Source: Monocercomonoides exilis PA203 (lineage: Eukaryota > Protista > Preaxostyla). Taken from it: 64,000 nt of DNA. The DNA lies in NCBI GenBank assembly GCA_001643675.2, contig LSRY02000039.1, positions 496,001 through 560,000 on the forward strand, given 5' to 3'. Position numbers and translations under genes: made by a program. Shown piece after piece: positions 1 through 64,000 of this stretch (position 1 is its first letter; every line of letters starts with the position of its first letter). The notes under the pieces were generated by a model. That model was not told where the DNA came from, did no database searches, and saw only the letters and a program-made list of their open reading frames with translations.

Positions 1-1
1 G

Positions 2-1003
2 GAAGACAACGATGGCTGGATGACCGACGCAATATTAAGAAGATACGCAGAAGATGTTCTCCTTCCAGGAATCGTGGAAAGACGAACTCTTTTGAACAAA
101 GATGTTGAAAGATGCCTTCTTCTGCTGGACTCTCATCCATCGAGAGTTCAGCCTGACATTTGGTGAAAATTCTTTGATGCCTCCATCGACGTGGTAACTT
201 TCATCCCTCACAACACATACCTCACTCAGTCTCTCAACCGTGGAGTATTTGCTTTCTTCAAAAAATGTTTTTACAAGAAATATTTGGGTAATAATTATTG
301 AAATCATATTTTTCCTGTCAAAATTTTCTGTTTGAATTTGCGTCACCTATATTTTTCAATGAACACTTCAATGTGAAAACACTGTTGTATTTCAAATCTG
401 CTTTCATATCCATATCAAACTTTGACTAGTGTTATAATTCTGAAACATTTATTATCAAAAAGAACATTATTTCGAAATTAACGAAAAACTTTTCAAAAAA
501 CAATTCCCCGAAAAAAGTTATGATTTCAGAAACAATCACCCATTTCGTCACTTCTTCGTCATCTGTCTCTCTTCGAATAAAAGCAATTGCAGATGCCCTT
601 TCTCAGGCTTTGCAAACAGCATTATTGACTGAAACAATGGTTTCATCGTTCATCAAAAGTGGAGTGTTATCAAGCCAATGGCATGCTGTACTTTCCACTA
701 AACCTGATGAGCCTTCTGTCACACTGAAGATAAAGAACCACAGATTTGATTTTCATGGAAAAATAATTACCGACCAAGATTTTTTGGATGAATGGAGAAA
801 TCAAATGAAAATGAAAGAAGAGAAGACAATGAATGATGATAATGAAAAAGCTGTGGAAAAAAAATTGTTTGATGACGAAAAACCAAAGAAAAGGAAAACT
901 CCACGAAAAAAAGTTTTTTTGATGATAATTCTGTAGATGAAAAAAAACAAGAAAATTCCAGAAAAATAGTCAAGAGAGAGATGATTAACTATATTTATTA
1001 CTA
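2..1003 (+). pseudogene. DDE_1 (pogo/Fot1-type) transposase pseudogene, C-terminal half
   Basis: Frame 2 reads EDNDGWMTDAILRRYAEDVLLPGIVERR...CLLLLDSHPSRVQPDIW*KFF...TQSLNRGVF. It is interrupted by the MITE at 285-542 and resumes as FVTSSSSVSLRIKAIADALSQALQTA, collinear with the 18663-19448 paralogue. Confidence 0.9.
285..542 (+). mobile_element. MITE, ~258-bp TGGGTGATT family, copy 1
   Basis: TIRs tgggtaataattattgaaatcata / tatgatttcagaaacaatcaccca. Removing it plus a 2-bp duplication restores the transposase frame without a gap. Confidence 0.9.
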
Positions 1004-1076
1004 GTGTCCTTTTTTTTTTTTTTGATACAAATATGCTTTCGTGAAATAAAAATTTTTTTATTTTTTCATTCCCATA

Positions 1077-1334
1077 TGTGTAATTATTTTTGAAATCATA
1101 TTATCTCAATCAAATATTTTCGTTTTGAATTCATTTTGAATATCAACAAAAAAACACATAAAAACATGCATAGGCTTAATCAAAATATCTTCATTTTCAT
1201 TGAAGTGAAAACATTTGTTATCAAAACAGTTGTGACAATTTTAGCATTTGATAACAAAATCTCTTCTCAAAAACTTTTAATCTTTGAAAAATCGACACCC
1301 CGAAAAAAGATATGATTTCAAAAATAATCACCCA
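1077..1334 (+). mobile_element. MITE, ~258-bp family, copy 2
   Basis: TA-tgtgtaattatttttgaaatcata ... tatgatttcaaaaataatcaccca-TA; 258 bp; shares the subterminal ccccgaaaaaag motif. Confidence 0.9.
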
Positions 1335-1566
1335 TATAAAAAAATATCCGGATAAAAAAACTACCCTATTTTATTTTTGAAAATCTTTGAATTCAATATT
1401 CGAGTGTTTTCATTTTAGAAAATATTGAAGGAACAATTTCATAAAAAGATATAAAAAATTCGTAATTGTTTTTTATTCTCAATTAACAGGGAAAAAAAGA
1501 AATATAGTTTTTTATTTCTTATTTGTTAATATGAGAAAGTCCAATTGCTCTATGAATTTTTGCAAA

Positions 1567-1744
1567 TGGGTGATTATTTTTGAAAACATAACTTTTTTCG
1601 GGGAGCTTATTTTTTCAGATATTGTTTGTATTTGGGAAGAGATTTTGTGTTCAAATGCAAAATTCATCATGACTGGTTTTATAACAATTTTTTCAGCACA
1701 TATAAAAAGGCTGATGTCTATTATTTGTCTTTTCATTTTTCAGC

Positions 1745-1784
<40 letters not shown>

Positions 1785-1854
1785 CGATATTCGAGGGAAA
1801 CTTACGAACCGTAATTTTTGATTGAAGAAATATGCTTTCAAAAATTATTACACA
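1567..1854 (-). mobile_element. MITE, ~258-bp family, copy 3 (inverted, lengthened by a poly-T run)
   Basis: tgggtgattatttttgaaaacata ... tatgctttcaaaaattattacaca-TA; internal cttttttcgggg is the reverse complement of the family motif. Confidence 0.8.
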
Positions 1855-2219
1855 TATTTTTTTATTCAAAATCACAATTCGAACTGTTTTTGATTTTTCA
1901 GAAAACAACACTCATCAAAATGATCAAATGAAATACAAAAATAATTAGTATTATCAATACATCTTAAATACCAAATGTTGTTATATTATTAATTCAATTT
2001 TATATGTTGATAATTATGGAGCCAAAGGTCATAAAATTCTTAAATCTGAAACATATGAAAAAAAACGTAAAATACTTTCGGAATATGCACACTTCTGGAA
2101 AAATGTTTTTTATCCCATTTGAAAATCATGTCACAAAAAATTCTTTATAAATACAACAAAAAAACTTGAATAAAACACGATATTTATTTTCGATTCAAAA
2201 ATGGGTTTCAACAAAGATA

Positions 2220-2474
2220 TGGGTGATTATTTTTGAAATCATAACTATTTTCGGGGAATTGATATTTCAAAGGTTGTTTGTCTTTGACAAAAAATATTTT
2301 CTTTCAAATGAAAAATGTTTTGCTTTTTTTAAGGAGCCAATGTTTGAGATTTGTTCATAACAAAATATTCAATAAATGAAAGATAATATTTAGGTATTCA
2401 TTTGATTATACACAATCCGAATTTTTTTCCTAAAATTTTTATAGAAAAAACATGAAATCAAAAATAATCACACA
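2220..2474 (-). mobile_element. MITE, ~258-bp family, copy 4 (inverted)
   Basis: TA-tgggtgattatttttgaaatcata ... catgaaatcaaaaataatcacaca; 255 bp. Confidence 0.85.
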
Positions 2475-2634
2475 TGTGGAATTCTTGTTGCATTAGAGTT
2501 TTTGAAAATTTATAATGATTTTTTCAATTCAAAATATGAACAACTGTGTTGAAGAAGATATCGAACCTTTCACAAGCAATGTTAAAAAAGATTATTTCTT
2601 TTTCTTTTTTTCTTTGCTTTTTCTTTTATCTTTT

Positions 2635-4010
2635 ATGGATCACCTGAGATTGAAATAAATGAAACAAATTCACTTTCGTTTTATGACAAACATCTAGTGA
2701 ACGATCAATTGATTCATCATGAATTTGGATCACATCAGTTAATCAAAGGTTCAATATTTAATGGTGGTACTTTTTATTTCGGGTAATCTGACATTGAAAA
2801 TTTAAACAATTCAAATGATGTATATAATGGAGAAATAGATATGGAATCCATCAACGAAAATTTTTCTCATTCATCATTCAAAGATATTAAAAGCACATAT
2901 GGGTCAAATGGTGATGATCAGGATCAATGGCTTTTAACATCAAAAGACACATCGATCGGCCAGAATTCAGCGCCTACAAGCTGTTATCCTTTACAGAATT
3001 TTGGTAATACCTGTTATTTGGCTTCTTTGATTCAAGTGTTCAGATCAATATATCAATATTTTGATCACTTCGAAGTTAAAAATGTATCAAAGAATTCATA
3101 TTTTGACAACTTAATTCAACTTGTTTCGACATATAAAGAGCAGTAAATGCGGTTTCAACTCAAACATCAACTCAAAATGTACACTATCATTTGTCAAACT
3201 ATGGGAAAATGAACACCGTTTTTTCAAAGGAAATCAGCAAGAATTCTATGAGGCATTTCTGAATATCTTCAGTGATTTCTCATATACAACTCCAGCCCTT
3301 TCAAAAGAAATGTGTGTTCAGATTAATTTCGCCAAAAAGTACTCAGTTTGTGACAGTTTTTCATTCGGTTTTTTAGAAACCTCTCCAATTATTCATTTGA
3401 ATGGTGATGATATTGTCAAATCATTGTACAAATGGGGGAAAATACGGATTATCAAGCTTTTTATGCACAAGGCATAGAAAAATTGCATCGCTCATAACTT
3501 TATTTCACTTTCTCAGATTTCATAATAAATTTGATTATCATATCCGTAAACATGCATCGTTGATATTAAAGCATCAAGTTTTCCAACATTTCACGAATGG
3601 TAAAAAATGGACACATTTTTATTGTGTATTTTGACAAGAAAAAGTTAATGAAAAGTGTATATTTTTTTAATGAAATTACCTGAAGTGACATATTTTGCCC
3701 CATATCTTTCCAGTACATTCCATCAAATCATTTCAACAAAGATACATTTTTTCAAAAATACAAACAAAACACTAATCATTTCTTTATTTTCAATTTTATT
3801 CAGTTTCCTAATATTTTAGCCATTTCGTTTTATTCTAAAAATGTCAACAGAGAGAACATGTTGAATACACGTTTTTGTCTGTTATTTTCTAAAGAAAAAG
3901 AGGGCTATAAATGTTGCAGTTGATTTATTGAAATGAGCATTAATCAACAGTTTGGTTTCTTTTTTATTCTTTTAAGGTAATAACGAAACCTGGCATTTTT
4001 TCACTATATC
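2635..4010 (+). pseudogene. Ubiquitin-specific protease (peptidase C19) pseudogene
   Basis: Cys box YPLQNFGNTCYLASLIQVF in ORF 2841-3146 and QQD-box-like GNQQEFYEAF in frameshifted ORF 3121-3477. A possible decayed His box GNNETWHFFT lies near 3977-4010. Stops and frameshifts are present, and the boundaries are approximate. Confidence 0.7.
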
Positions 4011-4057
4011 CATGAATCAAATTGAAGTGATCGTTCCTTCATCTAGTCATGAAGGTT

Positions 4058-4106
<49 letters not shown>

Positions 4107-4644
4107 CTTTTCATTATTAATATTAATTTTTTTTTTTTATTTTGCTGTAGAATTTCAATAATACAACAAAATATAATATCCATCATTCGAAAAATTTTAA
4201 AAAATTCAAAAAGAATTGAGTTCTGAAAAAAAAACATTGACATTTCGAAACATATTCACTATTTACAAAACATTTATTTCAGGATGTCAGTATGTTGAAA
4301 GCATTGAAAAAGTTATTACGTTTAATCACACTCGAATGATGAACAATTTAATATCAATGAATGGATTTGTCAAGAGTTGTGAAATCAAATGGTTATTATT
4401 TTGAAATTGTTAAAAAAAATGAATGGAACAATGGTATTTTCAAGATTTTTTCGAATGAACTTCGAATTCAATAATTTAATCAAGATTCTATAAAAATATA
4501 TTTCAAGTATTTGCTTTAGGTTTTTTGCTTTGCAAACCACAATTTGAGAAATAAATGGTCTAGCTTTGAACAATAAATGACCTGAACAATTAATACCCAT
4601 TTGATAAAAAAAATAATGCAGATTCAGAAATATAAAAAAATTAA

Positions 4645-4676
<32 letters not shown>

Positions 4677-4745
4677 AAAAAAAAATAAAAAAACGAAGTG
4701 CATACAGCTGAACCACCATAACCTGATTAAAATCAAAATGTTGAT

Positions 4746-5900
4746 GTGATGCTTCCTCAAATTGAATTCCAAAATAAAAAGAGAAAAAGATGGAGCCCTG
4801 CAACAAATCCACCGAATCCAACAAAAATTCAAAAGCCTTTCGTTCAATTGACAGAAAATATGAGGAATATGCTGAAGCAAGACAAAAATGAAAAAAAGAC
4901 GTTGTTCATTCAATTGAAAAAATACAACATTGGTATTTCCACTTCATCAAGATTTGTAAATGAAGTTCAACCACCCAAACCACGTGGAGTGCATGTCAAT
5001 GAAAGAATTACGTCAGACGCATCATAGAAAATGGCAAAAATGATACTTGAAAACCCAACAATTACTGTACGAGAATTATCAGAATCCGTGTCAGATCTTT
5101 GCTAGTCAAGACCTTCAATTTCCACGATTCCAAGACATGTTTAATCAAACAAAATGATTGAACATGGATGTTCGAAGTTCGCAATTAAAATGTCGCACAA
5201 ATATGAAAATGCAAGAGCTAGTCCTGCTGCAATAGAACAACCAAATGAACACTCCAAGAAAATCATGCAAAACTTAGCGGAAGGAAAAATTATGAATTAC
5301 ATTGATGAGACAAGATTAAAAACTTTTGAGCTTCAAACTGAAGGAAGATCTCCTGTCGGAATAAGATTCATTCAGTTCAGAGACAAAACAAATGTTGAAA
5401 CTGCAACTGCAATCGCAGCAATCATCGAATAACTTGGGATTCCTCATCTAACATTTGTTGAAGGGAGCTTTAATGAAGATATCTCACAAGTATTTCTCCA
5501 TTCATTGATGACAAAATTGAAACCGTTCAAATCGGAATCATGTGTATTCGTTATGGATAACGTTGGATTGCACAAAACAGAGAAAGTTAGAAATTTCATT
5601 ACATCAAAGAATTATCAAACACTTAACACTGCTCCAAACAGTTGAGAGCTGAATCCAATTGAATATGTGTACAAAATTTGGAAGTTACGATTAAAGATAC
5701 CTTCAAACATTCACACAAGCGCTCAACTGGTCGTGTTTCTTGCAGACTCGTTGAGAATAATAAAAAGAAAAGATGTTAATAGGTTCATAAAATATGTGCA
5801 ATCACATTTCATTCCATGAGCTCAACAAGGAAAAGACTTGTGCGATTCATGCTGCAAATTGATTTCTGATTTCGATGAATTGAAAGAATAAGAAATCACT
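4746..5900 (+). pseudogene. Tc1/IS630-family DD34E transposase pseudogene
   Basis: HTH-like ENPTITVRELS, YIDET, FVMDNVGLHK, and TAPNS*ELNPIEYV with 34 residues between D and E. Several stops and frameshifts; TIRs not identified. Confidence 0.85.
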
Positions 5901-6811
5901 GAAAACAATTGTGAAAATCTAAAATGTTCTTTATTAATCAATTTTGCTGCAATTTTTTCATCTCACAATAAAGTTAATTTTTGATAGTATTTTTAACTCT
6001 TAAACAAATTTTTTTTTTATTCGTTTCTTTTCAATATAAAAAGAAGCTCAGAAAAAAGAAAACAATATTATTATTTCATTTTAATCATTTTTATATTTCT
6101 CCAAAATTCAAATTTGAGAGAAAAAAAACTTTATAAACCAAATATTGAAAATATAATCAAAAATAATGTTCACGTTTTGTTTAATGATCATTCTTAATCA
6201 TATTTTTATTAATATAATAAAAAAATACTCACAAATAAATTATGACAAACAACAACTTCTTGCAATAACATTCTTTATTCAAAAAATAATTAATCATTTT
6301 TATAAATTTAAAAGAAAAACGAGTCAATTTTAAAAAATCTGAAAATCCAACCACAAATATTAAATGAATAATTAGTGATTTATTTTTTCCGAAAATATTT
6401 TAAATCAACAATTTTAATAATTATTCAAAAAGAATTGAAAAAGAAAAAATTGAAATAATAAAAATTATAAAACCTAATTTTAACATCAATTTTCTTTTAA
6501 ATTCTAGATATAATGAAACATATAATGTCATAACACAAAAAATGAATTCTTTATATATTATTTATTTATTCTTAATGGAAATGTTTAATCTTATATAAAA
6601 CAGAATTAATTATTTAGTTTATTCAATGTATTGATTAATTGTGAAATCAGGAATGAATTTAAATTGTATATTAGATAAGTGATATTTCGATCAATTTTTC
6701 ATTCAGCAATGATAAAATCATTTTATTTTGAAAAAGTGTAATGATAAAATTTTGATGAAAATGGATTCGCTCCTTGAAACATGAAGTTGAAAATAAGTGA
6801 AAAATGAATTT

Positions 6812-7320
6812 TTAAGAAAATATGTGATGAAAGTTATAAATTTGTTTTTGCACTTTGTTGAGAGTCATGACAAATGAAACTTTTGCAGGAAATTGAATTT
6901 TCTTCATCGAAAACAAAATTGTATTATCTCTAAAAGTTAGCAACATTGGAGATATTATTAATTTTCTTTGTTTTGTACAATCCGGAAATATTAATGAGCA
7001 ATCAATTAAATTTTCACCTTTCATTTCCACAATCAGTCTTGTTCGGTTGCATAAACCATTTGACATGTCCAGATTGCGCATCAGAATGACTATTGCCCCC
7101 ACCTTTAATTTCAGTTCATGTGGAGGAAGTCCCGAAGGAGTTAAATTGTTGATGAATTCAGTTGTGAAAGAAACTCTGTTATGAATTGGATTATAAAATT
7201 CGACTGAGTCAATGCTTGTGTAAGTTTATGTTCAGAATGAATCAAATTCAAAATTTCATCATTGATTTTTGAAGTTGTCTTCATTTTTCGTTCATAAAAT
7301 ACATCTTTCTAACAAATTAT
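6812..7320 (-). pseudogene. PIF1-family helicase C-terminal fragment (Helitron RepHel remnant)
   Basis: EFINNLTPSGLPPHELKLKVGAIVILMRNLDMSNGLCNRTRL ... IQFPAKVSFVMTLNKVQKQ match the Helitron/PIF1 motifs LPPH..LK.G, GLCNGTRL and QFP...AMTINKSQGQ in decayed form. Confidence 0.88.
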
Positions 7321-9282
7321 CGTGATTGCTTGTATTACAGTTATCATCAGAGATATTGAATATCAGCTTCAGATCCATCTCGATTAGGTCAATCAATATT
7401 ATCCATTTATTAATATCTGATGGTTGTTATTATCTTGTAAATAAGGTGGATGGGCAATGATAATTTGATTGAGATCGATGATGATTGCTGATACTCTAAC
7501 TGGTTATCATGATTAGATATTCAGTGATGTTCTATAAAGAAGGAGTCATTGATAGGTGTTATCGAGATATATCAAAAGCCGATATACCATATCTCCAAGG
7601 AGGAGAATTAGCCCAAAGATTAGCTGAAAGTGTCGAAGATGGTGAATTTATGTGAAAATTGGTGATCTCGTTGATGAAATACATGTGTTTGTAATAACAG
7701 GTATTTGCGTTGAACTTGTTGATGTTATAGTTAGTGGATATAACAGGAGAAAGAGTGTCGAAGATGGTGAATAAGTGGTGAAAATAAGTGTGACAATTGA
7801 TGTGATTGTTGATGTTACCGTTGATGTGATCGTTTGTGAAATCGCAAATAAAAATAATTGATTTGGCACTTTCTTTTTGAAAAATCAGAGATCTTCCCGT
7901 AATAGTTTTTTATCAAATAAATAACAATACATCCTAAAACGATAAAGTGCAATTTTCATATTTATCACAAACGAAACACATTTCTTAATTTTTGTTATTT
8001 TCCTCAAACTAAAATAGCTTTCATGAATAAAAATTTTAAAGGAAAATAATTCATTCAGCAAATATTCATATTTTGATCGAAACGATCGCTTGTAATTAAT
8101 GATTTTTCAGGTTTCCAAGTTATATATATTGAATGAACATTTGTTGATCCATTTTATTTTATTTATTTTTTTTTTTTTGATAATAGTTAATAACAAACAA
8201 TAACGAATATTATTATTTATTTTGTTGATAACAGAACGTGTATCAAAAATGAATTAATTTTTTGCATATAATTCACATCAAACATGTATGTTATATAATA
8301 GATTGTGTTTTTCAATTTTGAATTATTTATTTTGAACAAATGGCAAAAACAAATTTATAGTTCTTTTGTTTCTTCAAAACCAACGATAAATAATTAATGA
8401 GAAGATCGTAATTTTAATAAAGGTTTGTTTTGGTACTGGATAATATATCATACAATCTGATTCATTCACTTAATTATTAATGAAATCCATTTTGACTCCT
8501 TGATAGGAGGAGTGAAGATGGCAGCTCAGGTTCAATTCTGGGTTACTGGTGGAGCACTTCACTTGCTTAACAAAATGGACAATCCTCTCAATAGTCAAGC
8601 CAATCTTTTTCCGTTCATTGAATTGTTCCACGAATGCATAATGATCTGCGTTGCACTTCACTTAAACTCTTCTTCTTCTTCTTCTTCTTCTTCTTCTTCT
8701 TCTAACTTCACGATCCATCTACCATTCTCCTCTTTCATCAGCTGCTTTTTTTCCGCTTCAATGGGAAAGTGCAGCAGCAGCTCAGCTGTTGTGAGTCGAT
8801 GCAGAACACGGTGCTCACACCGGGCGGTGACATTCTGTAACAGCAGTATTCACTCAAATAGAGCACTCAGCAGAATACGACTTGCAATGAGAGTGGAAGA
8901 AGCTGATTGCAGAAGAAGAACAATGAGAATGAGAGTGGGAATTGGGATAGGAATGAAAGGGAACATTAACATTGACATTGACAGAACGATCAGGAGATGA
9001 TAGGTCAGATGGAGGATGAGGGAGAAGAAGAGGGAGAAGATGGGAAGCATGGGAGTGAAAATAATGGCAATGAAAAAATGAAAATTGCAGAAAACATCGA
9101 TGGAAATGTTGAGAAATACAATCAAAATGCAGATGAATCTGAAGCAAACAGTTAATAAGAAAAAAATGAGCAAGACTTGTCGAAGAGAGAGCTGCATTCG
9201 TTGGATCATGATTCAAGAGAGGCTGGAGACACTTTGTTGATCATCACCAAACAAGATGAGATAAAGATGAAATGACAGAAAA

Positions 9283-9284
<2 letters not shown>

Positions 9285-9359
<75 letters not shown>
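9285..9359 (+). repeat. poly(A) homopolymer, 75 nt
   Basis: Direct reading of the sequence. Confidence 0.95.
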
Positions 9360-9362
<3 letters not shown>

Positions 9363-9940
9363 AGAAGAAGAAAAAGAGGAAGAGCTGAAAGCATTTGAAT
9401 GGTAAGAGATGGAAGACCATCAGCTGAACATGTGGGTGCATCACTTTGATATCGATGACTTCTTAGAAAACAGCCTCAAAATCGACCGAAGGAGAAGGAG
9501 GAGAAGATGGCAGAGAATAAAAGACGATAAATCAATGGAAGAAAGAAACAAAGAAGCAGCAGCGATCATTCGAACAAGAAAATTATATTGCAAAAACCAG
9601 CTCAGAAGAGCAAAAAGCTGCTTTCTGCGATTCATATGAGCGCGTGCTGGAGGGAAGTGAACTTGCTCATTTAAAGTTTGGATGAGAGGCTGTCGATAAG
9701 AGAAGTGCTGGAGAAGCTGGAAGTGCGTGTGAATGCACAGCCTTCGAGACTCTTCTGCAGGACAGTCGATCAACAGAACGTGTCGAAGCGCAACTCATTC
9801 ACAGCAAACCTGGAGGAGCTCATTGGAATGCTCATTGTCCCATAATATGCAGTGGAGCAACGTTTTTGTTCTTCCTCTCCCAGAAAACGTCAATGCTCTT
9901 CCTCCTCTTCCTCTTCTTCACCGTCTCCCTCTTCTCCTTT

Positions 9941-12720
9941 TTATTTCTTCATTCGTTTCAATTTTTTCTTTCCCATCACTTTTTCCTCCTGAATCACACC
10001 TTCATCCACATCTTCCTCTTCTTCAATGGAAAAATCTTCTTTTGTTGCATTATAGTTGAATTGTTTTTGATCAGTGAGAACTTTGTAAAAAATTGTTTCA
10101 ATGAAGGAATCTTTAATTTCATCATTATCTTCATTTTTATACGATTTTTCAAATGAAAGCTGATAATGAATAATTGTTTGATCTTTTTCATTCTCTTTAA
10201 TGCAATCTTTCAACTTCTCGAATCTCCTTTTAATATTAGGAAATTGTTGACTTAACTGTTGAAACATCTCCTTCATTGAATAAATTGGAGGTTTGTTGAT
10301 TGTTTTTTGAACAAATGAAAAATGGTTTCAAAGGAGATCTTTCTCCATCCACCAACAGGAGAATTGAAAAAAGGAATAACTTCAATATGTGTTTTGGTGG
10401 ATCTCCAACATGAATATGTTTTTATATACTTCACCACAAGCTTCAATATTGTCTTTTGTTTGATTCGGGGAGAGTAATCGATAAAGAATCTCTCCAATCT
10501 TTCATCATCCTTTCTTTCAATTTTTGGGCATGCTTTTTGAAAGAAAGTTATCAAATCTTTGAGAGTGGAGATGTCCTTGCGAGATCTTCGAGCGATTCTC
10601 GCAAAAACTCCAAATTCCCCATCAACCTCGCTTTTCCCGTGATCTTCTGCGAAAAAGGAAAGCGAGGTTGTTTCAAATGTTTTGCAAATGGTTGAAGGCG
10701 GATGAAACAAAAAAAGAGGAAAGCAGTCGTTTCTAAAGTGTGGGCTGCAGTCTGCCCACACTTTCAGATGTGAATGATTATTTATTAATGATAGTAAATT
10801 CTGAAGAGCAATCTTCGAGCAATCGATAGCAAACCGGCTATCTTTCGACAAAACTTCAGAGATGAAATGGAAGCAAGTCTTCGATTTTCCACTCTTCTTA
10901 AAATGATGAATGATTACTCAGAGGTGTGATATTTCTTTTTTTGAATAATAATCTCTGCTTTCTTGAGTTTGTTTAATTGGAAAAGTCCAATTTTGTTTGA
11001 AATCGAATAAAGCCAAAAACTTATTATCTTGAAAATTCGCGACTTCTTCATAAAACTTCTTGCTCTGAAACTTTTGAATAGTGCAATGAAAATTAAGTGT
11101 TTCGATTTCTTGTAATTCTGATTTTTTAAATTTTTGTTTTTTCTTTCCTTTCCAAATATTCTATTCTAACGCACAGATTACACATATAGGTTCTTCTTTT
11201 TGCTATTTCAATGTTAACAGCCAATCTGTAGAATAATGATCTACAAATTTTTGCATCAATTTCATGTTTCATTCTTCTGAATAATTCATCTTCTGAACCA
11301 AAGAATATCCTCTTTTCTCCTTTAAACCATTTACAAAGACTTTCATCAGTATTCTTCAAAAAATTGTTTGTTTACATTTCTTTTTCAAATAATTATCTAT
11401 ATTCTTGAACAAATATTTCTCTTTTTGAAGATCACTTTATTTGAATGAATGAGGAAATTAATTTATTTATTTGATTTGTGATTTAATATTTCAGAAAACA
11501 AACTTATCTGATAACTCGGAAATTCAAGCATTGGTATTCATTAAATATATCATTCAAAAGACGAATCAACAATCGCACAACTTGAAAAGCGTGATGACAA
11601 AACAGGTTCATTGAGAATTTCATCTAAATGCCTGTCGAAAGAAAAAAAAGAAGCAGATGAAGGAGGCGTTGCTGTGAAGCCTGCCGGATTGAGCTGAAGC
11701 GGAGGAAATGATGAAGATGAAATCAGAGAATGTGCAGAGCAGAATCGATTATGTTTGTTCAGATGAATATGATCAAAACAAAATATGTTTTTTTTTTTTT
11801 TTTTTTTTTTTTTTTATTTGGAGTATTTTCTTGATATCTTGATGTTTGTTGAATACGAGAATGAGTTTTTGGAATTTCCTCAAAATAAACCTTATGTATT
11901 TATTGTTGATCTTAATGAACAAGACAATTTCAATTTGAGCGTTCAGCTTTTTTCTCTTTTTTTGATTGGTTGAAACTTTGAAACGGAGAATGCATTAGAA
12001 TGAGTTTGAATCTCTTCAAAATTGAAGAAAATTGGTGATGATTGTTGATCAATTATTGTTGGATGATGATATGAGTTTAAGAATTCAAAGTCATCATCTG
12101 AAAAATCTTGGAATATTTTTGTTTCTTGAATGTTTTGTTCTTTGCGGCTTTCACTTGTATCCTTCCTTTACAACCATTCACATAAATTGAAATTAAAAAA
12201 ACTCAATGCTGATGTATCCAAATAGCTTTAAATGAGAAATGAAATAAAAAACGAACGTTTTATTCTTCTGTGAATCTTCGGTTTGCTTGCTGGAATTATT
12301 TCAAAATTGTGAGTTTTCAACATTCGTTCAGCGTGTAAAATGTTGTTTACTGTGCAATTCCAGCCAGCTTTTATTAGTTCAGTTGCAGAAAATAATCTCA
12401 AAAATGTTTGTAACAAGAGCCTTTTTTATTTTTTTTGTCTAATATATCGCACAATGAGCCAGCGTAAATTAGAATATTTTCCATTTTGTCTATTCAATCA
12501 AAAGAAGAGAAAACAAAAAAATGTAACAAAATAAAAACATATTGATATTACTATTCAATTTATTGTTAAGCAATTCAAAAATTTCCTTTCCATTTCTTGA
12601 ATGGGACAAAAAGAAAAGAAGAAAAGATGTTTCCTCATTCTTTGAATGAAGTTGAAGAAATTCAAATAGTCTTTTACACAGTTGAGACTTTCTGCTTTCA
12701 GACAAATCTGAAAACGTCAT
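9941..12720 (-). pseudogene. Sola2-like DDD transposase pseudogene, probably intron-containing
   Basis: Motifs in order: AKRRTYMCNLC, LFDFKQNWTF..QESRDYY (~10940-11010), VWADCSPHFRN and FFAEDHGKSEVDGEFG. These resemble Sola2 DFSEN / SDG..QYKN / HGK..DG motifs. Candidate GT-AG introns at 12490-12538 and 12226-12256. The 11380-12200 segment is not explained. Confidence 0.7.
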
Positions 12721-13050
12721 TTATTTTAAAAATAAAATTATTCTAGGTAAATTTTTTGATCTTTTATGAGATCGCAATAAATGTTTTTCGACTTTACAAA
12801 AAGAAAGTTCCATTTTATTTTTTGTTTTATTGTAAATGTGATGGAAGAAGATATACGCAACTGTGGAAGAAGCGAAAGCGACTCAACAGAAACAAATCAA
12901 ACAGTTTCAGGAAAAACGAAAGGAAAAATATCAGCATCACAACGAACATGTATTTGAGAAACAGTAGAAATTGATTAAGATATTGAGGAGAAAGCTAATC
13001 GAAAGTGAAGAGCTGTTTGATGAGTTGATGGAAAAAGTTAATGGTTATTT

Positions 13051-13171
13051 GCCTGGACAGGTTAAGCTGGACAAGTGATGTGTGTTAAGCTATGGTGTGG
13101 AAATATTGGGTGTTATCTCCGTGCTGGAGAGTGGACAGGTGGACAGGACTGGACAGGAAAATTAAATTCTC
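13051..13171 (-). repeat. Cluster of TGGACA(G) motifs ending in AAATTCTC; probable 5' terminus of the Sola-like element
   Basis: Five TGGACA copies in ~110 bp upstream of the transposase. The minus strand would begin GAGAATTT, consistent with the GRG termini of Sola2. No partner TIR found. Confidence 0.45.
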
Positions 13172-13328
13172 TATAAATATGTGCGCAAACGGGCAAACTG
13201 AGCAATTTGGGTAAAATACATTTTATGTGTTGATTGATGAAATATAACTGACAACATACGTTATTTGTATCGTTGATTGAATCAAACAGTTGTCACGATG
13301 ACATTATAATCGATTTCCAACATCGTTA

Positions 13329-13589
13329 TGGGTGATTATTTTTGAATTCATATTATTTCATGCAAAAAATTCGGTGCTAAAATATTTCTTGAATATCAAT
13401 AAACAAAAATTGAAAAGTGAAAAGGCTTATTGGATGCATTTTAATCTTTGATTCGGAAAAACCATTTATTTTTTAAAAAACAATTATCATGCTTTTTCTC
13501 TTTTGAATAAAAATTTTCTTTCAAAAAACAAACTATCTTTGAAAAATCAACACCTCGAAAAAAGATATGATTTCAAAAATAATCACCCA
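13329..13589 (+). mobile_element. MITE, ~258-bp family, copy 5
   Basis: TA-tgggtgattatttttgaattcata ... tatgatttcaaaaataatcaccca-TA; 261 bp. Confidence 0.9.
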
Positions 13590-13835
13590 TATTATGAAAA
13601 CTCGCAAAAACGAGTTTTTGAGACAAATTGTAATGATTAAAAATAAAAAGCCTAAAAAAACAGTTTTTATATCAATTTTTTAAACCTTTATTTTTTATTC
13701 AGCTTTAAAATCATTTGACGACATTCTCTTGTTCATAAAAAACATCTTATTTATTGATGATTTGTGAAATGAAAAATTAATTATGAAAAAACGAAGTGTT
13801 AGTGACAAAGCAAAAAAAAAAAAAAAAAGAAGAAG

Positions 13836-13868
<33 letters not shown>

Positions 13869-13919
13869 AAATAAAACAAAAAATGAAAAATTTCAAAACA
13901 ACTATTACACATTCAAATC

Positions 13920-15420
13920 GGAATGATCCGAAGATATCATCATCTTCAAAATTCGCTAATTTGTAATTATAATGTCTTTTTTCACATTATGGCAATAAAT
14001 AAAATAGTTTAATGTGTCGGAAATGTGTTTCCAAAAAAACAAAATGTTCCCATTTTTTATCATTTCTTCATTTCATGGGTTATGATCAAAGTTGTTCTCA
14101 TGGCGTGTGATGTCAAGCTGATCAAAAAAGAGAAAATATCCGAACTTACTCGTTTGTTTAATAATGATGATAAGGCATGGGATTTGTTCATTAATGAAAT
14201 CATCAGTGATCGCATCCCTATGTGCAAAAAGCATGGAGCCTTCTAACATATACACAAAAATGGAAAATTTAGATAATTTGCCTGTCCCACGTGCAAGACA
14301 AAGACAAGCTTCCTTTCCAATACGAAATTCAGCAAAACAAAAATAGGATTGGGTATCACTCTGCTTGTTTGCCTATATTACTGGATGAAAATTCCTCATT
14401 AAACAATTGCAACGTTACTATTTATCGATGAAGACACAGTGAACTATTGGGGAAGTGCCATCAGAAAAACATGTGCTGACATATGGAATGAGACGCAGGT
14501 ATCTATTGGAGCAGAAGGCAAAATTGTTAAAATTGATGAAGCAATTTGGAGGAAAAGAAAATTTCATCGTGGAAGAAAGAAGAAACAAATTTTAATTTTT
14601 GGAGGCGTGGAGAGGAAAGAAGATGGAGGAACTGGAGGAAGATTCATGGTCGTGGTACCAAACAGAAAAAGAGAAACACTCATCCCATTGATACAAAAGA
14701 ACATTAAGGAAGGGACAACAATTATATCTGATGAATGGAGAGCGATCGACATTTTGGAGACTCTGGGTTACAAGCATTTGAAAGTTTGCCACAAAAGGAA
14801 ATTTTTTGTATAAGGACACTAGAGCATGTGCAAATACAATAGAGGGGTTGTGGTATCATTTACGATGCACTTTTCCGTCTTTTGGAACTCGCATTCGATT
14901 GATGCATGATTATCTCCCTCTTTATCTTGTCAAATCTTCATTCAACATCACTTTTATTGAACTCGTTAAGAACCTTCGCATGGAAAATGATGATGACGAT
15001 GTAGAAAAAGAAATAGAGCAAAACGAAATTGAAGAAGAAGAATCTGAAGAAATTTCTGATATAGATGACATTTTTGGTGAAAAAGTTGAAGAAGAGAAAA
15101 CAGAGTCAGAATGTGACAATGGAGCAGGAGATGGTAAAAGTGCATCTGAATATGAGCCCTTTAAATTTTTCTGAAGATTATTTCACATCATTTTTATCAA
15201 ATACAACTTTTTTCATATAAATTTGATGGAAATAAATCACTTTAATAAATAAACAATTTTATTAATTTTTTTGCTCACAAAAATTATTAATAAATTTTTT
15301 TCTCCAAAACCATGAACTTCCGACATGCAACAATAGCATAATAATAACGTGCAATGCATTGTTGAATTACCAACAAAATTTCATCAAGATCTGAGGATGA
15401 CGATATCTTCGGATTATTCC
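13920..15420 (+). mobile_element. Merlin (IS1016/IS1595-like) DNA transposon, full length, defective
   Basis: 29-bp TIRs ggaatgatccgaagatatcatcatcttca / tgaggatgacgatatcttcggattattcc (3 mismatches). 8-bp TSD ttcaaatc (13912-13919) / ttaaaatc (15421-15428). Confidence 0.92.
14100..15174 (+). pseudogene. Merlin/ISXO2-like transposase pseudogene
   Basis: CKKH...CPTC zinc ribbon; VKIDEA..RKRKFHRGR..IFGGVER; VPNRKRETLIPLIQKNIKEGTTIISDEWRA; VCH; NTIEGLW; acidic tail. Stops and frameshifts present. Confidence 0.92.
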
Positions 15421-15453
15421 TTAAAATCTTAAAACAAAAAAATAGTGAAAATA

Positions 15454-15714
15454 TTGGTGATTTTTTTTGATTTCATATTTTTTTTATCAAGATTTTCGAA
15501 TTAACAATTTGTCGAAAATACTTGAAAATCAATCTTATGTTTTCATTCAAATCATTAATGTGCTTCTCAATCTTTCCATGACAACATACATTTGAAAGAC
15601 AATAATTTGAAAGCATATAACAGTTTTTTTTGAATATTCTTTTACAGATAACTGCGAATTAGAATGTGACACGTACATAATTATTTTTTTGTTTGCAACA
15701 ACAATAATAACCCA
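15454..15714 (+). mobile_element. MITE, ~258-bp family, copy 6 (old and degenerate)
   Basis: TA-ttggtgattttttttgatttcata ... acaataataaccca-TA; 261 bp. Confidence 0.6.
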
Positions 15715-15716
15715 TA

Positions 15717-15958
15717 TGGGTAATTATTTTTGAAAAGTCGCAAATGTTGATTTTTCAAATAAATCAAAAATTTCATATCTTGATCAAATTTCTGTTCCCG
15801 CTCATGTAACTTCACAGGAATGTGTGAAATAACATTGTCAAGTTATATCCTCCACTTTGGTGAAGTTGCATAAGCGGGAATCGAAATTTGATCAAGATAT
15901 GAAATTTTTGATTTATTTGAAAAATCAACATTTGCGACTTTTCAAAAATAATTACCCA
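15717..15958. mobile_element. Foldback MITE, 242 bp, near-perfect palindrome
   Basis: TA TSD on both sides. The first 76 bp are a perfect inverted repeat, extending to ~99 bp with 4 mismatches around a ~44-bp spacer. Ends are TGGGTAATTATTTTTGAAA. Confidence 0.95.
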
Positions 15959-16296
15959 TATGAGAAAGTATTTGATCTTCAAAATAAAACAAAAATTTTA
16001 TATCTTTTCGATTTATTTTTAATACAAAAATATTTTCTGGAATATTAAACGTTAGGATTTTGAAGAAATTAGCGAACGGGAACAAAATGTTCAGTCAATA
16101 CTTGCATTCAAATATGTTTTAATTTTCTTTATTTGCTATTATAAGAACAATTGAATTCAAATTTGTGGTGAACAATTTCTATTAAAAACACCATATTTAT
16201 ATAAAAATTGATCACATCCATGATTAATGTTATATTTTTGTGTTTTAAAAAAAAAAAATCTGTTTGGATGATTCAGACAGCGAAATATGCAAAATG

Positions 16297-17290
16297 AATG
16301 AAACTTGATCTCGTCTTTTTTGTTCTTTCGATTATCTTTTTTTGAACGTTCAATAAAAAAGACACAAACGATGTTTTAAACGCTTGAATAAAAAGAGTAT
16401 TAATTCAAGATCTAATTCAATGAGAAATATATGCTGTTCTGAATGAGGCAAGGCAATAAGCATTTTAGAAGGAACTTCGTTCCAATATTTAAAAACTCCA
16501 GTTGACAAACTTCTTCAGATTTTTTTGTATTTTACCTTAAAATTGGGCATCACTCAATCAAGCAATTTGCTTTATGCTGACAGAAAGACAGTTGGACTCT
16601 GGTTTTCCCATTGCTGATCAATTTCTTTAAAAATCATATTGGAAAATTTCGAACCTATTTTGGGAGAGGGTCATGTAATGGAAGTTGATGAAGCTATTTT
16701 TCGAAAAAGAAAAATTTTCAAAGGGAAAAAAAGACACAAGTCCGGCTTTTCGGAGGAATAGAAAGAAAACGTGAAGATGGAGGAGGAAGAATTTTTATTA
16801 TTCGCGTGAAGAACAGAAGTAGAAAAACCTTATTGCCTGTCATTTTAGCTAACATCAAACCAAAGACAACAATTTACAGCAATGAATGCCGTGCATAAAA
16901 CTGCCTAAAAGATCACAACTTCACTAACATGACCATGTATCTCAAATATCATTTTGTTGACCAAATAATTGGTAATTGTTCAAATGGAATAGAGTGTTAA
17001 AAATCGAGGTTTATGCGTTTTGACATCGAACTGAAGCAAAAAACAAATTAATCGATGATTTCATTGAGTATTTCATGTATAATACTTCAAAGCGTTTCAT
17101 TTTCAAAATTTTCGTTAAAAAAATTAACACACTTCACGATGTAAATATTGGAAAAAATGAAGAATCAAGTGAAACATAGGCAGAAGAAGACCATTCACGC
17201 ACCAAGTGGAAGATTCTGATTCTTTCATCAGTTTCGGAGCAGGATATGGCTTATCCGCATCTGAGTCTGAGGAATTAAAGATAATTTTTT
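16297..17290 (+). pseudogene. Second, more decayed Merlin-like transposase
   Basis: GEGHVMEVDEAIFRKRKFSKG, FGGIERKREDGGGRIFIIRVKNRSRKTLLPVILANIKPKTTIYSNECRA and CSNGIE, plus a C-terminal GAGYG.SASE like copy 1. Many disruptions. Confidence 0.85.
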
Positions 17291-17650
17291 CCCATTATTG
17301 TTTTTTTTTTCCTTTATTTCTTTTTTCTTCACATACTTTTAATTCTCTTCATTCACCACACAAATAAATACATTTTGACATTTTGTTGTATTATCTTTTG
17401 AATAATAATTTAAAAAAATCATTTTTCAAATGGATGTTTTGCTCCAACTTCTTAAGATTTCCTGTTTTTGTTTTTTTCCAAAAGTGTTCGTTAATGCAGG
17501 AAATTTTCGTTATAGGGTGATTTATTAACCCGGACTTTTTTAAAAACCCGGACTTTTTTTTTAATGATAAGTTGATTTTTCCCACTTTTTATATTGTTTT
17601 CAGTATAAAAGGAAAAATCAATGACTGAAATTCTAGATTTAATTTTTATA

Positions 17651-17726
17651 CCTAATCTCTGATGGGGGGGAGATGGTGGGGTTAGCTCCTCCATCTCTGA
17701 TTAGTGCCTCCCCTGAGGAGATTAGG
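17651..17726. other. 76-bp GC-rich hairpin flanked by TA (mini-MITE or structured RNA element)
   Basis: TA-cctaatctc ... gagattagg-TA, with an inner stem gagatggtgggg-ttag-ctcctccatctc, set in very AT-rich sequence. Confidence 0.55.
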
Positions 17727-17845
17727 TAATAGCAAGGGGACTGACAAAAAAAGAAGATAATCTGTGAAAAAAAAATATTTATTTTTTCATTCAAAAAAAT
17801 AATATTTTCAAAATAGAAAAAGATCATTTCCCATATTTTATTTGA

Positions 17846-19448
17846 ATGAGTGTTGTCAAACAAAGAAAATAAAGTGGATTGGCGATATTGAGAGATTTGA
17901 TGAAATCTTTCTTGTATCGTCAAATCAAAAATCGATCAGTACTTATAGCCACAATAATTGCTGATGGAAAATGCCGTGTTTCCGACTCTGTCAATCAAAA
18001 TGAATTTTCTCGTTCTGCAGTTATCAGAGCAGTTTCAGCAGTTGAAAGTGGAAGAGATGTTGGAAAACCTGGCAGGCCAGAACTATTCAATGAAGATGAC
18101 AAGAATATTATTGTTGGAGTTATAAAAATCGAAAGTATATCCGGAACAAGTTTAAATGCAAAGAGAACAAGAGAATTAGTTTGATTTCACATTTATTTAT
18201 CATTCGTTTTTAATAAAAAATATATTTCAGATGGAATTTGTCCTTTCCGACAAAAAAAGACGATCAGAAACTGATGTTGATGAAAATGCCAATGATTCAA
18301 AGGCATATCCGTATTTTAATGTAAAAAGAAATTCAGCGCTAAAAGCATCCATTGCCAGAAATGTGGATATCCAACGTCTTTCAGTATCCAACCAACAAGC
18401 TCTTCTTCCTTTCTACGAGCTTCTGCAAAATCATCACAATTCACTTCATTATTCTCCTTCTTTGATCTTTAACACCGATGAATCTTCACTGCTCCTATCT
18501 GATTCCTTCAAAACTCTTGAGATTCACCCCACAGGAGTTCCAGCTGGATTCCATACAACGCCCACAAACATGCCAAATGCCACTTTGGTTGTAGCAGCTG
18601 CTGCAGATGGATATTCTCTCAAAAGCGTTGTATTGTGGCCATGCCACTAATTACCAAAGGAAATGCGAGTTCTTCTTAGCGCATTCATTGATGTTTGGGA
18701 TAACAACGATGGATGGATGACGGAAAGCATATTTCTAAGATTCGCAGAAGAGGTTTTATTAACTGGAATCATCGAAAGAAGGAAAATATTAATGAAAACC
18801 AACGAGAGATGTCTTCTTCTTTTGGATTCTCATTCTTCCCGGGCTCAGCCTGACATATGGCAGAAATTTGCTGATAACAACATTGACGTCGTCACTTTTA
18901 TTCCTCACAGTTCACACATCACACAACCTCTTGATCGTGGTGTATTTGCTGTCATCAAAAAATGCATCAACTCTCTTTACTCTGTGCCTCCAGATTCTTC
19001 CATTTCTCTTCGACGTGAGGCCATTTCCAACGTTCTTCCACAAGCTCTTCAGACAGCATTTCTTTTTGCAACTGTTGTTTCTTCGTTCAAGAAAAGCGGC
19101 GTGCTTTCAAACGAGTGGCATTCAGTACTATCAACACTTCCAAAGGAACCTTCGGTAACACTGATAAAGAGAACACACAGGTTTGATTTTTTTGGAAAAA
19201 TTATAACTGAACAAAAATTTCTTGAAGAATGAAAAAAAAAAAAAAGAAAAGAAAAGAAAATGAAAGAAGATAAGAAAAGAAAAGATAATAATGATGAAAA
19301 AGAAGAAAAAATTCTTTTCGAAGCTGAAAAGCCCCAAAAAAGAAGATTTAATAAATCCCACATTTTGAATGATGATATTTTGGATGATGAATCAAAGCAG
19401 AAAAATTCCAGAAAAATTGTAAAAAGAGAACTTGTTGATTATGTTTAA
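17846..19448 (+). pseudogene. DDE_1 (pogo/Fot1, DD35D) transposase with one intron (18179-18230) and three in-frame stops
   Basis: HTH/GKPGRP, FNTDES, LLLLDSHSSR-(35 aa D to D)-QPLDRGVF. Phase-0 GTTTGA...TTTCAG intron. Stops at 17870 (TAA), 18648 (TAA) and 19230 (TGA); no frameshift. Confidence 0.9.
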
Positions 19449-19506
19449 TAAACATCTGCGTCACCTTGTAAAATGTGGGCTCACGTCAGTCAGTGCCCGG
19501 CACCAT

Positions 19507-19561
<55 letters not shown>

Positions 19562-21961
19562 AAAAAACAAACTTATTAATATTAATTATTAGTTGATTGA
19601 AAAGAATTACCAAATATTAAAAACATATTTGATTGTTCAGAAAAAACTAATTTTATACAAACAAACCTTAATTTGATCTTATTTAATTAAAATACTATTT
19701 CCGCCTTGACAAAAGTCATATTATTAAATGCGAAATAAATATCAATATTTTTCAATTCTTTTGTTAATGTTTTAAAAGTTCAGTTTTCATATTTAGATTT
19801 TTATTTTTATTTGTATTCATAAAAAAGAAAACTTTATGTATTTTTAATGTTTATCAAGTTTTTTTAATAATTGATTTAATTATCATGATTTTTAAATTGC
19901 TTTATTGCAATTCACAGAAGACAACTTTATCCTTTTGATTTAACAATTGCAAAATAAAACAAAATAAAATCATTTGATATGTTGTTCGGAATATGATAAA
20001 CATGAGAGAATTATTATCAATGAATAAAAAATAAAACATATTATTACGAATATTTCAAAATAAATTACTACCGCAGCATATTTCTCCACAGCCCTCACTC
20101 TGCTTCTTCCTCTCCTTCCTCTTCATCTTCCACTTCCTCCGCTTTATCTTCCACTTTTTCTTTCCGTTCTTCTCTCCTCTCCTCTCCCTTTTTTCTCCTC
20201 TATTTTCTGCCTTTTATCCCCTCACTCTTATCTTCCTTTTCCCTCTTCTCTTTCATTTCCATCATGAAACTCATTTGCTTCATCATCACTTTCTAATTCA
20301 TCTCTGCCTTCTACACCTTCATAACATTTCCTCTCTGCTTTGATATTCCGCTTTGTCTCTCCCGCCTCCTTTTCCTGCGCCAGCGCACTCAGCTGCTTCA
20401 CAACCTCCACATCCACTTCCCCAGCCTCTGTCCTCTCTGTCACGACCATCCTTTCCAGCTGAAACGCCGCTTCTTGCATCTCTCAGTTCTGCCCCAGTAC
20501 GTTTTCCCTAGACTCCACCAGCGGACGCTCCCGTTCCTTGCCCTTCCTCCGCTTCCGCATACAGCATCCAGAAGCCACCACCACCACTCCCACCACTACC
20601 GCACTTAACCCAACATGCAGTATGATCATCTTCCCATACAGTTCAAACAACTCCGCTTACAGCCTGCCCCTTCACATTTCCGCTCAAGAGCAATAGCTGC
20701 TGCATCATGAAACTTTCAATTTTCCTCTTCCTCCTCCCCTGCCCTCCCTCTGCACCTTTCTCACCTGCCCGCTCCTCCACAGCCATCTCCTCACTTGAAT
20801 TCATTTCCCTCACCAGCTCCTCCTCATCTTCCCAGCTCTCTTGAAACACATTCAACCCGATCCTCCCGTTCCTCCTCGGCTACGCATTGTACTCTGTGCT
20901 CTCAAACCTGTATGCCCTCACCCGCTCGCCCCCATCTGCCACACGCATAATTATCTGGAAGTGCAGCTCGCACTGCACCAGCTCCAGCCCCACAAGCTTC
21001 AGCCGCTCCTGCCCCTCACTGCTTGCCTAGCTGACGCTCTTCAGCACTGGATGAAAATGCACACACCCTCCACCACATGCAGCTCTCTCTCGCTAACTCC
21101 GAGGTCTGGATGCTGTGCACCTCAACCACCACGTCGATGCCCTGCATGATCCCTCCCTTCGACGAATGCGATATTCTTGCTTTCTTCACTCTGAACTTGC
21201 ACTCCTCAACCACCAGCACACATTCTCCATTCCTCCCCAACATCACATTTCCATTTTCAAATATCGTAGCAAACACCAATAATTGTAATTCCATCGCAAT
21301 AGTTACCTGCCCTGCTACTGTTCTGCACTTTTTGACATCACCCACCCGCTGCCAAACACCCACTACACCACGCACATTCCCGCACGCGCGATCCATCTTT
21401 TCCAGCCATTCGCATGTATCGCTAAACCTCTAAACGTTAACCATGTTTGAATTAATATATGTGCATCGTAATAATGTTCCACATCTGTACGAAGAACATG
21501 CTTCGATAGCACAAATTAGTAAGAAAAAATATATGAAAATTTGAAAAAATAAAAATTATTCACAAACAATAAAAACAAGAATTTTTTCAAGATGAAAATT
21601 TTATTAAAGACATTTTTTCAAGTAAAAAAACACAAACATTCGAAAAAATGGACAAATGACTTAAACCACGTCAGTGACAGGCAGTGACGTGAGTGACGTG
21701 GTATAAATACCATAAAAATTTGATCACGACACAACCCATTGTTCATCAATTAGAAGAAAATAACCGATTTTAAAAATCAAAAATAGTTAAAATAAATACC
21801 AATGTTAAAAAGAATAAATTGTGAATAAAATACAATTATTACCTGCATTTTCTTTTTTGATAAAAGAAATATTTTTTAAAATTATTGAATAGAATTTTTT
21901 TCAGTCACGTCACGTCACTCCAAAAATGTTCACGTCAAAAGGCATGTGACGCAGATGTTTA
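19449..21961 (-). mobile_element. hAT-like element (16-bp TIR, 8-bp TSD) with a decayed GC-rich coding interior
   Basis: Perfect TIR taaacatctgcgtcac / gtgacgcagatgttta. TSD atgtttaa (19441-19448) / atgtttat (21962-21969). Subterminal CACGTCA/TGACGTG repeats. Minus-strand fragments at 20228-21396 are only weakly hAT-like (GQVTIAM). Confidence 0.75.
19508..19560 (+). repeat. poly(T) homopolymer, 53 nt
   Basis: Direct reading of the sequence. Confidence 0.95.
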
Positions 21962-22075
21962 ATGTTTATTATTAATCATTTCAATTTTCAAAATTAAAAC
22001 ATGATTGCTTGAAAAAAAAATTTTATTTATATCAAACCAAAATAAAAAAAAAGTTCGGGTTTATAAATCACCCTA

Positions 22076-24226
22076 CAGTCTGTCCGTAATTAATGTTGAT
22101 CTGTCCAAAAATAATGTTGATCAAACCTTCAATTGTGTTCAATTTTTAAAACCTTAATATCTGATAATAACAGTGATAAAATATCTCTATGAGCAATATT
22201 TATTTATTGGATGCTCGAACAACACAAAAAAAATTTTGATCACTCAAAATGTCCTAACTGTCGAAGAATATAGTGTCAGGCAAGTCATAATGCCCTTCAC
22301 CCATCCCCTGGAAGATAGAATTCACAATGTAATTCGTATGAGAGCAGAATTGAAGAAAAAAGAAACTGAAGCACAAAAAAGCGAACAAATACAGAAAGCG
22401 AATGATTCTGAAACGTTTATCAACAAAAAACCCTACACTCCAGCTACGTTGGAAAAAAGAAGAAAGCTTACGGATTTGTTTCGTGTTCATGGTCATTCAA
22501 AGACAGAATCGTGGTATGCCAAAGAATGCTTGCTCACAACAATTACAACTGCGAGGTATTTATCAAAGTTACAAGTTGGAGTGGACATTACACAACCGTT
22601 TGAAAAAAGAGGAAGGAAAAGAATAGTCGATAATGACACTTTGAATCAAATAGTTAGAGAAAAAATGAAACTTAACCCGCTGACAACTTTGAGAAAAGTT
22701 GCGCACGAAATGACAAATGCAGGCCATTCAATTGGAAAATCTTCGGTTCATAAAATTCTGACAGAAAGAAACAGTGAGACACACAAGTTTCCGTTGTTTT
22801 CTTTTAAAAGAATTACTGTACGACCTTCAGCTGGTAATTCTGAAGAAAATAAACTCCAAAGAATACACTTTGTGGAGAAGCTTTTCCAATATCAGCGGGA
22901 TGGTGCTATTCCTTTTTTTATTGACGAGACTTCTTGGAACATAAGCTGCATTAGAAAGTGCGGATGGTCGGAAAAGGGGGATAAAGTGCTTGTTCCTCCT
23001 CCTCCTTTGTTTCAATCTGTCACTGCTATTACTTCAATCTCAATGAACGGAATGGGATACACAGAAGTGGTTCGAGGGACAATAAACCACGAACTATTTG
23101 AAGCGTATTTGAAAAGATTCTTGCTATCCATAAAATCATTTGAATCTTCAGTTATTGTCATGGACAATGCGTCGATTCATCATGTGAATACTGATGAAAT
23201 TATTTTACAGTCTGGACACAAAGTTCTGTTTAATGCTGCTTACTCCCCTGATCTTAATCCAATCGAAAACATTTTTGGAATCTGGAAAGCCAAAGTTGAA
23301 GAAAACTCGTTGAAATGGGAGGATGAGTCTCATTTTATATCTACAATGCTTCAAACTTTTCAGAAAATTTCAGCACGCGAAGTAAGAAAAACAATCATGC
23401 ATGTGGAAAACGATGTGTGGCCTTTGGTTTTGGAAAAAAAGGATTTGTAATGTTTCACTCACAATCTTTGACTTTTTTCATTTCAACCAGTTTAAACATT
23501 TTTTATATTCACAAATAAAATAAAAGAAAAAATAATAATCATGAATATTCTTTGTTTTGTTAAAAAGTTAAAAAAATCGATTGAATAAAAAATGAAAATG
23601 ATAAAAAAGTTTATATGTTTCATCTTTATTTATTTATAAATCGAAATAAAGTCAGACATATTCCAATGATACAATTTTCAAACAATAATAGTGAATGTGA
23701 ATATTCTATTAAAAATAGAGTAATTCTTGAATAAGAATCATGAATGCTGAATATATACACAAATTGCAAATTTTCGTCTGTTGATAAACCAAGTGAAATA
23801 AAAAATTTATGATTCCTAACCTTCAAGTCAATGTTGATACAAAAGGATGGTTAAAATAAAATAGATGAAAGCTCATTCTACTCTTAGGAAGTTTGAAACA
23901 TAACATAATAACAATTTGATAATTTCCTGTTCTTAAAAACTGAAGGTTATTGAAAGATTAAGAAATAAAAAAAAGAAACGCAATCAAACATTGATCACAA
24001 AGGAACAATAAAAATGAAACGCAAACGTGAATGCAACTTGTGTATTTTCATTTATTGTATCTCAAATGTCAATCATTTTAAAGAAACAATTAAAAAGAAA
24101 CCAGTTTGTTAACACTTCTTCTTTTGTTTTTATCCTCTATTAATAATGGCTCTGCAATTATTTTTTGACTTTACGGTATGATCAACATTATTTTTGGACA
24201 GATCAACATTAATTACGGACAGACTG
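22076..24226 (+). mobile_element. Tc1/IS630-family transposon, apparently intact (2151 bp)
   Basis: Perfect 48-bp TIRs CAGTCTGTCCGTAATTAATGTTGATCTGTCCAAAAATAATGTTGATCA, TA TSD (22074-75 / 24227-28), and an uninterrupted transposase ORF. Confidence 0.97.
22290..23450 (+). CDS. Tc1/IS630-family (DDE_3) transposase, 386 aa, DD33E
   Basis: KRGRKR AT-hook-like linker, HTH NPLTTLRKVAHEM...IGKSSVHKIL, FFIDET, IVMDNASIH and AYSPDLNPIENIFG. First ATG at 22290. Confidence 0.95.
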   Translation: MPFTHPLEDRIHNVIRMRAELKKKETEAQKSEQIQKANDSETFINKKPYTPATLEKRRKLTDLFRVHGHSKTESWYAKECLLTTITTARYLSKLQVGVDITQPFEKRGRKRIVDNDTLNQIVREKMKLNPLTTLRKVAHEMTNAGHSIGKSSVHKILTERNSETHKFPLFSFKRITVRPSAGNSEENKLQRIHFVEKLFQYQRDGAIPFFIDETSWNISCIRKCGWSEKGDKVLVPPPPLFQSVTAITSISMNGMGYTEVVRGTINHELFEAYLKRFLLSIKSFESSVIVMDNASIHHVNTDEIILQSGHKVLFNAAYSPDLNPIENIFGIWKAKVEENSLKWEDESHFISTMLQTFQKISAREVRKTIMHVENDVWPLVLEKKDL

Positions 24227-24596
24227 TATATTAAAAAAACAAAGTGATGAAGTGATAAATGAATGAATAATATTTCTGGGGTGGTGCAGAAGTTTGTAAA
24301 ATTTTCCTCTTCTTTCATATTATCAATTTAGAGTCCATCAATATTCAAAAAAAAAAATGAGAAAATAGATTTTTTTACGTTCAAATCTTTTTGAACTATT
24401 AGAAATAAACTGTTAAACAAAGAAATTCAGATAGGTAAAATTTAGTTCAAGCGATACCATTTTCTTGAATGAACATTTTTTCAATTTTATATGTAAGAAT
24501 ACAACAAAAACGATGTTAAATTATTTTATTATGGATGGAATGAAGAAGAAAAAGTACAGTTTTTCATTCAAATAATAATTCATTGATATCAAACGT

Positions 24597-27500
24597 ATGA
24601 ATGACAACAAGACGCTTGAAGTTTTATCAGCTCCAAGCGTTAAAAAAAGTTTGACAGGAGAAATAGAAGATAATGATGCTTCTGAAGAAGAATTAAAAAA
24701 TCTTTATAATTGCGTTAAACTTCGAATTATTCCTGTTTTTGCAACGTTTTCGTTTGTTAAAGTTGCAGGAAAAGATGTGTTCCAACGTCAAATTGTGGTG
24801 TTTTTAGCGCAGCACGTTCCAGAAGCCGCGGACTTCAGAGATATCTTTTGCTACTTTTTCATGCAGATTTATCACATTGTGTGCTTGCAAATGATTGCTT
24901 TTTGAACGTCATTTAAGTGAATATTTATATGGATATTTTTGTGGATAATTTCAACAGTGTACAACACAATTCAATGTTGTTTTTTCTCCAAAAATTGAAA
25001 AGGGGAAAAAGAGTTTTTCTCTGGCGGATTTTTCAAACACATGCTCCAATTTGCCGCAAAGCGTCTGATATTGTTATATTAATGATATTGATTTTTTTAT
25101 TGAAAATTGATGTTTTTACACATTATTAAACTAGGTTCAGAGTAATATGAAAACCATTTATATTCTTGGGAGAAAAGTTCTTCCTTCTTCTTCAATGTTT
25201 TCTGAATTTTTTGTGTCCAAAAACTTCAAGAAAAAATTGCGAATGGTTAATGAGCCTGAATGGTTTGATTCAATAATAAGCTCAATCGATCTTGGACTCC
25301 CCGCCCAGTTGTATCGAATTGAACCAACAAAGGAGTCTGGATTCTCCTCTGGTTTTGACTTGCGTTTGGGTCATTTGGATGACTACTCTACACTTCCAGT
25401 CATTTCGCTTTTAGAGCAATACAACATGGAGGTTGATCATAAGCTTATTCCTGCTCAAGAGTATATACCATTTTTTGTGATATCGCTTGTTAGAGGAATT
25501 ATTGAAGCAGGAGGTGCGCTGAAATGTGAATACTATTTGTGTATTATTTATTATGATAAACCATTGCTCATGGTTTATATGTTGTGATTTCAGAGAAAAA
25601 TCGCGATTGAAATTGATGTTTTTCATCTTCAATTTTTTAAAAGCAATTATTTGTTTTGTTAAGCATTTCATATTAATTTTTTCTATTCTTTTTGATGTTC
25701 ATTAACTGAACTAAACTGTCAGGTTTGCGTGCGTCTCATTTCTTAATGAACATTCCATGTTTGCCTACTGATATGACTTCATTGTCGTTTTACTCGTCTC
25801 TGGTTAGCATGGTGATTGATGGTGTGGTGTATTTTTTAAAAAAAAATGTACTTCAATTCGTTTTCTTGGTAATCATCAATTATTCTCAATACAAATTGTG
25901 TTTATTCTTAAATTTCATTTGGAATGACATGAAAATAAATGATTGCCTGACATTCAAATTTTTCGATATTCTTCCTTCCTTCCTTTATTAATTAATTAAT
26001 TAATTAATTAATTTATATATTTATTTCTCCTTTATATATAAATATAATTCCATTTGCCAGATCCGCTTTTTTCCTTCACGCCCGATGCGTCTGTGAGCAT
26101 GCTGACGTATGTGCTGTGCACTCTTCTCAGCTGCATTGCAAGCAAGCTGGTTCCTCTGCACTGTGCGTGCCATCTTGTGGAGGGTGTGGCGAAGGGGCGG
26201 CTGAGAGAGTTTTTGAAGCTGGACAACGACTGGATGGTGAAGGGGCTGAGGCAGGAGAAGGAAAAGATGAGGCAGAAGAGAGTGAGGAGGGAAGGTGCAT
26301 ACAGAGCACTGAAAAGGGGCGAACTTGCAAAGGCAGCAGATTTCTGGAAGAGAAAGAAGGAGGGAAAAAGGAAAGGCAATGGTGGGTCTGCTGAGAACAA
26401 GAAAGAGACAGAAGAAAACAATTCAGATCAAACAAAACATATGAGCGCTGTTGAAGACGACGAAGAGTCAAGTTCATCTTCTGTCTCTATGAATAACACA
26501 GAGAAATTGAATAATAACAGCTCGAATCAACAGCTGAGCAGCGATAAATGCAAAGAAAAGAATGAAAGAAGCGAAGAATGTACAAAAAAAGATGGAATGA
26601 TGAAGTTTTCAGGTGATATTGACAAATGCTTTGATAGGGCACTTACCGCAGATGATATTCAATTCCAGATTTCGCTGCTTTCACAGAAATTAAGAAATTC
26701 AGAGAAATTTCCTTCTCAATGCTCAAAAGAATACTGCTCAATGCCTTCTCAATCAGTTATGCCTTTATCAAATTCAATGTCCACTTCTTCCACAAGCACT
26801 CTTTCAGCCACTTCTCCAACTGAGCAAGCAACTGCCAAGCCTTCATTTTGCAAGCGTCTTCAATATCTCTCTCTTTCCTCCTCTTCTGCTTCTCTCTCTT
26901 CCGTCATCTCTCCATATTACTCATTCCCTGCTTCTCTGTCTGCCTCTCGCACTCTGAGTCAGCACAGGGCATTAACACAGAAGGAGAGGAGCGAACTTGC
27001 ATTTTTGGACACCTTCGTGTTCTGCTGTGCGGATGACTGCGACGACGGGTGGAGTGCTGCGCGCCAGGCATCGAAGAGAACGCTGGCTTCTGTCTTGGCA
27101 TTTGCTGAGCCTTCTTCTGCAGCTGCTGCGGGAGAAGTTAACGCAACACCTCAGGCACTTATACGCACTCGCAATGCACAGGCAGGAGTTGAGAGAAACA
27201 GCAACTTTTACGGCACAGGTGGCAGCACTGTGTATGGCCTAGAAGGATCCTTTCTGTCCTCTCTTGCCTCTTCTCAGTCGCTCGACCCAGTTGTGCGGCG
27301 GCATCTGCAGCAGACGGCGGCAGAGCAGGCAGTGGAGGACTCTCCGTTGGCTCCAGTTCTGCCGCAGTTCCTGCCGTTTGTAGCGTCGTCGCTGTGTCTG
27401 ATGCCGCAGCTGCACCAGGCGACGCTGCAGCTGCTGATGCTCTTCTTTGGAGAGGCGTGGAACAGCGAGAAGGTGACGCAGAGGAGGATGGCAGTGCTGA

Positions 27501-30500
27501 GGGAGCAGATGAAGAGGAGGAGGGAGGAAGAGTACAAGAGAATGAAGATGAAGGAGAAGGAGCAAAAGAGGCTGGAGGAGGAGGAAGCGAAGAAGAAGGA
27601 GAATGATGCAAAAGGAAAGAAGAAGAAGAAGCCGGAAAAAGTAAAAGATGGAGAAAAGGAAAATGAAGTGAAAGAGAAAGGAGGAGAAGAAAATATGGAA
27701 ACAAAAGTCACAAATGATTACAAAGAATTGAATGAGGAAACTGCAAATCAAACTGCTTCTCAGCAACAAGCAAAACCTTCGATTTCTTTGGAACAGAAAG
27801 ATAACAGCGCTCCTCAAGATAATACAAAAAATGAAGCGAATTCAACTCCACAGCCGCTGCAATTGACAAATTCATTGACTCAAAATTCTGAAGCTTCGAT
27901 TCAAACATCGCTTGACTCTGCTGCAAAAATTGAACAGAATTCTTCAGATGTTCTGTCAGATACAAGCAATGAAAGTATTCAAATTCAATTTTCTTCTGCT
28001 TCTCCTCCTCTTAATCTTCATCAGCTATCGAATTCTGTTGATAATCCTTCGCCTTCTGTTTCCTCGAATAGCACAAAGTCGAATGAAAATTCTTCAGAAT
28101 TTGAAAATGAGGAACTTTCCAAAAGTTCCAACGAACTGAAGACAGAAGAGACTTCTTCTTTGAAAGCATCTGAACCTCCTGTTAAAGATACAAAAGAGGG
28201 TTTAACTGAATCTTCAACAAATCTTTCATCTTCTTCTTCTGCAACTTCTTCTTCAACTTCTTTGAATGTTACAGAGAAACAAAATGAAACTAATGGTATT
28301 GCAACCAAAGAAACTTCATCATTTGAAAGCTCGTCTTCTTCCCCTTCTTCCTCTCCCTCTTCTTCTTCTTCTTCTTCTTCTTCTTCAATATCTTCCTCCT
28401 CTCTTCCTTCATCTTCCTCACAAACCAACCAAAATCCACCATCACACTCAAATTCTTCCCCTCCTCCTCAGCTGACATTCAGCTCCTTTCCCGATTTGTT
28501 TCCCACTTTAAATGAACTCAGCACTTCTCTTCTTCCCATCCTGTTTCCATCTGTGAATGAAGTGTCCTCTTCAGTCAGAAACAAGATTGTTCAATCTTTG
28601 AAGCTGAGGAAAAGCATTCTCACTCAAAGAATCGATGAAATTGAGCAGGTGAGAGAAAGATTTGAAGAAATTGACAGGAATTTGGGGCTGAAAAGAGAAG
28701 AAGCGCAGAAAAAGGCGAATGAAGAAGGTATTTTGTGGGACAGCACGTGGAAGAAGCTGAAGGAGACGAGGGAGCATCTTGTGAGAATGGCAAAGAACAA
28801 AGAAGGAGAAGGAGGAGAAGGTGTGAAGATGACAAAGAAGAAGAAATTTAAGAAATGGAATGCAAAAGATAATGTAGAAAAATGCGAGGTGAATGAAGAA
28901 TCTGATCAAAAACAGCATTTTGACAGCCAAAAGAACGAATTGACAAGCAAAGAAAAAGAAGATTGTGATTCTCTTTCTCCACCTCACGAAGCATGTCAAT
29001 CAAAATCATCTTCATTTCACCTCATTTCATCCTCTTCGTCTTCTTCTTCTCCTCCTTCTGCTTCATCATCATCATCATCATCTTCTTCTTCTTCTTCTTC
29101 TTCTTCAACTAGTTCCTCGTCTGTGAACACACCTCAAATAGTTCATTCACCTGATAGCACTTCAAAAGAATCCATTTCAAAATCTGAAGCACTTCAAAAT
29201 CCTTCTGACAATTCAGCCATTTCATCCAATCATTTAGCAATTCATTCATCGAATGTGCCTTCCCCTTCTCCTTCTTCCTTCATTTCACCAAATTCTCCTC
29301 TTTCTTCCAGCCAACAAACTTCTTCTTCTTCTTCTTCTTCTTCTTTTTCTTCTTCTTCTTTTTCTTCTTCTTCTTCTTCTTCTTCAGCGGAACAGAATGA
29401 TCAGCTGGATGCTCTGATTTCCCAGTATCGTCAGGTGCAGCGTGAATACTGCGACGTTTCCTCTTGTTTTGAGCAGGCGGAAAAGGCCATTTCGAACTGC
29501 GAGCATTTTCAGGAGCTGCTTCGCACTCGAATGAACACAAACAGAACAATCGAAAACAGACAGAAAGAGCAGCTGCTTCGTGTGAGCTGTCTGATTGACT
29601 CGTGGGAGAAGCAGGAGAAAGAGGCAGAGGAGAGGAAGAAGAAGAAGGAGAAAGGGAAGAATAAGAATAGAAAGAGCAAAGCAGATGAGAAGAAAAACAA
29701 GAGTGGAGTGTTTAGCTCTCAATCTTTTTCTTCTTCCTCCTCCTCCTATTCTGCTTCTGCTTCTGCTTCTGCTTCTTCTATTTCTTCAATCACTTTTCAG
29801 TCTTCTCCTTCTCATTCGTCTGATTCATCTGATTTATCTCCTGTTATAACTCATGCTTTTGATGGAAACAGAGCCACTGCCACTTTTCTGAGGGAGAATG
29901 ATCTCCCTTTTGCTGCAAAGAAAAGCAATGAGACGACTGATAAGAGTTCTTTCAACGAAGAAACATCAAATTCAAATAAAAATGATCAAAAACAGTACAC
30001 TTCAAAAGCTGATAAAACGGTTTCTTCTTCTTCTTCTTCTTCGACTTTATCATCATCGTCATTGTCAACAGCATCCTCTTCCACTTCAAGTCTTCAATCA
30101 CAACTGAAATATGCACCAAAATCTGTCATTTCAACTTCACTTTACACAATTCTGACTGCCAACACTCCACCTGCTGATGAGCAGGCTGTTTTAGATCAGT
30201 CAGATAACATCCATTCAAATGAAGTTGATAATCAAGCAGATAAACAGAAGAATATTCCTCTTCTAAATGATTCTTCATCTGAATTGTTTGTTTCATCTTC
30301 TCCTGTCACTTCTCAAACAACTGACAATTCATTTCAGTCTTCTCCATCAACCTCATCATCTTCCTCATCCTCCTCCTCCTCCTCCTCTACTTCTTCTTCA
30401 TTCGATTCAACCTATCATATTTCATCTGAACCTCAATCCACTGATGATATTTTAATTGATCCATTGCTTTGCTTCCCCTCAGAACAGCAATTGATGAGTT

Positions 30501-32569
30501 TTGTTTCTTCTTCTCTTTCCTTTTCTTTGGCCATTTTTATCTCTTCTTGGCTTGAGATAAGAGGCGAAATTGCTAAAATCTATAAATTCAATCCATCTTA
30601 TGTGTGTTTTTTGTTTAATTATTTATTTATTTATTGTATTGTATTGTATTGTATTGTTCTGTATTGTATTTTATAGCGTTCACCTTTCCCCTCGCTTATC
30701 CCTCTGACCTATCTGAATCACATCCACACTGCTTTGGTGGCTACTGTTGTTCAGCGCCGCCCTCTTTCCTGTGCTCCTTTGTCTTCTCCTCAGCTCTACT
30801 CAACTGTCCCAATTCAAACAAAAAGCACTTCGCCATATAGAAAACACAAAAATGAGAGTGGAAACGAAGGAAAAGCAAATAGAAATTCGAACAATGGATC
30901 GTTTGTGGTCTCTATTTCATCTGCCAATTCAGTTCAGCCGAATGAAAATAGCACAAATGCTGTTTCGGTTACTTCTCCAGGTAGAAAAGAAAACTCTCAA
31001 TCGTCTTCCCTTTCGCCTCACAAACTGAAAACAAAACTTTCTTCTTCCTCAGAATCTTCTCCCGACTCTTCTTCTGAATCTCCTTCACCCGAAAAGAGCT
31101 CATCTCCATACACTCCAACGCTTTCATTATCATCTGTCCCTTCTTCCTCTCTCGTGTTTCATCCAATCGCTGGCTCCACTGTCGTCCCGCAGAAGCTGCA
31201 GAGTTCATACATAGCTGCCCTTATCGACTCCTTTGCTGTTTCCTACCGCTCTTCTGAAGACTTCCACATTTCATACATCAAGGGCTTCAATGGTACAATG
31301 ACGACACAGCTCTCCAGCAGGCTGCTATTCTCTTCGCACACTAGTCGTATTTCACCTTATTTTCTGTATTCGGTCAGGTTGTACAACTTGCTGAAGCAGA
31401 CGATGGCTGACTCGCGGATCAAGAAAAGGATCACAGAGGAGACAGACTGCTCCCACTTGATCAGCAGAAGCAGGGTGAGACAGAGGTTCTGGAAGCGGAT
31501 GCAGAGGTATCGCATGGTTAGAAACAGAAAGCTGAACGAAGTGTTTGTGGAAGACATGGAAGAATCATCATCGTCGGATTCGACAAGCGAGTTGAGTGAG
31601 CTGTCTGATTCTTATTCTGATTCATTTTCTGAGTCAGATTCATTTTCTGATTCTGATTCAAGTTCTGTTTCAAACACTGGATCAGAACCACTTCGCGACA
31701 CATTTGTACATCCGATCTCTAATTCTTCTTCATGCAGCACAGATGAAAACAGTTGTGAAAAGAAATCAGAGTGCGAAGAAATGGAAGTTAATCAAAAGGA
31801 TGATGTCGCAAGTGAAGATTGTTCGCTTTCTTCCAACAAGACAGAAAGAAGCAATTCATCTGAAAGTTCTGAATTAAATGGACAAATTGATTGCCCAGTT
31901 ATTTTAAGAGACAGTGATGATCAAAACAATCATGAAAATGATGCAGAAATCTTTGATCAATCCGTAACTTCCAAAGCAAAACAAGAAAGTCATAAAGAAA
32001 CAAGTGATGAGGTTGAGAAATTGGACATTAAAAGCGTTGAAGTTGAATTTAGTTGCTGTGAATCTGATGGTGATGAGAGAGATGAAGAAACAGCTGAGCA
32101 TTCGTCACAAACAAAGTCAATCTCATTTCATTCTCCTCAACTTTTTTCATCTACAATCACTCCTCCACCACAGTTTCAAAATCATTCATCAGTTGGATCA
32201 TCTAACCAAACAAATAAGATAAGCATTTCTCCTGTTTTGTTACCCGACCTCAAAAATTGTTATGCTCCATATCCTCATCCATTTTTGGCTAAGTGGAAAC
32301 GATTTTTTGAAGAATCAAACGGTTGTGGTAGTGAGTTTTCTTATCTGCCAAATGCTGTATTGAAGAGAAAAAATAGTGAAAACTTAAAAAGCGAATCAAT
32401 AGTCGAAAGGGGACAGAGTTGTGAAGCTGATTTTGGAGAAGGGGAGATTGAAGCTGAAGATAGGCTGCACATTGCTTTCAGAGAGCAAATAAAGAATTTA
32501 AGCTCATCGAAAAAAGTCAGTGAATGTGTTAAACTCACAGAACACAAATTTGCGAAAAATTGTATTTGA
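24597..32569 (+). CDS. Very large Ser-rich multi-exon protein of unknown function
   Basis: Phase-consistent GT-AG exon chain: 24597-24878, 24958-25062, 25135-25513, 25723-25821, 26061-30601 and 30677-~32520/32569. Contains coiled-coil K/E segments and poly-Ser linkers. The start and the true 3' end are uncertain. Confidence 0.8.
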
Positions 32570-32720
32570 ATATTTTTTAAAAAATTTATTTTTAATTTTC
32601 CAATGAGTTGTCATTTCAAAAAGTGATTTTCTAAATTTTGTGAGAGAGTTTTGTCAATTCATTATTTTTATTCTAAAAAAAAAAAAGAAAGAAAGAAAGC
32701 AATAATTCAACGAAAAAAAG

Positions 32721-33686
32721 GAGAACCCCAAAATATCGGTTATATTTATAAAACTTTCCTGTTTCTCGAACTGCGCCAAGTAGACAAGGAAAGCGACGAA
32801 ATTCTATTTCTGATTCCGCTTTTGCTTCAAAAGAGTGGAGAAACGCCAACTATGAGACATCCAATTATCGAATATTTGCTTGCAGTCGAAAAACATTCAG
32901 GCCAACCTTTTGGATTTCATTCTTCGAAGGGACAGCCATTTTGAGTGAGCAAGGCGATTATCATTCGAAGTTTGCTTTCTTCGACGCCACAGGCAACTAC
33001 AGAAAAAATACAGAATATTTGTGTCAACCTCTTCAAGCGCAGCCATCCAGAGATTTTATTGTTGTGCTCCATTTGCGCGGCATCGATGCGGAGTTGATTT
33101 GTGGAGACCTTGTTGCTTCGTATTGGGTGCTCTGAGGTGTTTGCAAACGTTAGACAAGACGGCCATGTTTTCTCAGACGAACATCGAGAGTTAACAATTT
33201 CTCTGAAGGCTGTTTAATGTATTTATTTCTGATAATTATGTTGTTGGTTTGTGTTTATCTTGTGTTGTGGCTTTTATTATAAATGATTTTTAAAAATGGG
33301 GAATTCTTCAGATTCTGCTTTCAACCGAATATATTTTCTGGAGCCGATTGAGTTCACTCTGCTTTTCGACTACTTGCAAGTCGTCTGATGTGTCATTGTG
33401 TTCCTTCGTCTTCTGGAGAGTTGCAGCAATTATTGAATCAGAGGCATTTTTTTAATGCGAGGGTGCTTCCATGGCGTTAAGTTACAAATGCAGTGAGACG
33501 GGGAATTCAATTGTTTGTCGGCGGGAGACAGCAGCGGTGGTGCAAGAAAAGCAAAAGAATGTTTCGATCAGATGCAGGACAAGGGAGATATTTGTTGCAT
33601 AGAAGGAACAATGGAAGAAGAAAATGAATGACAATGAAAGAAAGATGAGGAGGAGGAGGAAGAAAAAGAAAAAAAGAAGAAGATGA
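32721..33686 (+). pseudogene. Probable 3' exons of the large gene, carrying in-frame stops
   Basis: Exon-like segments 32721-33211 and 33312-33686 are joined by a phase-0 GTTTAA...CAG intron. The frame stays protein-like across TGA 32942, TGA 33095, TAA 33453 and TAG 33600. Confidence 0.55.
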
Positions 33687-34689
33687 CGATGAAGAAGAAG
33701 AAGAAGAAATAGAAGAGGAGGAGGAAGAGAAAGATAAAGAAGAAGAAAAGATTGTATATGTTGTTGAAATGAAGAAAGAAAAGAAATTGAAAGAGAAGAA
33801 AGAGCTAACATATTCATCACACTTGAAACAACTCATTCTTCCCCCAAAAAAGACGAAACATTCTTCGAAGAAGACAATTTCGATAAAGACATCGACTTCT
33901 TTCCTCCAATTGCAGAAAACTCAATTTTTAACAAAAATTAAAATGGAAACAATGGAAAACGCACAAAGAAACTCAAAGACATTTCATTTTTAGTCTGCCT
34001 CTCTGATATTCCTGCTTTGCTTTCGGAGAAATTCAGAGAAATTTGAAACGTTTCTCCATAGAACATTAATGTTTTTGTGCCTTTTGGAGATGATCATTAT
34101 CAAATATCTCATTTTTCTTCTTCTTCTTCTTCCTTTTATTTTTATTGCTTCTTTGTTTGTATCTATGTTTGCATGTTTCTTTCTTTCCTTTTTATTTTTT
34201 CTCTTTTCTTCCTTTTCCTCCTTTTCTTCCTTTTCCTTCTTTTTGTTTTTTTTAATTTTATTTTATTTTTATTTTATTTATTTTTTTTAATGGAAAATCG
34301 AATTTATCAATCAATTTTCTAAAAAGCATTCAAAAAAAAAAAAAAAATCAAACAATTAAAGGAAAATTGCAGTTTCTTGACATGCTATTCAATACAAATA
34401 AACAAAAATCATAAAAAGAAATTGGTTGTCATTGCAACAAATAAATAAAATTTTTGACTTTAATAGAATGAAAACAAGTCTTCAATAATTTCTTCAGCTG
34501 ATACAGTTTCACAAAATCTTTGTTCTATATGCGATTCTCAGGAGCTACAGTGAACAGAGAATATGGTGTCGAGGCGATAAAAGCTGATGATCAGAAATGA
34601 TTCAAACTCGTCTTTTCTCTCTTAATTCTTCCAATGAATAATTCTTTGACTTCCTTCTCCATCCGCTGCTTCTTTTCCTTTTGTTTTAT

Positions 34690-35190
34690 CTCTGCAACAT
34701 CAAAATCTTCCTTCAGAAAATGTATTTGATGTTGTTTGCTTCCATCTCCAGCACTTTCAAAGTAATTAATCTCACATTCACCCTCTGTAACTCTAACAAC
34801 TCCAACAAACATCCTATTGAAACATATTTTCCCAAAACACCAAGTTCAGCTGATTCTGTGCGAGCAATAAAGGAAGAGGAGGAGGAGTTGTATATTTTGT
34901 GTGTTGATAACTTTTCGATTCTGTGAAAGAGCACTTGTTTGCCTTTATGAGAAGCATCACTCCAAAAGATAATTCGATTGTTGGACATGATAGAACAGAA
35001 GCATTCGGAGATTGGGATGTTGAATTGTTTATATTTCTTGAAGGGAATATTGCTGGTTATAAATACGTGGATGGTCATCTTGGCATCAAGGAAGTGAATT
35101 GCTGGCTATCAAAGATACCCTGCAAGAGCACACACAACGCGATGGGTCTTCTGAAGAAGGTGAAGAACGTTGGCGAGTATTGTTGAATGA
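34690..35190 (+). pseudogene. Internally deleted fragment of the surface-protein family
   Basis: FAFMRSITPKDNSIVGHDRTEAFGDWDVELFIF matches FAFMGSITQKDNSIVGHDRTEAFGDWDIDLFIF encoded at ~62510-62620 on the minus strand. Confidence 0.9.
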
Positions 35191-36228
35191 GCAGACAAAT
35201 AGCGAATTTATGTGCAAATGAAGGCAAAGTCGAAGAAAGTTGGGGAGATGTCACACAAAATAGAAGAAAACATCTAACATGTGCATTTGATGAAATCAAC
35301 ATTGCTAGTCGGGCATTTATTCTCTTCTTTCATAGAATTTTTCTTCAAATAAGAATTTCCTCGAGATTGCTTTCCCTCATCGTTTCACCTTCTCCGACAT
35401 ATTGAAGGCGTGTGACGTTGTGTAACCTGCCGAACGCTATTTTTGAACTCATTCATTTCATAAAAGAATTGCTCTAATACTCTTTCTTTTTTATTTGTGC
35501 CTCTTTCAGCTTCCAAATAAAAAATGCAAAATCGTCCTCCTTTTTTGATTTCGCGCAGACCGATCAGTTTTTTTTCGACTCGAAATAAAATCTATTGTTA
35601 TTTAATTTTGCTGCATTTTGTAATAGAATGAATATAGGTTTTGTGCTTCCGAAAAGATAATAAAAGATGATGCTTGACCCTGAATTTGACAGGAGCCGAA
35701 TGAAACGAATGCAACAACATTTGTTGTTTCTAATCGAAGAAGGTGTTGAAGAAGAAGACGATTTTAATGAAATGAAATCATCGTTCAAATTGCCTTTTTT
35801 TCATCACGAGAATCGCAAATGAAAAGAAGGATAATTCTGTGCCTGATAAGCCCAGATGAAGAAAAGCGACCGAAGAAATTATTTGCTCAATTCTGCGGAG
35901 AAGCAGATTGAGATGAATGAATGCATCAGTTCGATGATGCTTCGATAAAATGTTTAATGAGACGAATCATCAAATAAAAAAACGTGAAGAAGGTGAAGAA
36001 GGAGAAGAAGGAGAAGAAGGAGAAAAAGAAAAAGAAAAAGAAGAAAGAGAAGAAGAAGAGGTGATATGCGCAGAATATGTCTGTCGGAGAAATAGAGCAT
36101 TCATATTGCATTTCTCCGAATGAGAATGTTCTCATTTGCTTATTTTAGAATTCATGAGAAGATGTGATAGGCTGAAGGAGTTTAATTGCAAGGGAAAGTG
36201 AAAAAAGAAGATAATGATGAAGAGGAGT

Positions 36229-36348
36229 AGGAGGAGGAGGAAGAAGAAGAAGAGGAAGAGGAAGAAGAGGAAGAAGAGGAAGAAGAGGAAGAAGAGGAAG
36301 AAGAGGAAGAAGAGGAAGAAGAGGAAGAAGAGGAAGAAGAGGAAGAAA
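36229..36348 (+). repeat. (GAAGAGGAA)n purine microsatellite
   Basis: 9-bp periodic GAA/GAG tandem repeat. Confidence 0.9.
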
Positions 36349-37980
36349 AGGATAAAATGAAAAGAATGATTTTATACAGATGGCTTTTCATTTCCAATGT
36401 TGCGAATGACAGTTGAGAAGAAGAGAAACAATTGAAATTATTTTCTTTCCAATTTGCTGTGCTGCCGATTGATAAGCATCAACACATTGGAAGGTCTGCT
36501 CTCTGATCCAATGTCAAATGAGAGGAATTATTAAAAGAGGAAGAAGAAAAAGTTGAGAAGAAGAAAAAGGTGAAGAAGAAGGAGAACTGGAAGAAGAAGA
36601 AGATGTTGATGATGAAACACGTGCTGAATGATCAGAATGCAACACAATAACAGCATTTGCAAACATAATTCATTCATCAGCAGATATGAAGAAAGAACGA
36701 ACGAAAGAAAGAAAGAAAGAGAAGCTGAAAGAGAAATGGAATGAAATGAGTTGGATGGAGCTCTTCTGGAGGAAGTTGAATGACAAATGCGAACAAGACC
36801 CATTTGAAGAAAATGATGAAATGATGAATGGATTCGAATTTCATAACAGCCAACAGCAACAACTGACGGAAGATCCATTCCTTGTTGCAACATGAGAATT
36901 TGATGGCTGTTCAAACAACAAATTCTCAAATAAGAAGCTGCTCTTTTCATCAACCAAGCATTAAATATCATCAATGAAGAGATCGAAGGAGAAGGAGAAG
37001 GAGAAGAAGCCACACGATTTGTAAAAATGCTGCTTGAGATGGATTGTTCCTGAAAATGATGCACAACATGAAAAAAAAGCTGTTCATTGGAATGGAAATA
37101 AAAAGACATAAAATAAAAATAATTAGTTTTGAATTTATTTTAAAAATTCCTCAAAAGAACACACCTTTCCTTTCTATCGCAAATGCAGAGGATTGTTCAA
37201 TCACTGATGCTGTCAATCCCCTTTTCCATTGTTTCTCAGTGCTCCTTTCTCCATCATCCTTTATTCCCACATATACATCCTGCTTTCCATGTTATCATCC
37301 ACTTTTTTTCTGAAAAAAATATCTCCGAATTTTATTCTTTCTGAAAGCTGTAAAATTGTTGGCATTCTTCTTTTCATTCTCATCAAAATGCTTTGATTTC
37401 GAATTTGTTTTCTTCCCCTGTTCCGATTGAATACATAAAAATATGCAATTTCCATCTGCTGATTGCATCTCGATATCCAGCACTCTTCTGATGTTCTCCT
37501 CAGAAAGACAAAGGAATTGGTCATTTAGACAATTTTTCAGATTCTTGCACTCTGAAAAGATGGTTTATAAAAGAATCTTCAAAACAAACAAGAACAATAA
37601 AAAACACATTCATGCAAATATTTTGATTTTCAAAAAAATGTTGAATTTCCTTCAAAGATGCTCTTCATAAAAATCATCTCGCCCAATTCCATCATCAATT
37701 CCCCTCTTTCGCTGTCTCGTGCAGCCTCTCAAAATAATATCGCCCATTCCGCAGAAAATATTTGTTCACCGTCTCTCATTTTGGCAAGGAATATTTTTGT
37801 TCTTTCAAATCTGATGATCTGAATATCCATTACTGCAAACAAGAAAAACATTTATCGTTTTTTTTTTCTTTCTTTCTTTGCAACACCTTTCCAAATAATA
37901 CCAACAACATAGAATGGTATAACAACTTGTGCTATCATAATTATTTTAAGCTTTTGTTTTGCGCCGATTTCTTCTTTCCA

Positions 37981-39468
37981 ATGATATCTGAATTCAAATC
38001 AAATGACGAATTTAAGTGGTTTTCTGACTGCAATGCTTTTTCAAAAATGCTGACAACGAGTAGAATCAAAAGGTTTAATGGTTTGTGCTTGTTATTGCAT
38101 TTGAATTCATGATTATTGTGATTTAATTTATTCTTTATTTATTTGCAGAATTGTTTTGTGAACTTGAGCATTGCAATGAAGATGAACAGAGAAAGAAAAT
38201 CGAAGAAATGAATGAAATAATTGATAGAATGAATGTATTTGAATTTCTTTTTATTTTTAAGACAAAGCTGTTTGAAAAAATGAATAAGATGATTGAAGAA
38301 AAGAAAATATCGATGAAAAATGCAATTTTGCTGCTGAAGTACATTGTGTATAACGCGACATTGAAAGGAATTGAAGTTTCTGACTTTGAAAGATCTTCGT
38401 TGAACGAAAGATTTGAAAAGATGATTGAAAATGAAGTCAAGAAAAAAGAAAAAAAGAACGAAAATCTACTGATTGATCTTTGCGAATGCTGTATTTTTCT
38501 GAGTGGTTGGATTAATATGGAAATGCTTTGCGTGTGTGTGCCTTGCCTTCTGAAAGCTGCTTTGAACAAGGAGGAAAGCGAGGAGACTCAGAAAGAAGTG
38601 GAAATGGCATTGCTTGCATTGAGTAATATAGGATTTCAAGTGTGAGCATTTCTATTTCCTTTATTTATGTTATTGAATTTTTTCTCCTCTTATTTTTAAA
38701 AAGGAAATTGGACAAGAACTTTATTTGAAGGAAATTACAGAAATCATCGAACATCAGCAGAAACACAGAAATCTCACAAAACTTGCCTATCAGTCCGCTT
38801 GGCTATTTTTTATATCCAGATTCTTCAATGATGACAGCTTGGAAGATACGATTACGAGTGAGCTGCATTTTGGAAGAGAAACAGCAAGAGAATTGGAAGA
38901 GTTGATGAAATGTGTAGATTGGAAGAGAAAAGAAGAGGAAATGAACAAAGAAGAAGCGAATGAAGTGCCGATAATCAAAAGATGGATTGAAACAATCTCG
39001 AATTATTTTTATAGATGCATATTAGAGAATGAGGAAAATGTAGGTCTAATAAATAGCATTGTTAAAGTATTTCGAGCAGCAAAGGATAATTACAGTGGAA
39101 TTCGCAATCAATGCATTTATTCCTTGATGTATGTAGCAGAAAATAGAGTTGTGAAAGTTGAAGACTTGCTGAAAGGAAAAGCAATTGATGCTGTTTTGGA
39201 GGGGATGCAGCAACCAACGTTGAATAAAAATTTGGAAGTTGAATGCTTGAAATTCTTTTCGAATGTTTCAATAAAATTGAAAGAAAAGAATAAAGATGAA
39301 AAGGAAGAAGAGGAAAGAAAATCAACAAAAATGGAGATATTCGAAAAGCTGGAAGAAGAAGGATACGAAGATATAATTGAGGGTTTTCATAAAATATTTA
39401 ATTTTCTTCACAGACATTATTCTCTTGGAACATCGTTGAATATTTCAGATTATTTTGTGAATGTTTGA
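37981..39468 (+). CDS. Uncharacterised helical protein of a lineage-expanded family (3 exons, ~451 aa)
   Basis: Exons 37981-38080, 38149-38639 and 38704-39468 with phase-1 and phase-0 GT-AG introns; open frame throughout. Motifs VPCLLKAALNKEESEETQKEVEMALLALS and YLKEITEII..HRNLTKLAYQSAW. Alternative start at 38047. Confidence 0.85.
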
Positions 39469-40496
39469 GGAAATGAAATTTTTAGAATTTCATTTCTCAA
39501 AATGTTTATTTTTTTATCATTTAGCGAAAATGAAAATAATCATTTGAGTATATTTTTATATTTTATTTTTGTTTCGCTTCATTAGATGAACAGACTAAAT
39601 TTTTGGATATCCTATTTTTGCTGCTGTTTCTTGTGGTGAAGAAGTGTCTGAATGAAAAATGATTTGCAATTTTTCAAAGAGAATAACAAACAAATGAAAT
39701 TTTTCCATGGATCAATTTTGTTGCTCATTAGCATTTTATAAGACAAGAAAATAAGTTTTTTTCTTAAAGAAAAAAGAAATGAGAAGTATATTGAAAATGA
39801 ATGAATTCATTTATAAATTTTCACAGCATCTCATAAATGAATGGGAGAGGAAAATTAACAATTGCCTCTCTCCATCATTTGAGAAGTGCAAAATCAAAAA
39901 AATGTTCACTTTCTTTTTTATTCACTGATTTTTTTTGCATTTTTTGCATTTTTTCAGATAAATAAGAAACACCTTAAAAATAACTCAGCACTTCAATTAT
40001 CTGTGTTTCTCAAAGCGTTTTATCCAAATTCGCAAATGTGAAATATTGTTAAATATAATTATGATAAAATACACAAAAAATAAAACTCAAGAAAACTATT
40101 AAAAATTGATTAAATGAACTCAACTATTCATAATTGGAATAAAAAACAAAAATGCTGAAATATGTTTTTTAATCGCAAATTGATAAATGCTATAAATAAC
40201 GATTGCATTCCTGGCATTTTTCATTTAAAGGAAAAAATGCATCAAAAAAACAAGATCAAAAGCACTAAGAAGAAAAGAAATACCTGAATAGATACAAAAA
40301 CATTTGCTAAAAATTAATTTCTATCAAATAAAAAAAGAAAAGAAAAATTCAAGAAACTATTTTCAATTTTGAAGAAATTAAAAAAACAGAATGAAACTCG
40401 CACTTTAACAAGATTTCATGAAATTAAAACAAGGCAAAAACAAGATTGAAGAAGTGATTATCACAAATGATTTTTTAAGAATTATCACGTTCTAGC

Positions 40497-43469
40497 TCAT
40501 TGTTTTACATATTTGAAAGCGCTGTACTGTCTTCGCTTTTTGTTTCTTTTCACGCTCACGATACTCACAATCACAATCACCACAACAACAACAGAAAAAA
40601 CGCTTGTGGAAACAATGATTGCAACAAGATGCGTGGTGGGCATTGCCTTTGGATCGTCTTTCTTCTGCTTCACCAAAATAACATTTGCAGAATGCTTATT
40701 CTCTCCATTAATAATCCCACTCGAATAAGTCAAGCGACAAACAACTGATGCGTAATCATCAACTTCAAACAAAGATGGAGGAATCCTCACTTTCATTTCT
40801 GTCTCATTTGTGTATTCAGAAACCGGGCAATTTGTCCATTTCATTTCTTCTCCTTTCTTTTTTTTGGACACTTCAAATGTTAATCCACAAGGAAACAGAT
40901 ACGATCCATGCACAACTGCTTCGACTTCTTTCTCAATTTCATTTTCTCTTTGCAGTTCATTCTTTTTGCTGGTGTCATCTCTTTTCAGCGTCACATTCTT
41001 CAAAACGGGTGAAAAGAAATATGAATCCATGTTCTCAGCAGCTGTTCCAGTTGCTTCTTCATTAGATAGCATTCCAAATGGCTTCCCATCAAGCCCATCA
41101 CTTCCTGGAGACAACGATTCCACCAGAATCCAATCTCCATTGTTTCTGACATTGTGCCGCAAAGATGGAAATTTCTCCCAGCCAGCATCGATTGGATGGT
41201 TGTTTATGAAACTGCAGCTGTACAAATGCAACGTAGTTGAATGAGAAAGTATTGCTCCATCGCCAATGACAATAAATGAGCTGTCATTAATATTCGTTAA
41301 AAATGTTTCATTCAGAAAAACAAGCCCCGAATCCCACGAGCACAACAGATTATTCTCTTCATTTCCCTGATTCAAATGTTCCTCGTTTGTTGCATTCCGA
41401 AAAGCTCTGAGGCCGTAAGCTGCCTCATCGCACCCACGCTGACTTTTTTGGGTGATATTATTGTTTCTTCCGTAAATAACAAGTTGCGATAATTCTAGAG
41501 AACCGTATTCATATTCAATTAGCTTTTATGGAAGCAATTTTCCTTCCCCTCCAAGCACGTTTTCACCTTTCAAGCCAGTGAACCAAGGCCGAAATACAAC
41601 ATCTGTAACCTGGAAAACACATTCCCCGTATATCAAAGTTAGCGCATCTCCTTCGATCGCGTCTGGATATTCAAAATCCAAATGAAAAAATGAAAACATG
41701 CTGATTTCGTCTCCGAACACTGCAAGTGCAAAGTCGGTTTTTATATTTGCTCCAATTCGAATGGTTCCTCTGTTCTGTTCACCTTTCGATGAAGGCATTG
41801 ATAAGGAATCATTAATAGAAGAAAACTTTGTAACTTGGCATCCAGAAAACGACTCGTTGACAAAGATTTTCTCGATGATAGACAATGACATGTGATTTTT
41901 CCATGATTTGTGTTTGGCTACATCACTTAATTGTGAGCACGGTTCTTCTTTTCGCCCGCATGTTTTCTCGTTGCTTGCTTCTTCGCCTCCAACAAAGATG
42001 TTCACTGAGCGGTATGGCAATATATTCTCTTTGTCTGCTATTAGGTCAATCATTCTTCCATCTTTCCTATCTTCGAGCAGTATGTAATTCTTTTTCCCGT
42101 AAATCCCTTCCATCTCAAAATAAAATTGATCTTAATCGATCTGCTTTCTTCCTGTTGGAAATGACAAGTAAACAAATTCTCCTTTATCAGCTGTACAATC
42201 AGAAAATAATACATTCTTAAACGTTAAATCCAATGATCCTGTTGCTTCGTCAGCTGCTTGAATAAACATCGCTCCTCCTTTTGACTCGTCATTCAGATTA
42301 ACGCTCAGTCGATCTGCATTCGCGTTTGCAATTCCGCACGAACAATTCGTGAAATGCATTCGAAAAAACATGCAATGGTGCTCGCTATTCGTAATTTCCA
42401 AATATATCGCTCCTCCCAATTTGTGCTCAGTTGACCAGCAATTTGTAAAAGTGCAATCATCAAACTTTGCAGATTGGCATCCTCCCATTATCGTCAAGAC
42501 CGATTGCGTTTTGCTTTTTGTGGTGATTGAGTCCAATTTCATGCAAAAATTTTCAATTTTTTGAGAAGCTTCTGAGAGTATCAGTGCACAGGAAGATACA
42601 AAATGTGAAATCTCAACGCTCTGAAACATCAATTCACCAGATTTGCATTTAATAAGCACGCAGTTCAGCTCATTCTCTGCCTCTATATTGCTGATATTCG
42701 TATTTTCCAATTTCGTTTGTGAACCTTCTCCTTCCACATCAATTAATCCTTGATTTCTTCCGCTTTCTCGTTTTGTATCCACGCAAATATCTGAATAGCT
42801 AATGTATAAAAACCCTTTGCCTTTAACGCAAAACAAGGCGTAACCGGTTTTTTCTTTCTTTTCGTTCAAAGCAGTTGTGATACTAATTACACTTTTGTAT
42901 CCTTTTTCAAGTGTGATGTGTCTCCCATCAATTATTATTGGATCGATATCGAATCTATTGCAATTTTCTGTCGTGTGAATCTGTAATATTCCTTCGGGCT
43001 TGCAGTGCTCCACTGCCTTTTTTATGGTTTTACATGGTATATTCCCTGATAGGCCACATTCTCCGCTGTCAATCCCGTTTTCTCCATCCACTTCAACTTC
43101 ATTCTCTTCATTGAGTTCCATTTCTTTAAATGCAATTTTAGTATGAACTTCAGAAAAACCTTTCTCGTTCTCTTTTCTCCAGCTGAAATCGTACAAATTA
43201 ATAAAAGAGTTTGAATTGACCAAGTCTATAAAATCCCTTTTGTTCCTCTGATCCATGCTATCTTCTGCTTTTTTAATAATTTCCTTTTGATCTCGTATAC
43301 ATGCTATGACATCTGGATTCGGATTATCAATTCCTTCAGGAGCACTGCAAATATTCTCTGCGAAAATCGCATCCCCCTTTTCTCTTATTGCTTGAATTTC
43401 TTCGCCTTCTTTTTTATCAATGCAACTAATATCGTAGAAGCAACAAAACACGCTCACAAACAAAAACAT
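40497..43469 (-). pseudogene. Type I membrane surface protein gene (beta-helix-like modules) with two in-frame TAA codons
   Basis: Signal-like MFLFVSVFCCFY, G.D...CG....PC.T modules, LGGAIY/KGGAMF motifs and a C-terminal TM helix followed by KRNKKRR. A single frame over 2973 nt, broken only by TAA at 42132-42134 and 41526-41528. Confidence 0.85.
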
Positions 43470-44202
43470 ATCGCAATACTCTGGAATGAAAATTTTATTT
43501 TTCGATCTTAACCATATATTTATTAACAATATTGATAATTGAAACATAAAAAATAAAAATCAAAAATCAAAGAAATATATATTAATAACTGTTTATCAAA
43601 CTTTGTGATTTGAAAATATCACATTCGGTATATATGTTAATGAAAATTCATTAAATACTCAACATAAACGAGTTTTCTTGTTTTTATAATACAAATCAAA
43701 TTTCTTTTCAAAAAGGACAATATTTCATCTATATGAAAGTCACATATCTCAAAGATAAAATTAAAATATGGCGCATAATTTTTGCAATTATGAAAAAAAC
43801 TGAGAATTGTTCCAAACTTTTTCTGCAATTGATAATTATAATTCTTGATTTATATTGCAATATCAAATATTTAAATATAAAAAAAGTTGAAAAAAAATAT
43901 CGAAAGGACAAGTGGAACAGTATTCATAAAGCAAAAAATTTTGTCCCATATTCATATTTGTTAAAATTATATGGTTTGATGATCAAAAGAAAAGATATTT
44001 GAATCTTGAGTTTAAAAGAAATATTGAATGTATGAAAGGGAATTTATTTAATGCTTTATTTGTTGGAAAAATATAAATTGGATTCTGAATTTTTTCCATT
44101 TTAATTTTCATGGATAGAGAGAGATGTTTGTTTTGGTTGATTATTTTGTTGATTGATATGTTGAAAGCAATTATTGTAATTTGAACACTAAAAATAGATA
44201 AT

Positions 44203-45703
44203 ATGAAAGCTGTAAAGGGAAAATCAACAGCTGAATTGAAAGAGATTCCTCTTTCAGAGAAGTTTTCGAGTATATTTGATTTTTTCTAGATATTTTGCGT
44301 TCTTTATTGTTTTAAAAAGAATTAATCCACCTATTTGATAAATTTTCTTTTAGAGAGCCGAGCCGTATTAGCGATAAAATTTGTTGTTTGATTGACAAAA
44401 TGAATGAGGAAGAATTAAATTCTTTCTTTGCGAAAACTGTTTTCGAAAAGATTGAAAATATGTTTGAAAAAGATGAAATATCTTTGAAAAATGTTTCTTT
44501 GCTGCTAATATGTATGGGACGTTGCAAAGTATTGAAAGGAATATGGAATAACAACTTTGATGATTGTTCATTATGTTGAAAAATTGAATATCTTCTAACT
44601 GATGAAGCACGAAAAAATGAAGTGATCAATAAAAAGCAGATTACTTATCTCTGTAAATGCTATCTCTTATTAAGTGATTTTAATTTTAACGTTTCGAAGG
44701 AACTGATGCTTTTTATTGTTCCATGTCTGCTGAAAGTTTCGTTACAAAAAGAGGAAAGTGAATAAACACAAAAAGAAGTTGAAACTGCCTTATTGGCTTT
44801 GAGTTGCATTCCTGAATTTGTGGTATGAGCATTTTAATAATGTTACATATAAATATGTTTCTTTTTGCATTTGTTTCATCATAGTTCATCAATCCGACAT
44901 TGTACCTGAACGAGATAACCGAAATCATCCTGCACCATCAGGAGCATAGAAATCTTTCGAGACTGGCGTATCAATCTGCTTGGGGCTTTTTGAAGACCAG
45001 GTTATTGTTTGAAGGTGGGCTGGATGGTTTGCGTGCGAAAGAGATGTATTTTGTGACTGAAGCAGCAAAGGAACTAGAAGAGCTTTCATATTGCGTTGAT
45101 TGGATGAAAAAGGGGAAACGAATGATGGCGAACGAAGAAGAAGAATATGACGATGATGATGATGATGATGAAAGAAAAGAGGAAGAGAAAATCTCTGTTA
45201 TTAAGCGGTGGCTGATGACGATATACATCTTTCTCTTCTTCTTCCAGCTTAGTGACGCAGACGTGCTGATGCTGACAAGCAGCGTGGCCAGTTTGAACAG
45301 AAAAGCGAGGGTCAGCCGCATAAGTGTGTCGAAGGAGTGCCTCTCTTTGTACATCAGTGCGGTGGATGCGAAAGAGCATGTGGCATTTGAGCTGATGAGG
45401 ATTGGGGCAGGGGCAGTTCTGGTGGGAGAGCTGCAGAAGCCGACGCTGTACGAGCCGATGGAAAGACTGTGTTTAAAGCTGCTGAAGCAGCTGTTGAGAG
45501 GGTTTTGTGTGCGTGTGGAGAACGAGGAAGCCAGGAGGAAGTCAAAGATGTTGCAACGGGAAATGTGCGTAATGATGGAGGAAGAAGGATTTGATGACAC
45601 TATTCTGAGCCTCAAACAAATAATTGTTGGACGCATTTTTAATATCGATAGGTATTTAATTGGCAATGCGAAAGATTATGATGCGCTCTGTTTTGTCTGT
45701 TGA
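44203..45703 (+). pseudogene. Paralogue of the 37981-39468 gene with two in-frame stops
   Basis: Introns 44270-44319 (phase 1) and 44823-44884 (phase 0) lie at equivalent positions. TGA at 44577 and TAA at 44763 (EESE*TQKEVE). Motif YLNEITEII..HRNLSRLAYQSAW. Confidence 0.85.
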
Positions 45704-47081
45704 ATGTCTTTCTTATTTTTATTTATTTATTTTTTGAAGATTTTCTTCTTCATTTAAAATATCCTTTCTTTACTGCGAATATCAATTTGTCTGTGAAACA
45801 ATTATTAGTCTTTGAGAATTCAGTTGAAAACTCAAGCCTTTTATTTATTTATTTATTAACACCTTTCATTTCTGTTCTTTTTAATAAGAATAAATTAACA
45901 TTAACAAAGTGGGAAAATTAAAAGATACAGATTTCAAACAAAAACTGGAATTTTTTCCTATTTCAATTATTTTTTTCATAGAAAAAAATTTGATATTCGA
46001 AGTTTTATAAGTTTTAAAAAAATAAGGCTATTTCAAATAAGATGAACAAAAATATTTCACTTCCAAAATTTTGTGTCATCTTCGTTTTTCAATTTAATCC
46101 GTTTTTCAATTTTTTTTCAAAAGAAAAACATTAAAGTGCAGAGAACCTTTATTCTTATGAAAAACAGTTGTCTTCAACTCATGTTTATTAAAGGAGTGAG
46201 TTCTGCATTGTTAGCTCAGCTGATCACAAAATTCAAAGATGACAATTATGTTGGAAGAACATATTTTGGGACTGAGAGGGATATTCTCACAAAATCAGTC
46301 CTGCAGGCGGAATGGGAATGGAGCCTCCCATTTCCATTCCAACAACAGGAGCCCCAGGCTCCCAATTCCCATTAACGTCAGTAATCTCCTCAACAACCTC
46401 AACATCAACCAGTTCAGTTGGCTCGCCTCACTCCCCAACACATCCTCTATTAGAAGCAGCCAAATTATTCTTTGGAGAAAACTTGCCGAGTCCAGTATTT
46501 GCTTATCATGTCGATCAAGGAGATCTTTTCCAGATATTTCAAGATTATGAATCCTAATCAGTTCCCACGTTCCTGCCGGCTTCGACCCATCAACATTCGC
46601 AATCTCAAAGTTGGTTATCCTAAGCTTTGAATGAAGGAGCGTTCAATGTAGAATCCTTATTGATGCCCGCTTAGAAAGTAATGTTGATGGCAACACGAGG
46701 GACAACAGAAGAAGCATAACAACACCATGGAAATGCAATGATACTCACAGTCTCAACTCTCCAAGCTGCATGCCACTTGAACATTTAAGTCAAATTCGGT
46801 TTTAAGTCAGCAAAAACACTTCAGGAAGAAAAGGATGATCCGTTTTTGACCATAGAGCAATTGGAGAGGATGAATCCAATTTTACAGTCCAGAAAAGAGC
46901 GGAGACAGGGAAGCGCTGTTTCACACTTGTCACAAAGAACAAGGAGAATTGGCTCATGTAAAACTAGATCTACAAGCTCGGGAACTGGAAGAACAACACG
47001 TTCAGCATCAAGAAGCAATTTTTTTCGGAGAAAGGAGGGGGCCGCACCCAAGCCTTTGCCGAGGAGTGGAAGAAGATCGGA

Positions 47082-48226
47082 GTGACCAACTGGATAACAG
47101 ACGGGATAAGACCGATTTGGAAGGGGAGAGCTGCAAGAGACAAGTTGAAACAGGAAAAGATGAAAGGCAGAGGCTTCCTGGGTGGTAGAGAGGATAAAGA
47201 GGCTTGTTCAGAATGGATTCAAGAAGGATGCAGGACAGATATCTTAACACAGATACAAGAAGGAGAGGTCTGTTGCTTGAACAACATATTTTTCATAAAG
47301 AAGAAGACAGGGAAGTTCCGTCAAATTCTCGATTGTCGTCCACTCAATGTCGCATTGAAAGATATCCATTTCAAAATGGAATACCATCGCACTATGGAGA
47401 GACTGATTTAAAAGGGAGATTTTGCAACCTCACTAGATCTTTCTCAGGCTTATTTCCTGATTCCAATTCACAAGGACTTCACACCATTTCTAGCCTTCAA
47501 GTTCGAGGAGAGATACTACGGGTTCAAAGGCATGCCCTTCGGATTGAAAGACGCACCGAGAATTTTTCCAAAGGAAATGAGAAAAGTTTCGAAGGAAATC
47601 ATAAGAAGATGGAATGCGAGGTGAATTTTACACTTGGACGATGTCCTATTACTGGATCCAGATCAAGTCAAGCTGAAGACTGCAACTCAAGAAATTTTCA
47701 AGTGGTTTCAAAATTTGGGCTTAATCATCAACACGGAGAAGAGCAAGATAAGCCTCAAGAAGAACTTCAACTTCCTCAGATGGACGTGGAATACGATTCG
47801 GACAACTATTTCAGTGGAACAACAGAGACGCAGGTAACTGATGCAGGAATGTATTAAATGGATGAAGAGGGTGAAGAAGAACAGCTTTGCAAAGACAAAA
47901 GGGTTTGCTTCGTTCAAAGGACAGCTCAGCGCTGTATGGTTCGTGTCCAAATACACCTCTCTGTGCATAAACAAAATGTTCCATTTTCTCAACAAGTATG
48001 AAAAGAAAAATGGTTGGGAAGGAGCGGTTTTCATGAACAACTGCATAAAGAAACAACTGGACTTCTGGATTCAAAGGCTCAAGGAGAGATACTACAGAGA
48101 ACTGGTGGACTTCTCGAAGCCCGATGCTATTTTCGCAACAGATGCTTCCCCATGGGCTTGCGGAGCAACCTTGGCAGTTGGAGGAGAGAGATTTCGTTTT
48201 CACAAACAGTTCAACAGACACACAAA
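47082..48226 (+). pseudogene. DIRS reverse transcriptase and N-terminal part of RNase H
   Basis: IFFIKKKTGKFRQILDCRPLN..HFKME, ATSLDLSQAY, GMPFGLKDAPRIF, HLDDVL, GLIINTEKS and FATDASPWACGA. Stops and frameshifts present. Confidence 0.92.
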
Positions 48227-51200
48227 GGGTAAGTTCCAAGAATACGGATTATCGAAAAAATATTATTTTGATATTGCACACAAAAGAAAATGCTTCAACA
48301 ATTAATTCGAAATTTGTTTTTTCTGTCGAAAATGTATTGTTTTGAACAATCCGTTTTTTGTTTGATCTATCCCATAAATATTTTCTAATATTCCTTGATT
48401 TTGTTTTGTCTCATAATTTTGAAGTTTTTGGCTTTATCTTCTCACGTTGAGGAATTGATTTAAAAAAAATTATTTTATTGTTTACTTCAAACTTTTTGAT
48501 AAATATTCACAGTATCATTTTTGACTGTCATCGTTCGAAACATATACAATTTTCATGTTTTTATTCAATTTGAGCAATTTATCAATTAAAAATCAAAGCA
48601 TGATTTTCCACATTAGGGAGCAACCTTTTATAATTGTTATTGAGTGATATTTGACAATTGAATTATATTCAAACTGAATTCAATCAAATAATATTGTGGC
48701 AAAAATCCAGAAAAATGAAGCGATCAAGTATCCGCTCTTGTGTAAGTTTTGAAAGAAGTGTGATTTGTTTTTGATAATGAATTTGAAAACTTAGAGGTTA
48801 CAGCTGACACAACAAACAAAGATAGCTCTTTGAAGCAGACGCCATCCAACACCACAGCAGCACCAGAGCAGGCCTCAATGAACGAATTCCCTGCTCCTGG
48901 CTCAAATAAAGACAAAACAAAAGAAGACTGTCCAGATTACTTGCTCCAAATTCTTCTGCTGATGGCTGCTGCCTCGATGCCTGCAAGCGGATGGCCGAGA
49001 ACGAAACATTGCTCAAACACAAACAATGACTCTCAACACAAATTACAGTATTTGCCAGCTGCGCCGGCTCTTCCGACGTGATTGTGCAGTCGCTGAGAGT
49101 CAGATTTCCACTTCTCACGTCAAATACAAAGTGATGAGGTGAAGCAAACCCCGATCCAAATACGATGTTAATCTTCAAAAACTGGCTTTCCAGCGAAGAG
49201 GATACAACATAATTCGATTTTTCATCTGATTATGTGATTTCCGAGTCAAATAAAACGACAGCCTGCGTGTCTCCAACAACCTGAACCGTTACACAATGAA
49301 TGATTGTTTAAACTGTAACAAAATCATTTCTCATTACAAACACTTTTTGAAATGATCCTTCGTTGAGATGTCGCGCAGACTCGCTGAGTGTGGCACACGG
49401 ATCTGATCTTTTCCAACATTCCTTCTCATTCTTCCCTTTCTCTCCTGACACAAATATCCGCTCTGACTTGTAGAACACAATAAATGGCACAAAATCAATT
49501 GGCCCATCGTTTTCTTTGTCCATCCCGAAGATGGCATTTTCTCTGTCGAATGCCAACTCACTGAAGTCCATTACACACAGGACGCTCTCATAAGAAATGA
49601 CTGAAGCCCTCGCATTTGTGCTGCGGATGAGATGCCACTGAAGATTCTCCAGTCTGATTTCGCTCGCTTCTTTGCCCGCTTTCGCTTTTTTGCCATTCCC
49701 TGATAAGACTGATTCCTCATTTTCCTTCTCTTCCGCATTTCCTACAGAAAAAAACGATTCACCTGCAAAATTCAAAACATCAACAGAAAACGCGCTTGCC
49801 ACAAAATGTGCAGCCGGTGCAGCAAGTCGGATGGTAGATGTTGCAGAGGAGAGCTCAGCCATTTTGGATTCTTCAATCGAAAGTGTTCCAGACGAAACAT
49901 GGAAGAGCACAAAATCAATTCCTTTATCTGCTGTCTGAACCGCAAATGAGCGTTTGTTAAGCGAAACTGTTCCTATCTCAGTGAAAAGAAGTTCCTTTTG
50001 AGATGTTTCGAAAGACGAAGGCAAGCAGAAGTTGACGGAGGTGAAGGTGAGCATCAGCTTGTTTGTGAGCACAGTCTCAGAAGGCTCAGAAAGAGATTGA
50101 ATAGCTTTTCCTGCATTGATTGTGCATTCATCCGAGGAAGGCTCATCAGAAGAGGAGGAAGAAGATTAGCCAGGAGAAGAAGGAATTGCTGGTCTTATTG
50201 AGCTGTTTGAAAGGTCCCATTCACCTGAAATGGTAGCACTTGTGTTGATTTTGATTTCTCTGAACTGAATTCCTTCTCTGAAATGCCTCATCTTTTTCCA
50301 AAACAACAGACAAGGCTCCTTTTCTGATCCGCACCTGCGAATGTCACTCCCACTCAACAACACAACACCAGAATTGTATGTGTGATCAAACAGCAGCTTA
50401 CCCAAAGAAATGCCTTTGGTAAAGTTCACTTCATCTGCCCCAAAGAAAGCTGTTGTGTTTTTCCATTCAGTCCAATCAAACATCAACCTTTCAATGACAA
50501 CTGAAGAATTAAAATCGGAGCTCAATATGAACATGTTTCTGCCAACAAATGCTTCATTCTCAGAAAACACCAAATCAGACAAAGAAAATTTATCGATCTA
50601 GTTGCAGCAGCTCAGATACAAAAACACTCCTTTTCCTTTGAAAGTCGAACAAACGCAAACAATTTACAATAAACGTCATTCATCAGATCCTTCCCAACAA
50701 TAAACATGTCTCTTCCCTGGTGTTCCCTGTTTCCTCTAACACTTACGTGTGAAAATGAATATCTGTCATTGTTGTCTGTTGCACATGTCAAATAGATTCT
50801 TCCACCACATCCTTCAGAACTTCTTCAGGTGCTGTTCTTCACTCCCACATTGATCATCTTCAAATGCTAATTCGCAGATTTCAGTTCAAAATACATCGAT
50901 TTTCAGTTTTTTGACATTCTTCTGAGCAGAGTGTTTGGACCTCATATCCAAAAACTTCGATTTCGAAAGTGCTTTGAAGAGAAAACTTCTTACTATACAT
51001 ATTTAATGCTCCTTTGATGAAGCTTGTGAATGAAGAAGTGTTCACAGATAAACTGCTGGATATGAATTTCCTTCTTTTTCTTTATTGTTTTTGAGGTTTT
51101 CGCAATTATAATTATAAACAAGTTATTAAACAAATTAATATATGTTATTTTGAGAAAAATATTGCAATCATTATTAAACTGAGCTTCTATATCAACAAAA

Positions 51201-51635
51201 TATACAATGTTATTATTGATATCACCTGTTTCATTTCAATCAGTTATTGAATTCATACAAAACTGTGTTATTTCGACATTTGATAATTTTTTGATGATTT
51301 CGAATATCATGCATTCTTTTGTGCTGGAAAAAAGCTGTGCAAAAGCAAAAACTCAGATGTGATTTTTTCGTTCGAAAAGACATGAAAAAAAGTGAAGATG
51401 AAACTTGTTTGCATTTTTCAAAATTTGAGCACGACAAAAGCTTGCATGTCAAAATATAAAATGTGCAGGTCAATAAAAAAAATCAAAGAATTTAAAAAAA
51501 AGGATAGTTTGAAAATATTTGTGGGATAGATCAAAGAACAAAAATTTGAGTTTCATTCTATCCATTTTCAACAGAAAAACCAAATATTCAATTAATTATT
51601 TTGTATATTACTTTTGCGTTCAACATCAACAAATA
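48227..51635. mobile_element. Long-TIR non-autonomous element (Pack-MULE-like) carrying host gene fragments
   Basis: Degenerate inverted repeats of >=130 bp, e.g. tttgatctatcccataaatattttc (48361-48385) vs gaaaatatttgtgggatagatcaaa (51511-51535), 24/25 identical. Left end begins GGGTAAG. It interrupts the DIRS RNase H domain. The right tip appears deleted, so the TSD cannot be tested. Confidence 0.72.
48780..51010 (-). pseudogene. Captured, decayed fragment of a beta-helix-like surface-protein gene
   Basis: KGKGVFLYLSCCN..LSDLVFSENEAFVGRNMFILSSDFNSSVVIERLMFDW parallels GKGGFLCLDCQN..LENVSFTNNSAAIGKNMFILEKDFYSSVTNDSFKFDY at 60.6-60.8 kb. Also GSDIRRCGSEKEPC and GKNEKECWKRSDPCAT modules. Confidence 0.88.
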
Positions 51636-52193
51636 GTGCGCAGGACCAAACCTCCTTCCTTTGTTGAGGAAGATTGAGGCTAAATGTCAGTTGATGGAAT
51701 TGACGATGACAGCAATCCACATTCCAGGGGAGAAAAACACAACCGAAGACGCATTGTACAGGTTAGAGGCCGCAGGAGATTGTATGATAAGGAGTCAATG
51801 TCTGAAAGAAGCGGAGATGGCTCTCGGAGTGATAGCAGAGATAGACGGTTTCGCAAACGAAGGAAACAAGAGGAAGGAGATATGGTGTGGTCCTGGAAGT
51901 CCGTTCGCTCAAGATGGTCTCACCGCAGATTGGACAATGAACACTATGCTCATTCACTTTCCGATTCCATTGATTCTTCCGAGTCTCAAGAAAGCAAAAG
52001 CAGAGAGAGCGAGAGCAATCTTTCTTCTTCCGGCATGGAGGAATCAGATATGGAGCAACATTCTGGAAGAGATGATGTCTCAAAATTTCGTTTGGAGGAA
52101 CTCGAAAGCGGTTTTTGTCCGGGTGTGTACCTGATGAGAACTGCTGCAGTGCAGCCTCCCGGGGGGTTGATGGCAATAACATTCAACTGGTGA
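51636..52193 (+). pseudogene. DIRS RNase H C-terminus and Dam-like methyltransferase domain
   Basis: AIHIPGEKNTTEDALYRLE (HIPG..N..AD.LSR), then IDGFANEGNKR...DGLTADW...LIHFPIPLI...LLPAWRNQIW, the DIRS1 MT-domain pattern. Confidence 0.85.
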
Positions 52194-53172
52194 GAGAAGT
52201 GGGAGAAGAATGGTGGTGGAGAAGCCTCAGGCGCTGTGGAGTCCCAGATTGGATCATTTCCGTGAAGAAGGAGAGCATTGCCAAGACTCCATGGACTCTA
52301 TTCACATCTGGCTTCGCACTCTTTAGCCGAGAATTGGAAGAGTTGAAGCTTAGGTCGTTCCAAAAATATTTCGATGTATGGACAATGGATTGCGCAAATT
52401 GACTTTTATCCATGAGGGACAAAGGTGGAAAATATTCCTGCCTGTGTGCTAAACATTCAGCGATTTCACTCTTTTCCAAGACTGTATGTTGCAAGGAATT
52501 GAGTTATGTGAGTTTAATTAGTACAACATTTCAATCGTTCTCATTTTCCCAGACGCATTGAAAGCCTTTCACAAAGATGGAGAGCCCAAACATTGTGCAA
52601 CTGTATTACGAAAACAACGAACTGAACGAATATCTTTCTTTTTTTGAACAAACGTTAAAATGTTTAATATTTGAAAAACTGTTCACTTCCTATTGATTCC
52701 AACAGCTCGAGCAGATATTTGTGGTAAATTCCATATTTGAAGATGAAGCGATCTATTTGTCCACAAGACTCAAGACTTCCAGATCCAGGTATACATTACG
52801 GTTCCATTCCAAGAGGAGGATCACAAGCGAAATAGTCCAGAAAGAGCCATTATCACACTTTGGGATAAAGTCAAAACAACGTACGAAAATAGATATACGT
52901 TCCTCCTCAACACAACGCACCATTCACCGTCAACTACGAAGGGAATATGAACGCTTGCTGGAATCGGGATACTGAAAGCAGGGGTTTTTGAGTGATATCT
53001 GTCATATACAATAAAGCACGCATCAATATCCAAACTAGCGTCAAATGGGATCCAGGAGGTGTGCATAGCCAAGCACGCTCGCCTATCAACTATTACTCAC
53101 TTTCCATCCAGATCATTCAATGAAGTGAACCTGGAAAGCCGGATGGACCACGTGCTCCTTGCCTCAGAATAA
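52190..53172 (+). pseudogene. DIRS tyrosine recombinase pseudogene
   Basis: FTSY*FQQLEQI, STRLKTSR and ILKAGVFE*YLSYTIKHASISKLASNGIQEVCIAKHARLS, decayed forms of the YR R / K / HxxR / H boxes, located after the MT domain. Confidence 0.75.
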
Positions 53173-53749
53173 AATTGTTTTCAACAGGAAGTGCACACAG
53201 TCATGAAGATGGGCCGCATTCCCCAGTAGATAGAGTGCATTCCCTTTCGTGCAACTCAGCAAACAACGACAGACATTCACTGTTCTTGTTAAATGTTAAT
53301 TCTTTTTGAATATTTAAAAACAAAAAAAATATATTTTTAATGAATGTTAGGGGAAAAATATAATGCTTCAGTTATTTTCATTGAAAAATTATGCACTTTT
53401 CATTGAATTCTTTTATAACAAAAAACACAAATAAAATATGTCCATTTTTTTGACATTTGTGAAATGTTGAAATGCTTTATGTTTTGATTTCAACAATACC
53501 TGTTTACGGATATGAATATCAAATTTATTTTGAAATCTGAGAAAGCGAAATAAAGTTATGAGCGAAAAAAATTATTTTTGCTTTGTGCAATAAAAGCTTG
53601 AAAGTCCTTATTTTCCCCCATTTTTTTTTAATCTTATTTTTTAATGAAATGCAAGATTTCATTCGTTTGAAAAAAACGTTCAACATTTCAATGTTTCACA
53701 TAGAGAAATCGATTGCAGAAGATCAAAATAAACTGGCATTCTGTCGATG

Positions 53750-55000
53750 TTCATTATTCCCCATTCACCTCCCTTTGTTTGTCTCATTTTTTTTGCACAT
53801 GTAAGCTGCAATGATTTGTTGTAAAATTTCACAATTTCAATAACTTTTTCAAAGCTTTCTTTGAAGATCTGCATGATTGAAGGAGTTTTGTGAAAATCAT
53901 TCACAAGTCCACTTTCTTTAAAAGCAGAAAAAAAAGTTTAATCGATGAAGAAACTTGCAGAATGGAATTCACTGCAACCCATAATAGTTGTTCCACCATA
54001 TCTTATGTTGGACCAGATTTTTCTTGTTGAGTCTGAAGCATCCAAAGAGAGAATATAAACAAATCCAATGACTGCAGCAAATGTGTTGTATTCGGAGGAA
54101 AGACCAAGAGGAAAATATTTTCATTGGCAAGTCAAGTCAATACATTATCTGACATGTGGATTCGGCAACTATCAAACATTAACACAGCCTGTGCATGTTT
54201 ATCTGGCAAAATCATTCTTTTGATGTTGATATGAGGAATGAGAACTTTCTCAATTCAGTTTTCATACAATTCCTTTGCGAAATAAGACGAATTTCCAATA
54301 TCTTCACAACCATGAATTCCAGTTTGATAACCTAGAGAATGAAAGGTTCTAATGTTGAATGGTTTTTGTACGAGAAAACAAGGAGGAACAGAAGTTCCAT
54401 CAAGCGAAATCCAATGGAGCAATGAAATCCTTTTTTCTCTTTTGTCCACAGGTTTACAATCAATTTCACGATTTTCATTTTGTCCAACAATAAGGTTCAC
54501 CTTTCTTGTATCTTCATAGGCATGATAACCTAATTCATCAGCACAAAAAATCTTTGAAGAATATTTTCCATTCACACATTGAGTCAAATGATTTTTCCAG
54601 GTAATAATGCTTTGTTCCAAAATTTTCATCCTTTTTTCGTCTCTCACACTTAAAGAGACTACCATCAATATTTCGATATTCCTTTTCATGAATGAAGAAT
54701 GTAAATTGTGAAAAGGCGTTTTATTACAAACTTTCGCAACAACGGCTCTTTGTGTTTTCGGTGTGATTTGCTTTCTTTAATTTCTCAAATTTTTTTGAAT
54801 TTCCATGACTAGTTTTTCTTGTTTCGGAGTCATCAACATGTTCTTTTTCTCAGGAACCTTTTTTCTCATATATCCTGTTCGAATCTTGCAAACAAGGCTC
54901 GGCGTGCAGTTCAGCGCCTTTGAAATATGTATATTTAAAGGAATTTTTTTAAAATTATTGTTTAACAGGCGTTGAAGAAGGAACGAATTAATGAAGCTTT
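53750..55000 (-). pseudogene. Third, divergent pogo/DDE_1 transposase remnant
   Basis: IFCADELGY ... KRISLLHWISLDGTSVPP in ORF 54255-54689, followed by LMFDSCRIH. Heavily disrupted; boundaries approximate. Confidence 0.75.
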
Positions 55001-56012
55001 TGTTTTTGAAGTGTTTCGAGACAAGATGGATGAAATGAACTGTTAATCAAATTTTGGAATGAATCCTATTAAAACTGTTTCAAATTAAGATAAATTAAAA
55101 GTTGATAATTCCAAAGGAATTTTTATTTTTAAGATTGACAAATCTGTTCAACTGAAACAACCATTTAAATTATATAATTACAGTTGCCAACTTTTATCAA
55201 TTAACATGAATAGTGAGTGACCGTCCAACTATCTATATTTTTGTGAATTTTTTAATCAAAAAACGTATTTTTTCTAACATTCTTTTCCTTTTCGGTGTTG
55301 AATTCTCACAATTGAAAATTGCTCCTGTGAAATATTTTTTTTTTTCTTTCTTGTTAAAACTTCTGAAAAGAAACAAGATATTTTCACAATAGTTTTTAAT
55401 TGTCTTTTAATCATTAAACATTATATCGAAAAGAATTGAATTGGAATAAAAGTTTTGTCATTTTCTCGATTGATGATCCTCATAAGTTTTCTCCTCTTTC
55501 AATTTTCACTTTATTTCGATCTTTATCACTGTAAACAAATACGTTAAGAAGGAATTTTTATTCATTTTGTTTCATTAACGAGAATTTCAAAGAGAAATGT
55601 CAAACACAAAAAGAGATAAATACAAACAGTTAGCGAAATATTCACCACAATCCAAACAGCCAATAGTAACTTCAAAAAATCAAATTTTGCATTATGTCAC
55701 ACATGCACAACGAAATGCATTGAGAAGCACTCAAAGATTCTTGAACAAGCTGACGCTCAGCAATAAAAAAAAATAGATTGCAATGTTTCACATATTCATT
55801 GAATGAATGTGGGAAATTGCATATCTGCAAAATAGAAAAGCATGCATTAACTATTTATGATTGAAAGAAAACAATGAAGCATTCCTAAAATAATCATCAA
55901 CATTGAAAAACTACATATAGAGACGAAAATACATATTTCAAACATATTGACTGGATTTTTCACACAAGAACAACATAATCTGCATGGAAAACATATCTGG
56001 AAAAAAATACAT

Positions 56013-56106
56013 ACACAAACACAAACACAAACACAAACACAAACACAAACACAAACACAAACACAAACACAAACACAAACACAAACACAAACACAAACAC
56101 AAACAA
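56013..56106 (+). repeat. (ACACAA)n hexanucleotide microsatellite
   Basis: About 15 tandem copies. Confidence 0.95.
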
Positions 56107-56502
56107 AATACAATTCCAAACACGCAAAAATACAAAAATAATAATCTTGTTTTTTGAGGTGAAATACATACAAACTCAAATGAAATGCATTAACAACAAA
56201 ACAAATCCATTGACTCAATCATCCAGCCACAAAATACATCACGATTCGAAAATCGCTCTTTCCATTCATGAATCATAAATCAACTTCATTTTTTCAAATA
56301 TTTTTTCTTTTCTCTTTTGTGAGAAAAAAAAAAGGCGAATATTTTAGCTAATGAATCACTTTTTGAAGATGAAGCTCTTCCACAAACTTCATTCAACATT
56401 CAACACTTAAAAAGAGTTCATCACAAGCGTATGCTCAGAATCCTGTATTTGTTCTCCTTTCTCGCTTATTCACAAACGCAGACAATCATTTGTCCAAACA
56501 TT

Positions 56503-59500
56503 TACTCCTCCTCTCTGAATTGTCTCGCCAAACTCTCTCCTTCAATGTTTCAATAATCAAAATCAATCGCGTCTGTCGCTGTCATCATTGTCGAGCAACT
56601 TCCACAATGCCCAATCAATTCTCGCTTCACACTTCGAAGACTCGGCCTCTCTTCCCACTGCACACACAGACATCGATTTCCCAACTCCCTTAAAGCCTCC
56701 GATCCCGTTTCCCCCATCTCCTGCATCTCTCCATTCACTATCTTCTGCCCAGCCACCTCTGCCTCGTCCTCTCCAAAAGGAATCTTCAGTTTCAGTCACT
56801 TCCACAGCACCATCCCAATTGAGAATGGAGCTGATTCTTTTGCTGCTTCCTTGTTCTTGTTGATCAACAGTTCTGGTGCCTTCCACCTCAAACACTCTTT
56901 TTTGAAATCTGAGTCATCCTCAAAGGCTGATGAAGGAAGAGAGTCTTCATTGTCATCATCACTTGCAGATGAAACAATAGTTACAGTGGATGATATGGAA
57001 GATGAATCTGAATCATCTGATAAAAGGTCTGAGTGCATGACAATGCAGATAACCATGTGCTCAGAGAACAACACAATGTGTGGACTGAGATTGGTCATCG
57101 ATTGAAGAGGGTTTTCCATTTCATCAAAGGAGTGGAGAGCAAGATTTGCTACCCAAAATAGTATCTGTGCAGCTGTCATTTCTCTTTCCTGCAAAGTGCC
57201 TATCTCCATTTCCTTCTTCTCATTCCTTCCATGAAGCAGCATGAACAGCGAATCCCTCAAATCCACAATCAGCTTCTCATAAGGAGACGAACAGGCCATC
57301 GCGTCAACCAAGTTTGACATGGATGAGGTGGTTGGGCACAGATCTTCCCCTCGAACAAATGTTGAATCAGTGTCTGAAGTGTCTGTTGTTGAAGTGGATG
57401 AGACGGATGGCGAAGGATTTCGTTTCCTCTTCTCTTCATCATCTTTATCATCCATTTCCTCCAGTGCCCAGTCAGGAATCTTGTCTGAATTTCTCCCAAG
57501 AATGTATTCAGTTGATTCACTTTCACTCAATAAATGATCTGATGACTCGGAGTGTCCCAAGCTTTTCGCAAAAACCCTTTTCTTTATCCTTTCATCGTTC
57601 TTCTTCTCTCCTTCCCTCTCTGCTCTCCTCCACTGCTCCTCAGGCGACATCTCCATCGTAACCATCTCAAATGCCTTTGGATCTTTTTTGATGTTATCAT
57701 TCACAATCTCTCTCAGATCTTCTGCCTCATTCTTCACTTTTCTCCATCGAATAACAAACAAAATAAATACAACCAAAACAATAAAAAATAACATTGACAA
57801 CACAAGAACAATGATAATCCAATAAGATGCAGTCTTGTTTCCACTTTCAACAATGTTTTCTTCTCTTTTTGGCTCAATCTCACTTTTGTTCTTCAAAATG
57901 AAAGAATCAGTTGATGAAGGATTCTCTGCATTGCCAAACAAAATATATGTACTCACTTCAATTTCGTCTTCACAATTGCCGATGAGATCTTTTGCCACGC
58001 TTCCTTCTGCTTCTCTTTCCGATAAGAATCCATTTGAATCAAAATCATAATTTTCAATCTCATTCTCTTCTCCCTTCCTCTTCACAACTGAGAATGACAA
58101 ATTGCACGGAACAAGAAGCATCCCTTTGAATGCCAATTTCATTCTATCTGTCTCTTCTTTTGCTTCCACACTCTCCAACACAGGAATAAAGAATGATGAA
58201 TCCCTTTCAGAAACAATCCCTTCAAAACTGCACTCATCATTCAACATCCAAAGAGATGTGTTATCCTTCCATCCATCTCCTCCCTTCAAACTCACCACAT
58301 TCAATGTTCCAGAATCTGAACAGATAATATTTTTTCTAATTGATGGATATCCTTCAACAGATGGATTGTTATTCAAAAACTCTCCTTTATCAATATTCAC
58401 ATTTCCTCCACTCATTGTTATTCCACCTTCTGCTGAATTGGTTATTGTTGTGCCTTTCATCAAAACAGAACTCTTCACAATATCAACAAGAGATCTATCC
58501 CATCTGCATATTTCATCTTCCTTATTCTTATATTGTCCATTTCTTTCCTTTGAACTTCCATCAAAAATGCAACTGTCCATTTTCAGATTTGTGCAATTCT
58601 CCACTTTCATCAATTTCCCTTTTTTGGTCTTTGAACCGACTCCACCTATTGTGCAATTTGAAAATTGCATCGTCTTTTTCATTGACAAGCAAGATATTAA
58701 TGTTTCTTCATTTCCTTCAACTGTGATATTTTCTGAGTTGAAATTCTTGATTGTTAATTTTCCACATTCATGAATAATTATTAGAGAAGTTTTAGCTGTT
58801 GAGTTGTTAATTGTTAATGAATCAATAACTGAAGGAAGTGGTGATGAAAAATGCAATGCAGATTCTTGAAGAATAAGATTTGATATTGTGCATGCATCAA
58901 GCTGTAATTCTCCTTTTTCCATTTTAATAATGTGAAATGGAATGTTTTCAAAAGTCATATTTCCTTTTTCCATAAATTGTTTTGTTGTGAATGAACAATT
59001 CATTATTTCAAGAATCCCTCCATCTGGTGATATCAGTGATTCATGTGAAGAGATGAAATCTGAATCAAACACAAAATTCTCTCTCAACAATGAAACTGTT
59101 CCTGCTGTTGTGATCAATGTCTCTCTTGTTTTTTCAATCCCTGATTTCACTTCAACTTTACACAAGTCTCTGCTCTTTGAACTCAAACTCATTTCCTTCA
59201 AATTAATCTCTTCTTCAATTGCGCTCTTTGTGTCAACATACAATAGACTCACATATTCCGAAGTCAGATGCATTAGTCCATGATTAATTGAATCACAAGG
59301 AAGAGCATTTGTTCCACATTGCTTTTCATTTGAGCCGTTTAAACTACTCACAATAATTGTGTCACTCTGATGGATCGTAATAAATTCCATCAGATTAGTA
59401 TCGCTTGGGTAATCGCAGAGATCTCTTCCAAATATCGCATCATCACGGATGAAATGAATATCCCGAAGATCAAATTGAAATTGACTTTCATTGATCTGCA

Positions 59501-62500
59501 ATGTGATGTTGTTACACTCAATGAAAATATCATTCCCCACTTTTGCTTTGTTGTTACTGAATTTCATTCCCATAAACGCGAAATTCAATTCCCCTCTTTC
59601 CTTTGTTGCCAAATACACTCCTCCTCCTTTCCCCATGTCACCGCTGCAGCTGCAATGACTGATTGTTGTTTCAATCATCTTCATTGATCCAGATGCGCAC
59701 AATGTGAAGAATATTGCCCCTCCTTTTTCACTTGTTTCTGCTTTATCCTCCGTTATGTGGCTCTCATTCACCACCAAATTGATCTTTTTCTCACTCTTTA
59801 ATTCCAAAACGCTTGCTCCATTTCCAATTCTCTTTACTCCTGAAAATGATGAATTATCAATGTTGAGATTCATTTCCTCCCCTCCTTCATTAATCTTTGT
59901 TGTTAATTCAGGTCCTTTGATCAGAAGAAGGCATCCGACTCTTTCATTCAACAATTTCACTCGAACATTCTTCAACTGGCAAGAAATTCCAGCATTGTTA
60001 ATTGCAAAAATGCTATTTCCAACATTGCACGATTCCATCGACAAATCATTCACTTCCACAGTTCCTCCGATCGCACCCACAAACACACAATCAAATCCAT
60101 TGTTCATTCCTGCTTCTGAATGGAATGCACATCCAATTATCACCAAATCTCCATTTTTGTTTGAAATAATCGTTTTGGCTGAGTTGTCAAATCCAGATGT
60201 TAGTCGAAGTTGGATATTTCTCAATTCAAGATGATTATAATTTTCTATGAAATATTCCAGTTGAATTCCAATTGCCTTTTCAAAATTCAATATTGCTTTC
60301 ACATTCTCTTCTCCCATCTTCACACTTTTTTGATCTGATAATTGGACACATTGAATGAATCTCGAATGATAGTTGATCCTTCAATCTGAATTGTTTTATT
60401 TCCATTCTCCTTTTTCATGTTTTCCATCCCTTTCCACATTGTAAAACAAGGCTCTTCCTCACTTCCACATCTTGCCACATCATATCCATCTGATGAGATA
60501 AATATCTCAGATGAGCTGTATGGAATCAGAAACATGAACAAATCTTTGTTTGAATGAAAATCATCACTCCCAACAAAAAGAGTTTTATCATCTTTCATTG
60601 ATGAATAATCAAACTTGAATGAGTCATTTGTCACAGAAGAATAAAAATCCTTTTCCAAAATGAACATGTTCTTACCAATGGCCGCACTGTTGTTTGTAAA
60701 CGAGACGTTTTCTAAAAGAAATGGCTTCTCATTCAAACAATTTTGACAATCCAGACACAAGAATCCACCTTTTCCATTTCTTGATGAAAGCGAACAAGAT
60801 GTTGCATTTGTCGATTTTATCTCCAGTTTTTCATTCCCTTTCAATGTCACTCTTGCAACACCTCCTTCTTCACCGCTTCCAGTGTTCATAATGTTTGAAA
60901 AGTTGCAGTTTTCAAGCAAAATAGATGAAGCCATCACCAATGGAGATATGATAAACGAACAATCTGCCAAACTGCATCCCTTCAAAGTGCAACTTCCAGT
61001 TGTTGTTGATATCAATGAGTATTGAGCAATATCTGTTGATGATTGAATCTCAAACAAACAGCTTTCAAGTTGAAGACGTTCGCTTGATGAAATCAAGGAA
61101 TTCATGCTTGGTTGAAATTGACTTGGGATTCGAAATTCCAAAGCTAAAAAGCTGAGTGTCTTAATTGATGAAATAACAATTTTGGATGCAGAATCTCCAT
61201 TGATCGTCTTTTCAAAATAAGCTGTCTTATGTTTAATGGCATCTCCTTCATTCACACACCCATCAATCACAAGTGCATCCTGGAACGAAAAAACATTTTC
61301 AATTGTCCCTTCATCTTTCACTTTCACTTTCCTTTCTCCAACTGCTCCACTTCTGTCAATGTGGTCAATTCCACTTTTCATCGATTGACAAGGGAATCTT
61401 TCACTTCCACATCCCAATGTGTCATGTCCATCTGCTGATACAGTAACTTCAATCCGCTTTAAAGAAACAAGAAACACTCGAAGATCCATTTCCCCATATT
61501 TTCCGTCTTCCCCAACAAATGCATTCCCATCATCTTTGTAATCTGTGTTTACAATTGCAAAACGCTCTATTTTCACACTGTTCACCAGATTGCTGCTCTT
61601 TACAAACATGTTCTTCCCAACTGTTGCTGAGCATCCAGAAAACAATATCGATGAAAATCGAAATTCTCCTTCATTTGAACTGCAATCCAGATATATCCCT
61701 CCTCCTTTTCCTTCTTCAACTCCATTCTCACAAATACATCCAACAAATGAACTCTCTTGAATTGTAATATATCCTCCTTCACTCAATGCTATCTTCAGTG
61801 CTCCTCCTTCTTTGCTCTTCTCTGATAATGCCCCTTCAATTCTGCTTCCATTCATCACCATTCCAATCCCCATGCTCCCTCCAAACAGTGTTGCCTCTCC
61901 ACTTCCATCAATCTCCAATCCTTCCAGTGTGCAATTCAACAATTTCAGTCTGTATTCCTGTTCATTCAAATTTGCTGAGGAAAGCGAAATTGAAAACAAC
62001 GAAACTGTTGAGTTCACATCTGATATCGTGACAGAGTCCAACTCAACCATCTTCCCAGTTGATTTGATCAAGAAATATCCAATTGTGTTTTGCTTCCCTC
62101 CAACCACACTCATCTCACAGTTCTTCATGTGCAATTCCCCATTTATACTGCTCGATTCGATCACTGATGAAATTGTTCTGCTAAAACTCGAGGGGACAAC
62201 AATCCCAATTAACTCCATTTCTGTCAGAGAAGCTGATTTCAGAATGCATTCTTCAAAGCCACTAATTTCTCTTTGGCATTCTATCTCCACAAATGTCTCA
62301 GCTTTGGCCTTCACATTCATCCCTCCCACATCTACACATCCCGTTAAAGAAGATTTTGAACACATAACAATTTCCTGTTTTAAATTCTGCGATCTCTTCA
62401 GATGATCCATCCCATAATTAACATTCAAACATGGCGCCTTCTCCAATCCACAATACACCTCCTCTACTCCAGATATTCCATCGACAAATATTGCATCATC

Positions 62501-64000
62501 AAAGAATCCATCAAAGAATATGAACAAGTCGATATCCCAATCACCGAATGCTTCTGTTCTATCATGCCCAACAATCGAATTGTCTTTCTGAGTGATGCTT
62601 CCCATGAAGGCGAAGGAAGTTTCGTTCACAGAAGCGACAAGGGATTCACACACAAAATACATATCTCTTCCGACACTGGCCTTGTTGGCTGAAAACATCA
62701 CATTTATCATGGAAAAGGAGGATTCCGATACTTGTGAGAATTGGTTGAACTCGATCATGAGAGCACCGCCTTTTCCTCCAGAACTTGTATCCTCGCTCAC
62801 AGAGCAGGTGGAGAAGGTGGAGTTCATCACAGAAAATGTGTTGGCGGGGGCAGATGAGGCGAATGAGATGCACCCGTCATTGGTGGCATTCTGTTGGTTT
62901 TGTGGAGCTGAGTTGATGTTGGTGATGGTGCAGTTTGTGAGGGAGAGGGAGAGGGCAGGGGAGGTGGCAGAGGAGAGGACACAGCTGGCGGGGGAGGCTG
63001 TGGAGGTGATATCTGTGATGTTGGAGGAGGTGAAAGTGAGGGGAGTGGTGAGGGAGGTGAGGTGGAAGATGCTTTGGCTGCTGAGGGAGAGTTTTGTGAT
63101 TGCTGTGTGGTTGAGGGCGAGGGAGCCAGCAGTGAGGAAGAAGAGGGGGGTTGTGATTGATGATGAAGATGGGGTTGTTCCGGTGATGGTGGTTGTGTTG
63201 AGTTTGAGGGAAGGGGAGTTTTGGGAGAGATGGAAGAGGATGGGGGTGATTTGATTTGTGGAGTTGTGAGCGATGGCGAGGACAGAGACTGTGAGGGATC
63301 CCTGTGTTTGTTGGAAGAGGGCAGACGAGGCAGATGGATCTGGTGAAGAAGATGAGGGAGAAGAATAAGTGAATGTTGCATGCTGAGGAATTCCACTGGA
63401 TGCTATAGTGGTGACGGTTGTTCCATTTCCGATGATTTTTGTGTCAACCGCACGAAAAGTGAGTGTTTGAAGAGGAACAAATGTTGAGGTGAGGAGGGTG
63501 ATTAAAGATTCTTGTACTGCTTTTACACATCCAAGAGCATATTCAACTGTACCACATGGGGTCAATTGTGGCCTTCCACAGGCCTCGATATCTTCTCCGC
63601 TATCTGCAACGATTATGCTTGTTGCAATGAGGGGAAGCCAATTGTTGTACAATTCATTTGTTGCAGATCCACAGTTCCACACTCTGTTTATAGGGGTTGT
63701 TGATCCGCATTGCTGGAATGGGGATTGAGTAATTTCGTAACCATTGAAGAACACATCGTTTCCTCTTCCATTTGCAGCTGTGTTGCTATCGAAAAAACAA
63801 AAAGTGATGAATTTTATTCCATTCATCCAGGAATAAGTTGAATAGAAGAAAATGGCAGCACCTCCATATGTCGAAGAAGCAGTCAATTTATTGTTTACGA
63901 ATTGGCAATCATTAACCAAAAATTGGCTTGGTTTTTTATTCGGAGGATTATAAAATGAAAGAGAACCAGTTGAATCTCCACCAGAATTTGATATACACTT
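56503..64000 (-). CDS. Large receptor-like protein: repeated beta-helix-like extracellular modules, one TM helix and a degenerate kinase-like tail (5' end beyond window; 1 frameshift, in-frame TGAs near the C-terminus)
   Basis: The frame is open from 64000 to 60320, shifts at the T6 run 60326-60331, then runs to TGA 56796. It continues as LKLKIPFGEDEAEVAGQKIVNGE...CLCVQWEERPSL to TGA 56550 and TAA ~56503. GGA(I/L), GKGGG and FxxN motifs; TM YWIIIVLVLSMLFFIVLVVFILFVIRW; LRWKAPELL with no HRD or DFG. Confidence 0.85.

Follow-up and report, generated by a model that had tools for sequence, protein, structure and literature searches.

A stretch of about 3.4 kb that interrupts a DIRS-like retroelement in Monocercomonoides exilis PA203 is very probably (we put the probability at about 0.87) a non-autonomous Merlin (IS1595-like) transposon carrying a fragment of a host receptor gene; the fragment was captured once and spread by transposition, and the copy described here is now a relic. 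The window that we analyzed is 64,000 nucleotides long (assembly GCA_001643675.2, LSRY02000039.1:496,001-560,000, forward strand), and positions count from its start. Element positions refer to L041, a 4.8-kb member of the same family. The features are as follows.

46320-48227, + strand: left part of the DIRS-like retroelement (RT and the start of RNase H), degenerate, 86.5% identity over 1916 columns to intact-copy positions 1-1915
48220-48227, no strand: putative left copy of the 8-bp target duplication, ACACAAAG, so read from the eight bases abutting the terminus and the 8-bp duplications that the family makes; right copy deleted
48228-51617: insert, interrupting the RNase H part of the DIRS-like retroelement
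48228-48402, + strand: left terminal inverted repeat, complete, starting GGTAAGTTCCAAGAATACGG and aligning, first base included, with 30 arms from 15 other elements
48403-48784, + strand: left subterminal, element-specific AT-rich non-coding DNA, homologous to element positions 176-557
48785-51072, - strand: cargo of about 2.3 kb, a decayed fragment of a giant beta-helix surface-receptor gene with stop codons (DNA and protein matches)
48785-49580, - strand: cargo block 1, element positions 558-1357
49573-50658, - strand: cargo block 2, element positions 1722-2795
50650-51072, - strand: cargo block 3, element positions 3805-4227
51073-51493, + strand: right subterminal, element-specific DNA, 60-65% to element positions 4228-4649
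51494-51617, - strand: right terminal inverted repeat, truncated, lacking its GG tip and the rest of its outer approximately 52 nt
51618-53270, + strand: right part of the DIRS-like retroelement, 82% identity to intact-copy positions 2040-3694, resuming 124 bp further downstream

The DIRS frame ends at ...FHKQFNRHTK, exactly as an earlier note on this DNA had read it. The interruption of about 3.4 kb which that note described also stands, with edges that shift slightly: the insert starts at 48228 rather than 48227, and DIRS sequence resumes at 51618 rather than 51636. Intact DIRS copies elsewhere read through the insertion point uninterrupted. Elements of the DIRS type combine reverse transcriptase and RNase H with a tyrosine recombinase in place of an integrase. 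The intact copy used as reference (C2, L053+L062) contains RVT_1 above its cut-off (E 2e-28), while its RT_RNaseH_2 (E 2e-4) and Phage_integrase (E 4e-3) matches are weak and each under its cut-off. Positions 1916-2039 of this copy are missing from the window. The insertion is thus not clean, having lost 124 bp of DIRS and the right target duplication together with the tip of the right arm, and because of the loss of this tip and of the DIRS segment the window copy must be regarded as immobile. Flanking of the insert by two different DIRS copies was considered and rejected, as the halves are collinear and their identity to the intact copy is 74-95% per 200 columns on either side.

The left arm is 76% identical to element positions 1-175. 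Its terminus reads GGTAAG, the start at 48228 being GGTAAGTTCC versus the family consensus GGCAAGTTCC. Within the insert, 48297-48402 and 51494-51600 form inverted repeats with 75% identity over 109 nt, in agreement with the degenerate repeats noticed earlier at both ends, and the alignment of the right arm with other arms ends at about position 53. Homology to L041 covers the entire span 48228-51598, and no transposase was found in it, again as had been claimed. Element positions 176-557 have no match to host genes.

Could the 3.4 kb be a spliceosomal intron or an introner-like element, with borders AAG/GTAAGT and AAATAG/? GTAAGT does lie at 48229-48234 and TAG at 51634-51636. However, the former represents a variant arm tip, and the latter is a mutated DIRS codon, because intact copies have CAGGTGG there. 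Removal of the supposed intron also breaks the frame and leaves 41 RNase H codons (the 124 bp) missing, so that this explanation is hardly credible at all.

The window copy belongs to a large family. With a 28-nt terminus pattern we detected at least 112 family termini genome-wide (57 forward and 55 reverse) versus 0 in the control, and at least 40 arm matches lie in inverted pairs. The arms are 157-192 bp long and begin with the consensus given above, and in most elements the two agree at 92-100%. Of 30 aligned arms, almost all start with GG; the exceptions are the mutated left arm of L038, the mutated right arm of L033 and the truncated right arm in the window. Among 15 inspected elements, a perfect 8-bp target duplication was present in nine and a duplication matching at 7 of 8 positions in one, whereas a clean duplication was absent in five, namely L038, L041, L044 and two palindromic ones, L042 and L043. 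L043 is located in a palindrome, at C23:118237-122706, that is suspiciously perfect. Other family members keep both termini intact, the window copy one. Since this copy has one intact end and no target duplication, we infer its own insertion by transposition from the family.

The composite of arms and cargo is present at about 30 or more genomic places. Paired inverted repeats enclosing cargo, with target duplications, were found as the earlier note had proposed, and the arms do not occur solely as MITEs or single repeats. Derivatives with internal deletions (1.6-4.8 kb) retain both arms, and certain deletions are common to many copies. At 4.8 kb, the longest member with cargo is also non-autonomous, and a transposase was not found in any of the 15 elements inspected. 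The two largest elements are L033 and L039, and independent second captures were considered for them; these were rejected, because the extra DNA consists of nested transposons of other families. In L033 it measures 3.7 kb and is bounded by its own 209-bp arms (99%). In L039 it measures 6.3 kb and has arms of 28 bp with GGG...CCC termini, an ATAT duplication and a sibling at C32:344603-351024.

An assembly artefact, in which a DIRS copy and a repeat were joined chimerically, deserves mention here, for the assembly was built from long noisy reads and contains the perfect palindrome around L043. But the left junction coincides exactly with the family terminus, the two parts of the DIRS follow a single intact copy collinearly, and the window copy has its own divergence along its whole length. 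Such a joining appears extremely improbable.

To which superfamily does the transposon belong? The earlier note had proposed Mutator and suggested looking for an autonomous MULE partner. Judged by its sequence features, the family is assigned to Merlin and not to Mutator: it shares its arms with a Merlin transposase, makes 8-bp duplications, ends in 5'-GG and has no MULE domain counterpart in the genome. Merlin elements are characterized by 5'-GG ends and 8-9-bp target duplications, and more than 100 Merlin copies, all with 8-bp duplications, have been described in Monocercomonoides (PMC8101967). Both characters are found in our family, the window copy having lost one flank. The third character, arms in common with an element encoding DDE_Tnp_IS1595, was provided by LSRY01000484.1, a supplementary contig of the same paper. 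It has the same arms at both ends and the duplication AAATGTTT, and directly inside its left arm lies a Merlin transposase ORF with D...D...E blocks, identified by eye in the published contig excerpt. The arms of our family agree with those of this transposase-bearing copy in their initial 28 nt and in two subterminal motifs, GTCGAAAA and GATCTATCCCAT. The published contig corresponds to C2:349297-355160, where the exact pair of arm variants was found. A search of the genome with PF12762 (IS1595-type) gave 575 candidates and 150 scored matches, and the transposase of C2:349297-355160 is absent among the best 150 matches listed. A 5.8-kb relative of this element lies at C39:287512-293276.

A Mutator-superfamily derivative like the plant Pack-MULEs, mobilised by a MURA-type transposase, would also account for terminal repeats of about 175 bp, a G-rich terminus, the lack of a transposase and a host gene fragment as content. 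Against it, PF10551 (the MULE domain) had no match and not one first-look candidate genome-wide, so that no MURA/MULE partner was found; the duplications are 8 bp long versus 9-11 bp, and identical arms bound a Merlin transposase in the published contig. We consider the Mutator affiliation extremely unlikely and give it up. A non-autonomous hAT element mobilised by hAT transposases of the genome is slightly easier to imagine and still very unlikely. Dimerisation domains of hAT are common here (41 matches, in ORFs some 900-1000 aa long), and 8-bp duplications are made by hAT elements too. Their usual termini are YARNG, however, which the GGCAA ends do not fit; ten hAT loci had no arm similarity, although these loci are partial and may stop short of the element ends, and no match lies inside any arm pair.

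The origin of the cargo can be traced to a group of host genes. In the host, eight ORFs with lengths of 1091-4328 aa (at least 3900 aa in six cases), for example those at C80:1881887-1885562 and C42:27432-31122, known here by coordinates and identities alone, match element positions 558 (531)-4227 with 85-93% identity and identical edges, and have no arms nearby. The donor search suggested earlier has therefore located a donor group. Compared with the window cargo, these ORFs show 87-90% identity over the middle block and 77-85% towards its margins. The window cargo, with 56-78% identity to the ORFs of L041 (tblastn), has undergone two internal deletions, one of 364 and one of 1009 bp; one of the two is shared by at least 12 copies. 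All cargo-bearing copies contain parts of one same 3.67-kb fragment. On these comparisons the cargo was captured once and then inherited by every cargo-bearing copy, and not acquired by independent captures.

The kinship of the cargo with nearby genes, which the earlier note had seen, holds for the 56-64 kb genes, with tblastn E values of 1e-20 to 1e-32, and for the module at 41844-42416 (E 4e-13), but ORF 42132-43547 alone is not significantly similar. A transmembrane segment is present in a neighbouring paralogue. Pfam gave no match for the cargo and the neighbouring genes even at E 10, nor did a profile of five modules match PDB sequences. Structure prediction from a single sequence was uninformative (pLDDT 32), while a structure model of a module (pLDDT 64, pTM 0.74) matched right-handed beta-helix proteins only, weakly. 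The Atlas neighbours are DUF1565/PMP/Beta_helix clusters.

The direction of transfer might also be reversed, with the shared 3.67 kb born in the transposon and exonised by the giant host genes. The identity of 91-93% between L041 and host ORFs, which exceeds that among many element copies, could be taken in this sense. Yet the segment lies in frame within uninterrupted ORFs as long as 4328 aa, is 25-34% homologous to dozens of arm-less family members, and the element flanks (positions 1-557 and 4228-4824) are missing from host genes. This direction is very unlikely, and capture from a host receptor gene is the reading that we follow.

Divergence in the central part of the cargo is 2-3 times lower than in the remainder. 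This mosaic is a hint, though no proof, of gene conversion. One could go further and suppose that the receptor fragments of the dispersed Merlin copies stay in two-way exchange with the giant receptor genes by ectopic gene conversion, and that the family is a scattered archive of ectodomain cassettes helping to diversify the largest gene family, like the pseudogene archives for variant surface antigens in other protists. We find this extension doubtful.

The history of the family may be outlined as follows. In its ancestor the transposase gene was replaced or absent, and a 3.67-kb internal fragment of a receptor gene lay inside, probably brought in by template switching while an excision gap was repaired. 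The composite was then copied to about 30 or more places with an 8-bp target duplication at each insertion, presumably by a Merlin transposase acting in trans and recognising the arm tips of about 28 nt. Derivatives with internal deletions arose and multiplied in their turn, and one of them, without element positions 1358-1721 and 2796-3804, came to lie in the DIRS-like RNase H region at 48227/48228. A later deletion shortened the right arm by its outer approximately 52 nt and took with it the right target duplication and a 124-bp piece of DIRS; the cargo is a pseudogene. The middle of the cargo may have been homogenised later by gene conversion with host paralogues.

About 35% of the genome is classed as 'unclassified repeat', and the repeat fraction overlaps the largest gene family (PMC8767320). 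Families like the present Merlin lineage account for part of this overlap. They are also of importance for annotation, as copies of the cargo can be mistaken for genes. If the cargo truly exchanges sequence with receptor genes, transposons would be part of the evolution of the surface-protein repertoire.

That transposons capture pieces of genes and disperse them is well established, chiefly in plants, for Mutator, CACTA, hAT and Helitron elements; for Merlin elements or in oxymonads we found no description of it in the literature. Pack-MULEs of rice, maize and Arabidopsis are transposase-less elements with long terminal repeats in which host gene fragments are multiplied by cut-and-paste. The gene-capture vehicle proposed in the earlier note holds in so far as a transposase-less TIR transposon has moved a piece of a host surface-protein gene around the genome, and therefore works like a Pack-MULE; the proposed shuffling of modules is only hinted at by the mosaic identity. 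The likeness lies in the lack of a transposase and in an interior made of a host gene fragment (element positions 558-4227), and the differences lie in the superfamily (Merlin, not Mutator), in duplications of 8 versus 9-11 bp, in one family-wide fragment versus many captures, and in the protist host. Families of the Ac/Ds type comprise an autonomous element plus internally deleted derivatives, and the series of internal deletions keeping both arms resembles them. Unlike in Ac/Ds, however, the longest cargo-bearing member is non-autonomous, and the deletions take out cargo and not transposase. A further close system is Merlin of Monocercomonoides sp. PA203 itself (PMC8101967, PLoS One 2021), in whose main text there is no mention of non-autonomous elements or MITEs. 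It has the same 5'-GG termini and 8-bp duplications, but those elements bear a transposase and TIRs of 23-29 bp, whereas in the present family the arms are about 175 bp long, there is no transposase, and a host fragment fills the element.

The reading frame of the host retroelement ends at ...FHKQFNRHTK (window position 48227), and in intact copies elsewhere in the genome it is continuous across this point, so the interruption noticed earlier is real. One intact copy had an RVT_1 reverse transcriptase match (E 2e-28) together with weak RNase H-like and weak tyrosine-recombinase matches, which would fit a DIRS-like element, being compatible with this assignment but short of proof. Homology between the window and an intact copy covers 46320-48225 and starts again at 51618. 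These breaks place the insert at 48228-51617; its presence had been reported correctly, and its exact edges had to be revised. Between the two homologous parts 124 bp of the retroelement (about 41 RNase H codons) are absent, suggesting an insertion that was either unclean from the start or later disturbed.

The left arm (terminal inverted repeat) of the window copy is complete (48228-48402), while the right arm pairs with it over 51494-51600 only, at 75% identity, and lacks its outer ~52 nt. No target duplication is left on the right side. That arm tip, duplication and 124 bp of DIRS sequence are all missing is best explained by a deletion spanning the right junction. The window copy is an old, internally deleted and end-truncated relic, no longer mobilisable. 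An intron was also considered, as the borders are splice-like (AAG/GTAAGT ... AAATAG/). This reading was rejected because GTAAGT is the form that the arm tip GGCAAGTTCC takes in the window copy, TAG is a mutated codon of the retroelement, and excising the stretch restores neither the frame nor the missing 124 bp.

The whole genome (82.3 Mb, 101 contigs, here numbered C) was searched for related elements. The first 204 bases of the insert gave at least 40 matches, lying in inverted pairs 1.6-9.2 kb apart, and a 28-nt terminus pattern occurred at 57 forward and 55 reverse sites (control pattern, 0). Arms and flanks were compared in 15 fetched paired elements. Nearly all arms start with GG (consensus GGCAAGTTCCAAGtATATGGACCATCGAT) and are 157-192 bp long. 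Within an element the two arms are 92-100% identical in most cases (89-100% over all 15), and between elements about 75-89%. Perfect 8-bp direct duplications flank nine of the 15, and a tenth element matches at 7 of 8 bp; the duplication of locus L033 was assessed by eye after correction of its mutated right tip. The arms thus surround cargo and have target duplications outside them, as the check proposed in the earlier note required, and the note was right in describing a gene-carrying element with terminal inverted repeats and no transposase.

Two of the loci with these arms have unusual repeats. At L043 (C23:118237-122706) the surrounding inverted repeat is 100% perfect over 658 nt and extends 500 nt past the transposon tips, reaching both ends of the fetched stretch; this may be a genuine large palindrome or an error of assembly. 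L042 (C33:392227-395557) belongs to the arm family and is 2.3 kb long and non-coding; it has a perfect 295-nt inverted repeat reaching 41 nt past the GG tips and is without target duplication.

The internal parts of the element copies are mutually homologous. The most complete member, L041 (C33:109269-114092, 4824 bp), has three ORFs next to each other on the minus strand, of 135, 730 and 289 aa. Genome searches using the whole element and its 730-aa ORF gave eight arm-free loci similar (85-93% nucleotide identity) to L041 from position 558 (or 531) to 4226/4227. In each, the match lies inside an uninterrupted ORF; the ORFs are 1091-4328 aa long, and six reach at least 3900 aa. Positions 1-557 and 4228-4824 were absent from these eight host loci. 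Because the edges are the same in all eight comparisons, the data point to one host-gene fragment of 3.67 kb, probably captured once. This piece is at most about one third of the long host frames. It is in frame in the long ORFs and 25-34% related to many other members of the gene family, which argues for transfer from host to transposon.

Parts of the fragment were present in about thirty arm-bounded loci. The window copy corresponds to L041 positions 1-1357, 1722-2795 and 3805-4753, which places its cargo as follows:

48785-51072, cargo of the window copy, shortened by two internal deletions and interrupted by several stop codons

The deletion of L041 positions 2796-3804 is common to at least 12 copies, and both window-copy deletions are also found at C25:1783939-1786239. 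This recurrence indicates that deletion derivatives were themselves copied.

How far the copies have diverged was compared in all ten pairs among five elements. Identity was 86-94% in the cargo middle, 69-85% at the cargo edges, 56-80% in element-specific subterminal DNA and 63-89% in the arms. The middle block of the window copy is equally close to host ORFs (87-90%) and to sibling elements (82-89%), and its cargo edges are 77-85% identical to host ORFs. Since most cargo copies have stop codons, selection on the cargo is unlikely. A possible cause is ectopic gene conversion with the many host paralogues, which would leave identity highest at the centre, since conversion becomes rarer towards the ends of homology. 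The proposal that the element is a vehicle for shuffling surface-protein modules was not supported.

Pfam gave no match for the cargo. The gene at window 56796-63919, a 25% paralogue of it, has a long ectodomain and a clear hydrophobic membrane segment, and a conserved CG....PC motif marks the module starts. A model of a single module, built on five paralogous modules (pLDDT 64, pTM 0.74), was all-beta, and its Foldseek matches, all weak (best E 1.7e-3, TM 0.25-0.48), were almost all right-handed beta-helix proteins (tailspikes, pectin and polysaccharide lyases). Protein atlas neighbours (DUF1565, PMP and Beta_helix clusters and a Preaxostyla cluster) lie in the same direction. The label of surface-protein family given to the cargo is therefore reasonable.

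On the minus strand of window 56550-63919, a single giant gene is made up of two ORFs that abut each other (1199 and 1175 aa); it has beta-helix-like modules and the membrane segment YWIIIVLVLSMLFFIVLVVFILFVI. Kinase-like motifs were seen in its tail by eye only (RWKAPE, then ...RPSLRSV in the next frame), and Pfam did not recognise this tail. According to the genome paper (PMC8767320), tyrosine kinases rank with the largest families of genes and overlap the unclassified repeats. Isolated fragments related to the giant gene lie at 34860-35171 (54% identical to the 60320-63919 ORF over its residues 410-513; no inverted repeats seen around it) and 8521-8661 (51% identity to part of the cytoplasmic tail), and a long (GT/CA)n microsatellite (55960-56140) directly follows the giant gene downstream.

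The two largest elements, L033 and L039, seemed candidates for second captures; their extra sequences proved to be nested transposons of other families, and in these two there was no evidence of repeated capture by the cargo family:

L033:1498-5187 (C17), nested transposon, 3.7 kb, GG ends (GGTCTATTATGTACC...), 209-bp arms 99% identical
L039:579-6932 (C1), nested transposon, 6.3 kb, GGG...CCC ends, 28-bp perfect arms, ATAT duplication

The first carries a different beta-helix receptor-family fragment (ORF 3941-4591) and looks like a second cargo-carrying family. The second, with a sibling at C32:344603-351024, is packed with pieces of host-like genes and is similar to Sola2-like cargo carriers. 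Several transposon families of the M. exilis genome thus carry pieces of large host gene families.

As to the transposase, no MULE domain was matched genome-wide. hAT domains are present, yet none lies inside any arm pair, and ten hAT loci, which may stop short of the element ends, had no similarity to the arms. The genome has many genes for hAT transposases, with open frames of ~900-1000 aa (118 candidates; 41 matches exceed the cut-off), and one copy (L081:2209-2477, C36) has a ~260-bp insertion matching flanks of the unrelated loci L032, L036, L037, L042 and L043; this insertion probably belongs to a MITE family of its own. DDE domains of the IS1595 (Merlin) type are very numerous, with 575 candidates and 150 scored matches. 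Merlin arms begin with 5'-GG and duplications are 8-9 bp; in Monocercomonoides sp. PA203 more than 100 copies of at least seven families have been reported, all with 8-bp duplications (PMC8101967). In a supplementary contig of that survey, LSRY01000484.1, the arm of the cargo family stands at both ends of one element, including the subterminal motifs GTCGAAAA and GATCTATCCCAT, with AAATGTTT flanking both sides. Just inside the left arm an ORF has the Merlin catalytic blocks QVDEM..., VWSDEWKGY and NAIEAYW (by eye). This exact arm variant is paired at C2:349297-355160, 5.86 kb apart; the arm subfamily to which it belongs counts 25 termini, paired at distances of 1.86 to 12 kb, and no such pair was among the cargo matches. 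The cargo family is best read as a putative non-autonomous sister of this transposase-bearing Merlin lineage.

The transposase-bearing Merlin copy of LSRY01000484.1, which corresponds to C2:349297-355160, also contains a decayed piece that by eye resembles the genes with a HQEH.NL.RLAYQSAW motif at window 44900-45703, and this gene family is present in its flank too. Four arm pairs of the transposase-type subfamily are about equal in length at 1.86 kb (C21:1266540-1268399, C60:436493-438354, C12:499338-501196, C47:987150-989018), probably a short, recently amplified derivative. An 8.1-kb pair, C12:1560861-1569015, includes both receptor cargo (1561608-1564072) and a minus-strand Merlin DDE match (1565095-1565487, ORF 378 aa), either because a Merlin is nested there or because the element combines cargo with a transposase.

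At the family level this is a Merlin lineage carrying a gene fragment, for which we found no description in the literature searched. With no MULE domain in the genome and arms shared with a Merlin-type element, the assignment to Mutator-like elements does not hold: the cargo family resembles a Pack-MULE in the way it works, without belonging to that class.
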